This document shows, piece after piece, positions 1 to 64,000 of a DNA stretch of 64,000 nucleotides; position 1 is the stretch's first letter; each line of letters begins with the position of its first letter. The notes under the pieces were generated by a model, which saw nothing but the letters and a program-made list of their open reading frames with translations, was not told the DNA's origin and made no database searches. The DNA is from Candidatus Omnitrophica bacterium UBA6215. Lineage in GTDB: Bacteria; Omnitrophota; Gorgyraeia; Pluralincolimonadales; Pluralincolimonadaceae. The translations under genes were made by a program, and so were the position numbers. The stretch spans positions 23,174 through 87,173 of the forward strand of contig DISH01000004.1 of the NCBI GenBank assembly GCA_002421665.1, read 5' to 3'.

Positions 1-807
1 TTATTCAAGAGACTTTATATCACCGGATATAGGGATGGTTTTGTAGGTATTGTTTGGCATGTGCATAGATGGCATGATGATTTCGGTATAACCGATAAGA
101 TATCTTGGATGGATTTCGACCCCGACTGGGAAAAATCTTATCGATCAGGCCATGTCTTCGCGGATATAATAAGAAACACGAAAAAATCCTATCCCAATGC
201 CAAGCTCGATTTATTTATGCATTCATTAGGGGCGAATTTGGGTTGTTATGCATTAAGAATTCTTTCAGATAACAATGAAAGGATAGTTGATAATTTGATA
301 CTTCATGAAGCGGCGGTTCCCGGGGAAGTATTTACTGGTAAATATAAAACAAAGTTTAATTATCCTGGCTTAGACCCTATTTTGGGGTATCCTTTGATTT
401 TTAGGGCGGGTCTATTTGATAATATTTACGGAGATATCTTTAACATCTTGAAAGAGAAAGTTTACAACACATATTGTGATGAAGATAAAGCAATAAGTGT
501 TGCGCTTCCAGCCGCGGGCTTTCTTGGCCTTTCAACCCCTCTCGAGGATGACTATGAATTTTGTAATCTTGCAACAAGAACGGTTGCTAATAGTAAGTAT
601 GCAGGACTCGGTTGTTCTAAGGTAGATACGCAAAAATATAGCGATAGAATTGTTAATTTCCACGGGCTGATTGATTCTGAAACACATCCTTATGGGATAC
701 GAGACCATGGGAGCCAAACATCAGAGTATTATTTTGACGTTAAGTTTTTCTTCGGATGCATCTACGATCTAAACAAAATGGAAGGATTAAATACTGATAA
801 GGAGTAA
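1..807 (+). CDS. alpha/beta-hydrolase-like (putative lipase/esterase), 5'-truncated at window edge
   Basis: Open frame from nt 1 with no upstream stop (first Met at 61). MHSLGANLG resembles the serine-hydrolase nucleophile elbow. Lies in an AT-rich islet. Confidence 0.5.
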   Translation, partial: LFKRLYITGYRDGFVGIVWHVHRWHDDFGITDKISWMDFDPDWEKSYRSGHVFADIIRNTKKSYPNAKLDLFMHSLGANLGCYALRILSDNNERIVDNLILHEAAVPGEVFTGKYKTKFNYPGLDPILGYPLIFRAGLFDNIYGDIFNILKEKVYNTYCDEDKAISVALPAAGFLGLSTPLEDDYEFCNLATRTVANSKYAGLGCSKVDTQKYSDRIVNFHGLIDSETHPYGIRDHGSQTSEYYFDVKFFFGCIYDLNKMEGLNTDKE

Positions 808-811
808 ATGT

Positions 812-1807
812 ATGATAAAGAAAATAGTCTTTTGTACAATTTTCCTAACAGGATTTATGTGGTTTAACAGCAATACCTATTCTGTGCCGATTAAAATTAT
901 CCACCCTATCGATGTTTCTGGTAAGGTATTAGATCAAAATGGCAATCTTTTTACCGGTGACGTTGAAATTTTACTTAATGTAGGAATCGGGGTATTGGAT
1001 TACGAGTTGCCGGATTTACAAGGCCAGACGGAGTACAAAAAATACAAAATACAACTGCATGATGGTACATTTTCCTGGAAAGGCGAAGGTTCGGACGTAA
1101 CCGTAAAAGCGGTAAAGGAAGGTTACTATAGCACTAAGATAGATGTCCACGAAAGTCCTCTTGGCGAAGATATACAACAAATTATTGATGAGGCGCGCGA
1201 CCAAGGGTGCGGACCAGATGATTTATTTGAGAAATTTATGCATAATATGGTTGTTAAGCGCGACGATATCGTTATTCATCTTATTCAAAAAGGTACTCCG
1301 GTTAAGCTTGAATATGTTGGAGACGCTGATATTCCCAGTATAAATAGCAAAAAATCCTCAGGCAAGCAATGCGGGTGGTCTTTTGACAAGAAATGGTACT
1401 TTCCGGTTGATGGGGATGTCCCTGTGGATATCATACGCGGTATCAATGAAAATAAAAAACGCACCTATACCATAAAAGAACCGGGCGGTTTTGTTTATTT
1501 CGAAGGATACCCTGTTCTTGAGAGTGAAAATAAGGATTATTATCCATACGCTTCCTTCGATCTGATGACTGAAGCCCCGGAGACAGGGTATATTTCGACA
1601 TTTACCCCTGCAGAGCATAGGCCTACTTTTAGGGGCAATAGTTTCTTTTGCTATTTTAAGACCCCCGATGGCAAATATGGCAAGATATGTTTTGAAGGTG
1701 ACTTTAGCTACTACATCAATCCCGACGGCTCAAGGAACCTTGAGGCGGGGGAAGTAGTGAAGAAGTATCCCATAAATCCGATTGAGGCAAATAGACACAA
1801 GCGTTAA
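812..1807 (+). CDS. secreted/membrane-anchored hypothetical protein (signal peptide)
   Basis: Strong AGGAG SD 7 nt upstream. Hydrophobic N-terminus MIKKIVFCTIFLTGFMWF. No recognisable family. Same AT-rich islet, 4 nt after the upstream stop. Confidence 0.5.
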   Translation: MIKKIVFCTIFLTGFMWFNSNTYSVPIKIIHPIDVSGKVLDQNGNLFTGDVEILLNVGIGVLDYELPDLQGQTEYKKYKIQLHDGTFSWKGEGSDVTVKAVKEGYYSTKIDVHESPLGEDIQQIIDEARDQGCGPDDLFEKFMHNMVVKRDDIVIHLIQKGTPVKLEYVGDADIPSINSKKSSGKQCGWSFDKKWYFPVDGDVPVDIIRGINENKKRTYTIKEPGGFVYFEGYPVLESENKDYYPYASFDLMTEAPETGYISTFTPAEHRPTFRGNSFFCYFKTPDGKYGKICFEGDFSYYINPDGSRNLEAGEVVKKYPINPIEANRHKR

Positions 1808-1948
1808 TCTAACATTTCGGTAAAAATGCCACCGCCCGCGAGATGGTCTCCCCCGGCTGTGTATTCTTGGTGAATAATGATTATGATGAGTCGAATGTAA
1901 ACCCAAAAATTTTTATAAGCGGAAAAAGAATAGAGAAAGAAGGTAAAA

Positions 1949-3013
1949 ATGAAATACAAAATGGATCTCGTAAGCCCCGCCGTTTTCATCGGCAAACAGG
2001 GCAAGGGAGTCATAAGTTTCGGTTCCGGGCAGCCGGACCTGCCTCCGCCCAAAGAGGCCATACAGGGAATAGATATCCGTAAGGACCTTAGGTACGGCCT
2101 GATACAGGGAGAATACCCGCTCAGAGAGGCGCTGTCCAATGAATACCCGAATTCCACCGCGGATAATTTTGTCATAACCAACGGCGCCTCCGAAGCGCTT
2201 GACCTGATCTTCCGCGCGTGGGGCAAGGGGAAAGTGCTGCTCCCGAAGCCGTATTATTATTCTTACCTGCCGCTTGTGGAAATGGCGGGCATGGAGCCGG
2301 TATTCACCGATCTTGTAGAAGGCAGGATAGATATAGATGACTTCAAGAAGAAGATAAAAGGCTGCAAGGCGGTCCTGATAAATTCCCCGTCGAACCCTAC
2401 GGGCCGTGTCGAATTGATAGAGACCCTGAAAGAGATAGAGAAGATAACCGCTAAACTCGGCGTGTATGTCATCTCCGACGAAGTCTATAAGGACCTGATA
2501 TACGAGAGGGAGAACTACCATATAAAGGGCGGGCACGTCATTACGGTAAATTCCTTCTCTAAGACCTATGCCATGTGCGGGGTAAGGGTAGGTTACCTTT
2601 GGAGTTCCGACAAAAAAGTGGTCGATGATGTCATCGAGCTCAAGACCCACACCTCGATGAACACGAACCTCGTCGGGCAGGATATGGCCCTCAGGGCGAT
2701 GGCCGTCCCCAAAAAATACGTGATAGACCAGAAGGAGATATGGCGCAAGCGGAGGGACAGGATATACAACGGTTTCTGCGAGCTCGGTTTTGACCTGTGG
2801 CGGCCCGAGGGGGCTTTTTACATATTCCCGAAATGCAGGAACGCTAGGGAATTCCTCGCCACGCTGTTCCTGAAATATAAGGTGATATTCTATCTGGGGG
2901 AGTGGTTCGGCGCACCCGACCGTATCAGGCTCAGCTATGCCCTTGATGAGGCCCAGATAGACAAGGGGCTGGAGTGTATAAAGGCGGCGATGAAGAAGGT
3001 ACGGTGCCTCTAA
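1949..3013 (+). CDS. class I/II pyridoxal-phosphate-dependent aminotransferase
   Basis: NSPSNPTG and SFSKTYAMCGVRVGY (PLP-lysine) motifs typical of aspartate/aromatic aminotransferases. Confidence 0.85.
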   Translation: MKYKMDLVSPAVFIGKQGKGVISFGSGQPDLPPPKEAIQGIDIRKDLRYGLIQGEYPLREALSNEYPNSTADNFVITNGASEALDLIFRAWGKGKVLLPKPYYYSYLPLVEMAGMEPVFTDLVEGRIDIDDFKKKIKGCKAVLINSPSNPTGRVELIETLKEIEKITAKLGVYVISDEVYKDLIYERENYHIKGGHVITVNSFSKTYAMCGVRVGYLWSSDKKVVDDVIELKTHTSMNTNLVGQDMALRAMAVPKKYVIDQKEIWRKRRDRIYNGFCELGFDLWRPEGAFYIFPKCRNAREFLATLFLKYKVIFYLGEWFGAPDRIRLSYALDEAQIDKGLECIKAAMKKVRCL

Positions 3014-3029
3014 GCGGCATAAAGATAGA

Positions 3030-4370
3030 ATGACACTATTAGTCAAGGACAGGGTATTCCCCACCATATTGCGCATGGCCGTCCCGATGCTTGCAGGGAC
3101 GTTCGCGATAAACGCATATAACCTCGCGGATACCTGGTTTGTATCCCGGCTCGGTACGGATGCTCTCGCCGCTATTTCGTTCACTTTCCCCGTAGTCATG
3201 ATGATAGGGTTCATAATGCGCGGGTTAAGCACGGGTGCCATGACGGTAGTCGCACACGCGCTGGGAAGCGGCAAACAACGGACCGCCGCGCGCATAACGA
3301 CCCACGCGGTTTTCCTATCATCTGCGGTATCTTTAGTACTTACCGTCGCCGGTATCCTTACTATAAAGCCGGTCTTTTCGCGGCTCGGGGCTTCGGGGGA
3401 AGTCCTCGCGCTCGCGCAGCAGTACATGGGTATATGGTACTGCGGGCTGGTAATACGCGTAGTGCAGGTTATGTTCGCCGATATAATCATAGGGACGGGA
3501 AATACCAAAGGCGTCAGCCTTTTGATGGTCTCCGGCACGGTGATGAACTGCATACTGGATCCGGTCATGATCTTTGGCCTGCTCGGTTTCCCCAAGATGG
3601 GTATGTACGGCGCCGCCCTGGCCACGGTAATTTCAGAGACATTCGTCCTTCTATTCGCGCTGTACCTTGTCCATAAGAAACACTGCCTTATATTGTTCTC
3701 TTCACATACCCGCCTTAGGATAGCGGCGTCATGGCGCAGGATATTGCATATCGGGATACCATCTACGTTAAGCTCCGTCCTTACGCCGATATCGGCGGCT
3801 ATCGTAATAAAGATAGTTTCCGGGTTCGGCCAGGCCGCGGTAGCCGCGGTCGGCGTCGCCGGAAGGATGGAGATGTTCGCTTTCATGATACCGATGACTG
3901 TAGGCATGTCTCTGGTGCCGTTCATAGCCCAGAATTACGGAGCGGGCCGGTTTGACCGGATACAGGCAGTCCGTAAAGGCGCCATGCTGTTCGCATTGGT
4001 CTTCGGTTTTGCCGCAGCTTTCGTATTCCTTTTCATCGCGCGGCCGCTCGGCACGCTCTTCTCGTCGGATGCCGAGGTTGTGAATATCCTGGTAAGGTAT
4101 ATATACATAACGTGTTTCGGCTACGGGTTCCTCGAAGTGCACCGTTATGCCACTTTCTGTATGACCGGAATACATAAGCCGGTCTCTTCGGCCATACTCA
4201 CCGGTATAAGGGTCATAGTATTGATGGTCCCGCTGGCCTATTTCGGCTCGAGGTTTTTCGGCGTCACGGGTGTCTTTTTGGGCAGGTTATTTACCGATAT
4301 AACCTCGGCCGTTATCGGGATCATATGGACGGGTAAAGTCCTCTCTGGGGCTTCAGGCGTTCCCAGATAA
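3030..4370 (+). CDS. MATE family efflux transporter
   Basis: About 12 TM segments. N-terminal RMAVPMLAGTFAINAYNLADTWFVSRLG is typical of MATE/NorM. Confidence 0.85.
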   Translation: MTLLVKDRVFPTILRMAVPMLAGTFAINAYNLADTWFVSRLGTDALAAISFTFPVVMMIGFIMRGLSTGAMTVVAHALGSGKQRTAARITTHAVFLSSAVSLVLTVAGILTIKPVFSRLGASGEVLALAQQYMGIWYCGLVIRVVQVMFADIIIGTGNTKGVSLLMVSGTVMNCILDPVMIFGLLGFPKMGMYGAALATVISETFVLLFALYLVHKKHCLILFSSHTRLRIAASWRRILHIGIPSTLSSVLTPISAAIVIKIVSGFGQAAVAAVGVAGRMEMFAFMIPMTVGMSLVPFIAQNYGAGRFDRIQAVRKGAMLFALVFGFAAAFVFLFIARPLGTLFSSDAEVVNILVRYIYITCFGYGFLEVHRYATFCMTGIHKPVSSAILTGIRVIVLMVPLAYFGSRFFGVTGVFLGRLFTDITSAVIGIIWTGKVLSGASGVPR

Positions 4371-4405
4371 TACTTGCCTCTTCCCGTCCGCGGCTATATA
4401 ATCAT

Positions 4406-5098
4406 TTGCATATGGATAGAAGGTTTGTTGTTATAAAAGAGCATTTCGAGAAGGCCGCGAAAGATTTTGATAAGCATTTTATCAGGTTCGCGCCCGGATA
4501 CGAAGAGGCCATAGAGGCCCTCGTCTCGGCCATACCTTTTTCCGGCGGGGGCAGGATAAACGTCGCCGACCTCGGATGCGGCACAGGAAACATAGCCGCG
4601 GCAGTCCTTAAAAAATACCCTAATGCCCGCATCAGCTGCATTGACCTGAGCGAGAGGATGATATCCCTTGCGAAAGCCAAGCTCTGCGGTTTCAAAAATG
4701 TTGAATTCCATGCGGGTGATCTGCGCGGCTATAAATTCACGCGCAAATATGATGCCGTGGTCTCCTCGCTTGTCCTGCATCACTTCGAAGGTAAAGATAA
4801 GGAACTACTCTATAAGAAGGTATACGGTTGTCTAAAAAAAGGCGGTGTTTTCTGCAACTCTGACATTACTCGGGGTTCGACGGCGTATTTGCAGGATATG
4901 TATATCGAAAAGTGGGTAGAGTTCCTGCACAAAGGTTGTTCCCGGGCAGAAATAAAGAATACTCTTAAGAACCACAAAAGGGAAGACCGTCCCGCCCTCC
5001 TCATGGATGAACTTAAGGCCCTCGCCAGGGCCGGGTTCAGGGATATAGACGTGGTTTACAAGCGTTATTATTTTTCCGTCTACGGCGGGGTTAAATGA
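4406..5098 (+). CDS. class I SAM-dependent methyltransferase
   Basis: VADLGCGTGN motif I; about 230 aa Rossmann methyltransferase. Confidence 0.8.
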   Translation: MHMDRRFVVIKEHFEKAAKDFDKHFIRFAPGYEEAIEALVSAIPFSGGGRINVADLGCGTGNIAAAVLKKYPNARISCIDLSERMISLAKAKLCGFKNVEFHAGDLRGYKFTRKYDAVVSSLVLHHFEGKDKELLYKKVYGCLKKGGVFCNSDITRGSTAYLQDMYIEKWVEFLHKGCSRAEIKNTLKNHKREDRPALLMDELKALARAGFRDIDVVYKRYYFSVYGGVK

Positions 5099-5180
5099 AC
5101 CGTTTTTCGGAATCCAGGGGTGTTACGGTAATAAATTATTGTGTTTTAAGGGTTGTTTGTTGATCGGAAAGGAGCCTGCT

Positions 5181-6770
5181 ATGCAGCGTTCGGAAGAGGA
5201 AAAGAGTTATGAAGCCCTGAGCCCGTTCGAATTAAAGAACAAGCTGATCAGTATGGCCGAGACGAACCGCGAAAGGATCATGCTGAATGCCGGAAGGGGC
5301 AATCCCAACTGGGTCGCGATAGCGCCCAGGGAGGGGTTCCTGCAATTCGGAATGTTTGCGCTATCCGAGTCCCAGCGTTCGCCCCACAGGCCCGGGTTGG
5401 GGACGGTCGCGCAGAAAGAAGGGATATCAGAAAGGTTCAGGAGTTTCCTGGCCGGCAAGAAAGGGGAGCCGGGCATAGAGTTCCTGTCCGGCGCATTTGA
5501 ATATGTCACCGGGGATATGAAGATAAACGGCGACGAATTCCTGAACGAGATGGTCGATGCCACCCTCGGCGACCACTATCCTACGCCCGACAGGATGCTT
5601 GAGATCTGCGAAAGAATAGTACACAGGTACCTTGAACAGGAGATGCTGGGTTTTGCGCCTGTCGGAAGGTTCGACCTGTTTGCCACCGAAGGCGGTACCG
5701 CAGCGATGGATTATATCTTCACGAGCCTGTCCGAGAATAAGCTCATACATAAAGGCGATAAGATAGCGCTGGGTACGCCGATATTCACTCCCTATCTTGA
5801 GATACCCAGGCTTAACGATTATGAACTTGTCGAATTGGAGATAAAACAGGACGAGAATTCGGACTGGCAATATCCCGATTCGGAGATCGAAAAGCTGGCC
5901 GATCCTTCCGTCAAGGCATTCTTCCTGGTAAACCCCTCTAACCCGACATCCGTAAGCGTCCAAAGACGATCGCTCGATAAGGTAGCGGAACTGGTAGATA
6001 CGCGCCGGAAAGACCTTATAATACTTACCGACGATGTATACGGTACTTTTGTTGACGGTTTCAGGTCCCTGGCCGCGGTTGCCCCGCGCAATACGATCCT
6101 GGTCTATTCTTATTCCAAATATTTCGGAGCCACCGGGTGGCGTCTCGGTGTAATAGGCATACATGAGGACAGCGTCTTTGATAAGCGGATAGCCGCACTT
6201 CCGGCCTATGACAGGGAAGAACTGCATGCCCGCTATTGTACCGTCGAGCTCGATCCCGACAACATGAAGCTTATCGACCGTATGGTAGCGGATTCGCGTT
6301 CCGTGGCCTTGCACCATACCGCGGGGCTCTCTACGCCGCAGCAGGTGATGATGGTGATGTTCTCCCTGCAATGCCTCATGGACAAGGAAGGCAACTACAA
6401 GAAGTTGACGCAGGATATCGTCAAGAAACGCTTCGAGGCCCTTTATTCCGCTCTTGGGGTAAAGGCCCCGGACGACGAATATGACGCGCGTTATTATACG
6501 ACTATCGATATACCCGAACTGGCCGGAGTCAGATACGGGGCGGATTTCGCGGATTATATGACCGGGAATTTCGAGCCTATAGATTTTGTCTGGCGCTTGG
6601 CGGAAGAGAAATCTATAGTGCTCATGGACGGCGGAGGTTTTGATGCCCCCAATATGTCTGTAAGGGTCTCGCTGGCCAATCTCGATGACAGCGACTATAC
6701 GCAGATAGGCAAAGGAATAAGCGAATTGCTAGAGGACTATTATATGACCTGGAAAGGGTCCAAAAAGTAG
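5181..6770 (+). CDS. asdA: aspartate 4-decarboxylase (aspartate aminotransferase family)
   Basis: About 529 aa. LSPFELKNKLI N-terminus, NPSNPTS and YSYSKYFGATGWRLG motifs match AsdA/AspD. AAGGAG SD precedes ATG 5181 (ORF track starts at in-frame 5139). Confidence 0.8.
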   Translation: MQRSEEEKSYEALSPFELKNKLISMAETNRERIMLNAGRGNPNWVAIAPREGFLQFGMFALSESQRSPHRPGLGTVAQKEGISERFRSFLAGKKGEPGIEFLSGAFEYVTGDMKINGDEFLNEMVDATLGDHYPTPDRMLEICERIVHRYLEQEMLGFAPVGRFDLFATEGGTAAMDYIFTSLSENKLIHKGDKIALGTPIFTPYLEIPRLNDYELVELEIKQDENSDWQYPDSEIEKLADPSVKAFFLVNPSNPTSVSVQRRSLDKVAELVDTRRKDLIILTDDVYGTFVDGFRSLAAVAPRNTILVYSYSKYFGATGWRLGVIGIHEDSVFDKRIAALPAYDREELHARYCTVELDPDNMKLIDRMVADSRSVALHHTAGLSTPQQVMMVMFSLQCLMDKEGNYKKLTQDIVKKRFEALYSALGVKAPDDEYDARYYTTIDIPELAGVRYGADFADYMTGNFEPIDFVWRLAEEKSIVLMDGGGFDAPNMSVRVSLANLDDSDYTQIGKGISELLEDYYMTWKGSKK

Positions 6771-6779
6771 GAGGCCTGT

Positions 6780-8468
6780 ATGTGGCATGATATCCTGGAG
6801 ATTATGCGCAACAACCCCGAGTTGGTGCTTTTCCTGGCGCTTGGCATAGGATATTTCGCCGGAAAGAGGGTCAAGATCTTCGGCTTCACCCTGGGCTCGA
6901 CCGCTTCGGTGCTTCTTGCCGCGATATTGGTCGGTCAGGTCGGTATAGCCATACCGCCGCTTCTTAAGAACATAAGTTTCGGCCTGTTCATATTTACCGT
7001 CGGGTACAAGGTCGGCCCGCAGTTCTTCGGTTCTTTGAAGAGGGACGGCCTGAATTATCTCTGGCTGGCCGTAGCGGTGGCATTGACGTCGTTGGTAACG
7101 GCTTACGCCATAGGAAAGATCGCCCATCTTGACAAGGGGACCACTGTGGGCATGTTCGCCGGTTCCATGACGACTTCGGCGGCCCTGGGTACGGGCAGCG
7201 ACGCCGTAAAACATCTTGACCTTAAACCGGAGGAGAAGAGCACCCTCGATTCGAATATGGCGGTGGCATACGCCATCACATATATATTCGGCACCGCCGG
7301 CACTATAATACTCATAAAACTCTCGCCCGCGATATTCAGGATAGACCTTAAGTCCGAGGTCAGGAAGCTCGAGGAACAGATGGGCGGCTCCCAGTCTGAT
7401 GATGAAGAGAACCAGGGGACGTTCTCCTGGACGCAGCGGCTTGATATGAGAGCTTTCAGGGCCCTTAACGGCGCGGTAATAGGCAAGAGTATCTCCGGGA
7501 TAGAGGAACTTTTGCCCGACCGGGTCGCTATCGATAAGATCAAAAGGGCCGACCGGGTGATCGAGACCGCCCCGGAGACGGTCGTCTCACGCGATGACAT
7601 ATTATTGGTGTTGGGACCGACCTCCCGTATGGTGGACGCCGGAGAACTCATCGGCCCGGAGATAGACCGCGCCGCCGTTACCGATATAACCGGCGAGGTC
7701 ATTGATGTGTGCGTGCTTAACAGGAATGTGGCGGGAAAAACGCTCGGCGAGCTTGGGAAATTGAAACTTGCCCACGGGTTATTCCTTCGAAAGATCACGA
7801 GACAGGGCCACGATATCCCGATAATGCCCGGGACGACTGTGCATAAATGCGATATACTCCAGGTAACAGGCGCCAAGGAAGACGTAGAGAAGGCCATATC
7901 TTTCCTGGGATATCCCGAGAGGCCCACTACCGTTACGGACCTTGTCACCGTAGCCGTCGGTTGTATCGCGGGTACTCTGATAGGCCTTATAGTCGTTCCT
8001 GTCTTCGGCATTCCGATTACGCTTGGCGCGGGCGGCGGCATACTTGTCTCCGGTCTCCTGTGCGGCTGGCTTAGGTCTATGCACCCTACTTTCGGACAGA
8101 TACCCGGCGGCGCGCAATGGATACTGGGAGACCTCGGGTTGAACCTTTTTGTGGCTTGTGTCGGTGTGACCGCCGGTCCTCAAGCTTTCCACGCTATAAA
8201 GACTACGGGCCTGTCGGTCTTCATAGGCGGGATGATCGTAACCACCTTGCCTGTTGTTGTTGTCATGCTGCTTGGCCTGAAAGTCCTCAAGGTTAACCCT
8301 ATATTATTGTTGGGCGCTGCGACGGGTTCGCACAACTGCACTGCTTCGTTGAACGTGGTCATAGAGGCTTCCGGGAGCCCGTTGGCGGTTTTGGGCTACG
8401 CTGCGCCTTACGCGTTCGCGAACGTCCTTTTGACCGTCTGGGGCACTATTATCGTAAACCTTATGTGA
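6780..8468 (+). CDS. aspT: aspartate:alanine antiporter (AAEx/AspT-YidE-YbjL family)
   Basis: 562 aa. Duplicated membrane domains separated by a cytoplasmic TrkA_C-like region. Immediately downstream of asdA, as in described aspD-aspT operons. Confidence 0.75.
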   Translation: MWHDILEIMRNNPELVLFLALGIGYFAGKRVKIFGFTLGSTASVLLAAILVGQVGIAIPPLLKNISFGLFIFTVGYKVGPQFFGSLKRDGLNYLWLAVAVALTSLVTAYAIGKIAHLDKGTTVGMFAGSMTTSAALGTGSDAVKHLDLKPEEKSTLDSNMAVAYAITYIFGTAGTIILIKLSPAIFRIDLKSEVRKLEEQMGGSQSDDEENQGTFSWTQRLDMRAFRALNGAVIGKSISGIEELLPDRVAIDKIKRADRVIETAPETVVSRDDILLVLGPTSRMVDAGELIGPEIDRAAVTDITGEVIDVCVLNRNVAGKTLGELGKLKLAHGLFLRKITRQGHDIPIMPGTTVHKCDILQVTGAKEDVEKAISFLGYPERPTTVTDLVTVAVGCIAGTLIGLIVVPVFGIPITLGAGGGILVSGLLCGWLRSMHPTFGQIPGGAQWILGDLGLNLFVACVGVTAGPQAFHAIKTTGLSVFIGGMIVTTLPVVVVMLLGLKVLKVNPILLLGAATGSHNCTASLNVVIEASGSPLAVLGYAAPYAFANVLLTVWGTIIVNLM

Positions 8469-8489
8469 ACCATTATCAAAGGAGGAAGT

Positions 8490-9539
8490 ATGAAAGCGGT
8501 CAAGTGCGCGATATGCTGCATGGTATTTTTAGCGTTATCAGTCCCGGTATCCTTTGCGGAACTGCCGACCGTGGTCATCGTTACTACCGGCGGGACGATA
8601 GCCGAAAAGACGGATGCCAAGACCGGCGGCGCAGTTCCGGCCGTTTCCGGCAAGGACCTTATTGCCGCAGTCCCCGGACTGGATAAGATCGCCCGGATCG
8701 AGGTGGTTAACCTGTGCAACATAGACAGCTCCCAGATGACGCCCGAAATGTGGGCCCAGCTTTCTAAGACCGTGGATGCGCATCTTGCCGGACCCAAAGT
8801 AAAAGGAGCTGTCGTTACCCATGGCACGGATACCATGGCCGAAGGGGCGTATTTCCTGGAACTTACGCTCAAGAGCGGTAAGCCCGTGGTTTTTGTCGGA
8901 GCGATGCGCGATGCTTCAGAAGTTTCACCCGACGGCCCGGCCAATATACTCAATGCCGTTACACAGGCATGTTCCGAAGAGGCGCGGGACTGGGGTGTAA
9001 CCGTTACGCTTAATGAGTATATAAATTCCGCCAGGGATGTCGTAAAGACCAATTCGACCAATGTCCAGACCTTTGACTCGGGTGAAAAGGGTTATCTCGG
9101 GTATATAGCCATGGGCAGGGTCATCCGTTATAACAGCGCCCCGCCCGTCCGGAAATTGCCTATTCCGGATAAATTGCCGGATGTCGCGTTTTTGAGCACG
9201 TATGCGGGCGATGACGGCTCATTCGTCCGTTTTGCGGCGGACCATGGCGCGAAAGGTATTGTAGTCGAAGCCGTAGGCGCGGGTAACGTGAATGCCGGTG
9301 TATATGAAGCCGTAAAATACGCTATATCTAAAGGTATACCTGTAGTAATAACTACAAGGGTATATCACAGCGGGGTATGGCCGATGTACGCAGACCAGGG
9401 CGGAGGTGAGACCCTGGAAAAGGACGGCGCTATATTGGCCGGCGACCTGCCCGGACCCAAGGCAAGGCTCCTGCTTATGCTAGCCATAGCGAAGGAAAAA
9501 GGCGATACGTCGAAGATAAGGGGATATTTTACGAGGTGA
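8490..9539 (+). CDS. ansB: L-asparaginase type II (periplasmic, signal peptide)
   Basis: Signal peptide. VVIVTTGGTIAEK and VVTHGTDTMAE asparaginase motifs. Confidence 0.85.
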   Translation: MKAVKCAICCMVFLALSVPVSFAELPTVVIVTTGGTIAEKTDAKTGGAVPAVSGKDLIAAVPGLDKIARIEVVNLCNIDSSQMTPEMWAQLSKTVDAHLAGPKVKGAVVTHGTDTMAEGAYFLELTLKSGKPVVFVGAMRDASEVSPDGPANILNAVTQACSEEARDWGVTVTLNEYINSARDVVKTNSTNVQTFDSGEKGYLGYIAMGRVIRYNSAPPVRKLPIPDKLPDVAFLSTYAGDDGSFVRFAADHGAKGIVVEAVGAGNVNAGVYEAVKYAISKGIPVVITTRVYHSGVWPMYADQGGGETLEKDGAILAGDLPGPKARLLLMLAIAKEKGDTSKIRGYFTR

Positions 9540-10726
9540 TACGGTGCAGGGCCGCGACGGCCTGCATTCTTTTGTCTTTGATATCTTTGCCGGGCGTATT
9601 ATTCGCAGGGGATTGGTCAGGCCTGCGGGATTCCCTTCGTGACGCAGGCGTAGATATCTCATTGAATTATACCACCGATATAAGCGGCAATCCTGCGGGC
9701 GGCCTTGACCGGACCGTCGTGTATTCAGGGTTCCTTTCCCTTTCGACCGTGCTGGACCTTGAAAAGATATTATCCATAGACGGGTTATCGCTTAAGATCG
9801 GCAACTATCTCGCGAGCGGTCGCGATATATCCGTTTCCATCGGTTCTTACTACAGCCCGCAGCAAGTCTATACATCCGGCGATTATTATTTCGGCGTGCT
9901 GGACCTTTCCAAGTCGATGTTCGACGATAAGCTGGACCTCGAGGCAGGACGCCTGTTTGCCGGGGATGTGTTCGCGGTCTCTCCGATGTTCCAGTATTAC
10001 CTCACAAGTGCCGTGGACGGAAGGCTGGCCGCCATACCGTCGGACATATTTTTTCCTCATTACCGTTCCACCGCCTGGGGCGCCAGGGCGACTTTCCGGC
10101 CGGAGACGGATTGGAGTTTTATTACCGGCATCTATAATGCCGATCCGAGCGTTGCGGACCCCGGGAAGAACGGTTTGGATTTCAGTTTCAGGACGGATAA
10201 AGGTTACCTTGCCGTGGGGCAGGTCAATTACAGGAAAGGGCAGGAAAAAGAAAGCCCCGAAGCCCCGGGAGGGATATCTTTCGGCGGATATTATGAATCA
10301 AGCAGTTTTGCGTACCTCTCGGACCCGGATGTCCGGGTCCGCGGCAATTACGGGTTTTATGCTACGGCGGATAAGATGATATACAGGGCGGATTTGCACA
10401 GAGGGCTGAGCGTATGGGGCGCAGGCATGTATGCTCCGCGGGATGAGATAAACCCGCAGACCTATCAGGCCGCCGCGGGCCTTATCTACCAGGGATTGCC
10501 GCCCGGCCGCAGCAATGATGTTACGGCTTTTTGTTTTGTCCTCGGCCATTTCAGCAATGATATGGAAGGACGCTCCGAAGAGATGATAATAGAACTCGAC
10601 CACAGGTTCCAGTTGACCCCGTGGTGTTATGTTACACCGGACTTGCAATATATCATAAAGCCGAACGGGATGGCCGACATAGACAATGCCCTGGTCCTGG
10701 GTTTCGAGGCAAGTTTTGATTTTTAA
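9536..10726 (+). CDS. OprB-family (carbohydrate-selective-like) outer-membrane porin
   Basis: GTG start overlapping the ansB stop. Signal peptide. C-terminal LQYIIKPNG...FEASFDF beta-barrel signature. Paralogous to 52593-53942. Confidence 0.65.
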   Translation: MIRCRAATACILLSLISLPGVLFAGDWSGLRDSLRDAGVDISLNYTTDISGNPAGGLDRTVVYSGFLSLSTVLDLEKILSIDGLSLKIGNYLASGRDISVSIGSYYSPQQVYTSGDYYFGVLDLSKSMFDDKLDLEAGRLFAGDVFAVSPMFQYYLTSAVDGRLAAIPSDIFFPHYRSTAWGARATFRPETDWSFITGIYNADPSVADPGKNGLDFSFRTDKGYLAVGQVNYRKGQEKESPEAPGGISFGGYYESSSFAYLSDPDVRVRGNYGFYATADKMIYRADLHRGLSVWGAGMYAPRDEINPQTYQAAAGLIYQGLPPGRSNDVTAFCFVLGHFSNDMEGRSEEMIIELDHRFQLTPWCYVTPDLQYIIKPNGMADIDNALVLGFEASFDF

Positions 10727-10739
10727 GCCGGTCCGGTAA

Positions 10740-12029
10740 TTATGTTTGTTCCATCGTGTGCACGTCGAAACTCAATCTCCGCAACTGCCTGGCAAACCCT
10801 GCCGTAAGACCGACTATCAATAACGTTACTATCCCTCCCGCGGCTACGCATGGGATGGTTCCTATCCATGCGGCTACCATACCGCTCTCGAAAGCCCCCA
10901 GTTCATTCGAGGCGTATATGAATATGCCGCTTGCCGAGGCGATACGTCCGCGCAATTCCTCCGGGGAGAGCAGCCTCAGGACGGAGCGCCTTATCACCAC
11001 GCTCACCCCGTCGAATACGCCGCTGAAGAACAACGCGGCCATCGAGAGCAGGAAATTCTTCGAAAAGGCGAATACGATTATCGATACCCCGAAGCCGGCT
11101 ATGGCCAGGAGCAGGTTACGCCCGGCTCGCCCTATCGGCGGATGCCGGGTGGCCATCAGGGTTATTATCAAGGCCCCTAAAGACGGAGCGGCGTTCAACA
11201 GGCCGAGCCCCCTGGCGCCGACATGCAATATGTCATTGGCGTATATCGGCAAAAGTATTATTGCCCCGCCGAAGAATACGGAGAAGAGGTCGAGTGCCAT
11301 GGATGCCCAGAGAGGTTGTGTCTTGAAAAGAAAACCCCACCCGACGGCAATGCCTTTTAATATAGGGTCTTTCCTTTGCGGAATGTGCTGGTGCTTTGGG
11401 GGTATCGCAAGAGTAAAGATCCATGAGAGTATGAATCCGGCGGTTATGATGATATAAGAACCCGGGGCGCCCCAGGCGGCGAATATAAAACCTATTGCCG
11501 CCGGCCCGATGACCGAGCAGCTTAACCATGTACTGCTTATCCATGAAGAGGCGTTAACGGTCAGGCGTTTCGGGACAACCTGTGCCTCGAAGGCGGTATT
11601 CGCGGGGTCCGCGAACCCGCGGGCAACTCCCGCCGCGAATATCATGGCATAGAGGCCGGGCAGCGAACGCACGCTTGCCTGCCAGGAGATCGCGGCAAGC
11701 AGTACCGTGCACACGCATGAGACCGCGCGGGTCACGAGTATGATCCTGCGCCGGTCAACATGGTCCGCGACGTAACCCCCGAAAGGAGCTATGGATATGG
11801 CTGGTATGGCCTCAACGAGACCGAGCCATCCGAGGGAAAGGGCGCTGTGCGTTATCTGGTATATCTGGAAACCTATCACTACCGCGAGGGCCCGGCTCGC
11901 GAGGGTGAAAAACCCTACGGAACCGATGAAGAGGCGTATATCGGCTACCTTGAGGGCATCCGTGAAATGATGTTGTTTATTATGGATGGACATTGCTAAT
12001 AAGATATACTTTCCGGAGGTATTTTGCAA
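10740..12029 (-). CDS. MFS transporter
   Basis: 429 aa, 12 TM. Divergent from the TetR gene. Confidence 0.75.
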   Translation of the reverse strand: MQNTSGKYILLAMSIHNKQHHFTDALKVADIRLFIGSVGFFTLASRALAVVIGFQIYQITHSALSLGWLGLVEAIPAISIAPFGGYVADHVDRRRIILVTRAVSCVCTVLLAAISWQASVRSLPGLYAMIFAAGVARGFADPANTAFEAQVVPKRLTVNASSWISSTWLSCSVIGPAAIGFIFAAWGAPGSYIIITAGFILSWIFTLAIPPKHQHIPQRKDPILKGIAVGWGFLFKTQPLWASMALDLFSVFFGGAIILLPIYANDILHVGARGLGLLNAAPSLGALIITLMATRHPPIGRAGRNLLLAIAGFGVSIIVFAFSKNFLLSMAALFFSGVFDGVSVVIRRSVLRLLSPEELRGRIASASGIFIYASNELGAFESGMVAAWIGTIPCVAAGGIVTLLIVGLTAGFARQLRRLSFDVHTMEQT

Positions 12030-12074
12030 GCGGTAACGCTTCCCCGGAGGCTTGCGGATAAAATAAATCAGGCC

Positions 12075-12117
12075 TTGACAAAAATATAAAGTATGCTATA
12101 ATTATGTAGTTAACTAC
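12075..12117 (+). promoter_or_regulatory. sigma70-like promoter (TTGACA-16-TATAAT) followed by perfect 12-bp palindrome GTAGTTAACTAC (candidate TetR operator)
   Basis: TTGACA at 12075-12080, TATAAT at 12097-12102, palindrome at 12106-12117. Located in the divergent MFS/TetR intergenic region. Confidence 0.5.
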
Positions 12118-12134
12118 AAAAAAGGCCGGTGATC

Positions 12135-12794
12135 ATGAGAGGAAAAGAATACCCGTTACGGGCGATCAAGCACGCGAAGACAAGGCTCGCGATAATGAGG
12201 GCGTTCATGGAACGGTTGAAAAGAGACCGTTTCGAAAGCATTTCCGTAGCGAAGGTCTGCGAAGACGCTGAAGTCGCACAGGGCACGTTCTTCAACTATT
12301 TCCCGGAAAAGATAGATGTCCTGGCTTATTACCTGCGGTTGACTATGGCGAAGATGATCTGGACCGCGGAAAGAAAGTCTGTCGCGGGCAAATACCTTGC
12401 GAAGATAGAGGCTGTCTTTTCCCAGGTATCCAAAGAGTGGGAGAACAGCAACCTTTCCTGCCAGATACTTTCCGTCCTGCTCGGGCAGACGGAAAGGCCC
12501 AAGTGGGTCGAGATATCCGGTGTGGAGAAGAGAATGGCTTTCCCCCGCTGCGAAGGCATAGAGGATACCGCCGATGAATGTTTTGGCGGATGGTTAAAGA
12601 AATGCATATCATCGGCGATAAAGAGCGGGGAATTGCCCCCGAAAGCCGATCAGTCGGATATCCTGGTATCATTGACGACGCTCATGTTCGGGACATTCCT
12701 GTCTGTCCGGTTCCATGGCTGCGGACGCCGCGACTATCATTATAAACGTCAACTCCATATTCTGTGGAATAGTATGGGAGTGAAAGGATCATAA
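12135..12794 (+). CDS. TetR/AcrR family transcriptional regulator
   Basis: N-terminal HTH (ISVAKVCEDAEVAQGTFFNYF). Alternative GTG start at 12129. Confidence 0.8.
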   Translation: MRGKEYPLRAIKHAKTRLAIMRAFMERLKRDRFESISVAKVCEDAEVAQGTFFNYFPEKIDVLAYYLRLTMAKMIWTAERKSVAGKYLAKIEAVFSQVSKEWENSNLSCQILSVLLGQTERPKWVEISGVEKRMAFPRCEGIEDTADECFGGWLKKCISSAIKSGELPPKADQSDILVSLTTLMFGTFLSVRFHGCGRRDYHYKRQLHILWNSMGVKGS

Positions 12795-12795
12795 A

Positions 12796-13962
12796 ATGAG
12801 TACCCGTTCCATGCAGTGCGGTTTTTTGAGCAGGAGTTACATGCTGGTGTTCGCGGCAGTCTTCCTGGTTTCGGGATGTGCCCGCAACGCCAATAAACAA
12901 GTCCAGCAGAAAGGCCCGGAGGTCAAGGTCGCTACCATAGAGACGGAGCGCGTTATCCTTACCAGCGAACTGCCGGGTCGCACTGCGGCATCCAGGGTAT
13001 CGGAGATAAGGCCGCAGGTAAGCGGGCTCATAATAAAACGCGCTTTTGAGGAAGGTTCTTTTGTCCACGAGGGGGACCTGCTTTACCAGATAGACCCTGT
13101 TCATTACAAGGCGGCTTATGACCAGGCCAAGGCTGCCGTTTCCATGGCCGAAGCGAACCTTCCGGCGGTGCGTTCTCGCGTAGACCGCTATAAGGAACTT
13201 GTCGCGAGCCATGCCATAGGCCAACAGGAATACGACGACGCGCTTGCCGCCTTAAGGCAGGCTGAGGCGCAGCTCGAGGTCAGCAAGGCGGCCCTGGAGA
13301 TAGCGGAGATCAAGCTTTCGTATACCCCTATCAAGGCGCCGATATCCGGCCGCATAGGCCGTTCAAACGTGACCGAAGGCAGTATGGTCGTTGAGTACCA
13401 GCAGATGCCGCTTGCTACCATACAGCAACTGGACCCCATATACGTGGATGTCACGCAGTCGACCGCGGAGATGCTCAAACTCCAGGGGCGCATGAAGGAG
13501 GGGACATTCAAGGTCGACAGTGACGGGCAGAGCAAAGTGAAGATAATAAAAGAGGACGGTTCCGTCTACCCTATAGAGGGGATGCTTGAGTTCCGCGACG
13601 TTTCCGTCAGCCCGACGACGGGTTCCGTTATCCTCAGGATAGTCGTTCCTAACCCTGACAGCATGCTGCTGCCTGGTATGTTCGTCAGGGCCATACTTAT
13701 CGAGGGTTATATAGATAAAGGCATACTCTTGACGCAGACCGCTGTCAGCCGCGACCAGAAGGGTCAGCCCTATGTGTGGCTGGTTGACGCTGATGGTAAA
13801 GCCGAGATGAGGATAGTAACGGTCGATCGCGCTATCGGGGACAAATGGCTTGTCTCGTCCGGGCTTTCATCCGGCGACCGCGTGATAATAGAGGGGATAC
13901 AGCGCGTACGTAACGGCGTCCCCGTCGTGATCGCTGCTCCAGAAGCGGCGAAAGCGCAATAA
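12796..13962 (+). CDS. RND efflux periplasmic adaptor (membrane fusion protein, AcrA/MexA-like)
   Basis: Lipoprotein-like N-terminus; coiled-coil and beta-barrel MFP architecture. Confidence 0.85.
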   Translation: MSTRSMQCGFLSRSYMLVFAAVFLVSGCARNANKQVQQKGPEVKVATIETERVILTSELPGRTAASRVSEIRPQVSGLIIKRAFEEGSFVHEGDLLYQIDPVHYKAAYDQAKAAVSMAEANLPAVRSRVDRYKELVASHAIGQQEYDDALAALRQAEAQLEVSKAALEIAEIKLSYTPIKAPISGRIGRSNVTEGSMVVEYQQMPLATIQQLDPIYVDVTQSTAEMLKLQGRMKEGTFKVDSDGQSKVKIIKEDGSVYPIEGMLEFRDVSVSPTTGSVILRIVVPNPDSMLLPGMFVRAILIEGYIDKGILLTQTAVSRDQKGQPYVWLVDADGKAEMRIVTVDRAIGDKWLVSSGLSSGDRVIIEGIQRVRNGVPVVIAAPEAAKAQ

Positions 13963-13974
13963 CGGGGGCATTAA

Positions 13975-16900
13975 ATGTTATCTAAATTTTTCCTGAAACG
14001 ACCGGTCTTTGCCTGGGTTATCGCGATAGTCATGATGGCCTTGGGCATACTGTCCATATATAACCTGCCGATATCCCAGTATCCGCCGATAGCGCCGCCT
14101 TCTATAGCGATCACGGCAAATTATCCGGGAGCGTCTGCCGAGACCGTCGAGAATAGCATAACCCAGATAGTAGAGCAGAAGATGACCGGTTTTGACGATC
14201 TGCTCTATATTTCCGGCACCAGTGATTCTTCCGGTTCGGCGCGCATTGAATTGACTTTCAAACCCGGTACCAACCCGGACTTGGCGTGGTCCAAGGTCCA
14301 GAACAAGCTCCAGCTTGCCATGCCCAGCCTTCCGGATGTCGTTCAGCGTTCTGGTGTAAAGGTAAGCAAGTCGACCAAGAACTACCTTATCCTGGTCGGA
14401 CTTGTCTCCGAGGACGGCAGTATGGACGGTAACGACCTCCAGGACTACGCGGCATCCAACCTCGAAAAAGTGCTCGCGCGTGTCCCGGGTGTCGGAGAAG
14501 TAGAGGCCTTCGGCTCGCAGTACGCGATGCGCCTGTGGCTGAATCCCGAAAGGCTTACGGATTATAACATGACGATAGAGGACGTTGCCGCCGCGCTCAA
14601 GACCTATAACGTCGAGGTTTCAGCCGGACAGTTCGGCGGCGCACCCGCTGTCGAGGGCCAGAGGTTAAACGTCTCGATCATTGTGCAGAACCTCCTTCAG
14701 ACCCCCGAGGAGTTCGCCGCTATACCGCTTCGCATCGATCCGGACGGTTCCATAGTCCGCGTAAAGGATATCGGCAGGGCCGAGCTCGGTACCGAGATAT
14801 ATGACATCAAGTCTTTTTATAACGGCAAACCCTCATGCGCGCTTGCCATAAGGCAGGCGCCGGGAGCCAATGCCCTGGATACGGCGAAGGCCATCAAGGA
14901 AAAGATAAAGGAACTCGAGAACTATTTCCCGAAGGGTATGAAGGTAGTCTATCCTTACGATACTACCCCGTTCATCGAGGTCTCCATACACGAGGTTACC
15001 AAGACTCTCTTCGAGGCGGTCATCCTCGTATTCCTTATAATGTGGCTGTTCCTGGGCAATATGCGGGCCACCCTTATACCGACCATAGCCGTCCCGGTCG
15101 TATTGCTGGGAACATTCGCGGTCCTTAGTTTCTTCGGATATTCCATAAATATGCTTACGATGTTCGCAATGGTCCTTGCCATCGGCCTGCTTGTCGATGA
15201 CGCCATCGTCGTTGTCGAGAACGTAGAACGTATCATGGGCGAGGAAGGTATCTCGCCGATGGAAGCGACAGCCAAGTCCATGGAACAGATAACCCCGGCG
15301 TTGATAGGTATAGGCCTGGTCTTGACCGCGGTCTTCGGGCCCATGGCGTTCTTCGGCGGATCCACGGGCGTCATATACCGCCAGTTCTCGGTGACTATTG
15401 CCGCCGCTATGTTACTTTCAGTGCTGGTTGCGTTGGTCCTTACCCCGGTGCTCTGTGCTTATATGCTAAAGCCCGTAGCCAAGGGGCATGAGGCTGCTGA
15501 GGAGACCACCAGGCTGGTCAAGCCTTTTATGCAAGGGTTCGACAGGGGTTTCTCACACTTCAGGAACGGTTATGAAAAACTCGTGAAGAATGCGCTGTCG
15601 AAGAAGAAGCGTTACCTGGCGGTCTTCCTTATTATAGTGGCCCTGATGGTGCTTCTTTATATGCGCATGCCGACGAGTTATCTGCCGGATGAGGACCAGG
15701 GCATACTTATGGCCCAGATCCTGCTTCCTACGGGTTCTACCCTTGAACAGACCCAGGCTGTTGCAGATGAGGTCCAGGATTATTTCAAGAAGAACGAGAA
15801 GGAGGCGGTCGAGTCATGCCTGACGATCACGGGTACGGGTTTTTCGGGCAGGGCGCAGAATAACGGAATGGTCTTCGTGAAACTCAAGGATTGGAAAGTG
15901 CGCAACAAGCCCGGTCTGAAGGTAAAAGCCGTTGCCGGCAGGATGATGGGGGCTTTCGCGAGGAATACCAAGGCTATCGTGTACGCCTTCCCGCCGCCTT
16001 CGGTTACCGAGCTCGGTAACGCCAGGGGTGTTGACTTCCAGCTGCTGGATCGCGGCGGTCTCGGCCACTCGGCTTTAATGGATGCGCGAAACCAGCTCCT
16101 GGGTATGGCGTCCAAGGACAACCGTTTGGCGAGCGTGCGTCCTAACGGCATGGAGGATGTTCCCGAATTTAGGGTTGATATAGATTGGGAGAAAGCCGGC
16201 GCGCTCGGCGTGCCGATAAGTTCGATCCATAACACGATATCGGCGGCCTACGGAAGTTCTTACGTGAATAATTTCATACAGTCCGGCCGCGTGAAAAAAG
16301 TCTTTGTGCAGGCGGACGCCCCGTACCGCAGCCAGCCGTTGGACCTGAACAAGCTTTATGTTCGCAACACCTCAGGGAAGATGGTGCCGTTCTCCTCGTT
16401 CGCGTCTACGCACTGGACATCAGGATCGCCTCGGTTGGAACGTTTTAACGGTTTTTCGTCAATGAATATCTGGGGCGAGCCCGCTGCAGGAAGGAGTTCC
16501 GGAGAGGCGATGAAGGCTATGGAGGATATCGTGGGGAAATTGCCGCAGGGGTTCGGTTATGACTGGACGGGGTTGTCATACCAGGAACGCCAGTCGGCCT
16601 CGCAGAGCGGCCCGTTGTACGCTTTCTCGATATTCGTCATCTTCCTGTGCCTGGCCGCCCTTTATGAGAGCTGGCCTATCCCGATAGCGATATTGCTTGT
16701 ATTGCCGCTCGGCGTAATAGGCGGTGTTATCGCCTCGACGATGCGGGGACTTTCAAACGACGTATATTTCCAGATCGGCCTGTTGACGACGCTCGGTCTT
16801 ACGACAAAGAACGCCATACTTATCGTCCAGTTCGCGAAAGCCGGGGTGGAGGAAGGGATGGGCCTGGTCGAAGCGGCCGTCGAAGGCACCAGGCTGCGTT

Positions 16901-17112
16901 TGAGGCCTATTATGATGACCTCGCTCGCGTTCGGTTTCGGCGTCCTGCCTTTGGCTATGGCCACCGGAGCGGGAGCGGGCGCCATGGTCGCTATAGGTAC
17001 CTCGGTCCTGGGAGGCATGGTTACCGGTACGCTGCTTGTAATACTTTTCGCGCCGCTTTTTTACGTTCTCATAGAGAAGACGATCGGCAAAAAGAAGGAT
17101 AAAAAGCCGTGA
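13975..17112 (+). CDS. RND multidrug efflux permease (AcrB/MexB family)
   Basis: 1045 aa, 12 TM with two large periplasmic loops; typical AcrB N-terminus MLSKFFLKRPVFAWVIAIVMM. Confidence 0.9.
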   Translation: MLSKFFLKRPVFAWVIAIVMMALGILSIYNLPISQYPPIAPPSIAITANYPGASAETVENSITQIVEQKMTGFDDLLYISGTSDSSGSARIELTFKPGTNPDLAWSKVQNKLQLAMPSLPDVVQRSGVKVSKSTKNYLILVGLVSEDGSMDGNDLQDYAASNLEKVLARVPGVGEVEAFGSQYAMRLWLNPERLTDYNMTIEDVAAALKTYNVEVSAGQFGGAPAVEGQRLNVSIIVQNLLQTPEEFAAIPLRIDPDGSIVRVKDIGRAELGTEIYDIKSFYNGKPSCALAIRQAPGANALDTAKAIKEKIKELENYFPKGMKVVYPYDTTPFIEVSIHEVTKTLFEAVILVFLIMWLFLGNMRATLIPTIAVPVVLLGTFAVLSFFGYSINMLTMFAMVLAIGLLVDDAIVVVENVERIMGEEGISPMEATAKSMEQITPALIGIGLVLTAVFGPMAFFGGSTGVIYRQFSVTIAAAMLLSVLVALVLTPVLCAYMLKPVAKGHEAAEETTRLVKPFMQGFDRGFSHFRNGYEKLVKNALSKKKRYLAVFLIIVALMVLLYMRMPTSYLPDEDQGILMAQILLPTGSTLEQTQAVADEVQDYFKKNEKEAVESCLTITGTGFSGRAQNNGMVFVKLKDWKVRNKPGLKVKAVAGRMMGAFARNTKAIVYAFPPPSVTELGNARGVDFQLLDRGGLGHSALMDARNQLLGMASKDNRLASVRPNGMEDVPEFRVDIDWEKAGALGVPISSIHNTISAAYGSSYVNNFIQSGRVKKVFVQADAPYRSQPLDLNKLYVRNTSGKMVPFSSFASTHWTSGSPRLERFNGFSSMNIWGEPAAGRSSGEAMKAMEDIVGKLPQGFGYDWTGLSYQERQSASQSGPLYAFSIFVIFLCLAALYESWPIPIAILLVLPLGVIGGVIASTMRGLSNDVYFQIGLLTTLGLTTKNAILIVQFAKAGVEEGMGLVEAAVEGTRLRLRPIMMTSLAFGFGVLPLAMATGAGAGAMVAIGTSVLGGMVTGTLLVILFAPLFYVLIEKTIGKKKDKKP

Positions 17113-18500
17113 AGATAAAATATTCGATATCTGTTATAGTGTTGTCCGTATTATTGGGCGGTTGTTCGCTTATACCGAAATATACCAGGCCCGAGACGAA
17201 GGTTCCGGCCGCGCTTCCGGCAGGGCCTGCCGGTTCGCAGGATGCCCTTTCCGCGCAAGACCTGAAATGGCAGGAGGTCTTCCCGGACGGAAAACTGCAA
17301 AAGATCATCGGCATTGCCCTCGAGAACAATATGGACCTTAGGATAGCCATATTGAATGTCGAAAGGGCCCGCGCCCTTTACGGCATACAGCAGGCCAGGC
17401 TTTATCCTGCCCTGACCGGTTCCGCTTCCGGGAGCACGCAGCATGTGCCCGCGGACCTTTCCTCGAGCGGCAGGGAAATGTCATATGACCAGTACAGCAT
17501 AAACCTGGGCATAGTATCGTGGGAGGTGGATCTTTTCGGGCGTATAAGGAGCCTCAAGGAACAGGCCTTGGAAGAATATCTTGGCAGCGAACAGGCGCGC
17601 CGCGCAGCACAGGTAGCCGTTATAGGCGAAGTTGCCCGGGCGTATTATGTCTTGGCTGCGGACCTCGAGAACCTGAAGTTGGCCCAGGCTACGCTCGAGA
17701 CCCAGAGGAGCGTATACGGTGTAATATACCAAAGGTTCGACAAGGGCCTTGCGACCGAACCCGACCTTCGCCGTTCGCAGACGCAGGTGGACACCGCGGT
17801 CAGGGATATAGCCCGTTATACCGAATTTGTGATGCAGGACAAGAACGCCTTGAACCTGATCGCCGGTTTTACGGTATCGGAGGATTTGCTCCCGTCCGAC
17901 TTGGAGTGCGTGAAACCTCCGAAAGAAATATCTCCGGGCTTGTCTTCCGGGGTACTTTTGCGCCGGCCCGATATTATGGAAGCCGAGCACAGGCTAAAGG
18001 CTTCTTACGCCAATATAGGCGCCGCGAGGGCGTCGTTCTTCCCTCAGATATCGCTTACGACACTCGCCGGAAGTGCGAGCAGCGATCTTTCGGGCCTTTT
18101 CAAGTCCGGGGCGGGCGCGTGGAGTTTTGCCCCCCAGGCGGCAATGCCTCTCTTTGACATGAGGGTGCAGGCGGCTTACAGGGTAAGCGAAGCCGATCGC
18201 GATATTGCCGTCGCGCAGTACCAAAAAACGATACAAACAGCCTTCAGGGAAGTCGCGGATACGCTGGCTGCCCGCAGTACAATAGACCAGCAGGTCTCCT
18301 CTCAGGAATCGATAGTCGAGTCCGAGCAGATCATATATGATCTTTCCAACAAAAGGTATGTCCAGGGCATTGACGATTACCTTAGCGTCCTTGACGCGCA
18401 GCGCTCACTTTATACGGCGCAGAAAGCGCTTACCGAGCTTCGTTATTCCAAGCTGGTAAGCCAGGTCAGGCTCTACACCGTGCTCGGCGGAGATCTGTGA
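17109..18500 (+). CDS. RND efflux outer-membrane factor lipoprotein (OprM/NodT family)
   Basis: Lipobox LLGGCS; start overlaps the RND stop; TolC-like repeats. Confidence 0.85.
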   Translation: MKIKYSISVIVLSVLLGGCSLIPKYTRPETKVPAALPAGPAGSQDALSAQDLKWQEVFPDGKLQKIIGIALENNMDLRIAILNVERARALYGIQQARLYPALTGSASGSTQHVPADLSSSGREMSYDQYSINLGIVSWEVDLFGRIRSLKEQALEEYLGSEQARRAAQVAVIGEVARAYYVLAADLENLKLAQATLETQRSVYGVIYQRFDKGLATEPDLRRSQTQVDTAVRDIARYTEFVMQDKNALNLIAGFTVSEDLLPSDLECVKPPKEISPGLSSGVLLRRPDIMEAEHRLKASYANIGAARASFFPQISLTTLAGSASSDLSGLFKSGAGAWSFAPQAAMPLFDMRVQAAYRVSEADRDIAVAQYQKTIQTAFREVADTLAARSTIDQQVSSQESIVESEQIIYDLSNKRYVQGIDDYLSVLDAQRSLYTAQKALTELRYSKLVSQVRLYTVLGGDL

Positions 18501-18576
18501 CAGGCGGATGGCGTTTCCGATGCTTGCGGGAATGTCCTGAAGAGCGTAACCTTCCGAAAGGCCGTAAAAATTTCAG

Positions 18577-18625
18577 TTGACATCTCCGGTTCCGGATGAT
18601 ATATAATTTATGAACAGATGTTCAT
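18577..18625 (+). promoter_or_regulatory. promoter (TTGACA ... TATAAT) with palindromic operator ATGAACA-N2-TGTTCAT upstream of the second tetR
   Basis: TTGACA 18577-18582; -10 near 18602-18607; palindrome 18610-18625. Confidence 0.5.
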
Positions 18626-18664
18626 TTATTAGATATCGTTTCGGAGGGTGATATAGAGATCGCA

Positions 18665-19270
18665 TTGAACAGGAAAGAGAGAGACAGGAGGCTGCGCAGG
18701 TCGGATATCTTCGTGGCTGCGGAGCATGTGTTCGCCCTCAAGGGCTACCGCGGGGCGACCATAAGAGACATTGCCAAGAAAGCCCAGTACGCGATAGGAA
18801 CGGTCTATCTGTATTTCAGGGACAAAGACGAGCTGTATATGTCGCTCTTCGCAGATAAGCTGCAGGATATGCTGTCTGTGGTCGAAAAAAAGATATTATC
18901 CGCGGAGGACGCGAGAAGTAAGTTCGAGCTGTTCGTGCGTGAATTTCTTGCATATTTCGAGGAGAACCAGAATTTCTTCCGTATGTATGTGATAGAGGCT
19001 GATAACATGATGGTTGCCGAGAAGAGCATAAGGAATACGCAGATAGGCCGGAAATTCGAGAAATATATGGAAGAGATAGTCGAACAGGCCCAGAAGGAAG
19101 GGACGATAAGCAGGGATTACGACGCGCAGCAGGTCATGGATATCTTTACTGCCATAATGAAAACCTTTGTCCTTAAATGGTTCAGGCAGAAAAAAAGGGG
19201 CAGGGGAAGCCTTACGGAGATGTCGGATATAATCTTAAAGTGTCTTTTAAATGGAGTATCCGCTAAATAA
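18665..19270 (+). CDS. TetR family transcriptional regulator
   Basis: TTG start. HTH region ATIRDIAKKAQYAIGTVYLYF. Confidence 0.75.
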   Translation: MNRKERDRRLRRSDIFVAAEHVFALKGYRGATIRDIAKKAQYAIGTVYLYFRDKDELYMSLFADKLQDMLSVVEKKILSAEDARSKFELFVREFLAYFEENQNFFRMYVIEADNMMVAEKSIRNTQIGRKFEKYMEEIVEQAQKEGTISRDYDAQQVMDIFTAIMKTFVLKWFRQKKRGRGSLTEMSDIILKCLLNGVSAK

Positions 19271-19302
19271 CAGCCTACCCGTCCGTATAGAAATTAAATA
19301 CC

Positions 19303-19353
19303 TTGACAAGACCACAAAGCAATGGTACATTCATTATAATGAACAAGTGTTCA
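19303..19353 (+). promoter_or_regulatory. promoter (TTGACA-17-TACATT) with second copy of operator ATGAACA-N2-TGTTCA upstream of the tolC-emrAB operon
   Basis: TTGACA 19303-19308; palindrome 19339-19353 nearly identical to the 18610-18625 site. Confidence 0.5.
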
Positions 19354-19391
19354 GAAATAGATATGTATGTTCACAAAAATAAAGTCCTTGA

Positions 19392-20738
19392 ATGAGAAAT
19401 AGAATTCTAATCGCGATAATCTTGTTTCTCATGGCGGTCGTTTCGACTGCGGCCCCCGAAGAGAAGACCGGACGCGTGTTGACACTGCGCGACGGGATAT
19501 CTATTGTCCAGAAGGATAGCCGTCTCATAAAGATATCCTCGTATGACGACGAGATGGCCTTCCAGAGTTCTATGATGGCCCGTTCGGCGCTCCTGCCGCA
19601 GCTTAACGCCGGCGCATCCAAGATCTATAACAGGAATAAATCCGAGATGAAATTCGCAGGTATAGAGGTCCCGACCTCGGACAAGAACACATATTCATTC
19701 GGCATAAAAGTCTACCAGACACTCTTCGATTTCGGCAAGAGCCTGTCGAATTACCGCGCCTCTAAGGAATATCTCGAAGCTGCGAAGATCCGCAGTGAAA
19801 GCGTCAAGCGTGTAGCCACCCTCGAGTTCATAACCGCTTATTTCGACCTTTTGGAGACTGAGAGAATGATAGAGGTTGCGCAGAAAGAGGTTGAAAGCCT
19901 TGCTTCTTACATAAAAGATATGGAACATCTTTATGAACAGGGAGTGATAGTAAAGAACGACCTGCTCCCGGCAAAGGTAAAACTTGCTGATGCCAAACAG
20001 AAACTTATAGTCGCACGCAATGGCAGGGAGATTGCTGAGGCCCGTCTGAACAATATCCTTGCTTTTCCGTTGGATGAAAGACTAATCGTCCGCGATATAA
20101 ATATGAAGCTGCCCCAGTACCCGGGTATAGAAGAAGCGTGGAATACTGCCGAAGGGCAGAGGCCGGAGATATTTTTTTATAACAGTAGGATAAAGTCGTC
20201 CGAGGCGAGCGCACGGGCCAAAGCTGTCGAGAACCTTCCGATAGTGTATGCAGAGGGCGGATATACTTACGCGAAGAACAGCTACCAGGTCCACGAAAAC
20301 AATCTCTCGGGCGGGATTGGTGTCAAGATGAACCTGTATGACGGCGGCCTGGCGCGGGCCGACTTGATGAAGGAAAGGGCCTTGCAGAACCAGATAAAGG
20401 AAGAAAAGGGCAAGGTCATAGAAGATATAAAACTGGAAGTGGAGGACAGCCATCTCGGTCTGAAGAATGCATGCGAAAAGGTATCCGTGGCGTCCGAGGC
20501 GATCGGCCAGGCGGACGAGAACGTCCGCGCATTCCGTGCGAAATATGCGGCGGGGGTCGCCACATCCACGGATGTTCTGGAGGCGATAACGCTCCAGACG
20601 AGGGCGCAGACGAATTATTACGGGGCGGATTACGAGATGAAAAGGGATTACGCGAAGCTTATGTATTCGATGGGTATCGACCTCGCGCTGGTATACGGGA
20701 CTATGGAGGAGAAAAATGAACCCGCAGAACGTCAATAA
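19392..20738 (+). CDS. TolC-family outer-membrane efflux protein
   Basis: Signal peptide; two TolC repeats; 448 aa. Confidence 0.8.
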   Translation: MRNRILIAIILFLMAVVSTAAPEEKTGRVLTLRDGISIVQKDSRLIKISSYDDEMAFQSSMMARSALLPQLNAGASKIYNRNKSEMKFAGIEVPTSDKNTYSFGIKVYQTLFDFGKSLSNYRASKEYLEAAKIRSESVKRVATLEFITAYFDLLETERMIEVAQKEVESLASYIKDMEHLYEQGVIVKNDLLPAKVKLADAKQKLIVARNGREIAEARLNNILAFPLDERLIVRDINMKLPQYPGIEEAWNTAEGQRPEIFFYNSRIKSSEASARAKAVENLPIVYAEGGYTYAKNSYQVHENNLSGGIGVKMNLYDGGLARADLMKERALQNQIKEEKGKVIEDIKLEVEDSHLGLKNACEKVSVASEAIGQADENVRAFRAKYAAGVATSTDVLEAITLQTRAQTNYYGADYEMKRDYAKLMYSMGIDLALVYGTMEEKNEPAERQ

Positions 20739-21576
20739 GAAAAAGAACATAATATTTTCCGCCGTGATAGGCGTGGTCGTCATCATTGTCGGGGCGAGCG
20801 CCTTAAAAGGCATGGGCCGGGTCTCCACGGATGACGCGTTCATAGAGGGCAGGATACACCAAATAGCTCCGAAGATCCCCGGGACGGTGCTGGCGGTCCC
20901 GATCGAGGACAACAGCCAGGTCAAGAAAGGGGACCTGCTGGTGGAGATCGATCCCGTAGATTATCAGTTGAGGGTCAACGAGGCCAAGGCGGCCCTGGAT
21001 ATGAGCAAGGCGGCTTACGAACAGGCGGGACGCGACAGGGACCGCGCCGAGTCCCTTTACAAGGAAGAAGTATACCCCAAGCAGAGATATGAGAACGCGC
21101 AGACCGCTTATGACCTCGCAAAGGCGCAATATGATACCGCCGAGGCCCAGTTGAATATCGCGCAGCGCAACCTCGAATATGCCAGGATATATGCCCCTTC
21201 CGACGGTCACGTGGCGAAGAAATCGGTAGAGACCGGCAATCAGGTACTTCCGGGCCAGGCCCTTATGGCCGTTGTATCGAACGATATGTGGGTGGTCGCG
21301 AATTTCAAGGAGACGCAATTGAAGAACGTCCGGCCGGGTCAGGAGGTCAGGATAAAGGTCGATACTTACCCGGGCAAGGTCTTCAACGGTCATGTGGACA
21401 GCATCCAGCGCGGGACCGGCTCCAAGTTCAGTCTTTTCCCTCCGGAGAATGCCGCGGGTAATTACGTGAAGGTGGTCCAGAGGATACCTGTCAAGATAGT
21501 CTTCGACGGGAACCCGGCGGAAAGGTATAACCTTAGTGTGGGCATGTCGGTCGTGCCTGAGATATCGGTGCGGTAA
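20716..21576 (+). CDS. HlyD/EmrA-family periplasmic adaptor
   Basis: Single N-terminal TM; coiled-coil and lipoyl/beta-barrel domains; overlaps the upstream gene. Confidence 0.8.
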   Translation: MNPQNVNKKKNIIFSAVIGVVVIIVGASALKGMGRVSTDDAFIEGRIHQIAPKIPGTVLAVPIEDNSQVKKGDLLVEIDPVDYQLRVNEAKAALDMSKAAYEQAGRDRDRAESLYKEEVYPKQRYENAQTAYDLAKAQYDTAEAQLNIAQRNLEYARIYAPSDGHVAKKSVETGNQVLPGQALMAVVSNDMWVVANFKETQLKNVRPGQEVRIKVDTYPGKVFNGHVDSIQRGTGSKFSLFPPENAAGNYVKVVQRIPVKIVFDGNPAERYNLSVGMSVVPEISVR

Positions 21577-23114
21577 TGGAACAAACGGCCGCGGCGGACG
21601 GGACCGAAAAATGGCGCCCGAAGTATAACCCGTGGTGGATCTGCCTTGCTGTTATGTCTGCGACAATAATGGAGATCCTGGATACGACTATCACGAACGT
21701 CGCCATGCCGCACATTGCCGGAAGCCTCGCCGTAACGACCCATGAAGCCACATGGGTGCTTACAAGCTATCTTGTCTCTAATGCAATAATCCTGCCTTCC
21801 ACGGCGTGGTTCAGCGGGTTTTTCGGGAGAAAACGTTTTTTTATGACCTGCATCATCCTGTTCACTGTGGCCTCTTTATTGTGTGGTTTCGCGAATAGCC
21901 TCGGATTTTTGCTTCTCGCACGGGTTTTTCAGGGCCTGGGCGGAGGCGCGTTGATGCCAATATCGCAGGCGATTCTTCTTGAGAGCTTTCCAAAAGAGAA
22001 ACACGGCACGGCAATGGCGGTTTTTGCCATAGGCGTCGTTATCGCGCCTATTTTAGGCCCTCTTATAGGCGGGTGGCTTACCGATAATTTTTCATGGCGC
22101 TGGGTGTTCTTTATCAATCTGCCTACCGGGATATTCGCGCTGTTACTGACGAACATGTTCATAGAGGATCCTCCGTATGTCAAAAAAGAAAGCACGATGA
22201 TAGACCGTATAGGTTTTGCACTGATGGCTATCGGTTTGGGGACCCTGCAGGTAGTGCTTGACAAAGGACAGGAGGTCGATTGGCTCCAATCGGCCTGGCT
22301 TTGCAGGTTAAGCATAGTCACCGTTGTCTCGCTTACGGCGTTCATATTCTGGGAATTGCGTGTAAAAAACCCCGTAGTGAACCTGCGTATCCTGAAAGAC
22401 AGGAATTTTTCCGGCGGGTTGGTGGAGGCCCTGTTCCTCGGCGCGATAATGTACGGAGTTTTAACGCTGGTGCCTCTCTTCTACCAGACGCTGTTGGGTT
22501 ACACCGCATATTCGAGCGGGCTGGTATTTGCCACTTTCGGGATAGGCTGTCTCATAGGTTCCGTAGCCGCGGGATTTTTGACCAATCATTTTGACGGGCG
22601 CATACCTTTTGCCATGGGGTTGGTGGTTGTCAGTATAGGGATTTTTTCACTGGGGATAATTAATTTGCAGATGGCCATGTATAGCAGGTTCCTGTCAAAT
22701 GTCATCAGCGGTTTCGGTTTTATGACGGCATTCATTCCGTTGTCGGTTATCGCCGTAGGGCACTTGAATAACAAAGATATGGGAAACGGAACGGGGCTTT
22801 TTAACCTGATGCGCAATATAGGAGGAAGTATAGGCATAGCCATAACTACCACTATGCTTTCGCGTATGGGGCAGGTCCACCAGACTTTCCTTACCGGACG
22901 CCTCACGCCGTACGACCCGGTTTACCAGCAGACGGTCAGGGCGGCAGGTCCGGAGATAGCTAACGGGCTTATTTATAAAGGGCTATTGCAGCAGTCTTCG
23001 CTGCTTGCATATATCGATGTTTTCCGTTTTTTCGGGGTTGTCGCCGTTATTTGCGTATTTTTGACCGTTATTTTCCGCAGGGTTAAAAATGCGGGAACGG
23101 TTATGGTTCATTAA
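21576..23114 (+). CDS. MFS DHA2 (EmrB/QacA) drug efflux transporter, 14 TM
   Basis: 512 aa. Conserved N-terminal region MSATIMEILDTTITNVAMPHIAGSL. Confidence 0.85.
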   Translation: MEQTAAADGTEKWRPKYNPWWICLAVMSATIMEILDTTITNVAMPHIAGSLAVTTHEATWVLTSYLVSNAIILPSTAWFSGFFGRKRFFMTCIILFTVASLLCGFANSLGFLLLARVFQGLGGGALMPISQAILLESFPKEKHGTAMAVFAIGVVIAPILGPLIGGWLTDNFSWRWVFFINLPTGIFALLLTNMFIEDPPYVKKESTMIDRIGFALMAIGLGTLQVVLDKGQEVDWLQSAWLCRLSIVTVVSLTAFIFWELRVKNPVVNLRILKDRNFSGGLVEALFLGAIMYGVLTLVPLFYQTLLGYTAYSSGLVFATFGIGCLIGSVAAGFLTNHFDGRIPFAMGLVVVSIGIFSLGIINLQMAMYSRFLSNVISGFGFMTAFIPLSVIAVGHLNNKDMGNGTGLFNLMRNIGGSIGIAITTTMLSRMGQVHQTFLTGRLTPYDPVYQQTVRAAGPEIANGLIYKGLLQQSSLLAYIDVFRFFGVVAVICVFLTVIFRRVKNAGTVMVH

Positions 23115-23120
23115 GAAAGG

Positions 23121-24311
23121 TTGGAGATATTGAAGAGACATTATTGGATCATAGCGGTTGTTCTTGTCCTTTCCGGATGCGCTACCGTGCGCCACGCGTT
23201 GCCCGAAGGGATGCAGGACTGCGCTACAGTCTCCGGCATGAAAGACATAAGGGTATACAGCGGCAACCCCACGGAATATTTCAGGAAAGACCTAATCAGC
23301 TTGATAGATGCCAAGGTCCCGGGCCGGGAATACTCCATGCTTGCCATATCCGGAGGCGGCGCCAACGGGGCATACGGGGCAGGGCTGCTTAAAGGGTGGA
23401 CAAGATCCGGCACCCGGCCTGTATTTACCGTTGTTACCGGCATAAGTACGGGTGCGATCATAGCGCCGTTCGCTTTTCTGGGCGGTGATTATGACGGGGC
23501 GCTGGAAAAGTTCTATACCCAATATTCCACCAAAGACATCATGACGATAACACTGCCTTTTGTCAATTCTTTCGCGTCCCCGAGGCCCTTGAAGAAGAAT
23601 ATCGATAAATATTTTGACATGGCTTTATTGAAAGAGATCGCCTCGGAATACAGTAAGGGCCGCAGGCTCTACATAGGTACCGCGAATCTCGATGCCCAGA
23701 AGCTTGTGATATGGGACATGGGAAAGATAGCCTCGATAGGTGATGACAGGGCCCTGGCGCTGTTCAGACAGGTGATCCTGGCGTCGTCGTCCATACCGGT
23801 AGCGTTCCCGCCCGTGTATTTCAAGGTTGAATCCGAAGGCAAGACTTATGATGAAATGCATGTTGACGGCGGCGTGGTAAAACAGGTCTTCTTCCTTTAT
23901 GAGGTCGCGCAGGGTATGGGAAAGGCCATAAAAGAGAGACGGTCGGACATCAGAGGTTTTCGTTATAAAATATACATAATAAGGAACGGCTATGCGGATT
24001 CGATATGGAAAGAGGTCCCCAATGACCTTTCGGCGATAGCCGAGAGGACTATGGATACCATGATAAACGCGCAAGGGGTGGGTGATATCTACCAGCTTTA
24101 CGCTTTTTCGAAATTAGGAAACGGGGACTTTAACCTTGCCTATATACCTGCCACCCATATCTCTAACGCCAGGGAACCCTTCGATCCGGTAGAGATGCGC
24201 AAACTCTTCGCATTGGGCTATGATGAGGCTGCGGCGGGATACAACTGGAAGAAAGTGCCGCCGGGGTTCAGCCTGGAAGAAACGACTAACAACCCGGAGA
24301 TACCGAGATGA
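23121..24311 (+). CDS. patatin-like phospholipase (lipoprotein)
   Basis: TTG start. Lipobox LSGCAT. Oxyanion GGGANGAYGAG, nucleophile GISTG, catalytic DGG. Confidence 0.8.
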   Translation: MEILKRHYWIIAVVLVLSGCATVRHALPEGMQDCATVSGMKDIRVYSGNPTEYFRKDLISLIDAKVPGREYSMLAISGGGANGAYGAGLLKGWTRSGTRPVFTVVTGISTGAIIAPFAFLGGDYDGALEKFYTQYSTKDIMTITLPFVNSFASPRPLKKNIDKYFDMALLKEIASEYSKGRRLYIGTANLDAQKLVIWDMGKIASIGDDRALALFRQVILASSSIPVAFPPVYFKVESEGKTYDEMHVDGGVVKQVFFLYEVAQGMGKAIKERRSDIRGFRYKIYIIRNGYADSIWKEVPNDLSAIAERTMDTMINAQGVGDIYQLYAFSKLGNGDFNLAYIPATHISNAREPFDPVEMRKLFALGYDEAAAGYNWKKVPPGFSLEETTNNPEIPR

Positions 24312-24550
24312 AACTATTCGACGAGATCAAGAGCATTATAAGCGAACAGATAAACATGCCGCCCGACAGGATAGAACCTAAGTCAATTTTGGCCGAAAGT
24401 CTTTTTATGGATTACGTGGATATCATACAACTGGCTATAAAGCTTGAGATAAGATACGGCATCGAGCTGCCCGACAGCGAGATCGACGGCATAGTCACCG
24501 TCCAGGACCTGGTCGATCACATAAGCGCTAAGGTCCGGACGCTTCCTTGA
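24308..24550 (+). CDS. acyl-carrier-protein-like small protein
   Basis: 80 aa, ATGA-coupled to the patatin gene. ACP-like helices with an ESL in place of the DSL phosphopantetheine site. Confidence 0.5.
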   Translation: MKLFDEIKSIISEQINMPPDRIEPKSILAESLFMDYVDIIQLAIKLEIRYGIELPDSEIDGIVTVQDLVDHISAKVRTLP

Positions 24551-24584
24551 CATAAAGCCCGTAAAGTTCTAACATATCATTACA

Positions 24585-24962
24585 ATGTCCGGTGACAAAA
24601 GGACCATCCTGGTCGTAGAAGACGACCCCCTGAGCATGAGATTGACCGTTGACCTGCTCCAGGCCAACGGTTTCAACACTTTGGACTGCCGCGACGGGAC
24701 CGCCGCGCTTGAAACGCTCAAGGCATCCTCTCCCGATATGATACTGCTAGATATCAATATGCCGGGGATGAGCGGTTTTGAGGTCCATGAAAAAATAAGG
24801 CAGGACAGGCGTTTTGACGGTATCAAGGTCATCGCACTGTCCGCGTCCGTCATGAAAGAGGAAGAGGACAGGATAAGGAAAGCGGGCTTCAGTGATTTCG
24901 TCCCCAAACCGCTTGACACAAAAGGCCTTGTCAGGAAGATAAAGGAGTATCTCGGCGAATGA
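24585..24962 (+). CDS. response regulator, receiver domain only
   Basis: ILVVEDDP...MILLDINMPGMSGFEV receiver motifs; no output domain. Confidence 0.85.
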   Translation: MSGDKRTILVVEDDPLSMRLTVDLLQANGFNTLDCRDGTAALETLKASSPDMILLDINMPGMSGFEVHEKIRQDRRFDGIKVIALSASVMKEEEDRIRKAGFSDFVPKPLDTKGLVRKIKEYLGE

Positions 24963-26080
24963 GAGATGACCTGGAGATCCAATACCGCGAACTGATGGAA
25001 AATGCCAACAGCATCATACTGCGGATGGATACGAAAGGCAACGTGACATATTTTAACAGGTTCGCGGAGAACTTCTTCGGTTTCAGGCAGGAAGATATCC
25101 TCGGAAAGAACGTCATAGGCACGATAGTCGCCCCGGCCGACCTCTCCGGGAAAGACCTGCGGGCCATGATAGATGACCTCGTGCACCACCCCTCCACTTA
25201 CATGAGCAATGAGAACGAGAATATCCTCCGGAGCGGGAAGCGCGTATGGATATCGTGGACGAACAAGGCGATACTCGACGAAGACGGAAGGCCTGTAGAA
25301 GTGCTGGCCATAGGGAATGATATAACGAAGCTCAAGGAAGCCGAGGCGCAGATATTGAAGGCGAAAGAAGCCGCCGAAAGCGCCAATAAAGCAAAGAGCT
25401 CTTTCCTGGCGAACATGTCGCACGAACTCAGGACCCCGCTCAATGCCATAATCGGTTTTTCGGAATTAATGAAGGACGGGACTGCCGGGCCGCTGAACGA
25501 AAAACAAAAAGAATATATAGGTTATGTATGGGAGAGCGGCAAGCACCTGCTGTCTCTCATTAACGATATCCTTGACCTTTCGAAAATAGAAGCGGGCAAA
25601 ATGGAACTTGAGCTCGGCGAGTTCGACCTCAGGGACCTGATAAAGAAAAGCCTTACGTTCGTATCCGAAAGGGCAAATAAGCACGGAATAAGCCTTTTGA
25701 CCGAGATAGCCGGCGGCGTGGGCACGGTCAGGGCCGATGAACGCAAGGTCAAGCAGGTAGTCTTCAACCTGTTATCCAACGCCATGAAATTTACGCCTGA
25801 CGGCGGCAAGATCGGTATCGAGGCAAAGGAAGATGCCGGCATGGTCAAGGTCTGTGTTTGGGATACGGGCATAGGCATAGAGGACTCGGACAAGGGAAAG
25901 GTTTTTTCCGAGTTCGAACAGATAGACAGCGAATATTCGCGCAAATATGCCGGTACGGGTTTAGGTATGCCGCTTAGCAGGAAGTTTATCGAGCTGCACG
26001 GCGGGAAGATGTGGTTTGAGAGCGAAGGCAAAGGCAAGGGCACACGTTTTTATTTTACTCTGCCGTTCCGGGCAGGTTAA
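24959..26080 (+). CDS. PAS-domain sensor histidine kinase (cytoplasmic)
   Basis: PAS domain, H-box SHELRTPLN, HATPase N/G boxes; no TM segments. Confidence 0.85.
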   Translation: MRDDLEIQYRELMENANSIILRMDTKGNVTYFNRFAENFFGFRQEDILGKNVIGTIVAPADLSGKDLRAMIDDLVHHPSTYMSNENENILRSGKRVWISWTNKAILDEDGRPVEVLAIGNDITKLKEAEAQILKAKEAAESANKAKSSFLANMSHELRTPLNAIIGFSELMKDGTAGPLNEKQKEYIGYVWESGKHLLSLINDILDLSKIEAGKMELELGEFDLRDLIKKSLTFVSERANKHGISLLTEIAGGVGTVRADERKVKQVVFNLLSNAMKFTPDGGKIGIEAKEDAGMVKVCVWDTGIGIEDSDKGKVFSEFEQIDSEYSRKYAGTGLGMPLSRKFIELHGGKMWFESEGKGKGTRFYFTLPFRAG

Positions 26081-26094
26081 AAGGAGGTAATGCG

Positions 26095-26469
26095 ATGGCC
26101 AAGGTCCTTTTGATCGATGATGATGCAATGTTGCTTAAACTTTATTCCGAGATATTATCGAAAGATGGCATCTCTGTATTGACCGCTAACGACGCGAAGA
26201 AAGGGTTTGACCTTGCGGCAGCAGAGGCGCCGGACCTGATACTGCTGGACATAATGATGCCGGAAGTCGACGGGACAAAAGTGCATGAAAGCCTCTCCCG
26301 GAATGAGAAGACGAAAGGGATCCCTATAGTGTTCCTTACCGCGCTCGTGAAAGAAGAAGAGGTCGAGGCCGGGGGCGGAAAGATCGGCGGCCTTAATTAT
26401 ATATCGAAATCTACGCCGAAAGGGAAATTTGTCGCCAAGGTCAAAGAGATCCTTTCGGGAAGCAGATAA
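26095..26469 (+). CDS. response regulator, receiver domain only
   Basis: LLIDDD...LLDIMMPEVDG receiver motifs. Confidence 0.85.
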   Translation: MAKVLLIDDDAMLLKLYSEILSKDGISVLTANDAKKGFDLAAAEAPDLILLDIMMPEVDGTKVHESLSRNEKTKGIPIVFLTALVKEEEVEAGGGKIGGLNYISKSTPKGKFVAKVKEILSGSR

Positions 26470-26474
26470 GACCG

Positions 26475-27299
26475 ATGCCGTTGAGGCGGGTTGCTGCGGT
26501 CCTTTGCGCCGCTTTTGCGGTATCAGGCTGCGCGAGCCTTTCCTATGACCCCGGCGATGAGCCGGGGTTCTCGAAAAGACTCATACGCGGCCGTGACTTC
26601 ATATTGTTCTCATGCATAAAAGTTGAAAGTCCGGGAGAACCGTTGACCGTATATATCGAAGGCGACGGGAGGGCATGGGTGACTCGTTATGAGCCTTCAC
26701 GCGATCCTACGCCGTTGAACCCGCTCGCTATGGAATTAGCCGGCCGGGACCCTTCGCCGAACGTTGCATACCTGGCGCGGCCCGGACAATACCCCTCGTT
26801 GGGGGCTTCCGAATGCGACGCGAAGTACTGGATGTCCAAGAGGTTCGCTCCCGAAGTGATAGATGCCATGGATTCTGCGGTCAGTTCGCTCAAGGAGGCG
26901 GCGCAGGCATCATCGGTCTTGTTGGTGGGATATTCCGGAGGCGCTGCGGTTGCCGTACTCGTTGCCGCGCGCCGGGATGACGTAGCTGCTTTGCGGACGG
27001 TATGCGGCAACCTGGATTGCTCGGAGGTAAGCAGGTATAATAAAGTAAGCCCGCTTGCAGGTTCTCTGGACCCTATAGATGAGGCGGAGAAAGTTTCAAA
27101 GATCCCCCGGCGCCATTTTATAGCATCCTCCGACAAGATAATACCTTTTTCCGCGGCTGAAAGATTTGCCGATAAGTCGGGTGACACTGCGCACAGGAGT
27201 ATCAGCGTTATCGAGGGGACTACCCATTATTCGGGCTGGGGAGAAAAGTGGCGCCGGCTGCTTGCCGAGCCGCTGTATAAGTTTCCGGAAGAGAGTTGA
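26475..27299 (+). CDS. alpha/beta-hydrolase lipoprotein
   Basis: Lipobox VSGCAS; GYSGG nucleophile elbow. Confidence 0.6.
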   Translation: MPLRRVAAVLCAAFAVSGCASLSYDPGDEPGFSKRLIRGRDFILFSCIKVESPGEPLTVYIEGDGRAWVTRYEPSRDPTPLNPLAMELAGRDPSPNVAYLARPGQYPSLGASECDAKYWMSKRFAPEVIDAMDSAVSSLKEAAQASSVLLVGYSGGAAVAVLVAARRDDVAALRTVCGNLDCSEVSRYNKVSPLAGSLDPIDEAEKVSKIPRRHFIASSDKIIPFSAAERFADKSGDTAHRSISVIEGTTHYSGWGEKWRRLLAEPLYKFPEES

Positions 27300-27312
27300 T
27301 AGAGGAAGAGGC

Positions 27313-27963
27313 ATGAGGATAAAGACAGTTATTTTTTTATCTGCATTGCTGGCCTTGGCCGCGGCCGGTTATTGCGAATCAGCCCCCGAGGACCTGGTCA
27401 GGGCCGCCTGGAAAGGCGACCTTCCGGCCGTTAAAGATCTTGTAAACAAAGGCGCCAATGTGAACGGTAAGGTGAATTACAGCGGCACAGCCGTCCAATA
27501 CGCTGCAGAACAAGGCCATTTAGATATTGTCGAGTTCCTGATAGATAAAGGCGCCGATATCAACGCCAAGACAGATAACGGTATAACCGCGCTAATCCTG
27601 GCATCCCAGAGGGGTCACATTGAGATCGTAAAATTGCTGATAGATAAAGGCGCCGAAATGGATGTAAAAGCGACCGATGACGGTACCACTGCGCTTATAT
27701 GGGCTTCGCAGCGCGGATATCTGGATGTTGTCAAGGCATTGATCGCCGGGGGCGCGGACGTGAATATCAAAGCGAATAACGGGGCAACGGCCCTGTTTGC
27801 CGCGGTCAATAACGGTTACCTTGACATAACCGAGGAGCTCATAGATAAAGGTGCCGACGTGAACGCGCAGCTGAGCGACGGCACGAAGCTTTTGACGGTA
27901 GCGAAGGAGAAGAAATATAACGAGATAGCCCAGGAACTTATAAAGGCCGGAACCAAGAAATAG
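27313..27963 (+). CDS. signal-peptide ankyrin-repeat protein
   Basis: SD GAGGAAGAGG precedes ATG 27313. Signal peptide MRIKTVIFLSALLALAAAG. About 5 ANK repeats (GHLDIVEFLIDKGADINAK...). The ORF-track start at 27166 overlaps the upstream gene and is rejected. Confidence 0.75.
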   Translation: MRIKTVIFLSALLALAAAGYCESAPEDLVRAAWKGDLPAVKDLVNKGANVNGKVNYSGTAVQYAAEQGHLDIVEFLIDKGADINAKTDNGITALILASQRGHIEIVKLLIDKGAEMDVKATDDGTTALIWASQRGYLDVVKALIAGGADVNIKANNGATALFAAVNNGYLDITEELIDKGADVNAQLSDGTKLLTVAKEKKYNEIAQELIKAGTKK

Positions 27964-28007
27964 ATATGGTATAATAAATAGCCATTGTTGGGTCTATTGG
28001 AGGATAC

Positions 28008-28682
28008 GTGAGGAGAAGATCGTTTAGCGCCGTAATATTGGTCGCCTTGTCTGTTGCGACCTGCCAGGCATCGCCTGCTGCCATATCCAGGGGGGAGAAG
28101 ATATCCTATTGCGTAAGCCCCGCAGGCAACGCGGAATACGAAGACATGGGGCTAGTGGATTACCGCGGCAGGACCTATTGGCTTGTCACTTTTCGGACTT
28201 CGCTTACCGGTTTCAACGACCTGGAGAAGATATACGCCGATCCGGATACCGGCATGCCGTTGATAGTAGAAAGGGATGTGCGTTGGCCTCTTAACAGGGA
28301 GTTCCTTGTGGAAGAGTATGATTCCCGGAACAATTCCCTTGTGGTCAAGAAATACCAGAATAACAAGATTTCCGATGAGTTAAAGTTCACCTCTAACGGG
28401 CCGTACCATAATGCGATACTGCTGCCTTTTTACCTGCGCCGCGTAAAGGACCTTCATGTGGGCTGGAGCATGGTCGTCCGTTTGCGCGAGGAATATACCG
28501 TTACCCTGGTAGGTATTGACGAGATAAAAGTCAACAATGCCAGGATGGCCGCTTACCACTTTACGAGCAAACCGGAGAAGTTCGAAATATGGGTAAGCAG
28601 GGATGATGAGCGTTTGCCCGTGCTTATAAAAGGAACGGTCGGGTGCAGTCTTTCGATGCTTCGCCATTCCGGCGCGGACTAA
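28008..28682 (+). CDS. secreted hypothetical protein (DUF3108-like?)
   Basis: GTG start, signal peptide, no recognised catalytic motifs. Confidence 0.45.
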   Translation: MRRRSFSAVILVALSVATCQASPAAISRGEKISYCVSPAGNAEYEDMGLVDYRGRTYWLVTFRTSLTGFNDLEKIYADPDTGMPLIVERDVRWPLNREFLVEEYDSRNNSLVVKKYQNNKISDELKFTSNGPYHNAILLPFYLRRVKDLHVGWSMVVRLREEYTVTLVGIDEIKVNNARMAAYHFTSKPEKFEIWVSRDDERLPVLIKGTVGCSLSMLRHSGAD

Positions 28683-28705
28683 AAAAGGACGGGGATCTGT
28701 CTATC

Positions 28706-29965
28706 ATGAAAAAACTCTGTATTCCGGCGGTATTAGCTGCCCTTGCGCTGGTATCCCCGGTTGGCGCGGAAATCGCCTTTAACGCCTCAGACAGGGTGCT
28801 TGTGCTTGCCCCGCATCCCGATGATGAAGCTATAGGCGCCGCCGGCGCGATTAAACGGGCCGTTGATGCCGGCGCTTCGGTCAATGTCGTTTGCCTGACA
28901 AACGGCGATAACAACGAGATAGCTTTTCTTGTATATAAGAAACACCCCGTTCTGTCTTCCAAGGGCCTTATAAGGATGGGAGAGGCCAGAAGAAGAGAGA
29001 CGATAGCTGCCATGGACTCTATGGGTATCGCCGAGAACAATATCAGTTTCCTGGGCTATCCCGATTTCGGCACTCTTGCTATATTCACCGGATACTGGGG
29101 CGATACAAAGCCGTACGAAGCTATGCTTACCAAACAGAAGAAAGTACCGTATCCCGAGGCAGTCTCTTTCGGGGCCCCTTACGTGGGCGAGAGTATCCTT
29201 AAAGACATAAAACAGGTATTGACCGGTTACAAGCCGACCGTTATATTCGTATCGAACCCGGCCGATTCCAATTCCGACCATAAAGCGCTCTACCTTTTCT
29301 TGCGTGTTGCCTTGTGGGACCTGGAGGGATCAATGGGGCCTGTTAAGGTCTATCCATATATAGTGCATGTTTCCGGCTGGCCGGCGCCGAAGGGTTACCA
29401 CCCGGCGATGGACCTCAAGGCCCCGGCAGAGTTGAGGAGCCTTTCGTGGGAGACCGTCGGTCTTTCCGGTACCGAGATAGACTCAAAGCATACGGCCATA
29501 TCGAAATACAGGAGCCAGATCGAATACGACCCGCCGTACCTTTTCTCTTTCGCAAGGAAGAATGAGCTTTTTGGGGATTATCTCCCGCTTTACCTTGGAA
29601 GCGGTCTTAGTAACGGTTTATACAGGCTGGCCGGGGACAGGTTATTGATAACCATCCAGCAGGCAAGCGGTGATGATAAGGACAGGGACTTTACCGTGTA
29701 TTTAGCGGGATACAGGAAGGGAGAGGATTTTTCCCGGATGCCGAAACTTCATATAAGGATAGACCAGGACGGGCTTCATTGCAGGGACAAATACTGCCGT
29801 TTATATGCTAAGGATATTTCCCTGACGGAATCGGGCAGGAGCTTGACGATTAGCGTCCCGCTCTCGACCTTGGGCTTTCCGGACCGCGTTCTGGCCCATG
29901 TATCGGGCAGGACAGAGAAGATGGCGGCGGATGATACCAACTGGCGCGTTCTGGAACTCGAATGA
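28706..29965 (+). CDS. PIG-L/LmbE-family deacetylase, secreted, with C-terminal extension
   Basis: Signal peptide MKKLCIPAVLAALALVSPVGA. VLVLAPHPDDEAIGAAG zinc-deacetylase motif. Confidence 0.7.
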   Translation: MKKLCIPAVLAALALVSPVGAEIAFNASDRVLVLAPHPDDEAIGAAGAIKRAVDAGASVNVVCLTNGDNNEIAFLVYKKHPVLSSKGLIRMGEARRRETIAAMDSMGIAENNISFLGYPDFGTLAIFTGYWGDTKPYEAMLTKQKKVPYPEAVSFGAPYVGESILKDIKQVLTGYKPTVIFVSNPADSNSDHKALYLFLRVALWDLEGSMGPVKVYPYIVHVSGWPAPKGYHPAMDLKAPAELRSLSWETVGLSGTEIDSKHTAISKYRSQIEYDPPYLFSFARKNELFGDYLPLYLGSGLSNGLYRLAGDRLLITIQQASGDDKDRDFTVYLAGYRKGEDFSRMPKLHIRIDQDGLHCRDKYCRLYAKDISLTESGRSLTISVPLSTLGFPDRVLAHVSGRTEKMAADDTNWRVLELE

Positions 29966-29975
29966 GGGGCTTGTA

Positions 29976-31013
29976 ATGAAGAAGGATACCAGGGAATACG
30001 AGATAGGGAATAAAAACGTGGACAAGCTGATAGACCGGCTTACGTGCGAATCCTGTTCTCGCGAGACCGAATATCTTATCAGGGAGATACTGACGACCGC
30101 GGTTAAATTGGGCATGGAGTCCGGCGATGAAGGGGACCTGAAACTTGTAAATAATGCGCTTAAGGAATTGCGATATTCGTTCAAGATATTCACCCCTTAC
30201 AGGGACGTGAAGAAGGTCATAATATTCGGGTCGGCGAGGACCAGGAAGACCTCGCCGGAGTATAAAACGGCCGAGATCTTTGCCAGGAAGATGACTGACA
30301 AAGGATATATGATAGTTACCGGAGGCGGGCCGGGTATCATGGAGGCGGGCAATAAAGGGGCCAGGGCGGGTAAGGAATTCGCGCTCAATATCAGGCTTCC
30401 TTTTGAACAGAAGCCGAACCCGTTCATCTACGAAAAGAACAAGATAATCAATTTCAAGTATTTCTTTACCAGGAAACTCGTATTCATCAAGGAGACGGAT
30501 GCTACCGTCCTGTTTCCCGGCGGGTTCGGTACCAACGACGAAGGTTTCGAAATGCTGACTCTCGTACAGACGGGCAAGTCCAGGCCCAGACCGATAGTCA
30601 TGATGGAACCCGAGGGTTCCTCGTATTGGACACAGTGGAAGCGTTTTGTACGGGACCAACTGGAAGGCAACGGGTTCATAGATAAAGAAGACCTCAGCCT
30701 GTTCCGTATAGCCAGGACCGCCGATGAAGCCGCCGGGTATATCGAGGGTTTTTATAAAGTCTATCATTCGATACGCTACGTTTCGGGTCTTACGGTCCTC
30801 AGGTTGAACAAGAAACTCTCGAGCTCCGCGCTGGACAGGCTGAACAGGGATTTCAGGGACATCCTCACCAAAGGGGAGATAGGGCTTTCGCCTCCGACCG
30901 ATAAAGAGGTCCGCAGCAACGAGTATCTTGGCCTTCCCAGGCTGATAATGAACTTCAACATGCGCAATTACGGAAGGCTCTATGAGATGATAGAGGTCAT
31001 AAACAGGAGCTGA
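29976..31013 (+). CDS. LOG-family (TIGR00730) Rossmann protein, long form (PpnN-like nucleotide 5'-monophosphate nucleosidase?)
   Basis: IIFGSARTRK...GGGPGIMEAGNKGA...PGGFGTNDE LOG motifs, with N- and C-terminal extensions. Confidence 0.65.
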   Translation: MKKDTREYEIGNKNVDKLIDRLTCESCSRETEYLIREILTTAVKLGMESGDEGDLKLVNNALKELRYSFKIFTPYRDVKKVIIFGSARTRKTSPEYKTAEIFARKMTDKGYMIVTGGGPGIMEAGNKGARAGKEFALNIRLPFEQKPNPFIYEKNKIINFKYFFTRKLVFIKETDATVLFPGGFGTNDEGFEMLTLVQTGKSRPRPIVMMEPEGSSYWTQWKRFVRDQLEGNGFIDKEDLSLFRIARTADEAAGYIEGFYKVYHSIRYVSGLTVLRLNKKLSSSALDRLNRDFRDILTKGEIGLSPPTDKEVRSNEYLGLPRLIMNFNMRNYGRLYEMIEVINRS

Positions 31014-31029
31014 TCCGCAGGGGACCGCC

Positions 31030-32145
31030 ATGGACACCTTAGAAAAGCTTGCGACACTTTCCAGGGATTCGCGCTATGACCTTGCCTGTTCATGCGCTAC
31101 GGCGGAGAACGAGCACCGGCGCCGCTCGCGCGACGATAAATGGATATATCCGGTCATCCTTCCGGACGGGGGGACCACCTACCTGTTCAAGACATTGCTC
31201 TCCAACGAATGCATAAATAATTGCAGATACTGTCCCCTCAGGGTTGGCAGCGACACTTGCCGCTGCTCGATGACACCCGAGGAGACCGCAACGGCTTTTC
31301 TGGATTATTATAATTCAGGAAGGGTAACGGGACTATTCCTGAGCAGTGCGGTCTCGCGCAATCCCGACTCCACCATGGAACTGATAAACCGTACCGCATC
31401 CCTTCTGCGCAGGTCCGGGTTCAGGGGTTATATACATCTTAAGGTGATCCCGGGTGCTTCCGATGCCGCCATAACGCACAGTGTTTCACTTGCCAGCGCG
31501 GTTTCCCTGAACATAGAAACTGCCGGAGAGGAGAACTTCATGAGCCTGAGCGATACCAAGCATTACATGCGCGATATAATCGGCCCTATAAAATTGATAA
31601 GCCGCCTGACGGCAAAGGGCTGCCGTTATGATAGGGTCAAGCAGACAACGCAATTTGTCGTGGGGGCTTCCCGCGAGACAGACCGGCAGCTTATAAGCTA
31701 CTCTTGGAACCTGTACAGGAACCTGGGCTTGAGCCGAATTTATTTCAGCGCTTACCAGCGCGGTTGCGGGTCCCCGGACCTGCCGGGCGAAAATTCCCCC
31801 GTTACTAATGCAGAATTACTTGCAAGGGAGCACAGGTTGTATCAGGTGGACTGGCTGATGCGGAAATATGGTTTCCGCGGCGACGAAATACCCGTGGGCG
31901 TTGACGGGAACCTGTCTCTTGAGACGGACCCTAAAGAGATGTGGGCCAGGGCTCATCCCGAATTTTTCCCGGTGAACATAAATACTGACGGCAAACAGCG
32001 GTTGTTACGCGTCCCGGGTTTCGGGAAGATCATGATAGACAAGATATTAACGGCCAGGGGTTCGGGCTCCAGGATACGTTCTTTGGATCAACTTGGAAAG
32101 GTTGGCAGGGTCATGGGCAAGTCCCGGGGTTATATCACGTTCTGA
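31030..32145 (+). CDS. radical SAM protein with C-terminal helix-hairpin-helix (putative DNA modification/repair radical SAM)
   Basis: CINNCRYC (CxxxCxxC) radical SAM motif. C-terminal GFGKIMIDKIL HhH-like. Confidence 0.55.
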   Translation: MDTLEKLATLSRDSRYDLACSCATAENEHRRRSRDDKWIYPVILPDGGTTYLFKTLLSNECINNCRYCPLRVGSDTCRCSMTPEETATAFLDYYNSGRVTGLFLSSAVSRNPDSTMELINRTASLLRRSGFRGYIHLKVIPGASDAAITHSVSLASAVSLNIETAGEENFMSLSDTKHYMRDIIGPIKLISRLTAKGCRYDRVKQTTQFVVGASRETDRQLISYSWNLYRNLGLSRIYFSAYQRGCGSPDLPGENSPVTNAELLAREHRLYQVDWLMRKYGFRGDEIPVGVDGNLSLETDPKEMWARAHPEFFPVNINTDGKQRLLRVPGFGKIMIDKILTARGSGSRIRSLDQLGKVGRVMGKSRGYITF

Positions 32146-32169
32146 AAAACCTTGCCATAGCGGCAGATA

Positions 32170-32199
32170 GCCACTATAATGAAAACAGTGGCATTTTTT
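32170..32199 (+). terminator. candidate Rho-independent terminator
   Basis: GCCACT-11 nt loop-AGTGGC followed by ATTTTTT, 25 nt after the radical SAM stop. Confidence 0.4.
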
Positions 32200-32302
32200 A
32201 AAGGGTCCGGGAACAGCAACGTTCCCGGAGGGATTTGATGGTCGGGCCGCCATCTCTGTTGTAATATAGGGAAGGCGTTTTTTATTTTAGGGAGGTTTTA
32301 TC

Positions 32303-33358
32303 ATGTCTGAGAAGATCTTAACGAGCCTTAACGGATTATCCGTATATATCCTGCCCGTAGGAGTATGTCTGGTTACGGTCATTCTGGGTTATATTGTCAG
32401 GAGCGTGATATTCAGGAGATTCCTGCACTGGGCGAGCAAAACCAAGACCGATATAGACGACATAATAATAATTTCGACAAGGACACCGTTCTTGGTATGG
32501 TGCCTTATGCTTGGCATATATTTCGGCCTGGAAGTCTCCCATATACCGAAGGAATGGGTAAGGGTATGCGGCAAGGCCCTTTTCGTTTTGGGTTCCCTCT
32601 CGGTCATGATGGTCCTCTCTAATATCTCCGCCAGATTCATAGCGGCGCGGTCCGCCAAGTTCGAATCGGCGCTCCCGGTAACTTCTCTTACCCAGAATGT
32701 AAGCCGTATAGTGATATTCGGCATAGGTCTGCTCCTTATACTCAATACGCTGGGCATAGCGATAACCCCGATACTGGCTACTTTGGGAGTTGGAGGTCTT
32801 GCCGTGGCCCTGGCGCTCCAGGATTCGTTATCCAACCTGTTTGCAGGGTTCCACATAGTTGCTTCCCGGCAGATCAAGATAGGCGACTACGTGAGGCTCG
32901 AAAGCGGGGAAGAAGGCTATGTTTCCGATATAACCTGGAGAAGCACAAAGATAAGGATGCTCGCGAACAACGTGATCCTTGTCCCGAATGCCAAACTGAC
33001 GCAGGTTATCACTACCAATTATTACCTTCCCGAAAAGGAGATGGCCGTGCTCGTGAACCTTGGGGTCCATTACGGCAGCGACCTTAAGAAAGTCGAAAGG
33101 GTTACCTGCGAAGTAGCCAGGGAAGTAATGAAAGAGGTGACCGGAGGCGTAGAAGGGTTCGAGCCGTTCATCCGTTACCATACATTCGGTGATTTCAGCA
33201 TAAATTTCAGTGTAATAATGAGGGCCAGAGAGTTCGTGGACCAGTACCTTATAAAACATGAGTTTGTTAAGAGACTCCACGAGAGGTATAATAAGGAAGG
33301 TATAGTGATACCATATCCGATAAGGGCGATCAATAACGAACAGGAAAGGACCCGGTAG
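32303..33358 (+). CDS. MscS-family mechanosensitive channel
   Basis: TM domain plus the conserved IKIGDYVRL...VILVPNAKL beta-domain. Confidence 0.85.
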   Translation: MSEKILTSLNGLSVYILPVGVCLVTVILGYIVRSVIFRRFLHWASKTKTDIDDIIIISTRTPFLVWCLMLGIYFGLEVSHIPKEWVRVCGKALFVLGSLSVMMVLSNISARFIAARSAKFESALPVTSLTQNVSRIVIFGIGLLLILNTLGIAITPILATLGVGGLAVALALQDSLSNLFAGFHIVASRQIKIGDYVRLESGEEGYVSDITWRSTKIRMLANNVILVPNAKLTQVITTNYYLPEKEMAVLVNLGVHYGSDLKKVERVTCEVAREVMKEVTGGVEGFEPFIRYHTFGDFSINFSVIMRAREFVDQYLIKHEFVKRLHERYNKEGIVIPYPIRAINNEQERTR

Positions 33359-33359
33359 C

Positions 33360-35594
33360 ATGAGACGTATCCTGCTATTCGTTTTGCCTATACTCATAAT
33401 CGCCGCGACCATATTTACCGTCTTCGGCATCTTCCAGGTCAACTTCGAGGAAAGCAAGCTGATGGATGACCTGCAAAGGAAAGCCAGGACCGTTGCAGAA
33501 AGCACCGAGCTCTCGGCCCGGTATATCCTGCTGAACAACGACCTCAGGTCAGCTAACCGTCTTACCGAGAGTTTCCAGAAGAGGGAAAGGCTGCAAGGTT
33601 GTGTCATATACGACAAGGCCGGTAATATCGTCTCAATAACCTCAAGGATATCGGATTGGGGCCACAAGGACAAGCCTTACATAAAGGAGACCCTGGAGAG
33701 CGGGGTCCCCAGGGCCGCTATGGAGAAGTTCAGGGAATATTCCGTTTACAGCTACGTCCTGCCTATACTCGACGATGATAAGAACGTCCTTGGGATCGTA
33801 GAGGTAATATATGACACTTCTTACGTCTTCTCGATCCTGACCGAGTTATGGAAGCACATAAGCACCGCCCTGATAACCCTCGTGGTATCGATAGCCCTTA
33901 TCGCCCTTTTGCTCCAAAGGCAGATATTCATATTGCCTATCCTGCAGTTGACGGAGTGGTTCCACAGTTTCCAGAAGGGCGAGACCGATGCGCAGCATCC
34001 CATAATAAAAGAGAAAGGCGCTTTCGGTAAACTTGCAAGTGAAGTAGAGCAGATAGCCCTGAGCCTGAGGATCGCGCGCAAGACCATCTCCGATAAAGCG
34101 CAGGTACGCCTGCAGAAAGAAGAACTCTGGACCGAGGACAAACTCAAGAACCTCGTTCTTGCCAAGCTTGGAGAGAATGCCCTCTACGTGGTATCGAACA
34201 GGGAGCCGTATATGCATGTCATCGAGGATGCTACCGGCAAGGCTAAATGCATCCGTCCGGCAAGCGGTGTTGTTACGGCGATAGATCCTATAATGCGCGC
34301 CTGCGGCGGGACATGGATAGCCCATGGTAGCGGTAACGCCGACAGGAAGTTCGTCAATTCCAAGAATAAGCTTCCGGTCCCTCCCGAGGACAACCGTTAT
34401 ATCCTGAAAAGGGTATGGCTGTCCAAGGAAGAGGAGCAGGGATACTATTACGGTTTTTCCAACGAGGGGCTTTGGCCGCTTTGTCATATAACGCATACGC
34501 GCCCGGTCTTCAGGGACGAGGATTGGGAGATGTATAAGAAGGTCAACCAGAAGTTTGCGGATGCCGTCCTGGAAGAACTGCCGTCCAAGAACCCGTTCGT
34601 GTTCATACAGGATTACCATTTTACCCTGTTGCCCAAGATGATAAAAGAGAAACAGCCGAATGCCACCATTGCGCTCTTTTGGCATATACCGTGGCCCAAC
34701 CCAGAGATATTCGCCACGTGCCCTTACCAAAAGCAGATACTCGACGGCATGTTGGGGTGCGACCTGATAGGGTTCCATGTCCAGTTCCACTGCAACAACT
34801 TCCTGGATACGGCGAACAGGTTCCTAGAATCGAGAGTGGATACCGAGAGGTTCGCCATAGTCCGCGCAGGGAAAGAGACCCTTGTCCGGGCGTTCCCGAT
34901 AAGCGTTGATAACTTCATGGAAGAGAAGGCGAAACAGGATGTAGCGGATGCGAAGAGCCTGATAGAAGAATTCGAGCTCAAGGACAAGATAGTAGCGGTT
35001 GGCGTAGAGAGGATAGATTACACAAAGGGTCTCGTCGAGAGGATAACCGCCGTAGACCGTTTCCTCGAGAAGTATCCCCAGTATAAACGTAAATTCGTAA
35101 TGGTACAGCTCGCGGCGCCCAGCAGGACCCATATCAAGCGCTACCATGACTTGATGGCAGAGATAGACGAGGCTGTCGAAAAGGTCAACTGGAAGCATTC
35201 GGACGGCAGCTGGAAGCCTATAATATACCTGAAGAAGCATTTTTCGCCCGAAGAGATAAAGCCTTATTTCGCAATGGCGGATATATGCATGGTCAGCTCG
35301 CTTCACGACGGGATGAACCTTGTAGCAAAGGAATATGTCATATCGAACAAGGAAATGAACGGTGTATTGATATTGAGCCGTTTCACGGGCGCAGCAAAGG
35401 AGTTGGCCGACGCGGTCCAGGTAAACCCGTATTCCATCGAAGAGTTCTCGGACGCGATAAAGACGGCTATAGAGATGCCGGCCGAAGAGAAGAGGAAACG
35501 CATGGAGAACATGCGCAATATAGTAAAAGAGAACAATATATATAAGTGGGCCGGCAGCATAATGACCGAGCTAACCTCTTTGAAGAAGGAATGA
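33360..35594 (+). CDS. otsA: membrane sensor (TM-Cache-like-TM-HAMP-like) fused to alpha,alpha-trehalose-phosphate synthase (GT20, OtsA)
   Basis: C-terminal about 470 aa is GT20 with hallmark ALFWHIPWPNPEIF. N-terminal about 270 aa has two TM helices flanking an extracytoplasmic domain and an amphipathic HAMP-like linker. Confidence 0.8.
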   Translation: MRRILLFVLPILIIAATIFTVFGIFQVNFEESKLMDDLQRKARTVAESTELSARYILLNNDLRSANRLTESFQKRERLQGCVIYDKAGNIVSITSRISDWGHKDKPYIKETLESGVPRAAMEKFREYSVYSYVLPILDDDKNVLGIVEVIYDTSYVFSILTELWKHISTALITLVVSIALIALLLQRQIFILPILQLTEWFHSFQKGETDAQHPIIKEKGAFGKLASEVEQIALSLRIARKTISDKAQVRLQKEELWTEDKLKNLVLAKLGENALYVVSNREPYMHVIEDATGKAKCIRPASGVVTAIDPIMRACGGTWIAHGSGNADRKFVNSKNKLPVPPEDNRYILKRVWLSKEEEQGYYYGFSNEGLWPLCHITHTRPVFRDEDWEMYKKVNQKFADAVLEELPSKNPFVFIQDYHFTLLPKMIKEKQPNATIALFWHIPWPNPEIFATCPYQKQILDGMLGCDLIGFHVQFHCNNFLDTANRFLESRVDTERFAIVRAGKETLVRAFPISVDNFMEEKAKQDVADAKSLIEEFELKDKIVAVGVERIDYTKGLVERITAVDRFLEKYPQYKRKFVMVQLAAPSRTHIKRYHDLMAEIDEAVEKVNWKHSDGSWKPIIYLKKHFSPEEIKPYFAMADICMVSSLHDGMNLVAKEYVISNKEMNGVLILSRFTGAAKELADAVQVNPYSIEEFSDAIKTAIEMPAEEKRKRMENMRNIVKENNIYKWAGSIMTELTSLKKE

Positions 35595-36394
35595 TGGTAT
35601 ATCTTTTCTCGCGCGAAGAAGAGATAAGGAAACGGATAGCAAAAAATTTCGTCTATCTATTCCTGGATTACGACGGCACGCTTACGCCTATAGCAGATAC
35701 GCCCGACAAGGCCCTGTTACCCGATGGTACGCGCAGCCTGTTGCGCGAGCTATCTAAGGTGCGCGGATGCAGACTGGCGGTAATAAGCGGAAGGTCTCTT
35801 AAAGATATAAAGAGGATGATCGGGCTGGAAGGCATAGTGTATTCAGGTAACCATGGGCTCGAGATAGACGGGCCGAAGCTCAAGTTCGAAAGCGTGGTTC
35901 CGCCCGGTTTCAAGAAGCTGATCAAGGATATAAAGTCCGCGCTGCGCATCAGGCTTGCGGGGGTAGACGGGCTGATATTTGAAGACAAGGGCCATACCTT
36001 AAGCGTCCATTACCGTATGGCGGACAGCCGTCAAATGCCTTTGGTGAAATCGGTTTTCCGTGAGATTACGGCTTGTCATTTGGCCGGCGGCAAGATAAAG
36101 ATAAAGACCGGGAAGATGATGCTGGAAGTCCGGCCTCCAATAGAATGGGACAAGGGCCGGTCAGTAATGTGGCTGCTCGCGAGGCAGAAGTTCATATCGC
36201 CGGAGGAACCGGTGATGCCGGTATACATAGGCGATGATGTGACCGATGAGGACGCGTTCTCTGCCCTGGGGAACAGGGGGTTGACGGTTTTTGTCGGCAA
36301 ACCCGGTAAGTCCGGAGCGAAATATTACCTGAAAGACCATAATGATGTAACGAAATTCCTGGGGTTGGTCAGGGACATCAAGAAGGCGGGATAA
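35592..36394 (+). CDS. otsB: trehalose-6-phosphate phosphatase (HAD, OtsB)
   Basis: FLDYDGTLTPIA motif I and GDDVTDE motif; start overlaps the otsA stop. Confidence 0.85.
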
Positions 36395-36395
36395 T

Positions 36396-37067
36396 ATGCA
36401 GGAACTGCAGAAAGCTAAAGAGCCGTTCGTATTTTATACCAGGATGCACTTATCCGAGCTTACGGGCCTGAGGGCTTCGACGCTCAACCAATTGTTACAG
36501 CTGGTCAAGGAGGTCAACGGTTCATGCATTTACCATCATACCCACAGGTTCCTCCAACAGCACCAGCACCTTTCTCCGGAACCTCCCAACGATTTTGCCT
36601 ACTGGGTGACCGAGGTCCTGGGTGAGGATGAACTTGGCGAGAAGCTGGCCAGCATAGACGTGATACAGTTCAACACGATCCGCAGCCTTAGGGAAAAGAT
36701 AGCCGAGACCATAGAATCATACCTTGCCGAGAACCCGATGGCCAAGGTCAGGTTTTCGAAAGAGAACGAGGAATTCCATTTCATGAAATCGATAAGTTTC
36801 GTCATGCCTACGAAATATGTCGCCCATGACCTTAACGATTTCGTGGAGATACTCGGGAAGATAACCATAGATTCCATATATTACCATATCTTCGAATCAC
36901 GCCTAAGGCTCGAAAAGAACGCGAACGATTTCAGCAACTGGTTCCTGACCTCTCTGGGCGATGACCGGCTTGCCGCGGAGATATCGAAACTTGATCCTTA
37001 CACGTTTACGCTTGAAGGGCTGAGGAACAGGGTCATACGCATAGTCAAAATAAGGATAGATTCCTGA
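36396..37067 (+). CDS. hypothetical protein with internal tandem repeat, embedded in the trehalose operon
   Basis: Two about 45-aa repeats (NDFAYWVTEVLGEDELGEKLASIDVIQF... and NDFSNWFLTSLGDDRLAAEISKLDPYTF...). 2-nt gaps to both neighbours. Confidence 0.5.
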   Translation: MQELQKAKEPFVFYTRMHLSELTGLRASTLNQLLQLVKEVNGSCIYHHTHRFLQQHQHLSPEPPNDFAYWVTEVLGEDELGEKLASIDVIQFNTIRSLREKIAETIESYLAENPMAKVRFSKENEEFHFMKSISFVMPTKYVAHDLNDFVEILGKITIDSIYYHIFESRLRLEKNANDFSNWFLTSLGDDRLAAEISKLDPYTFTLEGLRNRVIRIVKIRIDS

Positions 37068-37069
37068 AG

Positions 37070-38281
37070 ATGGCAAAAATAGAGGAATATATACCTATAG
37101 TCGGCCAGCCTATAATAGACGACCTGAGGCTGTTGGCCGAGAAGCTCAGCGGCAAGGTGGTCCAGAACATCAACTCCACTTCGGTCGGCGGCGGCGTAGC
37201 CGAGATACTTAACAGGATGGTCCCCCTGCTTAAGGAGCTGGGTGTCGACGCGCGCTGGGACCTTATAAAAGGGGGAGAGCAGTTTTTCGAGGTTACCAAG
37301 AAATTCCATAACGCGTTACACGGGGTGAATATCGAGGTCTCGAAAGAGGATTTCGACGTTTTTCTCGAGACAAGCCGGACGAACATGAATGAGATGAACC
37401 TTTACGGGGATATAGTTTTTGTCCATGACCCCCAGCCCGTGGCGCTTGTCGACAAGAAACAGGACAAGAAATGGGTCTGGCGCTGTCATGTGGACGTATC
37501 CGAACCCAGCGAGGAGGTCTGGCAGTTCCTCAGGGGCTTTATTGACAAGTACGATTCCGCGGTATTTTCGGCGCCGGCGTTTTCCCAGAAGTTGCCCATA
37601 AGGCAGTTCCTGATATCTCCTTCGATCGACCCGTTGAGCGACAAGAACAAGGAACTGCCGCAGGAGACGATCGACGCGGTTCTCAGGAAATACGGCATCC
37701 CGTCCGATAAGCCTATAGTAACCCAGATATCGCGTTTCGACAGGCTAAAGGACCCGTTGGGCGTCATTAAGGTGTATAAACAGGTAAAGAGATATTCCGA
37801 TTTCAGGCTCATCCTTGCCGGAGGCGGCGCCACTGACGATCCCGAGAGCGCCGAGGTCCTTTTAGAGGTCAGGGAGGCTGCGAAAGACGACCCCGACATA
37901 CACGTCCTGCTGCTGGCGCAAAACGACATAGAGATAAATGCCTTACAAAGGGCCTCTACCGTAATAATGCAGAAGTCCATAAGAGAAGGTTTCGGTCTGA
38001 CCGTTTCCGAAGCTTTGTGGAAGTCCAAACCTATGGTTGCCTCGAATGTCGGCGGCATACCCCTGCAGATCGCCCACAAATATTCCGGCCTGTTATGCAA
38101 TTCGATAGAAGGGGCAAGTTTCGCCCTCAAACAGCTGCTCAACAGCCCGGATTACGCTCGCAGGCTCGGCGAGAACGGCAGGGAGCACGTAAAGAACAAT
38201 TTCCTCATAACCCGCCATCTCAAGGAGTACATGCTCCTGTTCCTTTCGCTTTACCACGCCGAAGATGTAGTCTACTTATGA
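37070..38281 (+). CDS. treT: trehalose glycosyltransferring synthase (TreT, GT4)
   Basis: N-terminus NSTSVGGGVAEILNRMVPLLKELGVDARWDLIKG...FFEVTKKFHNALHG closely matches archaeal/bacterial TreT. Confidence 0.75.
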   Translation: MAKIEEYIPIVGQPIIDDLRLLAEKLSGKVVQNINSTSVGGGVAEILNRMVPLLKELGVDARWDLIKGGEQFFEVTKKFHNALHGVNIEVSKEDFDVFLETSRTNMNEMNLYGDIVFVHDPQPVALVDKKQDKKWVWRCHVDVSEPSEEVWQFLRGFIDKYDSAVFSAPAFSQKLPIRQFLISPSIDPLSDKNKELPQETIDAVLRKYGIPSDKPIVTQISRFDRLKDPLGVIKVYKQVKRYSDFRLILAGGGATDDPESAEVLLEVREAAKDDPDIHVLLLAQNDIEINALQRASTVIMQKSIREGFGLTVSEALWKSKPMVASNVGGIPLQIAHKYSGLLCNSIEGASFALKQLLNSPDYARRLGENGREHVKNNFLITRHLKEYMLLFLSLYHAEDVVYL

Positions 38282-39408
38282 CAGTAACAGGGTCCGCCGA
38301 TATAGCCGTTATAGGCGCGGGCGTCGTAGGACTTGCTGTATCCTCGAAACTGGTTTCGTCGGGCCGCGAGGTATTCCTTATCGAGAGGCACGATTCCTTT
38401 GGCCGCGAAACGAGTTCCAGGAACAGTGAAGTTATACACGCGGGTATTTATTATCCCGCGGACTCCCTGAAGAGAAAAACTTGTGTCGAAGGCAATAGGC
38501 TGCTTTACGAGTATTGCGCGCAGAACCGCATCCCGCACAGGAAGACAGGCAAGCTTATAGTTGCTGCCAGCGAAGACGAGGTGCCGGACCTCAAGGCCCT
38601 TTTAGAGAAGGGCATAGGCAACGGCGTTGCAGGGCTGGAGATGCTCTCCAAGAAAGATATAGGCGGCATGGAGCCGGAAATTCGCGCTGCCGCGGCGATA
38701 TTTTCCCCGGATACAGGCATCATCGATACGCATTCTCTCATGAAAGACCTCGAGCGCAAATTCAAGGGCGGCGGGGGGACCCTTTCCTATAATACCGATG
38801 TCCGTTCCATAGAGAAGACAAAAGGCGGATATAAGGTAACCGTAAATGATGCCGACGGCAGCTTGACCGTCCTGCAGGCCAGAGTCCTTGTCAATTGCGC
38901 AGGGCTTGATTCGGGGAGGATCGCCGCAATGACAGGACTTGATATCCCTGAATACAGGATAAGACCGTGCAAAGGCGATTATTTTCGCCTGAACCCGTCG
39001 AAGGCAAAGCTTATCGGCCGCCTTGTGTATCCCGTGCCAAAAAAGAAAGGCGCCGGCCTGGGGATACACGCGACACCCGATCTCGGGGGAGGGGTAAGGT
39101 TGGGTCCGGACGAGGAGTATGTCTATAATATAGATTATAAAGTAGATGTTTCGAAGAGCAATGATTTTTACGAAAGCGTAAAGACTTTCCTTCCGTTTAT
39201 TACGCCGGACGACCTGAGCCCGGACACTTCGGGAATAAGGCCGAAACTCCAGGGACCGGGAGAAGATTTCAGGGATTTCGTGATAAGGGAGGAATCAGAC
39301 AGGGGATATCCCGGCCTGGTCGACCTTATCGGTATAGAATCGCCCGGCCTGACCGCGTGCCTTTCCATAGCCTGCATCGTCAAAAAAATTCTTGATACCA
39401 TAGATTGA
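38278..39408 (+). CDS. FAD-dependent oxidoreductase, L-2-hydroxyglutarate oxidase/dehydrogenase (LhgO) family
   Basis: IAVIGAGVVGLA dinucleotide fold and SRNSEVIHAGIYYP motif. ATGA overlap with treT. Confidence 0.7.
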   Translation: MTVTGSADIAVIGAGVVGLAVSSKLVSSGREVFLIERHDSFGRETSSRNSEVIHAGIYYPADSLKRKTCVEGNRLLYEYCAQNRIPHRKTGKLIVAASEDEVPDLKALLEKGIGNGVAGLEMLSKKDIGGMEPEIRAAAAIFSPDTGIIDTHSLMKDLERKFKGGGGTLSYNTDVRSIEKTKGGYKVTVNDADGSLTVLQARVLVNCAGLDSGRIAAMTGLDIPEYRIRPCKGDYFRLNPSKAKLIGRLVYPVPKKKGAGLGIHATPDLGGGVRLGPDEEYVYNIDYKVDVSKSNDFYESVKTFLPFITPDDLSPDTSGIRPKLQGPGEDFRDFVIREESDRGYPGLVDLIGIESPGLTACLSIACIVKKILDTID

Positions 39409-39427
39409 ATTCACTATAATATCACCT

Positions 39428-41194
39428 ATGTCTACACCTCTGAAAAAATGGGTCGAAGAACAAGCCAAGCTCACCAAACCCGACAGGATAATCTGGTGCG
39501 ACGGTTCCGAAGAAGAGACCCGCAGGATACTTGAGATAGGGATCAAGGAAGAGAAGATCGACGGGCATCCCGTCTTCAGGGAACTTAACCAGAAGACCTG
39601 GCCGGGCGCTTATTACCATATGAGCCACCACACGGATGTCGCTCGTACGGAGCACCTGACCTTTGTCTGCCATCCCGATAAGGATACGGCCGGCCCTAAC
39701 AATAACTGGATGGATCCCGGCGAGGCCAAGGCCCTTTTGACCAAAGTCTCCGACGGCTGCATGAAAGGAAAGACGATGTATGTCCTTCCTTACATGATGG
39801 GCCATCCGGATTCGCCTTATGCCAAGGCATGCATCCAGATCACAGATGTCTCATATGTCGCGGTAAGTATGCGCATCATGACCCGCATGAGCAAGAAGGT
39901 CATAGACAAGATAGGCGACCGCCACGATTTCGTCAAAGGTCTGCATTCGGTAGGTGACTTCGACCCGGCAAAAAGGTACATAATGCATTTCCCGGACGAG
40001 CATTTTGTGTGGAGCATAGGTTCCGGTTACGGCGGCAACGCCTTGCTGGGCAAGAAATGTTTTTCGTTAAGGCTCGCGTCGTGGCTGGGTTACCAGGAAG
40101 GATGGCTTGCGGAACATATGGTCATCCTGGGAGTCGAGAGCCCGGAAGGGGAGACCACTTATATTACGGCGGCCATGCCTTCGGCTTGCGGAAAGACGAA
40201 CCTTGCTATGCTCGAGTCCGCGCTGCCGGGTTACAAGATCCGGACCATAGGCGACGATATTGCGTGGCTCAACATAGGCCCGGACGGCAAGCTTTATGCA
40301 ATAAATCCCGAAACGGGGCTCTTTGGGGTCGCCCCGGGGACATCGAAGAAGACCAACCCTAATATGCTTAAGACCCTTAAGGGCAGAAAATTCTTTCCTA
40401 CGCTTTTTACCAATACCGCTTTGGATACCGATAAGAACGAACCGTGGTGGGAAGGCCTTGACGGCCCCGTACCGGATAACCTGTTGGATTGGCAGGGGCA
40501 TGCCTGGAAGCCCGGCAGTGAAAAGAAGGCCGCGCACCCGAATTCCCGTTTTACCGCGTCGATATATAATTGCCCGATGCTTTCGAAAGAATTCGACAAT
40601 CCTTCGGGAGTGCCGATATCCGCAATAATTCTCGGCGGGCGCAGGACGCATCTTATACCGCTTGTTACCGAGGCGTTGAACTGGGAGCAGGGCGTGTTCC
40701 TTGGCGCCAGGACGGGTTCCGAGACTACAGCCGCGGCCGCGCATAAAGTCGGCGTGCTCCGCAGGGACCCCATGGCCATGCTTCCTTTCTGCGGATACAA
40801 TATGGGCGACTATTTCAGCCATTGGCTGAATATAGGCCGTCGCATGCATAACCCCCCGAAGATCTTCGCCGTTAACTGGTTCAGGACGAACGATGAAGGC
40901 AAGTTCATGTGGCCGGGCTTTGGCGAGAATATACGCGTCCTGAAATGGGTGATCGAGAGGGTAAACGATAAAGTAAAGGCGAAAGAGACCCCGATAGGCC
41001 TTGTCCCTTACGCGAAGGACCTTGATTTGACGGGCCTTGATATATCCAAGAAAGACCTGAATAAATTGCTCGAGACGGACGCAGATGAGTGGGGAGCCGA
41101 ATTGGACGACATCGAAGCCTTCTTCAATAAGTTCGGCGACCGGCTTCCTGACGAGTTACGCCGGCAGCTCAAGGCATTAAGGGCGGCTTTCTGA
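39428..41194 (+). CDS. pckG: phosphoenolpyruvate carboxykinase (GTP)
   Basis: 588 aa; kinase-1a AMPSACGKTNLAML; typical N-terminus. Confidence 0.9.
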   Translation: MSTPLKKWVEEQAKLTKPDRIIWCDGSEEETRRILEIGIKEEKIDGHPVFRELNQKTWPGAYYHMSHHTDVARTEHLTFVCHPDKDTAGPNNNWMDPGEAKALLTKVSDGCMKGKTMYVLPYMMGHPDSPYAKACIQITDVSYVAVSMRIMTRMSKKVIDKIGDRHDFVKGLHSVGDFDPAKRYIMHFPDEHFVWSIGSGYGGNALLGKKCFSLRLASWLGYQEGWLAEHMVILGVESPEGETTYITAAMPSACGKTNLAMLESALPGYKIRTIGDDIAWLNIGPDGKLYAINPETGLFGVAPGTSKKTNPNMLKTLKGRKFFPTLFTNTALDTDKNEPWWEGLDGPVPDNLLDWQGHAWKPGSEKKAAHPNSRFTASIYNCPMLSKEFDNPSGVPISAIILGGRRTHLIPLVTEALNWEQGVFLGARTGSETTAAAAHKVGVLRRDPMAMLPFCGYNMGDYFSHWLNIGRRMHNPPKIFAVNWFRTNDEGKFMWPGFGENIRVLKWVIERVNDKVKAKETPIGLVPYAKDLDLTGLDISKKDLNKLLETDADEWGAELDDIEAFFNKFGDRLPDELRRQLKALRAAF

Positions 41195-41271
41195 TATCTT
41201 AAATCTGAGGTCATGACCTAGTCCCGCTATTATAGAGGCAGCGGGACATCCAGACCCTCTCTCTACAGGTC

Positions 41272-42381
41272 ATGATAGTACTTATCCAATTTGAAAATTC
41301 CCCTTTACTTTTCCGCGATCCGGTCCGCGTCATAACCTGCCGCGACCCTTCCTGCCTTTTTGATTCTTTCAAGCGCATAGAAGAGGCCGTCGCGGGCGGA
41401 TATTACGTCGCGGGCTATCTTTCCTATGAGGCGGGTTATTGCCTGGAGGAGAGCCTTGGGGCGCATGTTCCCGGAAGTTTCCCGTTGCTGCAAATGGGGG
41501 TATACACCGGTCCTCGCGTCGAGCGGGTCCCGAGCCCGCCGCCTCAGCCCGCAATATCGTTCTCGGATATTCGCCTCAATATCTCCTATGATGAGTATTT
41601 CTCGGATATATGCGCCATACGCGAACATATTTCTGACGGAGATGTCTATCAGATAACTTATTGCATAAAATTCCTTTTCGGTTTCCGCGGGGACCCGTTC
41701 ACGCTTTACAGGCTGCTGTTAAGGGAACAACCTGTGCCTTACCCCGCGTATATAGAAGCGGACGGCCGTTATATACTTTCATTGTCGCCGGAGATGTTCA
41801 TAAACAAGAGAGCCTCGAGGATCGTGACGAAACCCATGAAAGGTACATGGCCGAGAGGGATGAATGCCGTCTCGGATATCATTGCCGGTATCCGCTTCAA
41901 GCGCGACGGCAAGAACAGGGCCGAGAACGTGATGATAGCCGACCTGCTCAGGAATGACCTCGGCAAGGTCGCCGGTAAGATCAAGGTCCCCAGGCTATTC
42001 GAGATAGCTAAGTACAGGAAATTGCATCAGATGACCTCTACCGTTACCGGTGAAATGGACAACCGTGCGCCTTTCATCGACATCTTCTCGTCGTTATTCC
42101 CGTCCGGCTCTGTTACCGGCGCTCCCAAGATACGGGCGATGCGGATAATAAAGGAACTCGAGAACGAGGAGCGCAGGATATACACGGGGACCATAGGTTA
42201 TATAACCCCGCAAAGGGATATGTTCTTTAATGTGCCTATACGCACTTTGCTCCTGGAGGACGGCGCAGGGGAGATGGGCGTCGGAGGAGGCATAGTCTGG
42301 GATTCTACCCCTAAGGGAGAATGGGATGAAGGGCTGCTGAAGGCAAGGTTTCTTACAGATTATGCGAATAATATGCTATAA
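41272..42381 (+). CDS. chorismate-binding enzyme (aminodeoxychorismate/anthranilate synthase component I-like, short form)
   Basis: SPEMF...KGTWPRG...IADLLRNDLGKV...PSGSVTGAPKIRAM chorismate-utilising enzyme core. Lacks the usual N-terminal domain. Confidence 0.7.
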   Translation: MIVLIQFENSPLLFRDPVRVITCRDPSCLFDSFKRIEEAVAGGYYVAGYLSYEAGYCLEESLGAHVPGSFPLLQMGVYTGPRVERVPSPPPQPAISFSDIRLNISYDEYFSDICAIREHISDGDVYQITYCIKFLFGFRGDPFTLYRLLLREQPVPYPAYIEADGRYILSLSPEMFINKRASRIVTKPMKGTWPRGMNAVSDIIAGIRFKRDGKNRAENVMIADLLRNDLGKVAGKIKVPRLFEIAKYRKLHQMTSTVTGEMDNRAPFIDIFSSLFPSGSVTGAPKIRAMRIIKELENEERRIYTGTIGYITPQRDMFFNVPIRTLLLEDGAGEMGVGGGIVWDSTPKGEWDEGLLKARFLTDYANNML

Positions 42382-42388
42382 TACATAA

Positions 42389-43834
42389 ATGAAATATAAT
42401 CATGCTTTATTCCTGAATCCTTATATCGAGAGCAATAATACCAGTATCATGAAACTTTTTCCCCCAACAGGGCTCGAATATGTTGCGACGAGTGCCAAAG
42501 GGCTGGTCAAAAAGATCACCTTGCTCGACCTAAGATACGAAAAAGAACTATCCGACAGCAGGAAACTGTTTGATTTTATCTCGAAAGAGATCGATATAGT
42601 CTGCGTCACTATCGGTTGGGACCGTCAGTTCAAGGAAATATGCGAACTGCTTAACCGGATGCCTTCCGGTATCCCATTGATTGTCGGGGGGTATAAGGCG
42701 ACGGAGATGGCGGATGAACTCTTTAAGATATGCCCGGGCATAACGGTCATTGTCCGCGGAGAGGGGGAGGAGACCATCAAAGACATATTTAACGGTCTTC
42801 CCTTAAAGGACATCCCCGGAATATCATACAGAGAGTCCGGAAAGGTGGTCCATAACAAGAACAGGATACTGGCGGATATAAATGATATATCATCGCCTGA
42901 CAGGTCCCTTAGGGCTAACCGGTACAGTCTCTCGGTAAACGGGATAGCGGTTACGGGCCTGACGTTTGATTCCATATTGAGCGCGAGGGGCTGCCCGCAT
43001 AATTGTAAATTTTGCACGTTCAGCCTGAATCCCCTGGGTCAACGCAGGACCTATACTGCGCGCAGCGTGGACTCGGTTATCAGGGAGATAGAAGGCATAT
43101 CCGCAGAGGTGATCCTTTTCAGCGACGATAATCTGTTTGCCGATCCGGTAAGGGCCGAAAGGATCTGTGACGGGATTATCAGCCGGGGCATCAGAAAACG
43201 TTTTATTGCCCAGGCGCGTATAGAGATATTCAAGCATTCTTCGTTACTGGATAAAATGGTCAAGGCAGGATTCAAGGCGCTTTTGATAGGTATCGAGTCG
43301 CCGAATGACCGCATACTTGCGCAACTCAACAAGGGTTTTGATTCCGCTACGATAAGAAAAGCGTTTAAAGTGCTTAAGCGCTACCCCATGTTTTATAACG
43401 GTTATTTTATTTACGGGAATATCGGCGAGACGAAGGACGAGATGTTGTATATACCTGAATTCGCGAAAGAGATAGGATTAGATTTTATATCGTGCAACAA
43501 ATTAAGGATAGAGCGGTTCTCGCCGTTAAGGGCTATAGCGGAAAATACCCCAGGGTATCATATTACGGAGAAAGGTGAGCTCTATTCAGATACCTATAGC
43601 CACGCGTCGCTCAAGAAGATAGGGAGGACAATAAAATTTTCTTTCTATACGCCGGCGCGTTTCATAGGAGTATTTTGGAAGTGTATTTTCAGCAACAGGT
43701 TTTTATCGTTCTGGGAGTTGATTTCCCTTGTCGGGGTAATGCCCAGGATTATTGCAAGCGCAATAGTGCGTGATTTACGCAAGGGTAGGCTTACGGATTC
43801 GCTTAAAAGGACTTTCGTGATCAACAGGGCCTGA
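42389..43834 (+). CDS. B12-binding domain radical SAM protein
   Basis: N-terminal B12-binding-like region plus CPHNCKFC radical SAM motif. Confidence 0.75.
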   Translation: MKYNHALFLNPYIESNNTSIMKLFPPTGLEYVATSAKGLVKKITLLDLRYEKELSDSRKLFDFISKEIDIVCVTIGWDRQFKEICELLNRMPSGIPLIVGGYKATEMADELFKICPGITVIVRGEGEETIKDIFNGLPLKDIPGISYRESGKVVHNKNRILADINDISSPDRSLRANRYSLSVNGIAVTGLTFDSILSARGCPHNCKFCTFSLNPLGQRRTYTARSVDSVIREIEGISAEVILFSDDNLFADPVRAERICDGIISRGIRKRFIAQARIEIFKHSSLLDKMVKAGFKALLIGIESPNDRILAQLNKGFDSATIRKAFKVLKRYPMFYNGYFIYGNIGETKDEMLYIPEFAKEIGLDFISCNKLRIERFSPLRAIAENTPGYHITEKGELYSDTYSHASLKKIGRTIKFSFYTPARFIGVFWKCIFSNRFLSFWELISLVGVMPRIIASAIVRDLRKGRLTDSLKRTFVINRA

Positions 43835-43862
43835 TGGACACGGGGCCAGGGGGAGCCGGAAA

Positions 43863-45098
43863 ATGCATAAAAATATCCATAAAGAAGGACCTGAGCAGCC
43901 AGCGCGTAGTTTTTACGGCCTGGGGATAGCCCCAAGGATACTAAGTATACTCGAGCGCATGAAGTTCAGCGTGCCTACGCCTATCCAGTTCAAGGCTATA
44001 CCGCTGGCCATAGAGGGCAAGGATGTAGTTGGTATAGCCCAGACCGGGACAGGCAAGACCCATTCATTCGCGATACCCATGGTACAGCGTCTCGCGCAGG
44101 TAAAAGGCAAAGGTCTTGTCCTCGCGCCTACCCGTGAACTGGCATTGCAGATCGACGAGGTCTTTAAGGTGCTCGCGCACGCTTTCGGCATGAAGACCGC
44201 CTGCCTTATTGGGGGAGCCTCAATGCACGAACAGTTGCGCGCGTTACGCAGGAACCCGCGCATCATCGTAGCGACGCCGGGGAGGCTCTTGGACCATCTC
44301 GAACAACGCAACCTGTCGCTTGGCGATGCCGGAATGCTTGTCCTTGACGAGGCGGACCGTATGCTCGACATGGGATTTGCCCCCCAAATAGAAAAGGTAT
44401 TGCGCTACCTTCCCAAAGAGAGGCAAACGATGCTCTTTTCCGCGACACTTCCAAGGGAGATAATGCAGATGGCTTCCCGGGCCATGAAGCTTCCCATTTC
44501 CGTGGAAGTAGCCCCGTCGGGGACAGCCGCGGAAAAGGTTACGCAGGAGCTTTTTATAATACCTCAGGAATCCAAGATGATCCTGCTCGGGAAATTAATG
44601 GAACAATACCATGGTTCCGTGTTATTGTTCTGCAGGACCAAGCATGGCGCGCGTAAGATAGCAAAATCGGTCAGGAATATGCGGATAAGCGCGGCCGAGA
44701 TACATTCCAACCGTTCCTTGGGCCAGAGGAGGGAAGCCCTTGAGGGTTTCAAGTCCGGGAAATACAGGGTCCTTGTCGCTACCGACATAGCTGCCAGGGG
44801 CATCGATGTCGCGGGGATAGAATTGGTGATAAATTATGACATTCCCGAGGATGCGGGTAATTATGTACACCGGATCGGCAGGACCGGCAGGGCCGGGCAT
44901 AAAGGGCATGCCATATCATTTGCCACCCCGAGCCAGAGCAGGGATGTGCGCAATATCGAAAAGCTTATAAGGTCTACACTTATGGTTTCCCGCCATCCTG
45001 AGATTGCCCATGCCGAATTTGAAAGCCAAAGCCCAATGGCTAAGCCAAGATACGTCTTCAAGCAAAGGAGATTCAGGCGTTACAGCCGCAGGCCCTGA
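43863..45098 (+). CDS. DEAD-box ATP-dependent RNA helicase (RhlE-like)
   Basis: AQTGTGKT, DEAD, SAT and HRIGRTGR motifs; basic C-terminal tail. Confidence 0.9.
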   Translation: MHKNIHKEGPEQPARSFYGLGIAPRILSILERMKFSVPTPIQFKAIPLAIEGKDVVGIAQTGTGKTHSFAIPMVQRLAQVKGKGLVLAPTRELALQIDEVFKVLAHAFGMKTACLIGGASMHEQLRALRRNPRIIVATPGRLLDHLEQRNLSLGDAGMLVLDEADRMLDMGFAPQIEKVLRYLPKERQTMLFSATLPREIMQMASRAMKLPISVEVAPSGTAAEKVTQELFIIPQESKMILLGKLMEQYHGSVLLFCRTKHGARKIAKSVRNMRISAAEIHSNRSLGQRREALEGFKSGKYRVLVATDIAARGIDVAGIELVINYDIPEDAGNYVHRIGRTGRAGHKGHAISFATPSQSRDVRNIEKLIRSTLMVSRHPEIAHAEFESQSPMAKPRYVFKQRRFRRYSRRP

Positions 45099-45107
45099 TT
45101 TAATATC

Positions 45108-45136
45108 TTGACGCGGCGGCGTTACTTATCTATAAT
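45108..45136 (+). promoter_or_regulatory. consensus sigma70-type promoter TTGACG-17-TATAAT upstream of pit
   Basis: TTGACG 45108-45113; TATAAT 45131-45136. Confidence 0.5.
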
Positions 45137-45160
45137 ATTTTTTGTTCAGGCCCGATATAT

Positions 45161-46141
45161 ATGACAATAACCGTCCTTTTTCTGATCCTGCTCGCATTAT
45201 TGTTCGATTTTTTGAACGGTTTTCACGATTCGGCTAACTCAATAGCTACGATCGTGTCAACCAGGGTCCTTTCGCCGCGCCACGCAGTATTGTGGGCGGC
45301 GTTTTTTAATTTTGTGGCTTTCCTTTTCTTCGGCCTTCATGTAGCCAATACCATAGGCAAGGGTATCATAGACATTGCCATAATAGATAACGGCATCATT
45401 TTTGGCACGCTGATCGGCGCCTGCGGATGGAACATCATAACCTGGTATTTCGGCCTTCCGACCAGTTCGTCGCATGCCCTTATGGGCGGGCTTATAGGGG
45501 CCGGCATGGTCAAAGCTGGGAGCGGCGCGCTGGTCTGGAGCGGCATAATGAAGACAGCGGCATTTATAATCGTCTCCCCGGTACTCGGGCTTGTGCTGGG
45601 TCTTCTGTTCGGTGTCGGGGTTTATTGGGTGTTCCGCAAGAGCGCCCCGCTGAAAGTAGACAACATATTCAGGAAGGGCCAACTTGTGTCCGCGGCAGCT
45701 TACAGCCTCGGCCACGGAGGCAATGATGCCCAGAAGACAATGGGTATCATTGCCAGTCTCCTGTTCAGCGCCGGGCTCCTCGGCAAGGAGTTCCATATAC
45801 CCTTTTTCGTGGTCATAATGTGCCATGCCGCGATAGCGCTCGGTACCATGTTCGGCGGATGGCGTATTGTCAAAACGATGGGACAGAAGGTCTCCAAGCT
45901 CAAGCCGGTCGACGGTTTTTGCGCAGAGTCAGGCGCGGCCATTACCCTGTTCATGTCTTCGGCGCTGGGTATACCGGTAAGTACTACCCATACCATAACA
46001 GGAGCTATAATGGGAGTAGGTTCCCTTAGGCGCCTTAGTGCCGTGCGCTGGGGCGTTGCCGGACAGATCGTGTGGGCATGGATACTGACGATCCCGTGCT
46101 CGGCGCTGATCTCGGCTTTGGCCTACAGCCTGGTCAAATGA
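45161..46141 (+). CDS. pit: inorganic phosphate transporter, PiT (PHO4) family
   Basis: LNGFHDSANSIAT signature present twice (N and C halves). Confidence 0.85.
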   Translation: MTITVLFLILLALLFDFLNGFHDSANSIATIVSTRVLSPRHAVLWAAFFNFVAFLFFGLHVANTIGKGIIDIAIIDNGIIFGTLIGACGWNIITWYFGLPTSSSHALMGGLIGAGMVKAGSGALVWSGIMKTAAFIIVSPVLGLVLGLLFGVGVYWVFRKSAPLKVDNIFRKGQLVSAAAYSLGHGGNDAQKTMGIIASLLFSAGLLGKEFHIPFFVVIMCHAAIALGTMFGGWRIVKTMGQKVSKLKPVDGFCAESGAAITLFMSSALGIPVSTTHTITGAIMGVGSLRRLSAVRWGVAGQIVWAWILTIPCSALISALAYSLVK

Positions 46142-47538
46142 GATATTACCATTCCCTGTTCGGCGGTTTCCGAGCCAAGGTCACCATAGCGTTTGTCCTG
46201 TCTCTTTTCTTCGTCGCAGTCCTTAGCAATTTCCTGCTTTACAGGTACAGCTATAATTCCCGCTTCTCGCAGTTAAGGGAAGAACTCGAATTTGTCGCCC
46301 AGACCGCTGCCCTCGGGGTCGACGAGAAAACCCTCACGCAGGTTCCGCTTGACCGTAAAGGCATAGAAAGCCCCGAATACGAAAAGATAGCAGGGCAGTT
46401 AAGGAGGATCAAGAATTCCAATCCCCAGATAGTCTTCATATATACCATGACCGCGACCGGAGAGGACGGTAAATGGCGGTTCATCGTAGACCCCGATCCT
46501 TCCGGCAGGGAGAAGAGGGAAGACGGGCCGACTGCTTATCCGGGAGATACATATGACGTTTCGCGTTTCCCGGATATGAAAAAGGCCCTCGAAAGGCCGT
46601 CCGCCGATACTAAGCTTATGGAAGATGAGTGGGGTGTCACGCTTTCAGGTTATGCGCCAATACGCGATGACAGCGGCAGAACGGTAGCCATCCTCGGCAT
46701 AGATATGAGCGCTAACAAGGTCAGGGATATGGCCAAAGACCTGAACCGCAGGGCCCTGTTGGTGCTCCTTCTCGGGATATTCGTGGCGGCGGTGCTCGGC
46801 CTGCTGGTGGGAAAGAGTACCACCGACCCGATCAGGAAACTCGAGGAAGCAACCGAGAGGATCTCCTCCGGAGATTTCAAGTACAGGGTAGATATCAGGG
46901 GCAATGATGAGATCAGCCGTCTCGGAAAGGCCTTCAACCGGATGGCCGAGAGCATATCGGAATCGAGGAAAGCCCTGCAGGATTATTTTTACAGGATAGT
47001 CCAAACCCTTGCGCGCAGCATCGAAGCCAAGGATACATATACCAAAGGCCACTCGGACAGGGTCGCCGAGTACGCGAGGAAGATAGCCGTGGAGATGGGT
47101 CTCTCCGAAGAGGAAGCCGAGATGCTCAAGAGCGTAGCCGAGTTGCATGACATAGGAAAGCTCGGTATCGAGGAGAGCATATTGAACAAGGACGGAAAAC
47201 CGTCTCCGGAAGAATGGGAGATAATCAAGGAGCATCCCAAGACAGGCGAAGAGATACTTACGCCCGTCTTTCTTGACAAGAAGAAACTGGCCATAGTAAG
47301 GTCGCATCACGAAAGATATGACGGCAAGGGCTATCCCGACGGCCTAAAGGGCGACGAGATAGATATACTCGCCCAGATAGTCTCGGTGGCCGACTCATAT
47401 GATGCCATGACCTCAAAGCGTGCTTACAGGAATTCCCTTGGCAAGGCCGCCGCGATAGAGGAATTGATGAAGAACAGCGGGACACAGTTCAACCCCAAAG
47501 TGGTCGAGGCTTTCCTCAGGGTTCTCGAAAGGGAATGA
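46138..47538 (+). CDS. membrane HD-GYP phosphodiesterase with TM-Cache-TM-HAMP sensor
   Basis: ATGA overlap with pit. KGHSDRVAEY...LHDIGKLGI...HHERYDGKGYPDGL HD-GYP motifs. Confidence 0.8.
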   Translation: MRYYHSLFGGFRAKVTIAFVLSLFFVAVLSNFLLYRYSYNSRFSQLREELEFVAQTAALGVDEKTLTQVPLDRKGIESPEYEKIAGQLRRIKNSNPQIVFIYTMTATGEDGKWRFIVDPDPSGREKREDGPTAYPGDTYDVSRFPDMKKALERPSADTKLMEDEWGVTLSGYAPIRDDSGRTVAILGIDMSANKVRDMAKDLNRRALLVLLLGIFVAAVLGLLVGKSTTDPIRKLEEATERISSGDFKYRVDIRGNDEISRLGKAFNRMAESISESRKALQDYFYRIVQTLARSIEAKDTYTKGHSDRVAEYARKIAVEMGLSEEEAEMLKSVAELHDIGKLGIEESILNKDGKPSPEEWEIIKEHPKTGEEILTPVFLDKKKLAIVRSHHERYDGKGYPDGLKGDEIDILAQIVSVADSYDAMTSKRAYRNSLGKAAAIEELMKNSGTQFNPKVVEAFLRVLERE

Positions 47539-48008
47539 CCTACCGCAGGATATGGTGTATAATGGCAGACCATAGAAAGTTCATGGGAGAGGCGGTGAAG
47601 GAGGCCCTCAAGGGACTTAGAGAGGGCGGTATACCAATAGGTTCCGTCCTGGTAAAAGACGGGCGTATAATAGGCCGCGGGCACAACAGGCGCGTCCAGA
47701 AGAAATCCGCCGTACTTCACGCCGAGATAGATTGTCTTGAGAATGCCGGGCGCTTAAAGGCCCGGGACTACGGGAAATGCGTTTTGTATTCTACGTTGTC
47801 GCCTTGCGATATGTGCACGGGCGCCATCCTGTTATATAAGATACCCGTCATAGTGATCGGCGAGAACAGGACTTTCAAGGGTCCCGAGGCGTATTCGAAG
47901 AGGCGGGGCATAAAGGTCGTCAACCTCGATATGAAGGAATGCAGGGATATGATGGACAGGTTCATCCGGGAAAACCCGCGTCTTTGGAATGAAGATATCG
48001 GGGTCTGA
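47535..48008 (+). CDS. cytosine deaminase (yeast Fcy1-type, CDA fold)
   Basis: GRGHNRRVQKKSAVLHAEIDCLENAGRL...TLSPCDMCTGAIL closely mirrors Fcy1. Possible alternative start at 47565. Confidence 0.75.
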   Translation: MTYRRIWCIMADHRKFMGEAVKEALKGLREGGIPIGSVLVKDGRIIGRGHNRRVQKKSAVLHAEIDCLENAGRLKARDYGKCVLYSTLSPCDMCTGAILLYKIPVIVIGENRTFKGPEAYSKRRGIKVVNLDMKECRDMMDRFIRENPRLWNEDIGV

Positions 48009-48031
48009 CCCTTAACTAAGGAGAAATAGAA

Positions 48032-48985
48032 GTGTTCAGGGAAAAGATAAAAGTTCTCGATTGCACTATAAGGGACGGCGGACTTATAAATAAGCATGAT
48101 TTCGACTTCAAGTTCGTCCGCGCGGTTTACAAGGCCCTGTCAGAATCAAAGATAGATTACATGGAGATAGGGTACAAGAATTCAAAGAAACTCTTCTCGG
48201 ACAAGGAATACGGGCAATGGAAATTCTGCGATGACGACGTTATAAATAAGGTCATAGAGGGCATAGAATCCGACACGAAGGTTTCCGTAATGGTGGATGT
48301 CGACCGCGTTGACATCGATGACATTAAACCCAGGAAAGAAAGCCCGGTCTCGATGGTGCGCGTAGCATGTTACGTAAAGGATATAGACAAGGCGATATAT
48401 CTTGCGAACGTATTTGCCGATAAAGGTTATGAGACCACGATCAACATAATGGCCATATCCAGGGCCCCCGACAACGAGCTTACCGAGGCGTTCCATCAGC
48501 TTGAGGAGGAGTGCAAGGCCGGGGTTATCTATCTTGTCGACAGTAACGGCGCCCTTTACCAGGAGACGACAGAACTGCTGGTCAAGAAGGCCAAGGGCAT
48601 AATAAAGACGAAAGAGATAGGCATTCATGCCCATAACAACCAGCAGCTCGCTTTTGCCAATACCATAGAAGCCGTTATCCACAACGCGAATTATATAGAC
48701 GGCACGGTATACGGCCTCGGAAGGGCGGCGGGCAACTGTCCCCTCGAACTTATACTGGGTTTCCTTAAGAACCCCAAATTCGATATACGTCCCGTCCTTG
48801 AACTGATCTCCAAAGAGTTGATACCCCTGCGAGAGAAGATGGAATGGGGATACATCATACCTTATGCTATCACCGGCATCCTGGACGAACATCCCCGCGC
48901 TGCCATGGCGCTGCGCAACAGCGAAAAAAAGGATGATTACAGGGAGTTCTACGAAAGCCTGATGGGGCATGGAGAAAACCAGTAA
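48032..48985 (+). CDS. HMGL-like (pyruvate carboxyltransferase / DRE-TIM aldolase) family protein
   Basis: LDCTIRDGG N-terminal motif of HMG-CoA lyase/isopropylmalate-synthase-like TIM barrels. Confidence 0.55.
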   Translation: MFREKIKVLDCTIRDGGLINKHDFDFKFVRAVYKALSESKIDYMEIGYKNSKKLFSDKEYGQWKFCDDDVINKVIEGIESDTKVSVMVDVDRVDIDDIKPRKESPVSMVRVACYVKDIDKAIYLANVFADKGYETTINIMAISRAPDNELTEAFHQLEEECKAGVIYLVDSNGALYQETTELLVKKAKGIIKTKEIGIHAHNNQQLAFANTIEAVIHNANYIDGTVYGLGRAAGNCPLELILGFLKNPKFDIRPVLELISKELIPLREKMEWGYIIPYAITGILDEHPRAAMALRNSEKKDDYREFYESLMGHGENQ

Positions 48986-51167
48986 TATATCGAAGAAGAG
49001 GATAAGGCTTGTCGCCCTGCTATTTATCGGCGTCTGCATTTTTTACGTTCTTTTCTGCCAGGCCGTCAATAAATTCCTCATACCGCGCGTAGTCATACCC
49101 AAAGTCAGGGAATACCTTGAGTCCGGGTTGACGGCCCCGTTCAGGGTTTCCGTAGGCGACATTAGTTTCGAGCCGGTCAGCGGGTTCCTGCTCAAGGATG
49201 TCCGCCTTTATACTTCACAGGGATCCCCCCTTAATTACGTTGCCGCATCTGAAAAAGTCGATGTAGACCTGGAATGGTATAAGCTTTTATTCGGACGGAT
49301 AGAGATAAAGCGATTCGACATGATGGGAGCGGATTTTGTGGTATCCCGCGATTCCAGCGGGGCCTGGGATTTCGCTCCGCTTTTTGCCGTGGATTTCGGC
49401 AGCGACAAGAAGTTCCGTAAGTTCAACGTCTGCGTAAAGGAGTTCAGGATGCTCGACGGCACCCTCAGGTATTCCGACCGCCTTATTCAGGGCAATACCA
49501 TCGACAGGACTTTCGGGATAACGAGGGCCTCGTTCACGGGCGACAGGAACGGCCATTACAACCTTGTCCTGCTCTGCACATCCCTTGACGACAGGCAGGA
49601 TTCCGTATCGTTCCTCATGGATTACATCCCTCGCGATCGTTCGGGAAAAGGCTCCATAGGGATAAGGACCTCAAGCATAAACGATTATTGGGACTATTAT
49701 CTCGACGATATATTTAAGCCATGGTCTATGCGCGCGGGTATAGCCGACCTGAAAGCTGATTTCAGTTTTGATGTAAGCGGCGTAAGCCTCAAGGGATCAT
49801 ACGCGATCAAGGACGGGGAATTGAGATACGGGGACTTCCTGGCTAAATGCGAAGTTTCTGTACGGCACGAGCTGGATTGCCCGCCGAAAGGCGCTCCGCT
49901 GTCTTGCGCGCAGGCGGTATTGACCGGGATCGAGATGTCGGCGGGGAAAAATACTTTTTTCACCGGAGGCAGATGCATCGCTTCGGTCAGCGGCGGGCAG
50001 ATAGAGGTGGCTTCGCTTACGGGCAGCCTTTTTGGCAAACCTGTCTCCTATAAGGGAAAGGTGTCAGGGGAAGAGCCTATAAGCGTCGACATGGAGGGCG
50101 ATATCTGCGGTTTACCCAACGCGATCGATATGCAATTCCCCGGCCCGGGCAAGGCCAAAGCGCAACTCAGGGTCCTGACCTCGGGATCAGCGCTTATCGT
50201 GGACGCAGATACGGGCAGCCTTGATAACCTCGAATTCCGTTTCAAGGTCTCCGGAGGAGCAGAGATTTCGGAGATAGGACCGGTATTCGGCATCAGCAAA
50301 GACGATATGTCGGGAAAGATTACCGCCTCCGGCGAGCTGACGGGAGAGCTTGACCGCGCCGAGACCTTCAACGGCAGCCTGGGCCTCAAGTTGAACGATT
50401 TCTCCGTTCTCGGTATAAAGCCGAAGGACTGTTCATTCTCTTCGAAGATAGAGAACGGGTTGTTTGACGGGAGTATACCGCAGTTCGACTTCTATGGAGG
50501 CACAGCCGAGGCGCAAGTCAGGCTGGATTCCGGGAAGTGGGGGTTTGAATTGGACCTCGATAAGTGCGACCTCGAGGAGGCCTCGCATGACAGCCCGCAT
50601 CTTGCGGGAATAAAAGGCGTGGTAAGCGCCAACCTGGCCTGCATCGGCCGGTGGGACAGGTCAGAACCTGCTTCAGGCGGCGGTTATCTCAATGTTTCGA
50701 ATTGCAGTTTCAAGTCGGCCCCGATCTTTAAAGCAGCGGAGCAGGGTATAGGTTCGGTTGTCGGCGGGTTCAGCATGCCGGATTTCAAACAGATAAAGAC
50801 CGTATTAAAGATAGCCAACAGGAAAGTCTCTATCCAGGGGGACTGCAGCGCTCCACTTATGAGGCTGGAGATATCCGGTACGTATGACATCAACGGATCG
50901 GTCGAGATGACGGCCGGCGCCAATGTTTCGCAGATGAACCCGATAAGGACGGCAAGGCAGATAATACTGCCGGTAACGATAAGCCTGGACATGGTCAGGG
51001 ACGGTATAGTGGTCCAGATAACCGGCAAATGGCCCGACCTGAAACAGCAGACCGTGATAAAGCCGCTCAGGGGTTTTGGGGAACTTTTCGGGTTTATGAA
51101 CAGCCTGTCATTAAAGAGGTATAAACTTGATGAGCTCTGGGCACAAGAGACAGCACCTTCTAAATAA
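48969..51167 (+). CDS. AsmA-like large envelope protein (N-terminal TM anchor)
   Basis: 732 aa, single N-terminal TM, Gly/Ser-rich beta-rich body. Confidence 0.45.
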   Translation: MEKTSNISKKRIRLVALLFIGVCIFYVLFCQAVNKFLIPRVVIPKVREYLESGLTAPFRVSVGDISFEPVSGFLLKDVRLYTSQGSPLNYVAASEKVDVDLEWYKLLFGRIEIKRFDMMGADFVVSRDSSGAWDFAPLFAVDFGSDKKFRKFNVCVKEFRMLDGTLRYSDRLIQGNTIDRTFGITRASFTGDRNGHYNLVLLCTSLDDRQDSVSFLMDYIPRDRSGKGSIGIRTSSINDYWDYYLDDIFKPWSMRAGIADLKADFSFDVSGVSLKGSYAIKDGELRYGDFLAKCEVSVRHELDCPPKGAPLSCAQAVLTGIEMSAGKNTFFTGGRCIASVSGGQIEVASLTGSLFGKPVSYKGKVSGEEPISVDMEGDICGLPNAIDMQFPGPGKAKAQLRVLTSGSALIVDADTGSLDNLEFRFKVSGGAEISEIGPVFGISKDDMSGKITASGELTGELDRAETFNGSLGLKLNDFSVLGIKPKDCSFSSKIENGLFDGSIPQFDFYGGTAEAQVRLDSGKWGFELDLDKCDLEEASHDSPHLAGIKGVVSANLACIGRWDRSEPASGGGYLNVSNCSFKSAPIFKAAEQGIGSVVGGFSMPDFKQIKTVLKIANRKVSIQGDCSAPLMRLEISGTYDINGSVEMTAGANVSQMNPIRTARQIILPVTISLDMVRDGIVVQITGKWPDLKQQTVIKPLRGFGELFGFMNSLSLKRYKLDELWAQETAPSK

Positions 51168-51555
51168 AAAAATATACTACCACGATACCGATTGCGGGGG
51201 AGTGGTGTATTACGCGAATTACCTGAAATACCTTGAGGAAGGCCGTACGGAGTTTCTCGGGTCTCTTGGTATAAATGCTCCCGATTACGCGCGCAAGGGC
51301 GTAGTTTTTCCGGTGGTGCGCATTGAAGCCGATTACAAAGCCCCGGCCCGTTACGGCGACAAGATAACTGTCTTGACCTCGCTTGAAAAGGCGGGCAGGG
51401 CTTCGGTCATGTTCTGCCAGCAGGTAAAGAGGGATGACATACTGCTTTTTTCCGGAATCGTGACATTGGCCTGCGTAGACAGCCGCATGAAGACCCGCCC
51501 CATGCCCGCAGAGATAAGAGAGAAGATCGAAGAATGGATATCAGCAGGCGCATAA
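51127..51555 (+). CDS. acyl-CoA thioesterase, YbgC/4HBT hotdog family
   Basis: YHDTDCGGVVYYANYLKYLEEGRTEFL motif. Confidence 0.8.
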   Translation: MMSSGHKRQHLLNKKIYYHDTDCGGVVYYANYLKYLEEGRTEFLGSLGINAPDYARKGVVFPVVRIEADYKAPARYGDKITVLTSLEKAGRASVMFCQQVKRDDILLFSGIVTLACVDSRMKTRPMPAEIREKIEEWISAGA

Positions 51556-52508
51556 AAAAACTTTCCCTCGTATTGGCAGTAGCCGCTATCCTGGCGGCGA
51601 TAAGCTTTCTGGCATGGCTCAACCACAGGGATTTTGAGCGGGCCATGTTGAAGCAGGCGCGGAAACAGCTGCATATCATAGCGAAGTCCGAGGCCCAGAG
51701 CATAGAGGAATACATGAGCGACATCCACCGCGAGATGGAGATACTCTCTTCCGAAGGGATAGTCCGGTCGGCTGTCAGGGGCAGGGACGTTGATTCCGCG
51801 GTTTTTCAAGAGGTCCTTTCAGGCGCTTATGAAGATACCAAGTCGCTCGTGGAGGCCTTATATCTTATGGATGCGGAAGGCAGGATCATTGCGTTTGCCC
51901 CGCCGGGGATCAAGCCCTCCGAGGGCGGTCTTTTATCGTGTACCGACGTAAAAGAGATGCTCTCCGGGAAAAGGTCGTTTACGACCGGAGTATTCATGCA
52001 AGCGCCCCGGGACAGGGTCGTGGCGGCGCTTTGTCCCGTGTTTGACGGTCCGGATTTCGCCGGGTTCTTGAGGGCTGTCATATCCGTGGACAGGATAGAG
52101 GCGCTTGTTGCGCATATAAATACGGAAAAGGATATCAACATAGAGATCTTCGACGAGAACGGAATGGTCATAAATTACGTCGGAGAGAATGTGATAACCC
52201 GCCCGGTCTCTGCTTCCGTACCCATAAAGGTCGGTTCCGAGAACTGGTCTGTAAAAGTAACTATGGATTACGCTGCCATAGTCAATCCTATAAATAAGAA
52301 CGCGCGTGATAACCTGATCTTCGTGTGTTTTGTCCTGATAGTCCTGGGCGCAGCCGGAACGGTTCTCTACCGGATAGAAAAGAGGAACGCCGAGCTGTCC
52401 ATATCCAAGACAGTGGCCGACCTGATAAATAAGCAGCTGCATCTGGAGATCGATAAGCGCCGCGAGATAGAGAGAAAACTCAAAGATTGCATGAGGGGAA
52501 GGCAGTAA
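51534..52508 (+). CDS. membrane Cache-like sensor protein without output domain
   Basis: TM1, about 250-aa extracytoplasmic domain, TM2, then a short coiled-coil tail. Confidence 0.5.
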   Translation: MDISRRIKKLSLVLAVAAILAAISFLAWLNHRDFERAMLKQARKQLHIIAKSEAQSIEEYMSDIHREMEILSSEGIVRSAVRGRDVDSAVFQEVLSGAYEDTKSLVEALYLMDAEGRIIAFAPPGIKPSEGGLLSCTDVKEMLSGKRSFTTGVFMQAPRDRVVAALCPVFDGPDFAGFLRAVISVDRIEALVAHINTEKDINIEIFDENGMVINYVGENVITRPVSASVPIKVGSENWSVKVTMDYAAIVNPINKNARDNLIFVCFVLIVLGAAGTVLYRIEKRNAELSISKTVADLINKQLHLEIDKRREIERKLKDCMRGRQ

Positions 52509-52592
52509 AGATAGCCCTTGACACCGGATAACGGTTATATTATAAATAGAAATGTTTTCTATTTATAACCTGTGGGACAGGAGGTACGTACC

Positions 52593-53942
52593 ATGCGTTG
52601 TCTGCCGTTATTGCTATTGTCTGCCGCTCTATGCGCGCCCAGCCCTTTATACGCCGACGAGGCTGCCGTCATGGACAGGCTGAAGGCCCTTGAGCAGAAG
52701 ATCGACGTCCTGGAGAAGAAGCTTTCAGACCAGGAAAAATGCATGAAAGACCAGGAGTCGTGCATAGCCGACCAGCAGAAGAAGATCTCGGAATACGAGG
52801 CGAAATTCAAGGACATGGACCAGCAGCTCCACAGGCAGACCGGCCCGGAGACCCTCGTTACGGACGGGCTTAGGATAGGCGTGGGGGCTACAATGGTCGT
52901 CCAGGGTACTGATAACACGAATGCCACCGAAGAGAAGAAGAATTCAAAGGCAGACGCATCTTTCTCCGAAGACATAACAATATTGAAAGAGTTCGAAGGC
53001 CTCAACAGCCAGGCCTTTATCCATCTTGAGGCGGGCCAGGGCGCCGGGCTGACCAACGACCTTTCTCTCTACAGTAACGTGGATTACGATGCCAATGACG
53101 AGGAAAATGTCACGGTATCGGAAATATGGTATGAGCAGGGCCTCTTTTCGGACAAGGCCCTCCTGACTTTCGGAAAACTTGACCCGACGGCCTATTTCGA
53201 TAACAACGAAGCGGCCAACGACGAGACCACCCAGTTCCTGAGCGACATATTCCGCAATAATCCCGCTATCGAGTTCCCGGATAACACCCTCGCCATAAGG
53301 GCGGCGGCCATTCCGGTCGATTGGCTCGAGCTGAATTACGGCGTATTCGACGGCGACAGCGACTGGGACGATATAGGCGATAATCTTTTCAATGTCGGCC
53401 AGGTTACCTTCAAGACCGGGTTCTTCGGACTCCCCGGCAATTACAGGTTCTTCGGCTGGTCCAACAAGTCGCGACATACGAAATGGCTTGATCCGGCAAA
53501 GGAGAAGGAAGGGGCCTATGGTTTCGGCTTAAGCTTCGACCAGAAAGCCAACGATATCATAACCCTCTTCGCGCGATACGGGTGGCAGAATCCCAAGGTA
53601 TTCAATCCTGACATAACGGCTTCGGGGGACCTGAATTACTCGCTTAAGCATTCATGGAGCGCGGGCCTTCAGATAGAGGGCAAGCCCTGGAATAGGGAGA
53701 ACGATGTTTTTGCCCTGGCGGTAGGCCAGGCGATACCTTCGAAAGATTACAAGAGCGCTTTCGATACTCCGCTTGAATGCAAGAGCGAAGGCCACCTGGA
53801 AGCGTATTACAGGTTCCACATAAACGACCATCTTTCCGTTAGCCCGGACCTGCAATATATATGGAATCCTTTCGGAAAGGACATAGCCGACGACACGGAA
53901 GGAATATTCGTCTACGGGTTAAGGACGCAGGTGGATTTTTAA
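52593..53942 (+). CDS. OprB-family porin with N-terminal coiled-coil
   Basis: GGAGG SD, signal peptide, coiled-coil (LKALEQKIDVLEKKLSDQEK). C-terminal DLQYIWNPFG...YGLRTQVDF. Paralog of 9536-10726. Confidence 0.65.
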   Translation: MRCLPLLLLSAALCAPSPLYADEAAVMDRLKALEQKIDVLEKKLSDQEKCMKDQESCIADQQKKISEYEAKFKDMDQQLHRQTGPETLVTDGLRIGVGATMVVQGTDNTNATEEKKNSKADASFSEDITILKEFEGLNSQAFIHLEAGQGAGLTNDLSLYSNVDYDANDEENVTVSEIWYEQGLFSDKALLTFGKLDPTAYFDNNEAANDETTQFLSDIFRNNPAIEFPDNTLAIRAAAIPVDWLELNYGVFDGDSDWDDIGDNLFNVGQVTFKTGFFGLPGNYRFFGWSNKSRHTKWLDPAKEKEGAYGFGLSFDQKANDIITLFARYGWQNPKVFNPDITASGDLNYSLKHSWSAGLQIEGKPWNRENDVFALAVGQAIPSKDYKSAFDTPLECKSEGHLEAYYRFHINDHLSVSPDLQYIWNPFGKDIADDTEGIFVYGLRTQVDF

Positions 53943-53964
53943 AGTTAGAAGGCCTGATCGCAGC

Positions 53965-54006
53965 GCAAATCCCAGGTAAAAAAATACTTGGGATTTGCGT
54001 TTTTTG
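53965..54006 (+). terminator. Rho-independent terminator
   Basis: GCAAATCCCAGGT / ACTTGGGATTTGC 13-bp stem (1 mismatch), A-rich loop, then GTTTTTTGA. Confidence 0.7.
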
Positions 54007-54059
54007 ATGTATAATTTACCAGTAGTTCCCGACACCGGCCAAAGAATGGGGAGGTCCGC

Positions 54060-55037
54060 ATGAAAAATAAAGCCTTGATCCGCGGTGCAGTGGTTTTGTC
54101 ATTGTTATTCTGCATGAATTCCATTTTTGCTTCAGACTGGTTCGTCAGTAAACAGGACAGGGTCGCCAAGAGAGACCTGCAGCTCCAGGAACTGCAGGAG
54201 AAATTCCATTGGTGGCCTACCGATGCCCAGCCGTCGCCTGTAAAAGACGCGGACATGGGAGGTTACTGGTGGATGCCAACCCAGCCCGGCGCTTCTACCC
54301 CGTGGGGAAACAGGGGTTATATATATGTATATAAGCTCATCTATGATTATAAGGCCGATGAATTGCCCCCGGCACAGCCTAAGGAACTAAGGCCTTCGCT
54401 GCTTATAAAGAACATAAAGAAGAACGTCAAGATATATTTCGATTATGACAAGGCCGCCATACGCGACGACGCCAGGAAGATACTGGATAATGCCGTATGG
54501 ACCCTCAAGCATAACCCGGAATGCAGCATTCTTATAACCGGAAACTGCGACATACGCGGCAGCGAGAAGTATAACGAGAAGCTTGGGCGCCGCAGGGCCG
54601 AGGCGATCAGGCAGTACATGGCCGATAATGGCATATCCGAAAGCTCCATCAAGATAGTCAGCCGCGGAAAACTGGATGCCGTTGCCCCGGTAACGGACCT
54701 GGTCGGTATGCAGAAAGACCGCAATGCCCAGTTCATGATAGCCGAGGTAGAGGAGGTCATGATACCGGCCCCCGACGAAGCCCCCGTGGAGATATCCGAC
54801 GCGACAAAAGTCTCTGAAAATAGGTACCTCCTGGAAGAAGAGAAGAACGTGGAGAGCAGGGTCAGGGTTTCCACGAGGGAATACACGGTAAAGAAAGGGG
54901 ATACCTTATCCTCGATAGCCAAACAAGAACTTGGCAAGGCCAATAGGTGGAAATATCTTTACGAGATCAATAAAGACAGGATCAAAGACCCGAACAAGCT
55001 TAAAGCGGGCACAAAAATAATCATTCCCATAGAATGA
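54060..55037 (+). CDS. OmpA-family protein with C-terminal LysM domain
   Basis: Signal peptide. OmpA_C core (NCDIRGSEKYNEKLGRRRAEA). LysM (YTVKKGDTLSSIAK...GTKIIIP). Confidence 0.8.
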   Translation: MKNKALIRGAVVLSLLFCMNSIFASDWFVSKQDRVAKRDLQLQELQEKFHWWPTDAQPSPVKDADMGGYWWMPTQPGASTPWGNRGYIYVYKLIYDYKADELPPAQPKELRPSLLIKNIKKNVKIYFDYDKAAIRDDARKILDNAVWTLKHNPECSILITGNCDIRGSEKYNEKLGRRRAEAIRQYMADNGISESSIKIVSRGKLDAVAPVTDLVGMQKDRNAQFMIAEVEEVMIPAPDEAPVEISDATKVSENRYLLEEEKNVESRVRVSTREYTVKKGDTLSSIAKQELGKANRWKYLYEINKDRIKDPNKLKAGTKIIIPIE

Positions 55038-56626
55038 AATTTATCGAAATTGTGAACACTCCCCGGTTCCGTCTTCGCCTGCTGTTGGCCGTTTTTGCGG
55101 CGCTGGTTGCCGCTAGATTAGCGGTCCATGCCTTCGGGGTCTCTCTCGGCTATCTCTATCTTATACTGATATGCCTTGGGGGTCTCTGGTTCGGGTACAA
55201 GGGCGGCATCCTTTCGGCCACCGCCGCTTCCGCCGTATTCCTCTTCGAGATAAGCCTTTACCGCGATTGGCCCCTCAGGGATGCAGTGGCCGGAAACTCG
55301 CTTTCGCGGATATTTTTCTATTACCTGGGCGGCCTGGTCATGGCAATGCTCGCCGATGCCGAAAGGCGGTTCAGGAGCGGCAACCTCAAGAAATTCCTGT
55401 CGGCGAAGAAAAAGAAGATATTCACAGATGAGCCCCTGTCCACCAGGGACAGGTTCCTCGATGTAACTTCATCGAACAAATTCCGCATATGGTTCCTGAT
55501 ATGCGGTTTTCTGGTATTTGTCGGGATAAGGCTGGGTTCGCACGCTTTCGGGTTTTCTCTGGGTTATCTCTATCTTACACTTGTCTGTCTTGCGGGGTTT
55601 TGGTTCGGGCTGCCGGGGGGCCTTATCTCTGCTGCGGCTGCATCGGCCATATTTTTCGCGGAGGTAAACCTTTTCCCCGATTGGCCCCTCAGGGATGTCG
55701 TTGTCAAAAGCATGTATCTTAGGATGCTCTTCTTTTTCGCGGGCGGTATCGCGATGTCATTCCTGTCAGAGATGGACAGGCAGTTGAGGGAGAAGCTCAA
55801 AGAACTCGCCAGGTACGATGAGCTCACCAATTGCGTAAATTTCAGGTGGATAATGGAGATCCTGGCCAGCGAAATAAACCGCTGCCGCCGTTACCATAAA
55901 GAGATGGCGGTCATAATGATGGACATCGACCATTTCAAGGATATAAACGACAAATTCGGGCATGTCGCCGGCAACAAAGTTCTCAGGGAGTTCGCTGCGA
56001 CCGTGAAGGCCAATGTGAGGAACGTGGATATAGTAGGCAGGTACGGGGGAGAGGAGTTCCTTATCGTCCTGCCCGAGGCCAACCATAAGCAGGCCCTCAG
56101 GGTCCTCGAGAGGGTAAAGAGCAAAATGGTTGAGATGAAATTGCCTTTTAATATGGCCGAAGATGGGCTAAAGCCTGTCCTTCATTTCAGCGCAGGCATC
56201 GCATCCTTCCCGCTTAACGGAAAAGGCCTTGAGGAGATAATTAACGTTGCCGACAGGGCGCTGTACCAGGCGAAATCCGGAGGCCGGAACCGCATAATAG
56301 TCGAGAGGAGGAGGTTCATCAGGATAAAGCCCCTGTCGAGCCTTAACGTGGAATTTTCGGAACCCGTATCCGATAAAGATCTTAAGGTAGTGGAGATAGT
56401 CAATATCTCCGAGAGCGGGATACTGGCCGTCTTAGGCAGCCAGACTCAATGCGAGGAGATCATCTGCAGGATACACCTGCCCGGCAAGAATTCCAAGACT
56501 GAATTGAAGTGCAAGGTTGTCCATAAGGAGCGTCCCGATAAAGACCTCTACCTTATGGGGATGTATTTTATGAATGCCGATCCTTCCCTGAAGGAGGCGC
56601 TCTCCGCCCTGGCAGGCGTCAAATGA
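55034..56626 (+). CDS. diguanylate cyclase (GGDEF) with duplicated N-terminal membrane module and C-terminal PilZ domain
   Basis: RYGGEEF active site; two about 90-aa homologous TM modules; PilZ-like C-terminal about 110 aa. Confidence 0.75.
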   Translation: MKFIEIVNTPRFRLRLLLAVFAALVAARLAVHAFGVSLGYLYLILICLGGLWFGYKGGILSATAASAVFLFEISLYRDWPLRDAVAGNSLSRIFFYYLGGLVMAMLADAERRFRSGNLKKFLSAKKKKIFTDEPLSTRDRFLDVTSSNKFRIWFLICGFLVFVGIRLGSHAFGFSLGYLYLTLVCLAGFWFGLPGGLISAAAASAIFFAEVNLFPDWPLRDVVVKSMYLRMLFFFAGGIAMSFLSEMDRQLREKLKELARYDELTNCVNFRWIMEILASEINRCRRYHKEMAVIMMDIDHFKDINDKFGHVAGNKVLREFAATVKANVRNVDIVGRYGGEEFLIVLPEANHKQALRVLERVKSKMVEMKLPFNMAEDGLKPVLHFSAGIASFPLNGKGLEEIINVADRALYQAKSGGRNRIIVERRRFIRIKPLSSLNVEFSEPVSDKDLKVVEIVNISESGILAVLGSQTQCEEIICRIHLPGKNSKTELKCKVVHKERPDKDLYLMGMYFMNADPSLKEALSALAGVK

Positions 56627-58091
56627 TCAACTTCCGGTCCTTAACCAGAGGGTTTTCCTTTATTTCCTTAGATACTGATTCGCTCAGGCCGGGTTTGCCC
56701 AGTTTAAAATACATGTAATTCTTGTATCCTTCCACACCGGGCTGGTCGAAAGCATTTATCCCCAGGAGCTCGCCTTCAAAAGCCGTGGCCATTTCGAAGA
56801 AGAAGAGGAGCGCGCCCCAATGGTAAGCCGACACTTCAGGCATTATGACGGTGCAATTCGGCCTGGATTCCCTGACAAGCGCCCACTCGGTGGCTTCCTG
56901 CGCAAGACCCATGAGGCCGGAGTACTTCTTGCCCGATAAGATACCGTTGCCTGACGGTATCCTCAATTCCCGCGCGAACTTTTCCACTCGGATAAATGTA
57001 ACCGCCTTATTATTCATTCCCTCGATGTTATTTTGCTGTATCGAATGCAGGTCATTTGTGCCGCGCGCGGATATCGGGGTACGTCCGACGTTGACCGTCC
57101 TGCCGTTTTCATTTATCCACGCTTCTCCGCCGTCCCGGGATTTTTCCACTTTCCTGGCGTATTTTTTCCCGAGGCTCTCGGCCAGCATCTGTATATACCA
57201 GTCGGCGGTAGATTTCAGGGTTTCGGAGAAGGGCATCAATATAGCTATGTCTTTGCCTTTCATCCTGTAGAGTATCGTGTGGAGCGCTGCATACATATAT
57301 GCCGGGTTCTTGTATACGTCCGGAGTTGAGCAACGCTTTGACATATCCGCGGCGCCCTTCAGGACCTTGCGTATATCCACGCCTATTATTGCCAGGTGGA
57401 GCAGGCCCATATTGAATTCCGAGAAACGCCCTCCGACGCCCTTCATAAGAGGCAGGCTCCTGAAGCTTAGCCTGTCTTTTTTCTGTTCGGCATCCACGGT
57501 TTTCCTGAGACTGCCGGAAGCCGGGTCGGTTATGGCGAAGACCTGCCTGCCGTAGCGTTTGCCGATGCTTTTCCTGAGCCATTCCTGTACGGCTATGAAG
57601 GCCGCTTTTGTCTCGGTCGTCTCTCCGGACTTGGATATTACTACCACGAAAGTTTTCTTGGGGTTCAGGTTCTTCAGCAGGACGCTTAAGGTGTCCGGGT
57701 CAAGGTTGTTTCCCTCGAAGTATACGCGCGGCCTGTTTCCCCTGGCCCCTGCGAAATCGTTATAATAGGGGGAGCAGAGCGCGTCCTGGGCGGCCTTGAG
57801 CCCGAGGTATGAACCGCCTATGCCGAGCGATATGACGTTCTCGTATTTTTTTGCTATTTCATTACCGAGTTTCCGGATCGCCTCGACGGTTTTTTCGTCC
57901 TGGAAGGGCAGGCGCGCCCACTCCAGGCCTATGCATATCCTGGAGGCCTTGTCCGAAAGGACGCCGCTTAAATGATCGTGCGCCTCCTTGATAGAGTAGG
58001 AGAGGGCCTCGAGCTCGGATTCATCGACGCCGTGCCCGTTCCCTACACGGGCCCCGAACATATTATTGAAGTCAAACCTGATCTTGTCCAT
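56619..58091 (-). CDS. pgi: glucose-6-phosphate isomerase
   Basis: 490 aa; FDQPGVEGYK PGI signature; SIS domains. Confidence 0.75.
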   Translation of the reverse strand: MDKIRFDFNNMFGARVGNGHGVDESELEALSYSIKEAHDHLSGVLSDKASRICIGLEWARLPFQDEKTVEAIRKLGNEIAKKYENVISLGIGGSYLGLKAAQDALCSPYYNDFAGARGNRPRVYFEGNNLDPDTLSVLLKNLNPKKTFVVVISKSGETTETKAAFIAVQEWLRKSIGKRYGRQVFAITDPASGSLRKTVDAEQKKDRLSFRSLPLMKGVGGRFSEFNMGLLHLAIIGVDIRKVLKGAADMSKRCSTPDVYKNPAYMYAALHTILYRMKGKDIAILMPFSETLKSTADWYIQMLAESLGKKYARKVEKSRDGGEAWINENGRTVNVGRTPISARGTNDLHSIQQNNIEGMNNKAVTFIRVEKFARELRIPSGNGILSGKKYSGLMGLAQEATEWALVRESRPNCTVIMPEVSAYHWGALLFFFEMATAFEGELLGINAFDQPGVEGYKNYMYFKLGKPGLSESVSKEIKENPLVKDRKLII

Positions 58092-58168
58092 GGGAGGATC
58101 CTTTCTGTTTTTGGTTTGCCTATTTTACTACTCTTTGATACAATAAATCAACAAAAAGGAGTCTCGCC

Positions 58169-59614
58169 TTGACGATAGAAGCAGGGAAGAAACCTTTATT
58201 GTTCACCTTCCGGGCCAAGACAGCGATACTTATAGTACTGTCGATGGTCCTTGTCGTATCCGTTACGAACCTTTTCGTATACCGCTACCTGCTCGATTCG
58301 GAAATGAATTCCATGCGCAACGACCTCAGGACCATTGCGAGGTCCGCGGCGTTCAGGATAGATGCGGAAGCCTTAACTAAGATCCCTCTTAATCCCGGCG
58401 GGGTCAATACCCAGGAATACAGGATAGTATCCGAAGAGCTGAAGAGGATCATAAGGCAGAACCCGGACATAAAATATATCTACACCCTTACTTCTTCCGA
58501 CAGGAAAGGCATGCTCAGGTTTATCGTTGACCCTATATTGCCGACCCGCGAACAGCAGAGCAGGGGGTTGTCTTCCAAGCCGGGAGATCTCTACGACGCT
58601 TCCAGGTATCCCGAGATGCTCAAGGCATTTGAGGGCCCTACCTCAGACAGGAAGATAGTAATAGACGAGTGGGGGGCCGCTCTTTCCGGATACTCTCCCA
58701 TATTCGACAACGAGGGGAAAGCCGTTGCTATAGTCGGCGTTGATATAACCGCGGACGAAATATACGCCAGGCAAAAAGAGGTGCGCAACCGCGCCATGAC
58801 GGCAATGGCTGTCGCCGTGGCGTTCTCCATCCTATTGGCGATATTCCTCTCGAGGAGAATATCCGGCAAGCTCGTCAAGCTCCTGGAAGGTTCTCGCCAT
58901 CTGGCGAGCGGCGACCTTGGGTACAAGATAGACCTTGAAGGCGCCGACGAATTAGGAGAACTCGCAACGTCTTTCAACCAGCTGGCTTCCAAGCTCAGCG
59001 AGTCCAAAAAAGACCTTTTATCGTATTTCTACAGGGTAGTGCAATCGTTTGTCCGTATACTCGAGGCAAGGGACAGCTATACCAAGGGCCATTCCGAGAG
59101 GGTCGCCGAATACGCCGAGAAGATAGCCCTCAGGATAGGCCTTCCGAAGGAAAAGATAGAGCTGTTGAAGAAGGCGACTCTCCTCCATGATATAGGTAAG
59201 CTGGGCATCGAAGAGAGGATACTCAACAAGAGGGAACCCCTTAGCCAGGCCGAATGGACCGAGATACGCAAACATCCCGTTATCGGAGAGAATATACTTA
59301 AACCCGTCCTTTTGACAGGGGAGATGCTCGACATAGTCCGCAGCCACCACGAACGTTATGACGGCAAGGGCTATCCGGACGGATTAGCCGGTGACAAGAT
59401 AAACATCCTGTCCTCTATAGTTACCGTTGCCGATTCCTACGATGCCATGACCTCCGCAAGGGCTTACAGGCCTCCGTTGAACAGGCAGCAGGCCATAGAT
59501 GAGCTCAGGAGGAATAAGGGCTCGCAGTTCAATCCAAGGGTCGTCGATGTCCTTATAGAGATCCTGGAAGAAGAGAAGCGCGGTCAGGACAAGGCGCGGA
59601 AAAATAACGATTGA
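58169..59614 (+). CDS. membrane HD-GYP phosphodiesterase with TM-Cache-TM-HAMP sensor (paralog of 46138-47538)
   Basis: TTG start. KGHSERVAEY...LHDIGKLGI...HHERYDGKGYPDGL. Confidence 0.8.
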   Translation: MTIEAGKKPLLFTFRAKTAILIVLSMVLVVSVTNLFVYRYLLDSEMNSMRNDLRTIARSAAFRIDAEALTKIPLNPGGVNTQEYRIVSEELKRIIRQNPDIKYIYTLTSSDRKGMLRFIVDPILPTREQQSRGLSSKPGDLYDASRYPEMLKAFEGPTSDRKIVIDEWGAALSGYSPIFDNEGKAVAIVGVDITADEIYARQKEVRNRAMTAMAVAVAFSILLAIFLSRRISGKLVKLLEGSRHLASGDLGYKIDLEGADELGELATSFNQLASKLSESKKDLLSYFYRVVQSFVRILEARDSYTKGHSERVAEYAEKIALRIGLPKEKIELLKKATLLHDIGKLGIEERILNKREPLSQAEWTEIRKHPVIGENILKPVLLTGEMLDIVRSHHERYDGKGYPDGLAGDKINILSSIVTVADSYDAMTSARAYRPPLNRQQAIDELRRNKGSQFNPRVVDVLIEILEEEKRGQDKARKNND

Positions 59615-59679
59615 TAAAAGGTCCGGATGGTGATAGAATCACTTTCCTAAATCCTTCATAAAACCTTCAAGGAGCCATA

Positions 59680-60306
59680 ATGTTCGATCTTATTCTAAAA
59701 GGCGGCCCGCTCATGGCGCCGATAATCCTGGGTTCGGTCGTGGGTTTCGCTATCGTCGTCGAGAAGTTCATGGAATTGAAAAGCCTTAAGACCGATTCCT
59801 ACAGTTTCATACAGGAGGTCTTCCATTGCCTTAAGGCCAACAGGGTACAGATGGCCCTGGACCTTTGCGAGGAGAACAGCAAATACCCGATAGCCGCGGT
59901 CTTCAAGGTAGGCATAGAGCGGCGCTATATGGCCCCGCAGAGGCTGGAGAAGATAATGGAGCAGGTGGGCAATAACCAGATACAGAAGGTAGAAAGATAC
60001 CTTGGAGCCATGGCATCGATAATCAGCATCGAACCGCTCCTGGGTTTTCTCGGTACCATAACAGGCCTCATACAGGCCTTTATGAGCTGGGAACGTGCCG
60101 GGGCCAACATAACCGTCAGCGCCCTTGCGGCCGGCATCTACCAGGCCATGATAACCACAGCAGCCGGGCTCGCGATAGCCATACCGCTTTTCCTTTGCTA
60201 CAACTATTTCATAAGCCGTATTAAGTATATGTCGAACGAGCTCACCAACCATTCCGTGCAGTTCATAGAGCTCATGATAGAGATGAAGGAGGCGGGTAAG
60301 CTGTGA
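59680..60306 (+). CDS. exbB: MotA/TolQ/ExbB proton-channel protein
   Basis: 3 TM; conserved C-terminal TolQ/ExbB region. Confidence 0.8.
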   Translation: MFDLILKGGPLMAPIILGSVVGFAIVVEKFMELKSLKTDSYSFIQEVFHCLKANRVQMALDLCEENSKYPIAAVFKVGIERRYMAPQRLEKIMEQVGNNQIQKVERYLGAMASIISIEPLLGFLGTITGLIQAFMSWERAGANITVSALAAGIYQAMITTAAGLAIAIPLFLCYNYFISRIKYMSNELTNHSVQFIELMIEMKEAGKL

Positions 60307-60746
60307 AGATCCGCGGCAGGAGGGATTTCCTCTTTAACCTCGAGAACGTGGCCATAACGGATATCATTATGAACATGTTCATCTTCTTCTTTATCTCCTT
60401 TAGCCTCCTGTATACTTTCAGCCCGCAACGTATACAGAAGCTTGACCTTAAACTTCCCGAAGCCAATAACATAGTCCCGCTCGAGGACAAGGGCCAGATC
60501 AACGTATCCATAACCGGCCAGGGCGCCTATTACGTGGATAAGGACAAGGTTACCCTGGACGGGCTCAAGGAGAAGGTGGCGGCCAAATACAAGGCCAATC
60601 CCAAATCCGCCGTTATACTGCGCGCCGATAAGGCCGTGCGTTTCAAGCAGATAGTCAACGTGCTGGATATACTTACCGAACTTAAGGTCTCGCGCCTGAG
60701 CATAGCGGCCATAAGCGACAAATCCGGCGTAACGGTAAGCGAGTGA
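60303..60746 (+). CDS. exbD: ExbD/TolR biopolymer transport protein
   Basis: Single TM (DIIMNMFIFFFI) plus periplasmic domain; overlaps the exbB stop. Confidence 0.8.
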   Translation: MKIRGRRDFLFNLENVAITDIIMNMFIFFFISFSLLYTFSPQRIQKLDLKLPEANNIVPLEDKGQINVSITGQGAYYVDKDKVTLDGLKEKVAAKYKANPKSAVILRADKAVRFKQIVNVLDILTELKVSRLSIAAISDKSGVTVSE

Positions 60747-60750
60747 AGCA

Positions 60751-61305
60751 GTGAGCGTTGTTGCCGTTTTTGCCGTAGCGGTTGGTTTGGCTATGGATGC
60801 TTTTGCCGTATCGGTTGCCAGCGGTGCGGTAATAAAACGCCGACGTTTGCATAACGCCGCCAGGTTCGGACTGTTCTTTGGCGGGTTCCAGATGGCGATG
60901 CCAGTCATCGGATGGGCTTTGGGGGTGCATTTCAGGAAGTTTGTGGGAGGAGTGGACCACTGGGTAGCTTTCGGGCTCCTGGCTTTCATCGGGTTCAGGA
61001 TGATATACAACTCATTCAAGATAAACGGTCCGAAAGCGGACTGTAATTTCGGCCCGGAACGCATGGTCCTGCTTTCAATAGCCACGAGCATCGATGCCCT
61101 TGCCGTCGGGATAAGTTTCGCGTTCCTGGATATCTCTATAGCGGCGCCTGTAGCTGTAATAGGCGCCGTAGCTTTTATCTTTTCATTCGCCGGATTTCTG
61201 ATAGGGGCAAGCGTGGGTAATTTTTTCGAGAACAAACTGGAAGCGGCGGGCGGTATTATACTGATAGTAATAGGGATAAAGATACTGTTGGAGCATCTGT
61301 GCTGA
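60751..61305 (+). CDS. mntP: manganese efflux pump MntP
   Basis: GTG start. LAMDAFAVS and IDALAVGISFAF paired motifs of the MntP/YebN family. Confidence 0.75.
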   Translation: MSVVAVFAVAVGLAMDAFAVSVASGAVIKRRRLHNAARFGLFFGGFQMAMPVIGWALGVHFRKFVGGVDHWVAFGLLAFIGFRMIYNSFKINGPKADCNFGPERMVLLSIATSIDALAVGISFAFLDISIAAPVAVIGAVAFIFSFAGFLIGASVGNFFENKLEAAGGIILIVIGIKILLEHLC

Positions 61306-61306
61306 G

Positions 61307-61858
61307 ATGAAGACCTTAAAGCTTAAACCCATAGATGTCACACAAAAGATACTGCTCAAACTCGAAAATAAGGGCTTGATCAGGACGTTGCGCCCTACCC
61401 TCAAGATACTGCGGCGAAAGCACAGGGACGGACTGGTGGATACCATATATTCGTCCCCGGTCGAGCACGGCACCCATAAGCTCATATGCATACGCTCGGA
61501 CAATACCTCAAGAATAATGCTCAACTCGCATCCTCACCACGAGGAATTCATAATGATAAATAACACGGGATTGAAGCTCAAGCCCGTGTGTATGGTCATC
61601 GGACTTTGCAAACACCGCGAAATGGAGCGCAAGGCCGGGCAGGGGAGGCTGGGGCCAAAAGATTTCCTAATGCTGCGGCTTAAATACAACGACCATAAGA
61701 CCTGCATCTTCACGATGCTCAAGGAGACCCCTCACTGTGAGATCTCCGAGCCGGGCAGGGGCAGGCCCTCTATATTCTTCGTAAGCGAACCGACCAATCT
61801 TCCCATGCACCACCTCAAGCTGGAAGGCTACAGGTTCGAGGTTGGACGTAAAAGATGA
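61307..61858 (+). CDS. hypothetical His/Cys-rich protein
   Basis: 183 aa with HPHHEE, CKHRE and HCE clusters. Tightly packed between mntP and the CcdA-like gene. Confidence 0.4.
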   Translation: MKTLKLKPIDVTQKILLKLENKGLIRTLRPTLKILRRKHRDGLVDTIYSSPVEHGTHKLICIRSDNTSRIMLNSHPHHEEFIMINNTGLKLKPVCMVIGLCKHREMERKAGQGRLGPKDFLMLRLKYNDHKTCIFTMLKETPHCEISEPGRGRPSIFFVSEPTNLPMHHLKLEGYRFEVGRKR

Positions 61859-62559
61859 ACATAGACTCCCAATCTATCCTTAGCGCGGTGAATTCCCATT
61901 CATTCTCGACTTTTATCGTGGTATTCTGGGCCGCCGCTGTTTTGAGCCTGGTCTCGTGCACTATTATAAGGATACCCATCGTCGTAGGCCTCATAGGCGG
62001 TGCGGTCGACTCCAAGAAGAAGGCATTCCTGCTGACATTGTCGTTCGTGGCCGCTCTCGTGCTCAGCTATACCATGCTGGGCATACTGTTGGGGTATATA
62101 GAGAGCTTTGCCGCAAAGATGATCGGGATCAGCCGTTATATCTATTATTTTGCCGGTATCGTTATACTGGCGGTAGGCCTGCGGATGGCTGGCATCCTCA
62201 AGGCGAGGTTCATCGAAGTGTTCGAGGCCAGAGCTTTCGACATACGCCAGAAGGGTATCGCGGGCGCTTTCATATTAGGTTTTATGTTCGTGCTATTCGA
62301 GGCTCCTACATGCCCGGTCTGCGGGCCTTTCCTTATAATTATAGTCGGGCTGGGGGTAGTCAAGAGCAATTTCTGGTATGCCGTCGCGCTTTTCTTTACA
62401 TACGCCCTCGGCCAGAGCCTGCCGATATTGCTCGTGGGTATCTTCAGCGGCATAGTCAAATACCTGCATCCCAAGGTAGAGGCGGTCGAGCGTGTTGCGC
62501 CGGTGATCGGAGGGAATATACTGATAGCCGCGGGGATACTTTTACTTATACTGGGTTGA
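61855..62559 (+). CDS. cytochrome c biogenesis CcdA/DsbD-like transmembrane thiol-disulfide transporter
   Basis: 6 TM; Cys in TM1 and a CPVC-containing segment. Confidence 0.6.
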   Translation: MNIDSQSILSAVNSHSFSTFIVVFWAAAVLSLVSCTIIRIPIVVGLIGGAVDSKKKAFLLTLSFVAALVLSYTMLGILLGYIESFAAKMIGISRYIYYFAGIVILAVGLRMAGILKARFIEVFEARAFDIRQKGIAGAFILGFMFVLFEAPTCPVCGPFLIIIVGLGVVKSNFWYAVALFFTYALGQSLPILLVGIFSGIVKYLHPKVEAVERVAPVIGGNILIAAGILLLILG

Positions 62560-62561
62560 CG

Positions 62562-63044
62562 ATGAAACTTCCTGAGAATGCAAAGAGGATATTGATGACG
62601 CTCGCGGTCATGGCCGTGCTGTTCACCGTCTCGCGGCCTTATACAGCCTATCTCCTTTATAAGAGGGCCGGTGACTATATGAGCGCTTCGCTTATACTTG
62701 ATGCCGCCAGGTCATACAGAAAATCCCTCGCCTTTGACAGCAGGGACGTGGATGCCCGTACCTGGCTCGCTTATTGCTACAGCCTTCTCGGCATGACCGA
62801 TAAGGCCCTGGCCGAATATAATACCGCGATAGCCCAAGACCCGGACAACGTCATGGCATATTTTGACCTGGGAGTCATATACAAGGATATGGGCGAAACG
62901 GAGCTTGCCAGGAAGATGTTCATTAAGGGCAGGGATTGCCGCCAGAGCGTCAATACTATCGATCTCAACTACAGGTTCTATACCAGGTCCTGCCGCCATA
63001 TGCTGAATATAATGGACAAGACATCCGCGAATACCGAGCCCTGA
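62562..63044 (+). CDS. TPR-repeat protein (N-terminal TM anchor)
   Basis: TPR-like repeats (ARTWLAYCYSLLGMTDKALAEYNTAIAQDPDNVMAYFDLGVIYKDMG). The ORF-track start at 61956 overlaps the upstream gene and is rejected. Confidence 0.6.
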   Translation: MKLPENAKRILMTLAVMAVLFTVSRPYTAYLLYKRAGDYMSASLILDAARSYRKSLAFDSRDVDARTWLAYCYSLLGMTDKALAEYNTAIAQDPDNVMAYFDLGVIYKDMGETELARKMFIKGRDCRQSVNTIDLNYRFYTRSCRHMLNIMDKTSANTEP

Positions 63045-63047
63045 CAC

Positions 63048-63076
63048 TTGACATACTCCCCGGTTTATGCTATATT
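63048..63076 (+). promoter_or_regulatory. sigma70-type promoter TTGACA-17-TATATT upstream of the hndA-like gene
   Basis: TTGACA 63048-63053; TATATT 63071-63076. Confidence 0.45.
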
Positions 63077-63136
63077 AACACCATCGTTCCCCACCTAAAG
63101 CCTAAATTAAATCAAACTTCGGAGAAAGAAGCTATC

Positions 63137-63619
63137 ATGCAAGAAGAAAAATTATCTGCCGATATCGAGAATATCGTCAAGAAATGGGAGGGCAAGAAGG
63201 GCAGCCTCATAATGATCCTCCACGATATCCAGAACCTTTACGGATACGTCCCGCGTTCGACGTCCCTGCAGCTTTCGAAGTACATGGATGTCCCGCTTGC
63301 GAGGATCTACGAGGTTATAACCTTCTATCACTTCTTTAAGCTGGAGCCGCCGGGGAAGCATCTTGTCCAGGTATGCATGGGAACAGCCTGCTACCTGAAG
63401 GGAGCTTCCGACCTGCTTCTCGAGCTTCGCAACATACTCGGCGTAAATGAGGGCTGCACGAGCAATGACGGCCTTTTCCACCTTGAGGTGGTAAGGTGCC
63501 TGGGTTGCTGCGGCCTCGCGCCGGTAGTAAAGATCGACGAAAAGGTCTACAGCAAGGTCACCAAGGACCGGATCGCCGACATCCTGGCTGAATATGAGGA
63601 GGAAGCGGTCGCGAAATGA
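63137..63619 (+). CDS. NuoE/HndA/HoxE-like thioredoxin-fold [2Fe-2S] subunit
   Basis: CMGTAC...CLGCCGLAPV four-Cys 2Fe-2S motif of NADH-quinone oxidoreductase subunit E-type proteins. Confidence 0.75.
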   Translation: MQEEKLSADIENIVKKWEGKKGSLIMILHDIQNLYGYVPRSTSLQLSKYMDVPLARIYEVITFYHFFKLEPPGKHLVQVCMGTACYLKGASDLLLELRNILGVNEGCTSNDGLFHLEVVRCLGCCGLAPVVKIDEKVYSKVTKDRIADILAEYEEEAVAK

Positions 63620-63969
63620 ACAAATTAACCAAAGAATCCCTTGATAATATAGCCAAGCAGTCCCGTAAGGAAGAGAAGAACTGGATAAAGGTCGGTATGT
63701 CCAGTTGCGGAATAGCCGCCGGTGCAGACGAGGTCCTAAAGGTACTTATAGAGGAAGCCAAGAAGCGCAATATCCAGGTTAACATCAAGAAATGCGGTTG
63801 TGTCGGCATGTGCTCCGTAGAACCTCTTGTCGAGGTCAATGTCGAAGGTATGCCGAGGGTGACCTACGGCAGGGTCAACAAGGATGTAGCTATCCAGATA
63901 CTCGAAGATCATATACACAACCACAGGCTGGTCAACGACCACATATACGACATACAGGTAAAGAAATAA
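63616..63969 (+). CDS. HndB-like thioredoxin-like [2Fe-2S] ferredoxin domain protein
   Basis: MSSCGIAAG...KCGCVGMCSVEP motif. Confidence 0.65.
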   Translation: MNKLTKESLDNIAKQSRKEEKNWIKVGMSSCGIAAGADEVLKVLIEEAKKRNIQVNIKKCGCVGMCSVEPLVEVNVEGMPRVTYGRVNKDVAIQILEDHIHNHRLVNDHIYDIQVKK

Positions 63970-64000
63970 TGGAAAATAAGATAATATACGTAAGAGATAC
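63969..64000 (+). CDS. start of next operon gene (likely hydrogenase/NADH-dehydrogenase flavoprotein subunit), 3'-truncated
   Basis: ATG overlapping the TAA stop (TAATG); MENKIIYVRD...; only 10 codons visible. Confidence 0.3.
   Translation, partial: MENKIIYVRD

Follow-up and report, generated by a model that had tools for sequence, protein, structure and literature searches.

A conserved asdA-aspT-asparaginase-porin gene block in Candidatus Omnitrophota and its predicted role in turning external asparagine into membrane energy

Introduction

How might four adjacent genes, two of which belong to a known aspartate-alanine energy module, act together across the two membranes of an uncultured bacterium? 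The genes lie in a stretch of 64,000 nucleotides (the window) on contig DISH01000004.1 of Candidatus Omnitrophica bacterium UBA6215. Little is known of how energy is conserved in Omnitrophota and in DPANN archaea, which are abundant but for the most part uncultured, and many of which are ultra-small. In Tetragenococcus halophilus, electrogenic exchange of Asp(1-) for Ala(0) combined with proton-consuming decarboxylation generates a proton-motive force (PMC12462496). The AsdA and AspT families of this system, which are also those of the TIGR03801/TIGR03802 pair of many bacteria, are encoded in the window in the same order and adjacent to each other. The T. halophilus system is a two-gene system of a monoderm, whereas the window adds genes for a predicted secreted asparaginase and a porin of the outer membrane in an operon-like arrangement. 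The addition of these two genes to asdA-aspT points to asparagine as the predicted external substrate. Judged from sequence, the block extends the known two-gene module, and its most likely role is to draw membrane energy from external asparagine.

Layout of the four-gene block

All four open reading frames are located on the plus strand in the order asdA, aspT, asparaginase, porin, and the positions and common orientation reported in the first-pass annotation were confirmed to the base (Table 1). The intergenic distances are 9 nt between asdA and aspT, 21 nt between aspT and the asparaginase gene, and -4 nt between the asparaginase and porin genes. The last is a GTGA overlap, in which the GTG start of the porin shares bases with the TGA stop of the asparaginase, as had been claimed. 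Upstream of asdA, a methyltransferase gene ends at 5098; downstream, the end of a convergent MFS gene lies 13 nt past the porin stop. This short or overlapping same-strand spacing fits a single transcript, and we infer co-transcription from it. One terminator-like hairpin was found at 9549-9563, with the number of terminator-like sites at the chance level.

Table 1 Features of the four-gene block and its leader in the window.
Feature	Position	Strand	Evidence or remark
Leader/intergenic region	5099..5180	+	RBS GGAAAGGAG at 5166-5174
asdA, predicted PLP-dependent L-aspartate 4(beta)-decarboxylase, 529 aa	5181..6770	+	NF006755, TIGR03801, PDB matches
aspT, predicted aspartate:alanine antiporter, AAEx family, 562 aa	6780..8468	+	TIGR03802, Pfam, PDB 8xw5
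ansB-like predicted periplasmic L-asparaginase, 349 aa; predicted signal peptide 8490-8558	8490..9539	+	PF00710, PF17763
OprB-family predicted 16-strand outer-membrane porin, 396 aa, GTG start; predicted signal peptide 9536-9607	9536..10726	+	PF04966, AlphaFold, Foldseek
Hairpin and U-rich run near the 5' end of the porin ORF, status uncertain	9546..9580	+	Terminator scan, fold

Two enzymes and an exchanger probably connected by aspartate

We consider it highly improbable that the AspT-like and AsdA-like proteins serve other substrates or reactions (succinate, glutamate, transamination) and that the asparaginase-like enzyme cleaves another amide such as glutamine. The profile annotation of AsdA, a bifunctional transaminase/decarboxylase, would leave room for it. 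However, AsdA matches the solved aspartate beta-decarboxylases 2zy2, 3fdd and 2zy4 over its full length with E about 1e-157 (E = 7.7e-158 for 2zy2 across residues 5-526, with the YSKYFGATGWRLG motif aligned). The PLP-lysine motif SKYFGATGWRLG and the C-terminal Arg of the SLANL motif are aligned to the solved enzymes as well. The protein scores 774.6 bits against a cut-off of 321 for NF006755 and 727.3 against 435.1 for TIGR03801, with residues 5-528 covered. By equivalog score and PLP motif, AsdA belongs to the aspartate 4-decarboxylase family and is predicted to catalyse the conversion of aspartate to alanine and CO2.

For AspT, other substrates are conceivable since the AAEx family also holds succinate and glutamate exporters (PMC12462496). 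The protein has the AAEx architecture (TC 2.A.81) of two membrane repeats on either side of a central soluble domain, with PF06826 (Asp-Al_Ex) in two stretches and PF02080 (TrkA_C), and it matches the solved T. halophilus AspT (PDB 8xw5) with E = 2.7e-59, the linker region being unaligned. Its TIGR03802 score of 573.9 bits exceeds the cut-off of 546.95 by a narrow margin of 27 bits. When the aspartate-binding residues of the solved protein were mapped by hand from the phmmer alignment, four of six were identical (T130->T131, S132->S133, Y167->Y168 and L431->L454); the two that differ, T496 -> N519 and S498 -> T521, are both in HP2. The small margin and the two HP2 differences are the points at which a different substrate would find support. 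The gating residues F66, F69, F434, G439 and Y524 are kept, as is the equivalent of Y163. The first-pass annotation had made its reading depend on the substrate class of this protein; with a score above the AspT equivalog cut-off and most binding residues kept, the protein probably falls with AspT rather than with another AAEx class.

The asparaginase contains the Pfam domains PF00710 and PF17763. It had been called an asparaginase II with a signal peptide. By inspection, the N-terminus (MKAVKCAICCMVFLALSVPVSFA|ELPTV) resembles a Sec signal peptide, in which a basic n-region is followed by a hydrophobic core and the site SFA|ELPTV, and comparable N-terminal signals were seen in about 18 of 20 homologs. 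The type II assignment holds only in a looser sense, as the protein is type-II-like and scores below the curated cut-offs, with 288.1 against 314.3 bits for TIGR00520 (type II) and 234.4 against 506 bits for NF008304 (the EcAII equivalog). For this reason we filed it as a distinct type-II-like subfamily. The residues of EcAII assigned to catalysis and substrate, T12, S58, T89, D90, K162, N248 and E283, are all aligned to identical residues. The flexible loop contains no Tyr, and EcAII Y25 aligns to G47. The loop motif KTGGAVPA is conserved throughout the subfamily, which is distinct from canonical AnsB and highly conserved. Tyr25 is itself reported in only 48% of AII orthologs (PMC9500103).

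The missing Tyr25 and the sub-threshold type II score would be compatible with cleavage of another amide. However, the matches to asparaginases in the PDB range from 1e-50 to 1e-63, the best being the C. jejuni enzyme 3nxk (E = 2e-63), while glutaminase-asparaginases match far more weakly (E about 1e-38). Two further observations argue against other substrates: the pairing of asdA with aspT is nearly universal, and aspartate is the single metabolite that connects all three enzymes.

Conservation of the gene order

Conservation of the order in related genomes had been proposed as a check, and we ran it. Within one clade of Candidatus Omnitrophota, more than 20 loci show the order asdA-aspT-ansB-porin, with differing flanks. 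Complete copies include L007, L008, L011, L012, L014-L018, L020, L022, L026, L092-L095, L098 and L115, and partial copies were found in L013, L023, L097, L099, L100, L103, L111 and L120. The DNA homology between the window and L007 and L008 starts at 5157/5180 and ends at 10725/10726 and is confined to the block. The recurrence of the same order in many relatives with unrelated flanks indicates that the arrangement exceeds chance.

We then clustered the neighbours of aspT (ORFs of at least 110 aa within about 5-7 kb) in 82 loci. AsdA recurred in 75 loci, AnsB in 20 and the porin in 13; the only other recurrent families were ORFs in other frames or on the opposite strand that overlap asdA, aspT, ansB or the porin gene. 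Across species-representative genomes from many diderm phyla, 66 of the 69 loci that could be evaluated had asdA upstream of aspT. In species-representative genomes, ansB was adjacent in 17 of 65 aspT loci, and the porin gene followed a same-strand ansB in 9 of 12. The description of the locus as a diderm version of asdA-aspT is thus correct in that the pair is present in a diderm, but the diderm pair as such is not new. What appears to be new is the extension: we found no description of the four-gene block, including its asparaginase and porin extensions, in the searchable literature, so the claim that the arrangement is not a standard one stands for these two genes and not for the pair.

Many AspT relatives that share 50-57% identity, from Omnitrophota-like MAGs and from others (L021, L024, L028-L030 and further loci), have asdA-aspT without ansB or porin, which marks both additions as accessory. 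When the search was anchored on the asparaginase, five of seven contexts outside the Omnitrophota clade, with other phyla among them, adjoined AsdA in varied orders, such as ansB-asdA-aspT in L174 and asdA-aspT-ansB in L173 and L177. In two Woesearchaeota, the asparaginase lies beside AsdA and a GadC/TyrP-like precursor/product antiporter takes the place of AspT. In L172, the neighbours of an AnsB homolog are PvlArgDC and PS-decarboxylase-like genes together with a fragment of a glutaminase and a channel of the outer membrane.

A porin clade linked to the block

The porin matches PF04966 with 174.1 bits (gathering threshold 22.9), and its N-terminus MIRCRAATACILLSLISLPGVLFA|GDW reads by inspection as a signal peptide. 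It matches the OprB structures 4gey and 4gf4 in the PDB with E about 3e-23. The AlphaFold model (pLDDT 71, pTM 0.70) has 16 strands, and in a Foldseek search 4GEY ranked first (TM 0.80/0.75, E = 1.3e-28, about 23% identity), which confirmed an OprB-type fold for the predicted structure. Most homologs have an N-terminal segment and a loop of roughly 34 aa that are missing from the porin of the block.

It could be that the functional unit consists of asdA-aspT only, perhaps with ansB, and that the porin is a general one that became fixed beside it in one lineage without a substrate-specific role. Omnitrophota encode many PF04966 porins, most of which are unlinked, porin-less asdA-aspT-ansB loci occur in Desulfomonilaceae, Ca. 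Tantalella and other lineages, and the L009 porin is unlinked although it belongs to the linked clade. On the other hand, the linkage persists down to 53% identity in the porin and 55% in AspT, with start/stop overlaps or very short gaps. All porins of at least 53% identity with upstream DNA available have ansB upstream, except that in L101, where ansB is missing, the porin gene directly follows aspT itself. No porin of 52% identity or less has ansB or aspT upstream. The linked porins, including that of the window, form one neighbour-joining clade within the OprB paralogs of the phylum and share clade-specific residues, such as R163 where unlinked paralogs carry N. A second OprB paralog, unlinked, is encoded at 52572-53942 of the same window, so the porin of the block is one among several. 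The linkage, the separate clade and the second paralog all speak against a general porin, and we regard that explanation as improbable.

Characterised OprB porins are carbohydrate-selective, and we know of no member of the family that conducts amino acids. The gene context nevertheless argues for amino acids over sugars as the probable substrate. In Pseudomonas, OprB is encoded with glucose ABC-uptake genes, a precedent for an OprB-type channel beside the inner-membrane transporter that it serves. The Pseudomonas protein (4GEY) has the same Pfam family and fold as the window porin; it differs in being carbohydrate-selective, with about 23% identity, while the window porin falls in a clade that is specific to Omnitrophota and linked to amino-acid genes.

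A predicted pathway from asparagine to alanine

Based on these results, we propose, with a probability of about 0.65, that the four genes are transcribed together and encode a pathway spanning the cell envelope, in which external L-asparagine is converted to L-alanine, CO2 and ammonium with conservation of energy. Asparagine, and also aspartate, would pass the outer membrane through the specialised OprB-family porin, and the Sec-exported asparaginase would hydrolyse asparagine to aspartate and NH3 in the periplasm. AspT would then take up Asp(1-) from the periplasm in exchange for Ala(0) from the cytoplasm, an electrogenic step that makes the inside negative. AsdA would convert aspartate to alanine and CO2 with the consumption of one cytoplasmic proton, and alanine would leave through AspT and then the porin. 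The net outcome would be a proton-motive force (and ATP through an ATP synthase), pH relief, or both, and the periplasm as well as the cytoplasm would become more alkaline. The earlier reading of the locus as a four-gene asparagine-to-alanine unit is thus supported by the conserved order and the AspT score, with the energy role and the porin substrate suggested by gene context.

The same four proteins could serve mainly in acid-stress response or pH homeostasis, like Gad, Adi or glutaminase-GadC, with NH3 release in the periplasm and proton consumption in the cytoplasm buffering pH and energy gain incidental. Since the chemistry is identical, all of the context evidence fits this explanation too, and the gene set around the L172 AnsB homolog is typical of acid-resistance islands; the Woesearchaeota version with its GadC/TyrP-like antiporter also points in this direction. 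However, profile annotation with Pfam and NCBIfam found no acid-responsive regulator or chaperone linked to the block within the window. Moreover, the module occurs in lineages of neutral anoxic habitats with minimal energy metabolism, where a proton-motive force would presumably be valuable. We consider a mainly acid-stress role unlikely, although the two roles are compatible and neither excludes the other.

Parts of the proposed energy pathway resemble known systems. In E. coli and Salmonella, anaerobic AnsB works with Dcu carriers, and in C. jejuni AnsB is secreted, so that a periplasmic asparaginase feeds aspartate uptake; the aspartate then enters AspA and fumarate respiration, and the AnsB and carrier genes are not known to share an operon. 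As in these systems, a Sec-exported type-II-like asparaginase, with the C. jejuni enzyme as its closest structure, would supply aspartate to an inner-membrane carrier. In contrast to them, the carrier in the window is AspT, the predicted sink is decarboxylation, and the asparaginase is of a separate subfamily. E. coli YbaS/GadC, GadBC, AdiAC and TyrDC/TyrP follow the same logic, in which amide hydrolysis and/or decarboxylation is coupled to a precursor/product antiporter with proton consumption and ammonia release, but their enzyme and transporter families differ from those of the window. To our knowledge none of these operons contains a porin gene, and the E. coli glutaminase is cytoplasmic. 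In the alf-2 locus of Lactobacillus casei, an asparagine-amide hydrolase, the glycosylasparaginase asnA2, is likewise encoded with asdA, and the aspartate that it frees is the proposed AsdA substrate (PMC6960285). This hydrolase is a cytoplasmic Ntn-type enzyme acting on GlcNAc-Asn, and the system has an MFS permease, no AspT and no outer membrane.

Such a compact and portable block would make a proton-motive force from one common amino acid without respiration or substrate-level phosphorylation. It offers a concrete hypothesis on Omnitrophota and DPANN bioenergetics and a possible cultivation supplement. The block is also a rare case in which the outer-membrane channel, periplasmic enzyme, inner-membrane exchanger and cytoplasmic enzyme of one predicted pathway are encoded together. 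This provides a handle on substrate specificity in the large OprB family, which is poorly characterised outside pseudomonads. The block also delimits a conserved subfamily of asparaginases in which the canonical tyrosine of the loop is missing. A broader possibility, which we put forward only tentatively, is that asparagine-driven decarboxylation/antiport is a widespread, unrecognised form of energy conservation in ultra-small, reduced anaerobes, with porin-AnsB-AspT-AsdA in Omnitrophota and a GadC-like antiporter with AsdA and AnsB in DPANN Woesearchaeota. The porin clade of the block might then be the first amino-acid-specific OprB channel, marked by a clade-specific Arg in a putative constriction loop.

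Leader and junction elements

The ATG of asdA is preceded by an RBS (Table 1). In relatives, a 9-11 bp hairpin followed by U7-8 lies directly 5' of the same RBS and forms a leader terminator. The window leader retains only the 3' remnant of this element; its hairpin is absent from the window fold (z = 0.30), and an Rfam search of the leader returned no match. At the junction of the asparaginase and porin genes, the terminator-like match is one of 8 in the region, against 8.8 expected, and the hairpin around it folds with -15.6 kcal/mol (z = -1.55). A similar junction hairpin with T7 is present in L011, and the element may be a weak attenuator or a 3'-end element between the two genes.

Organization of the four-gene block

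The four genes of the block lie head to tail on one strand. The junctions are short: 9 nt separate asdA from aspT, 21 nt separate aspT from ansB, and ansB and the porin gene overlap by 4 nt (GTGA). A Shine-Dalgarno sequence was found before each of asdA, aspT, and ansB. Upstream, a methyltransferase gene ends 82 nt before asdA; downstream, 13 nt lie between the porin gene and the end of a convergent MFS gene. A longer asdA start, the TTG at 5139, was rejected because the ribosome-binding site (RBS), the N-termini of homologs, and public gene calls all favor the ATG at 5181.

The G+C content of the cassette (0.51-0.56) was uniform with that of the neighboring genes, and this composition gave no sign of recent transfer. 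Metagenome contigs from JGI and Logan, reaching 90 kb in length, also encode an AspT identical to the window protein, and an identical asparaginase is present in a public record attributed to a Candidatus Omnitrophota MAG. In the closest relative, locus L011, an extra 722 bp separate the methyltransferase gene from asdA; the insertion corresponds to window position 5135 and overlaps an ABC-ATPase-like ORF.

Table. Positions of features in the window and in homologous loci (L numbers; positions within each locus).
Feature	Sequence	Position	Strand	Remark
asdA	window	5181-6770	+	529 aa
aspT	window	6780-8468	+	562 aa
ansB-like asparaginase	window	8490-9539	+	349 aa
OprB-family porin	window	9536-10726	+	396 aa, GTG start
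Second OprB paralog	window	52572-53942	+	456 aa
Reduced asdA leader	window	5099-5180		3' remnant
Hairpin and U-run	window	9546-9580		10 nt inside porin ORF
ORF	window	61-807		
ORF	window	812-1807		signal-like N-terminus
nhaA-I riboswitch	window	32203-32255	+	RF03057
MscS-family channel gene	window	32303-33358		
GT20 trehalose-phosphate-synthase-like gene	window	33360-35594		sensory domain
asdA leader elements	L007	3530-3631		
asdA leader elements	L014 (= L095)	1010-1115		
asdA leader elements	L018	6085-6185		
asdA leader elements	L092	1255-1358		
Insertion	L011	1352-2073		722 bp
ABC-ATPase-like ORF	L011	1311-2102		
APC-family antiporter, AsdA, AnsB	L171	2919-7017		
APC-family antiporter, AsdA, AnsB	L175	2003-6089		
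Region around asparaginase homolog	L172	3686-9128		

Identity of the encoded proteins

The first ORF encodes an aspartate 4-decarboxylase (TIGR03801, 727 bits; NF006755, 775 bits) whose alignment to the solved enzymes of Pseudomonas and Alcaligenes spans the full length (E ~1e-157) and includes the PLP-lysine motif. The first-pass annotation had named the second product an aspartate:alanine antiporter, and this identity held, with a score of 573.9 bits against the curated equivalog cut-off of 546.95 and a domain layout in which two Asp-Al_Ex stretches are combined with TrkA_C. Aspartate-binding and gating residues have been identified in Tetragenococcus halophilus AspT (PMC12462496), and we mapped them on an alignment to the solved structure. 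The window protein keeps T130, S132, Y163, Y167, L431, F434, G439, Y524, F66, and F69 (T. halophilus numbering) and differs at Q131 (T), T496 (N), and S498 (T).

The third product has the asparaginase fold and a predicted signal sequence at its N-terminus. It scored under the type II cut-off even though the residues T12, S58, T89, D90, K162, N248, and E283 of E. coli type II asparaginase are all conserved. The loop residue Tyr25 is replaced; as only 48% of type II orthologs have Tyr25 in a published survey (PMC9500103), this is a caveat and not a refutation. The motif TGGTIAEKxDxKTGGAVPAxSGKDL was near-invariant across hundreds of homologs. We regard it as very improbable that the enzymes of the block have other substrates. 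AnsB was 66-74% identical across Desulfomonilaceae, Thermodesulfovibrionales, Margulisiibacteriota, and Woesearchaeota, and the co-located AspT 50-55%. The higher cross-phylum sequence conservation of AnsB suggests either horizontal transfer or unusually strong constraint.

The fourth product belongs to the OprB family (PF04966, 174 bits; Pseudomonas putida OprB, E ~3e-23). Its AlphaFold model (pLDDT 71, pTM 0.70) has 16 strands, and its best structural match was OprB 4GEY (TM 0.80). Most Omnitrophota OprB homologs are ~450 aa long, compared with 396 aa for the window porin. In the porin alignment, the window and L011 porins lack a ~25-aa post-signal segment (S..WL.Q..ATG) and a ~34-aa loop (GEWPEYEGP...DRPKG), both of which nearly every other OprB homolog of Omnitrophota has, whether linked (encoded beside ansB or aspT) or unlinked. 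The clade that holds the linked porins has fixed residues not found in unlinked paralogs, most clearly R163; of 18 unlinked sequences, 17 have N at this position. R163 falls within a low-confidence segment of the model (142-178) that probably folds into the barrel. The window encodes a second, distant OprB paralog (PF04966, 106 bits) that shares 24% identity with the porin of the cassette and has genes for a dCache protein, an OmpA/LysM protein, and a GGDEF-PilZ protein as neighbors. The cell thus has more than one porin, and that of the cassette is a specialised paralog.

Conservation of the gene order

An AspT alignment was used to scan GTDB species, each represented by a single genome. The scan gave 80 loci spread over many phyla, which were then queried by tblastn with each of the four window proteins. 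Of the 69 loci that could be evaluated, 66 had asdA immediately upstream of aspT. In 17 of 65 loci ansB was adjacent, and an OprB porin gene came after a same-strand ansB in 9 of 12. The first-pass annotation had proposed the four genes as one unit, and their order proved to be conserved in relatives: it is complete in 12 transporter-anchored loci with differing flanks (L007, L008, L011, L012, L014-L018, L020, L022, and L026), and contig ends interrupt the block in L013 and L023. Identity to the window proteins in these loci was 55-96% for AspT and 53-91% for the porin, and the genes flanking the block varied from locus to locus. DNA similarity between the window and L007/L008 begins at 5157/5180 and ends at 10725/10726. 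This restriction to the block edges indicates that the block is the conserved unit. L011 belongs to the lineage of the window itself: the two are 87% identical in nucleotide sequence and have their flanks in common.

We also clustered the ORFs of at least 110 aa within ~5-7 kb of aspT (82 loci, 1189 ORFs). The only recurrent families were AsdA, AnsB, and the porin, apart from ORFs that overlap these genes antisense or in a different reading frame. ORFs following ansB in three loci (195-197 aa in L062 and L173; 169 aa in L171) had no homology to each other or to other loci.

A porin-anchored search of metagenomes yielded 80 loci. Where usable upstream DNA was available, porins of at least 53% identity had ansB upstream (L092-L095, L097-L100, L103, L111, L115, and L120), with the exception of L101, in which aspT is directly upstream of the porin gene. 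None of the porins of 52% identity or less had ansB or aspT upstream. In a neighbor-joining tree, the linked porins all fell in one clade, whose sole unlinked member was L009. Given this association, it is improbable that the porin is a bystander. As the L101 porin follows aspT without ansB, the porin appears to serve aspartate/alanine traffic as such and not asparagine alone.

Linkage of the asparaginase outside Omnitrophota

We examined the contexts of seven asparaginase homologs (66-72% identity) outside the Omnitrophota clade. Two loci have the order asdA-aspT-ansB (L173, L177) and one has ansB-asdA-aspT (L174). In two Candidatus Woesearchaeota MAGs (L171, L175), an APC-family antiporter gene is followed by those for AsdA (TIGR03801, 656 bits) and AnsB, with overlapping stops. 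The best NCBIfam matches of this transporter were GadC and the tyrosine-tyramine antiporter TyrP, which are classic precursor/product exchangers of decarboxylation systems. By these matches the cluster is a predicted equivalent module in which a non-homologous antiporter takes the place of AspT; no description of it was found in open-access full text. The remaining two homologs (L172, L176) have no AsdA nearby. The L172 homolog (69% identical) lies among a pyruvoyl arginine decarboxylase gene and two PS-decarboxylase-like genes, near a glutaminase fragment and a Phenol_MetA_deg-type outer-membrane channel, and may mark a different amino-acid deamidation/decarboxylation island. Because the linkage persists through gene-order permutation and replacement of the transporter, these comparisons are strong evidence for a predicted partnership of the asparaginase with AsdA and an aspartate/alanine exchanger.

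Leader and internal hairpins

Scanning positions 4300-12200 revealed no plus-strand promoter-like site in the 82-nt gap upstream of asdA, and terminator-like sites occurred only at chance frequency. A search for known RNA elements in the asdA leader gave no Rfam match in the window and only sub-threshold noise in L007. In several relatives, a sigma-70-like promoter in the leader is followed by an RBS with a tiny non-conserved ORF, then by a strong GC hairpin of 9-11 bp with a run of 7-8 U, and last by the asdA RBS, which starts less than 10 nt past the U-run. Besides the loci in the table, the arrangement is found in L026, L017, and L013. The tiny ORFs encode peptides such as MEGIKKKYKF, MEEDSSSTI, MDVK, and MESQYVKGSF. 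Their stop codon abuts the 5' arm of the hairpin in L007 and L092 and lies 8-10 nt upstream of it in L014 and L018, so that a terminating ribosome could mask the hairpin. The layout suggests that the leader is likely a translation-coupled transcription attenuator. In the window and L011, it is reduced to a 3' remnant. A further hairpin with a U-run, located just inside the porin ORF, is a weak candidate for an element that would keep porin expression below that of the genes before it.

Proposed pathway and relation to known systems

It is established that T. halophilus imports Asp(1-) and exports Ala(0), and that the decarboxylation consumes one proton (summarized in PMC12462496). In the pathway proposed here, the porin would admit asparagine to the periplasm, where the exported asparaginase would convert it to aspartate and ammonia. 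AspT would then swap aspartate for alanine, AsdA would decarboxylate the aspartate, and alanine would exit the cell. Each turnover would be equivalent to the extrusion of about one proton, so the flux would have to be high, which we infer to be the rationale for a channel gene in the same unit as asdA-aspT-ansB. The main rival is acid protection as the main role: the same chemistry would buffer pH too, and the two explanations are compatible. We consider acid protection as the main role unlikely, though less so than the other alternatives.

The module had initially been described as a diderm version of the aspartate/alanine system. As to asdA-aspT, this is not new, since curated models capture the pair and it is widespread, and it is already known in diderms. 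What stands is the extension, which is well supported by comparative genomics. No open-access full text was found that counts a porin or a secreted asparaginase among the components of the unit, an absence that is not proof of novelty. Precedents are periplasmic AnsB supplying aspartate carriers, glutaminase-GadC acid resistance, and a Pseudomonas OprB gene beside a sugar transporter. The nearest cases in the literature were the Lactobacillus casei alf-2 cluster (PMC6960285) and a note on Latilactobacillus AnsA/AspT. The cassette is relevant to the question of how reduced, uncultured lineages sustain themselves.

Other features of the window

Positions 1-1800 have a G+C content of 37-42%, compared with ~52-56% in the profiled part (to 16 kb), and may be recently acquired DNA; the two ORFs there had no Pfam match. 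Elsewhere in the window, an nhaA-I riboswitch was identified (51.5 bits; gathering score 37). Immediately downstream of it come a gene for an MscS-family channel and then one for a GT20 trehalose-phosphate-synthase-like protein that includes a sensory domain.

Follow-up and report, generated by a model that had tools for sequence, protein, structure and literature searches.

The otsBA genes for trehalose synthesis are usually under transcriptional control. Transmembrane receptors that act on an enzyme through a HAMP domain include class III adenylyl cyclases such as Rv3645, GGDEF cyclases and PP2C phosphatases, and the outputs of HAMP domains are, to our knowledge, kinases, chemoreceptor arrays, nucleotide cyclases and phosphatases. 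A precedent in which a trehalose synthase is encoded together with a mechanosensitive channel and is activated at the enzyme level is the msc-gt-tpsp operon of Thermoproteus tenax (Zaparty et al. 2013, PMC3634074). At the RNA level, otsA has been tabulated 16 times and mscS three times downstream of nhaA-I RNAs, for which an osmotic role was suggested; Li+ or Na+ binding and ligand-dependent gene activation have been demonstrated for nhaA-I representatives other than the one described here, and a terminator-type platform has been reported only for Na+-responsive deltaproteobacterial variants (White et al. 2022, PMC9646797). Here, we describe a locus in which a trehalose-6-phosphate synthase (OtsA) is fused in a single polypeptide to a transmembrane sensor module. 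It lies in a 64,000-nucleotide stretch of DNA from Candidatus Omnitrophica bacterium UBA6215, referred to below as the window. No description of a sensor-OtsA fusion was found in the open-access papers searched.

The fusion gene starts with an ATG codon, ends with a TGA codon at 35592-35594 and is uninterrupted between the two. Its product is composed of a first transmembrane helix (TM1), a periplasmic single-Cache/PDC domain, a second transmembrane helix (TM2), a HAMP domain, a helical linker and a complete GT20 OtsA domain (Table 1). The preliminary description of this DNA had recognized an OtsA core about 270 residues into the protein, a HIPWP motif, two transmembrane helices flanking an extracytoplasmic PDC/Cache-like domain of about 140 aa, a HAMP-like linker and a position between mscS and otsB, and all of these elements are borne out by the evidence given below. 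Topology and structure prediction likewise give two transmembrane helices and a PDC fold for the N-terminal region, rather than a cytoplasmic or unstructured segment.

Table 1. Features of the sensor-OtsA operon; positions are those of the window, and residues are those of the fusion protein.
Feature	Position	Strand	Residues	Basis
Sigma-70-like promoter candidate, upstream of operon leader	32152-32180	+		TTGCCA, 17 nt, TATAAT
nhaA-I RNA aptamer (Rfam RF03057; Li+-I / Na+-II class)	32203-32255	+		Covariance model
Candidate intrinsic terminator	32249-32287	+		Hairpin 32249-32276 plus U-run; minimum-free-energy fold of 32181-32310
mscS (small-conductance mechanosensitive channel)	32303-33358	+		Pfam MS_channel first, second and third domains; NCBIfam MscS
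Whole sensor-OtsA fusion gene	33360-35594	+	744 aa plus stop	Pfam domains; related loci
TM1	33369-33437	+	about 4-26	Hydropathy; continuous helix 2-48 in both models
Periplasmic single Cache/PDC sensor domain	33447-33854	+	about 30-165	Pfam; Foldseek
TM2	33858-33929	+	about 167-190	Hydropathy; helix 154-205 in model
HAMP domain	33930-34079	+	about 191-240	hhalign; Pfam matches in relatives
Linker	34080-34181	+	241-274	Models; clade alignment
GT20 trehalose-6-phosphate synthase domain	34182-35591	+	275-744	PF00982; structure homology
otsB (trehalose-6-phosphate phosphatase)	35591-36394	+		TIGR00685, 172.5 bits vs cut-off 68
DUF5752 / OrfY-like protein	36396-37067	+		PF19027, E 4e-69; synteny in both phyla
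treT (trehalose glycosyltransferring synthase, GT4)	37070-38281	+		PF21269; solved TreT homologues

The protein begins with MRR on the cytoplasmic side of TM1, and its Kyte-Doolittle peaks place two hydrophobic helices at residues of about 4-26 and 167-192, with roughly 139 residues separating TM1 from TM2. A cleavable signal peptide in place of TM1 was considered and rejected, as the hydrophobic stretch of about 23 residues is modelled within one helix and TM1 is homologous to TM1 of histidine kinases. The Pfam model dCache_3 matches the isolated N-terminus marginally (27.2 bits against a gathering cut-off of 25.7) and falls under that cut-off on the full-length protein (24.4 bits); the models sCache_3_2 and dCache_1 match the N-terminus more weakly, and among 22 relatives they match 15 and 16 proteins, respectively. 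The AF2 model of the domain (pLDDT 83) has a PDC/sCache fold, with a long helix at the N-terminus and an antiparallel sheet of five strands interspersed with helices, set between the two transmembrane helices. In Foldseek searches, the best matches among solved structures are the sensor domains of WalK (4ywz, TM-score 0.76 normalised to the target, over 258 columns), KinD, CitA (2j80) and DcuS (3by8), the last two with E values of 1e-5 to 1e-4. Polar residues of the periplasmic domain that are invariant across 70 species are R75, E76, R77, Q79, C81, Y84, T94, Y107, R118, E122, Y130, S131, Y132, E148, D152, T153, S154 and Y155. This cluster, which includes aromatic positions, is an indirect hint that the domain may bind a ligand in its membrane-distal pocket.

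Directly after TM2, the model continues as helix-connector-helix, with helices up to residue 205 and from 221 to 253. The parts of a HAMP domain can be assigned as AS1 with the invariant residues P193, W200 and F201, a connector (207-220), and AS2 with G223, L225 and E228. The Pfam HAMP model (PF00672) gives no match to the fusion protein itself at E <= 1 and matches 11 of 22 close relatives (best E 1.5e-6); residues 191-240 align column-for-column with the Pfam-defined HAMP domain of histidine kinases in a comparison with trimmed kinase N-termini (hhalign probability 99.9%, E 5e-31), and the Af1503 HAMP domain is a weak match. In the linker, AS2 is extended as a helix and is followed by an invariant L-W257-T258 turn and a short helix (259-269) leading into strand beta1 of the GT20 domain. 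The linker residues W257, T258 and L262 do not vary, even when the Omnitrophota clade is compared with the Acidobacteriota clade, and pLDDT is low in the monomer model at residues 238-254, the junction of HAMP extension and enzyme. The closest relatives of the sensor profile outside OtsA are canonical HAMP-HisKA-HATPase kinases and GGDEF cyclases, and by these profile relationships the sensor is a homologue of true signalling modules. The preliminary description had called it chemoreceptor-like; it is better described as being of histidine-kinase type, given its relatives, its WalK, CitA and DcuS matches and the absence of any Pfam match to an MCPsignal domain in the fusion protein, whose output is GT20. 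Membership of the methyl-accepting chemotaxis proteins is rejected on the same ground.

The GT20 domain is matched by PF00982 over residues 275-739 (E 5e-124, 415 bits against a cut-off of 32.5, profile positions 3-472 of 473), contains the WHIPWP motif at residues 441-446 and matches the OtsA structure of M. thermoresistibile (5jij) with an E value of 2.5e-84. When aligned with OtsA of E. coli K-12, the protein keeps 11 of 11 checked residues, as do three distant fusions: R281, G303, Y363, W372, D418, H442, R551, K556, R589, D650 and E658 correspond to E. coli R9, G22, Y76, W85, D130, H154, R262, K267, R300, D361 and E369, which we take to be the acceptor-binding and donor-binding/catalytic sites of published structures. 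The glucose-6-phosphate-binding Arg281 lies two residues past the end of strand beta1 (275-279). The NCBIfam OtsA equivalog TIGR02400 scores 431.5 bits, under its trusted cut-off of 564.85, and is nevertheless the top-scoring single-function model for the enzyme; this shortfall is consistent with a divergent subfamily. A glucosylglycerol-phosphate synthase model matches the domain as well (E 1.5e-95). With its active-site residues intact, the domain is predicted to be active.

The stop codon of mscS lies 1 nt ahead of the start of the fusion gene, and the start codon of otsB is most likely the ATG at 35591 or 35594 and overlaps the otsA stop codon (ATGATG), which makes translational coupling of the two genes probable. 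The DUF5752 protein matches PDB entry 4cso, annotated 'ORFY protein, transcription factor' (E 1e-23), and literature searches on DUF5752 and OrfY returned nothing useful. The treT product matches the TreT structures 6zj4 (E 5e-124) and 2x6q (E 7e-101) and is predicted to provide a second trehalose route. As a close homologue of solved TreT enzymes, this GT4 protein is unsupported as an activator of the type known from T. tenax, and it may have an extra scaffolding role. The gene order sensor-otsA, otsB, DUF5752, treT is kept in Omnitrophota and Acidobacteriota, and mscS adjoins this cassette in 32 of 83 loci.

The operon is preceded by an nhaA-I RNA that covers model positions 1-55 of 55 and scores 51.5 bits against a gathering score of 37; it ends 48 nt upstream of the mscS ATG on the same strand. 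Further upstream, the promoter candidate agrees with the consensus at 11 of 12 positions and is identified by that consensus match only. In Rfam searches of 24 related loci, 17 have an nhaA-I RNA ahead of the cassette, and the 14-nt P2 core is found in 54 of 83 loci, indicating that an RNA of this class heads the operon in this genome and in the majority of its Omnitrophota relatives. At the one Acidobacteriota cassette examined, the Rfam search found no nhaA-I RNA, and the link to salt may therefore be clade-specific. The 5' arm of the candidate terminator and the 3' arm of stem P2 in the aptamer share nucleotides, and this fold likely represents the putative expression platform of an ON switch. 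Control had been thought to be shifted from transcription to the enzyme; this does not hold, as the nhaA-I riboswitch also leads the operon, and an enzyme-level sensor would thus add to control at the RNA level rather than replace it.

Similar fusions were found in relatives, in at least 289 species-level genomes. Most are from Candidatus Omnitrophota, and a second large clade is formed by Acidobacteriota. The fusion is therefore unusual, as it had been called, when set against textbook OtsA, but it is not rare, as hundreds of genomes of Omnitrophota and Acidobacteriota have it as their standard OtsA. In databases, the fusion proteins carry the plain label 'trehalose-6-phosphate synthase'. The periplasmic domain has a dN/dS of 0.060, HAMP and linker together 0.053 and GT20 0.043, figures that are rough because dS is near saturation (about 1); they point to purifying selection that acts on the sensor with almost the same strength as on the enzyme. 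Omnitrophota and Acidobacteriota fusions share 18-28% identity in their periplasmic domains, so that no single family-wide ligand site can be claimed. The LWT linker and the HAMP residues P193, W200, E228 and V229 are invariant across both clades.

The fusion might be suspected to be an artefact, in which a sensor gene and otsA were joined by a frameshift or mis-assembly, or the start codon was mis-called; a frameshifted fusion of two genes had already been raised in the preliminary description. Some fragmentary database entries do contain frameshifts, and no support was found for such an origin here. One uninterrupted frame spans the sensor and GT20 in 83 of 83 related loci from different assemblies, and intact full-length coding sequences number 69, which rules out a frameshift or assembly artefact; M1 is invariant, with a ribosome-binding site upstream of the start, and fusion proteins of 740-760 aa are found in the hundreds from independent sources. 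The fusion is genuine, and we give an artefact a negligible chance. More serious, if still improbable, is another role for the GT20 domain, for instance the formation of a glucosylglycerol-phosphate product or of trehalose-6-phosphate as an intracellular signal, in analogy to receptor-coupled cyclases. The score below the TIGR02400 cut-off and the glucosylglycerol-phosphate synthase match would fit such a role, and the usual outputs of comparable sensor modules are second messengers or phosphorylation. Against it, OtsA models score highest, all OtsA residues that bind glucose-6-phosphate and UDP-glucose are retained, and the gene is probably translationally coupled to a genuine trehalose-phosphatase gene, with TreT in the same operon.

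A further reading denies the signalling: the module could serve only as a tether that anchors OtsA at the inner membrane, for example next to MscS, or as a scaffold that nucleates a membrane-associated OtsA-OtsB-TreT-OrfY complex comparable to the trehalose synthase complexes of T. tenax or yeast. The conserved four-gene cassette is suggestive of physical cooperation, the T. tenax TPSP is activated by complex formation (PMC3634074), and the strong divergence of the periplasmic domain between the clades points the same way. However, a single transmembrane helix would suffice for anchoring, whereas the whole TM-Cache-TM-HAMP module is kept at constant length with a dN/dS of about 0.05-0.06, and many polar residues of the periplasmic domain, together with HAMP and linker residues, are invariant. 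Considering both sides, we regard a pure tether or scaffold as unlikely, though a stronger contender than the two readings above.

We favour, with some reservation, a two-tier control of trehalose synthesis, with expression governed by an ion riboswitch and the activity of the enzyme by the receptor module. In the proposed model, the fusion protein would be a single-polypeptide transmembrane receptor-enzyme with a cytoplasmic N-terminus, TM1 leading out and TM2 leading back to the cytoplasmic HAMP domain, and it is expected to form a dimer by analogy with its histidine kinase and diguanylate cyclase relatives. A stimulus from the periplasm or the membrane side would displace TM2 and switch the packing of the HAMP bundle, and the signal would be transmitted through the LWT linker to alter the geometry of the GT20 N-lobe near Arg281, so that trehalose-6-phosphate synthesis would be either raised or lowered. 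OtsB would then finish the pathway to trehalose, TreT would supply the second route and MscS would let solutes out upon osmotic downshift. The nhaA-I class riboswitch would turn the operon on at the RNA level; expression would thus be set by the cytoplasmic cation level and enzyme activity by an extracytoplasmic cue. Salt or osmotic stress is our leading guess for the stimulus, and a specific small ligand is equally possible. In its strongest form, the model describes a new class of receptor-enzyme, in which a Cache-HAMP module allosterically gates a GT-B glycosyltransferase on top of riboswitch control and lets the synthesis of compatible solutes follow a cue from outside the cell within seconds, without a phosphorelay or new expression; we consider the chances for and against this form to be evenly balanced. 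We know of no precedent for coupling of a HAMP domain to a glycosyltransferase, and none was found in the open-access papers searched.

If the model is correct, glycosyltransferases would join the outputs of HAMP signalling, which raises the question of how a four-helix-bundle switch controls a Rossmann-type GT-B enzyme. It would also represent a direct route from receptor to biosynthesis in osmoadaptation, unlike the usual transcriptional control of otsBA, and would explain how trehalose is tuned to salt or drying in Omnitrophota and soil Acidobacteriota. With sensor fusion, ion riboswitch, channel and second trehalose pathway side by side, the cassette may hold a complete circuit to sense, make and release. 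The fusion is abundant in uncultivated Omnitrophota and soil Acidobacteriota, and its regulation may matter for how communities of groundwater, sediment and soil tolerate salt and desiccation.

Compared with the soluble OtsA enzymes of E. coli (1GZ5/1UQT) and Mycolicibacterium thermoresistibile (5JIJ), the fusion has the same GT-B fold, the same checked residues and the same pairing with otsB; it differs in scoring below the NCBIfam OtsA cut-off and in its additional 274-residue N-terminal membrane sensor, by which the enzyme is predicted to be membrane-bound. With histidine kinases of the WalK/CitA/DcuS type it shares an input module that is homologous over its whole length (hhalign 99.9%), whereas its output is a metabolic glycosyltransferase, with neither DHp/HATPase domains nor a phosphorelay or response regulator. 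As in the HAMP-coupled enzyme receptors, a transmembrane receptor is joined through HAMP to a catalytic domain in one polypeptide; those receptors make or remove signalling molecules, whereas the output here is a step in compatible-solute biosynthesis, and the GT-B fold, in contrast to theirs, is neither a helical bundle nor an obligate head-to-head dimer. The leader matches the nhaA-I RNAs over their full length, and their association with otsA and mscS had already been tabulated (PMC9646797); the leader of this operon has an apparent terminator-type platform, which that paper describes for Na+-responsive variants of deltaproteobacteria only, and it may respond to either Li+ or Na+. As in the T. 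tenax operon, a mechanosensitive channel, a GT4 protein and TPS/TPP pathway genes are encoded together. In T. tenax, trehalose-6-phosphate synthesis is controlled at the protein level by a soluble GT4 partner that activates a TPS-TPP fusion, whereas here TPS and TPP are encoded by separate genes, the GT4 protein is a true homologue of TreT, and the fused membrane sensor takes the place of the candidate regulator.

The fusion of a sensor to OtsA is genuine, and it is both old and common. Databases contain more than 120 clusters of ~744 aa at 71-87% identity to the window protein; nearly all are from Candidatus Omnitrophota MAGs and are named only 'trehalose-6-phosphate synthase', with one JGI label adding 'uncharacterized membrane protein affecting hemolysin expression'. 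When each GTDB species was represented by a single genome, at least 289 genomes encoded the sensor; they are mostly Omnitrophota, some under placeholder Planctomycetia names, and include a few MAGs with the labels Elusimicrobia, Spirochaetes, Nitrospirae or Actinomycetota. The nearest locus is 98% identical. A second, equally populous clade of fusions (~755 aa) is found in the Acidobacteriota, Terriglobia, Blastocatellia and Acidiferrales among them, and is present on a 5.4-Mb contig. Identity between the two clades is 52-56% in GT20, 18-28% in the periplasmic domain and 25-35% in HAMP, and both keep P135, G145, D152, W200, E228, V229 and L236 as well as W257, T258 and L262 of the linker. The preliminary description would have been refuted by a frameshifted joining of two genes, or by a lack of similar fusions in relatives; the 289 species-level genomes rule out the latter, and sensor and GT20 share one unbroken frame in all 83 loci compared (80 from the scan and three others), so that an artefact is excluded.

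Hydropathy places two strong TM segments in the window protein, at residues ~4-26 and 167-192. Scanned alone, residues 1-270 pass the Pfam gathering score for dCache_3 (27.2 bits versus 25.7), with weaker matches to sCache_3_2 and dCache_1, and residues 4-243 align with the sensor region at the N-terminus of WalK (NCBIfam, E 1.8e-6). AlphaFold2 models agree in layout whether they cover the whole protein (pLDDT 75.6) or residues 1-270 alone (pLDDT 83.3). TM1 and the N-terminal PDC helix form a long, unbroken helix (2-48); two short helices precede PDC strands 78-85 and 90-93, and two further helices lead to strands 118-124, 127-137 and 143-152. A long helix spanning 154-205 contains the C-terminal PDC helix, TM2 and HAMP AS1, and a connector separates it from helix 221-253, which is AS2 with its extension. 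After a turn and a short helix (259-269), the first GT20 strand starts at residue 275. The top Foldseek match in the PDB is a WalK model covering TM, sensor, TM and HAMP (E 6e-11, 258 columns), followed by crystal structures of the WalK extracellular domain (TM-score 0.76), KinD, CitA and DcuS, and these matches identify the extracytoplasmic domain, as modelled, as a single Cache/PDC domain. The Pfam HAMP model gives no match on the window protein itself; HAMP is assigned because that model matches 11 of 22 close relatives (best E 1.5e-6), the family profile matches Af1503 HAMP structures weakly, and hhalign aligns this profile with the N-termini of related histidine kinases (probability 99.9%, E 5e-31, 241 columns), setting 'P-ILQLTEWFHSFQKGETD...GAFGKLASEVEQIALSL' opposite the kinase 'PI..L......akG.l....DEIG.La..FNqM.edL', a region that Pfam calls HAMP in the kinases. 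An exhaustive sensor-profile search of 1.84 billion cluster representatives yields 1878 proteins at E <= 1e-3, of which 337 reach E <= 1e-10. Among the best 150 matches, 52 have at least 300 residues and 34 of these carry GT20 directly after the module. Of the others, those scanned are of two kinds, Cache-TM-GGDEF diguanylate cyclases and canonical HAMP-HisKA-HATPase kinases, two of which also have PAS/GAF or receiver domains. Judged by homology, the N-terminal sensor is a genuine signalling module. One distant fusion from the profile search (P0226, 913 aa) has two tandem Cache-like domains ahead of TM2-HAMP-GT20; at least one remodelling of the sensor has thus taken place within the family.

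Two rival readings concern what either half of the protein does. GT20 might make a different product, or trehalose-6-phosphate might have a signalling role. The best NCBIfam models for the window protein are the bifunctional trehalose-phosphate synthase/phosphatase, aligned in the synthase part only, and OtsA (TIGR02400), both scoring below their curated equivalog cut-offs. The Pfam GT20 domain is complete (residues 275-739, E 5e-124), and among solved structures M. thermoresistibile OtsA is the nearest (E 2.5e-84). The residues that we take to bind glucose-6-phosphate and UDP-glucose in E. coli OtsA (R9, G22, Y76, W85, D130, H154, R262, K267, R300, D361 and E369) are, on alignment with the K-12 protein (NC_000913), kept as R281, G303, Y363, W372, D418, H442, R551, K556, R589, D650 and E658, and are also kept in three distant fusions; by alignment, the enzyme is intact.

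The other rival takes the N-terminal module for a pure membrane tether or scaffold. Median dN/dS (Nei-Gojobori, pairs with at least 80% aa identity, 60-86 pairs per region out of 123) is 0.060 for the periplasmic domain, 0.053 for HAMP plus linker, 0.092 for TM2 and 0.043 for GT20, all approximate because dS is ~1. Across 70 species-level sequences the periplasmic domain has as invariants R75, E76, R77, Q79, C81, Y84, T94, Y107, R118, E122, Y130, S131, Y132, E148, D152, T153, S154, Y155 and W164, a set of polar and aromatic residues as expected of a specific binding or interaction surface and not of a spacer. C81 is a single periplasmic cysteine; together with the motifs RERLQGC (R75-E76-R77-L-Q79-G80-C81) and YDTSY (Y-D152-T153-S154-Y155) it is invariant in the 70 Omnitrophota-type sequences and absent from the Acidobacteriota clade, a pattern that hints at a clade-specific ligand site, or at a residue that is redox-sensitive or forms a disulfide. 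The best-supported reading of the observed architecture, homology, conservation and operon structure is a dimeric receptor-enzyme, for which we infer dimerisation, gating, the gating direction and the cue. A periplasmic or membrane stimulus would pass through TM2 to HAMP. From there it would travel along the AS2 extension and across the LWT turn, reach strand beta1 of GT20 and the presumed glucose-6-phosphate-binding Arg281, two residues past that strand, and so set the rate of trehalose-6-phosphate synthesis. OtsB would be co-translated with sensor-OtsA, TreT would provide a parallel trehalose route and MscS a release valve, and the riboswitch described below would switch the operon on as cytoplasmic Na+ or Li+ rises.

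The neighbours named in the preliminary description, mscS and otsB, are borne out. All four cassette genes, in the order sensor-otsA, otsB, DUF5752, treT, are found in 61/83 loci, most of the others ending early at contig ends, and mscS lies upstream of or directly after otsA in 32/83; the same consecutive genes were seen in the Acidobacteriota and Omnitrophota loci examined by gene call. The GT4 of the cassette is a true TreT homologue (PDB 6zj4, E 5e-124). The DUF5752 protein, placed between otsB and treT in both phyla, matches PDB 4cso ('ORFY protein, transcription factor', E 1e-23) and might serve TreT and OtsA as a dedicated regulator or partner; no mention of DUF5752 was found in the open-access literature. 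The genes around the cassette are ordinary in appearance, and the 64,000-nt window has no tRNA genes.

The preliminary description had overlooked an nhaA-I RNA (Li+-I / Na+-II riboswitch class), which leads the mscS-otsA-otsB-DUF5752-treT operon and sits between the start codon of mscS and a near-consensus promoter. When the leader is folded at minimum free energy, the 3' arm of aptamer stem P2 becomes part of the candidate terminator hairpin, a layout that seems to be a terminator-type ON switch. Most Omnitrophota relatives also have the riboswitch ahead of the cassette: Rfam finds it in 17/24 related loci, and its 14-nt P2 core is present in 54/83, usually 57-120 nt before the sensor-otsA start, or ~1.1 kb before with mscS between; it was not found in the one Acidobacteriota locus scanned. 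Downstream of the cassette in a locus labelled Elusimicrobiota (L003) lie genes for a DUF1646 protein and a P-type cation ATPase; Na+ riboswitches are typically associated with both gene types, which adds to the sodium theme.

Features of the window and of related loci (L numbers, from other genomes)
Feature	Position	Strand	Remark
Soluble PAS histidine kinase	24959-26080	+	
PIG-L family deacetylase	28643-29965	+	signal-like N-terminus
LOG/SLOG (lysine-decarboxylase-like) protein	29898-31013	+	
Near-consensus promoter	32152-32180		upstream of nhaA-I RNA
nhaA-I RNA (RF03057)	32203-32255	+	full-length, 51.5 bits (gathering score 37)
Candidate terminator	32249-32287	+	hairpin 32249-32276, then U-run
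mscS	32303-33358	+	stop 1 nt ahead of otsA start
sensor-otsA	33360-35594	+	744 codons, ATG start, TGA stop 35592-35594
C81 codon	33600-33602		
otsB start	35591 or 35594		likely ATG, overlapping otsA stop
DUF5752	36396-37067	+	
FAD-dependent oxidoreductase	38281-39408	+	start at treT stop
GTP-dependent PEP carboxykinase	39428-41194	+	
nhaA-I RNA	L001 5863-5922		
nhaA-I RNA	L003 528-586		
nhaA-I RNA	L005 4844-4899		
nhaA-I RNA	L016 5903-5957		
nhaA-I RNA	L020 2206-2266 and 5894-5954		two, ~3.7 kb apart
DUF1646, P-type cation ATPase	L003 6524-9888		
DUF5752	L084 9182-9832		

No paper on a TM, Cache or HAMP extension of OtsA was found in the open-access literature, and in databases the fusion family goes by the bare name of the enzyme, now and then with an automatic 'HAMP domain-containing' tag; sensor-OtsA combines two well-known modules in a new way. 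The association of the riboswitch with otsA and mscS is already in the literature: White et al. 2022 (PMC9646797) counted otsA 16 times and mscS 3 times among 944 nhaA-I-associated genes and suggested a possible osmotic role. They showed that the class responds to Li+ and that rare variants with a terminator respond to Na+. The leader described here seems to have a terminator-type platform; that study reported such platforms only in Na+-responsive deltaproteobacterial variants. The nearest described system to the cassette is the msc-gt-tpsp operon of Thermoproteus tenax, whose GT4 activates a TPS-TPP fusion through complex formation (PMC3634074).

Follow-up and report, generated by a model that had tools for sequence, protein, structure and literature searches.

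A DUF5752 protein related to Thermoproteus tenax OrfY in a proposed operon for trehalose osmoprotection from the Candidatus Omnitrophota

What does a 223-residue protein do when it is encoded between a trehalose-6-phosphate phosphatase and a trehalose synthase, and does the flavoenzyme gene that closes the same string of genes take part in trehalose chemistry? Both questions are raised by a locus on contig DISH01000004.1 of Candidatus Omnitrophica bacterium UBA6215, of which a stretch of 64,000 nt (hereafter the window) was analyzed. A preliminary description of this DNA had left the protein as an unknown, with two homologous halves and no catalytic motif, and had proposed a regulator, a scaffold or a substrate-binding partner; for the flavoenzyme, it had envisaged the supply or removal of a 2-hydroxy-acid acceptor. 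We find that the protein belongs to the OrfY/DUF5752 family, and hold this identity and the operon architecture described below to be very nearly certain.

Layout of the trehalose operon

All genes of the locus lie on the forward strand, in the order promoter-like site, mscS, sensor-fused otsA, otsB, orfY (the 223-residue frame), treT and the FAD enzyme gene (Table 1). Re-examination of the reading frames and junctions reproduces the reported packing of the last four genes within −4 to +2 nt: the otsA stop and otsB start overlap by four nucleotides (−4, ATGA), otsB and orfY are spaced by +1 nt, orfY and treT by +2 nt, and the treT stop overlaps the FAD gene (−4 nt). The start previously given for the operon, 35592, is one base off frame, otsB beginning at 35591. 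The packed string itself begins further upstream than had been described, with mscS (32303) and otsA (33360), which are separated by +1 nt. We read the whole as an operon for trehalose osmoprotection, with the region first described as its 3′ part. Both promoter-like sites are consensus matches only. The upstream site is the probable start of the operon, and a GGGAGG Shine-Dalgarno sequence stands ahead of the mscS ATG. At the opposite end, the position of the second site relative to the pckG ATG at 39428 suggests a separate and possibly leaderless transcript for pckG, which would leave the FAD gene as the last of the trehalose string.

Table 1. Features of the trehalose locus, in positions of the window.
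Feature	Position	Strand	Description and evidence
Promoter-like site	32152..32180	+	TTGCCA-17-TATAAT, 11/12, consensus scan; in 157-nt gap 5′ of mscS
mscS	32303..33358	+	Small-conductance mechanosensitive channel, 351 aa; PF00924, PF21088, PF21082
otsA	33360..35594	+	Trehalose-6-phosphate synthase; GT20 residues 275-739; PF00982 E 5e-124, 415 bits
otsB	35591..36394	+	Trehalose-6-phosphate phosphatase, 267 aa; TIGR00685 172.8 bits (cut-off 68); PF02358
orfY	36396..37067	+	DUF5752 family protein, 223 aa; PF19027 232.7 bits; 4CSO homologue; two-repeat, non-catalytic
OrfY repeat 1, residues 1-115	36396..36740	+	Beta-hairpin then helices; F11, F13, H48, N65-D66-F67, W70, E82 conserved
OrfY repeat 2, residues 116-223	36741..37064	+	Repeat-1 architecture; F127, F129, H164, N177-D178-F179, W182, D200-P201-Y202 conserved
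treT	37070..38281	+	Thermoproteus-type trehalose glycosyltransferring synthase (GT4 family), 403 aa; PF21269 + PF00534
FAD-dependent oxidoreductase gene	38278..39408	+	DAO family, LhgO/L2HGDH-like, 376 aa; PF01266 E 1e-60
Promoter-like site	39392..39420	+	TTGATA-17-TATAAT, 11/12, consensus scan; ends 7 nt before pckG ATG

Domain matches agree with the earlier statement that two trehalose routes, OtsAB and TreT, are encoded in this one tightly packed string. Both domains of the OtsA/OtsB pathway are present, a GT20 synthase and a HAD-IIB trehalose-phosphatase. OtsA scores 431 against the equivalog TIGR02400, whose cut-off of 565 is not reached. Its N-terminus, analyzed by Pfam and hydropathy, contains a transmembrane segment (residues 1-30), a dCache_3-like domain (24.4 bits, slightly below the cut-off), a second transmembrane segment (residues 163-198) and a HAMP-like linker, and resembles that of WalK. 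We read OtsA as a synthase fused to a predicted N-terminal membrane sensor module; of 50 Omnitrophota loci with an otsA gene, 42 encode this long form. MscS is complete, with all three MscS domains, its own C-terminal domain included.

TreT combines a TreT-specific PF21269 domain at the N-terminus (185.3 bits) with a GT1 C-terminal domain (83.4 bits). It shares 48% identity over 394 aligned columns with T. uzoniensis TreT (6ZJ4; E 4.8e-124) and also matches P. horikoshii TreT (2X6Q; E 6.7e-101), and is predicted to form trehalose using NDP-glucose and glucose (EC 2.4.1.245). Its score against the NCBIfam equivalog NF041139 (Thermococcales TreT) lies below the cut-off (377 vs 775 bits), a shortfall that is no argument against TreT function, since that model is specific to one order.

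OrfY: family, fold and genomic context

OrfY residues 9-217 match positions 2-207 of the 208 in the PF19027 profile, for which the cut-off is 23, and the same domain is present in 30 of 30 OrfY homologues, those with names coming from Thermoproteus, Pyrobaculum and Nitrospirota. The relative of solved structure is T. tenax OrfY (PDB 4CSO), with 30% identity between residues 5-218 and 5-211 (phmmer E 9.6e-24). Structure prediction, proposed earlier as a check, yielded an AF2 model (pLDDT 89.8, pTM 0.80) that superimposes on 4cso_A with TM-scores of 0.83/0.86 and an rmsd of 2.6 Å (Foldseek E 4.7e-17). In the PDB, a Foldseek search with this model gave no match below E 0.5 besides 4CSO. The protein is therefore no longer an unknown: it belongs with OrfY/DUF5752, a family that has a crystallized representative in T. 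tenax. The depositors of 4CSO named OrfY a “transcription factor”, a label that runs against an adaptor reading.

The internal duplication and the lack of a catalytic motif both hold. The repeated unit is, however, larger than the core of about 45 residues first described: BLASTP of residues 1-115 against 116-223 aligns ~102 residues at 24% identity (E 1e-9), and hhalign of the family profiles of the two halves extends over 103 columns (probability 99.8%, E 2e-30). OrfY is a tandem duplication of a ~105-residue unit, a beta-hairpin followed by a helical bundle, and each half bears an N-D-F-x-x-W motif.

The preliminary description had allowed for a reading frame that is not conserved. In fact, orfY has about 5000 homologues, and a dN/dS of 0.05-0.09 against three relatives indicates strong purifying selection. 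Its neighborhood was compared across 88 related loci from Omnitrophota, Elusimicrobia, other bacteria and Thermoproteales archaea. In 87 of these, a script placed the DUF5752 gene directly 5′ of treT, the median of the inferred gaps being 1 nt; in the remaining locus (L089) the script took a second DUF5752 copy, and the gene table gives a fused copy followed directly by treT. The spacing is usually 0-4 nt or an overlap, in bacteria and archaea alike; the two genes overlap in Pyrobaculum ferrireducens as well as in a contig of T. tenax type. Upstream, otsB lies directly 5′ of the DUF5752 gene in 74 of 76 loci. The order otsA-otsB-DUF5752-treT is kept in the loci of Omnitrophota species and recurs in L087, L088 (Elusimicrobia), L091 (as a fused TPSP) and L092; the conserved module ends with treT. 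On the co-occurrence of the protein with treT, raised as a check in the preliminary description, treT stands directly 3′ of DUF5752 in the loci examined. Plasmids of haloarchaea and of Streptomyces carry TreT homologues with no DUF5752, which indicates that OrfY is accessory to TreT and not essential.

An MscS gene adjoins the module in L087, L090 and L093, and in Pyrobaculum a divergent MscS gene lies beside orfY-treT. Among Omnitrophota loci with enough upstream sequence, the upstream region contains an MscS gene in 28 of 51, only about half, a count that speaks against a coupling of OrfY to MscS.

DUF5752 also occurs fused to other proteins, which provides a fresh functional lead for the family. 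Among the 150 best 50%-cluster representatives, 15 join the transmembrane and beta-domains of MscS to DUF5752, which sits at the MscS C-terminus in place of the channel's own C-terminal domain; in the sole such locus fetched (P0123), treT follows directly 3′. Two maltokinase::DUF5752 proteins (4O7O match, E 3.5e-49), with treT downstream, and one OtsB::DUF5752 protein were also found.

Candidate roles of OrfY and of the flavoenzyme

The position of orfY next to and 5′ of treT, together with the fusion of its family to MscS, maltokinase and OtsB, favors a partner or regulator role. Comparative genomics thus sides with the regulator, scaffold or binding partner suggested at the outset. Conserved order and fusion point to a functional link, but an adaptor, a ligand sensor and an enzyme are indistinguishable by them. 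Weighing identity and mechanism together, we lean modestly towards an operon for trehalose osmoprotection in which TreT has OrfY as a non-catalytic partner, acting as an adaptor or regulator. The mechanism itself, by which OrfY may link the osmotic valve MscS to the synthesis of trehalose, is offered more tentatively. Recombinant TreT from T. tenax and T. uzoniensis is active without OrfY, so any effect of OrfY would be modulatory.

Under the TreT-partner reading, the mscS product would be a trehalose release valve, while OtsA, which has its own membrane sensor domain, would make trehalose-6-phosphate, with OtsB as the phosphatase. OrfY would bind the Thermoproteus-type TreT, whose activity would be coupled to the osmotic state reported by MscS; it might also sense trehalose or glucose via its pseudo-symmetric His, Asn-Asp-Phe and Trp motifs, one set per repeat. 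Low turgor would lead to synthesis, and channel opening to release or shut-off. In other organisms, the coupling by OrfY would extend to the trehalose-consuming Mak route. A bolder version, which we consider unlikely, would make OrfY/DUF5752 the transducer so far missing from a trehalose machine controlled by membrane tension, docking TreT to an MscS-type channel on its cytoplasmic face, and maltokinase or OtsB in other lineages; it could also bind trehalose via its pseudo-two-fold repeats. If so, osmolyte synthesis, conversion to glycogen and channel release would be switched together, and the cage of an MscS::OrfY fusion, with seven OrfY domains, would yield a trehalose- or TreT-gated MscS.

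OrfY/DUF5752 might instead be chiefly a small-molecule sensor, with a pseudo-two-fold site for trehalose (itself a symmetric disaccharide), glucose or NDP-glucose and allosteric control over whichever partner is fused or adjoining (TreT, MscS, maltokinase or OtsB), rather than a docking module specific to TreT. The aromatic and polar residues that are conserved in 78 diverse members and recur in both repeats (H48/H164, N-D-F 65-67/177-179, W70/W182, as well as E82) form a pattern typical of sugar-binding sites and not of protein or DNA interfaces, and every fusion partner handles or releases trehalose; MscS-family channels, moreover, are known to carry ligand-binding C-terminal domains. Such a sensor would, however, also be expected beside TreS, TreYZ, trehalases or transporters in loci without TreT, whereas all loci examined have treT directly 3′. 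We regard it as a doubtful account of the chief function of OrfY, one that overlaps with the TreT-partner explanation and does not exclude it.

The deposition of 4CSO as “ORFY PROTEIN, TRANSCRIPTION FACTOR” raises the possibility that OrfY regulates treT or the whole trehalose operon at the level of transcription, and the protein is indeed small, mainly helical, built of two repeats and encoded with its presumed target. Yet OrfY contains no HTH, wHTH, RHH or other DNA-binding Pfam domain, and Foldseek, matching 4CSO alone, returned no DNA-binding structural neighbor. Its pI is about 5.9 (family median 6.2), and conservation falls on His, Asp, Trp and Phe, not on Arg or Lys. The gene lies mid-operon, translationally coupled to treT, and a transcription factor fits poorly with fusion to the C-terminus of a heptameric channel and to a kinase. 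We judge this role improbable. We likewise give very little weight to an unrecognized enzyme, such as a metal-dependent hydrolase, isomerase or phosphotransferase, with an intermediate of the trehalose pathway as its substrate. H48, D66, E82, H164 and D178 vary little or not at all and might act as metal ligands, and the novelty of the fold means that absence from enzyme families says little; but a duplicated, pseudo-symmetric set of helical repeats is more characteristic of a binding module, OtsA, OtsB and TreT already make the pathway complete, and fusion to a channel C-terminus would be unusual for an enzyme.

For the FAD enzyme, the sequence establishes membership of the DAO superfamily (PF01266) only, with LhgO as the nearest relative: it scores 257.4 bits against LhgO NF008726, below the equivalog cut-off of 299, and its best PDB match is 3DME (E 3.4e-86), followed by L2HGDH 8W75 (E 2.7e-51). 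In this organism the gene is probably co-transcribed with treT, because the two overlap by 4 nt and a consensus scan detected no strong promoter-like site between them. Its occurrence 3′ of treT is confined to 4 of 63 Omnitrophota loci, those of the organisms nearest to this one, with OrfY identities of 81% or more, and the gene was not found at the trehalose locus in any other phylum or archaeon examined. Otherwise, the downstream neighbors of treT are unrelated, no family recurring in more than 5 of the 63 loci. This distribution points to a lineage-specific neighbor outside the conserved module, and leaves the earlier link to trehalose chemistry unsupported. That the flavoenzyme would be a functional part of the operon, handling a 2-hydroxy-acid acceptor for TreT, is barely credible despite the overlap, given its rarity, the miscellany of genes otherwise found at that position, its sub-threshold LhgO score and the 48% identity of TreT to a bona fide trehalose synthase; nothing found supports such an acceptor.

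Comparison with known systems

The FAD enzyme has the DAO-family FAD fold in common with LhgO, L2HGDH and the uncharacterized protein 3DME; it differs from LhgO in falling below the equivalog cut-off, and its synteny with the trehalose module is limited to the closest relatives. TreT resembles the known enzymes (6ZJ4, 2X6Q and the unidirectional TreT of T. tenax) in its TreT_GT1 N-domain and GT1 C-domain. The treT gene of Thermococcales belongs to a gene cluster for a maltose/trehalose ABC transporter, which is not known to include orfY.

OrfY is homologous to T. tenax OrfY (4CSO) over its full length and shares its fold, its two repeats and a gene that overlaps or abuts treT. The T. tenax protein is crenarchaeal, whereas the OrfY described here is bacterial, and its orfY-treT pair stands behind mscS-otsA-otsB in one string. 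The “transcription factor” label is not borne out by the sequence and structure checks on the latter.

In the msc-gt-tpsp operon of T. tenax, the GT activates TPSP by complex formation, and the MSC, a protein of 197 aa similar only to the transmembrane region of MscS, has been proposed as a trehalose release valve, with synthesis under stress and release through the channel afterwards (Zaparty et al. 2013, PMC3634074). The two operons are alike in the co-transcription, predicted for the window, of a mechanosensitive channel gene with genes for the TPS/TPP pathway and for a GT4 glycosyltransferase, mscS lying immediately before otsA in the window. They differ in that otsA and otsB are separate genes (the fused form occurs in L091), the GT4 enzyme, encoded after OrfY, is a genuine homologue of TreT, and MscS is complete instead of resembling the transmembrane region alone.

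A final comparison concerns MscS-family channels that bear an accessory sensor domain at the C-terminus, together with the TreS-maltokinase (Pep2) complex of mycobacteria (5JY7). Unlike in such sensor-domain channels, OrfY in the window is free-standing and mscS keeps its own C-terminal domain, while the MscS::DUF5752 and maltokinase::DUF5752 fusions put OrfY at the regulatory or complex-forming position of these systems.

Extent and content of the trehalose gene string

The preliminary description had read otsB, a 223-aa ORF (orfY), treT and a FAD enzyme gene as one packed group, an observation that we confirm with a correction of a single base, the in-frame ATG of otsB lying at 35591 and not at 35592. 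The gaps that it gave are correct: from mscS through pckG, the gene for GTP-dependent PEP carboxykinase, the junctions measure, in order, +1, −4, +1, +2, −4 and +19 nt.

Features of the trehalose gene string in the window and of two loci encoding maltokinase fusions
Feature	Sequence	Coordinates	Strand	Remark
mscS	window	32303-33358	+	domain annotation
otsA	window	33360-35594	+	domain annotation
otsB	window	35591-36394	+	domain annotation
orfY (223-aa ORF, DUF5752)	window	36396-37067	+	domain annotation
treT	window	37070-38281	+	domain annotation
FAD oxidoreductase	window	38278-39408	+	domain annotation
promoter-like site TTGATA-17-TATAAT	window	39392-39420	+	11/12 consensus match; ends 7 nt before pckG ATG
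GTP-dependent PEP carboxykinase (pckG)	window	39428-41194	+	domain annotation
maltokinase (Mak/Pep2)::DUF5752	L089	3354-5591		treT immediately downstream
maltokinase (Mak/Pep2)::DUF5752	L090	1528-3669		treT immediately downstream

The 157-nt intergenic region upstream of mscS carries a sigma-70-like site (32152-32180, 11/12) together with a GGGAGG ribosome-binding site. No Shine-Dalgarno sequence precedes the pckG ATG (39392-39428), and this absence, along with the promoter-like TTGATA-17-TATAAT site, would be consistent with a leaderless pckG transcript. Because promoter-like sites, which are consensus matches only and not proof, precede both mscS and pckG, the most plausible extent of the packed string is from mscS through the FAD gene, with pckG on a separate transcript.

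Two further genes lie in the region upstream of the string (29898-32145). One encodes a "lysine decarboxylase-like" member of the LOG/SLOG family (PF03641 and PF18306) and is also found upstream of the module in two related loci (L006 and L007); the other encodes a protein of 371 aa that shows a CxxxCxxC-like radical-SAM signature and, at its C-terminus, a helix-hairpin-helix motif. At the beginning of the window (1-2000), G+C drops to 0.39, versus 0.47-0.56 for the remainder.

The first 275 residues of OtsA (33360-34180) form an input module that resembles the N-terminus of a sensor kinase: a dCache_3-like extracytoplasmic domain of ~135 aa (24.4 bits, slightly below the cut-off) lies between two membrane-spanning segments (residues 1-30 and 163-198), and after the second segment a HAMP-like linker leads straight into the GT20 catalytic domain. 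Of the 50 Omnitrophota loci that have otsA, 42 encode this long form and others a protein of ~490 aa. To judge from this architecture, OtsA would serve as a membrane sensor of the one-component kind that drives the synthesis of trehalose-6-P.

In the 403-aa TreT, an N-domain specific to TreT precedes a GT1 C-domain. The protein shares 48% identity with Thermoproteus uzoniensis TreT (6ZJ4, E 4.8e-124) and closely resembles the Pyrococcus horikoshii enzyme as well (E 6.7e-101); by sequence it is a genuine homologue of Thermoproteus-type TreT.

The flavoenzyme is a DAO-family FAD enzyme nearest to LhgO, scoring 257 bits, below the equivalog cut-off of 299. Of the solved structures, the uncharacterised 3DME comes closest to it (E 3.4e-86), with an L2HGDH structure ranking second. 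The 4-nt overlap of its gene with treT indicates that the two are probably co-transcribed in the window organism, a Candidatus Omnitrophota bacterium. Of the 63 Omnitrophota loci that extend at least 1.5 kb beyond treT, only the four closest relatives (L005-L008), which share the whole downstream synteny through pckG-pabB-rSAM, have this gene after treT. In the other 59, the genes downstream of treT are mutually unrelated, with no family in more than 5 of the 63 loci, and treT is thus the final gene of the conserved cassette. On this synteny (4/63 loci) we rejected the flavoenzyme as part of the trehalose module and regard it, from gene order, as a lineage-specific neighbour; the same count leaves the earlier idea that it handles a 2-hydroxy-acid acceptor without support. 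The FAD and GTP-PEPCK genes remain near each other in these four relatives (window 38278-41194), with a minus-strand ORF of ~438 aa between them in L006-L008. That the flavoenzyme might feed gluconeogenesis, if it oxidises malate or another 2-hydroxy acid, is pure speculation.

OrfY as a two-repeat member of DUF5752

The product of orfY, previously taken for an unknown protein, belongs to a catalogued family with a solved structure. It is a full-length DUF5752 member (PF19027, 232.7 bits) whose matches fill ~5000 clusters at 90% identity and 769 at 50%. A 100% identical protein is encoded on several metagenome contigs, the longest recorded being 504 kb; among named relatives, proteins from Omnitrophota MAGs come nearest. 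Strong purifying selection acts on the gene (dN/dS 0.05-0.09).

An AF2 model of OrfY (pLDDT 89.8, pTM 0.80) has a single match in the PDB, 4CSO, "The structure of OrfY from Thermoproteus tenax" (Foldseek E 4.7e-17, TM 0.83/0.86), and the two proteins also align by sequence over their full length (E 9.6e-24, 30% identity). Since Foldseek found no other PDB entry resembling the model, the fold is otherwise unique. In turn, all 30 proteins returned by a T. tenax OrfY query contain PF19027, the named ones being from Thermoproteus, Pyrobaculum and Nitrospirota. The crystal structure has been available since 2014 without an assigned function, and our literature search turned up no paper that deals with DUF5752, with the 4CSO structure, or with OrfY in connection with T. 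tenax or trehalose. The source names of two DUF5752 proteins, "septum formation topological specificity factor MinE" (P0285) and "2-hydroxyacyl-CoA dehydratase" (P0332), look like mis-annotations and were disregarded.

The preliminary description was right that the protein consists of two homologous halves and too narrow in giving them a core of about 45 aa. Residues 1-115 align with residues 116-223 over ~102 residues (24% identity, E 1e-9 in a BLAST-type comparison), and hhalign of half-profiles built from 78 diverse DUF5752 members aligns 103 columns (probability 99.8%, E 2e-30); the repeat unit therefore spans the whole of OrfY. Each half is confidently modelled as a long beta-hairpin followed by five helices, and His, Asn-Asp-Phe and Trp motifs are present in both repeats.

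Conservation of the orfY-treT pair and fusions of DUF5752

We compared 80 species-level Omnitrophota loci (64-96% OrfY identity), annotated by tblastn with the window proteins. The alignment-based locus search yielded Omnitrophota only, and other taxa were reached through 50%-cluster representatives and the contigs encoding them. Within Omnitrophota, the gene immediately preceding DUF5752 is otsB in 74 of 76 loci, and treT follows in all loci that extend that far (median inferred gap 1 nt). Where sufficient upstream sequence was available (51 loci), otsA is present in 50 and MscS in 28, the latter before otsA or between otsA and otsB. Outside this phylum, the order is mscS-otsA-otsB-DUF5752-treT in L087 and otsA-otsB-DUF5752-treT in an Elusimicrobia MAG; a distant DUF5752 member (L091, ~34% identity) is placed after a fused TPS-TPP gene, and another (L092) after otsB. 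In Pyrobaculum ferrireducens, DUF5752 overlaps treT, a divergent MscS gene stands beside it and a sugar ABC transporter comes after.

In scripted scoring, treT came next after DUF5752 in 87 of the 88 loci scored. In the exception, L089, the script took a second copy of DUF5752, and the gene table has the fused copy followed by treT. The co-occurrence of orfY with treT, proposed earlier as a check, accordingly holds in every locus examined, in Archaea and several bacterial phyla. TreT homologues on haloarchaeal and Streptomyces plasmids (38-44% identity) have no DUF5752 neighbour, nor does DUF5752 occur anywhere in the plasmid collection searched; OrfY therefore belongs as an accessory to a single TreT lineage, and the enzyme as such does not require it.

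Fusions extend these associations. Among the best 150 representatives of the 50% clusters, 15 are MscS::DUF5752 proteins of ~460 aa (P0123, P0128, P0131, P0136, P0141, P0161, P0167, P0170, P0180, P0202, P0238 and others), in which the transmembrane and beta domains of the channel are kept and DUF5752 takes the place of the C-terminal alpha-beta domain. For P0123, the only such fusion with its locus fetched, treT begins 10 nt downstream. In L085 and L086, the neighbours of the MscS::DUF5752 gene are a GlgA-like glycogen synthase gene on one side and treT on the other, and otsAB is not found nearby. Complete maltokinase fusions have two representatives (745 and 713 aa; PDB 4O7O, E 3.5e-49). The locus of one, L089, also contains a TreS-like amylase, a GlgA/GlgM-like GT, a GT2, an MscS-like gene and the second, free DUF5752, a gene content that suggests a combined locus interconverting trehalose and alpha-glucan. 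An OtsB::DUF5752 fusion has one representative. Two apparent DUF5752::TreT fusions (P0160, P0220) are short and truncated with an unaligned middle, probably frameshift or assembly artefacts, and were not counted.

A proposed role for OrfY

The conserved cassette combines a release valve (MscS) with the OtsA/OtsB and TreT routes, the two trehalose routes already recognised in the preliminary description. Within it, OrfY, a protein of two repeats without the look of an enzyme, is translationally coupled to TreT, and DUF5752 also occurs in fusions with three different proteins of trehalose synthesis, consumption or release. We infer that OrfY is a partner subunit of TreT, acting as an adaptor or regulator. 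Of the roles first put forward, that of a regulator, scaffold or partner is thus favoured by the treT coupling and the fusions, and the link of the flavoenzyme to trehalose is not supported.

The depositors of 4CSO named its chain "ORFY PROTEIN, TRANSCRIPTION FACTOR". We disfavour this label because neither a DNA-binding domain (Pfam) nor such a fold (Foldseek) was found in OrfY, its pI is near neutral to acidic, its conserved residues are aromatic and acidic, its gene lies mid-operon in translational coupling with treT, and the domain is joined to channels and a kinase.

The partner-subunit model has a published precedent in the msc-gt-tpsp operon of T. tenax, where a GT4 activates TPSP through complex formation and the channel is proposed to expel trehalose once the stress is relieved (PMC3634074). 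In our model, OrfY would connect TreT with the osmotic state that is sensed at the membrane, perhaps with ligand sensing by the His, Asn-Asp-Phe and Trp motifs of both repeats.

The wide occurrence of the mscS-otsAB-orfY-treT module among bacteria looks new, as do the MscS and maltokinase fusions of DUF5752. Together with the treT pairing, they give an orphan structure a concrete, testable functional hypothesis, that of a partner protein tying compatible-solute synthesis to an osmotic release valve.

The orfY-treT pairing in the window is the same as in T. tenax. Kouril et al. 2008, on T. tenax TreT, reportedly describes an orfY-treT operon; the T. tenax-type adjacency used here rests on the sequence of a contig that encodes an OrfY with 100% identity to 4CSO (207 residues compared), and on which orfY overlaps treT by 4 nt.
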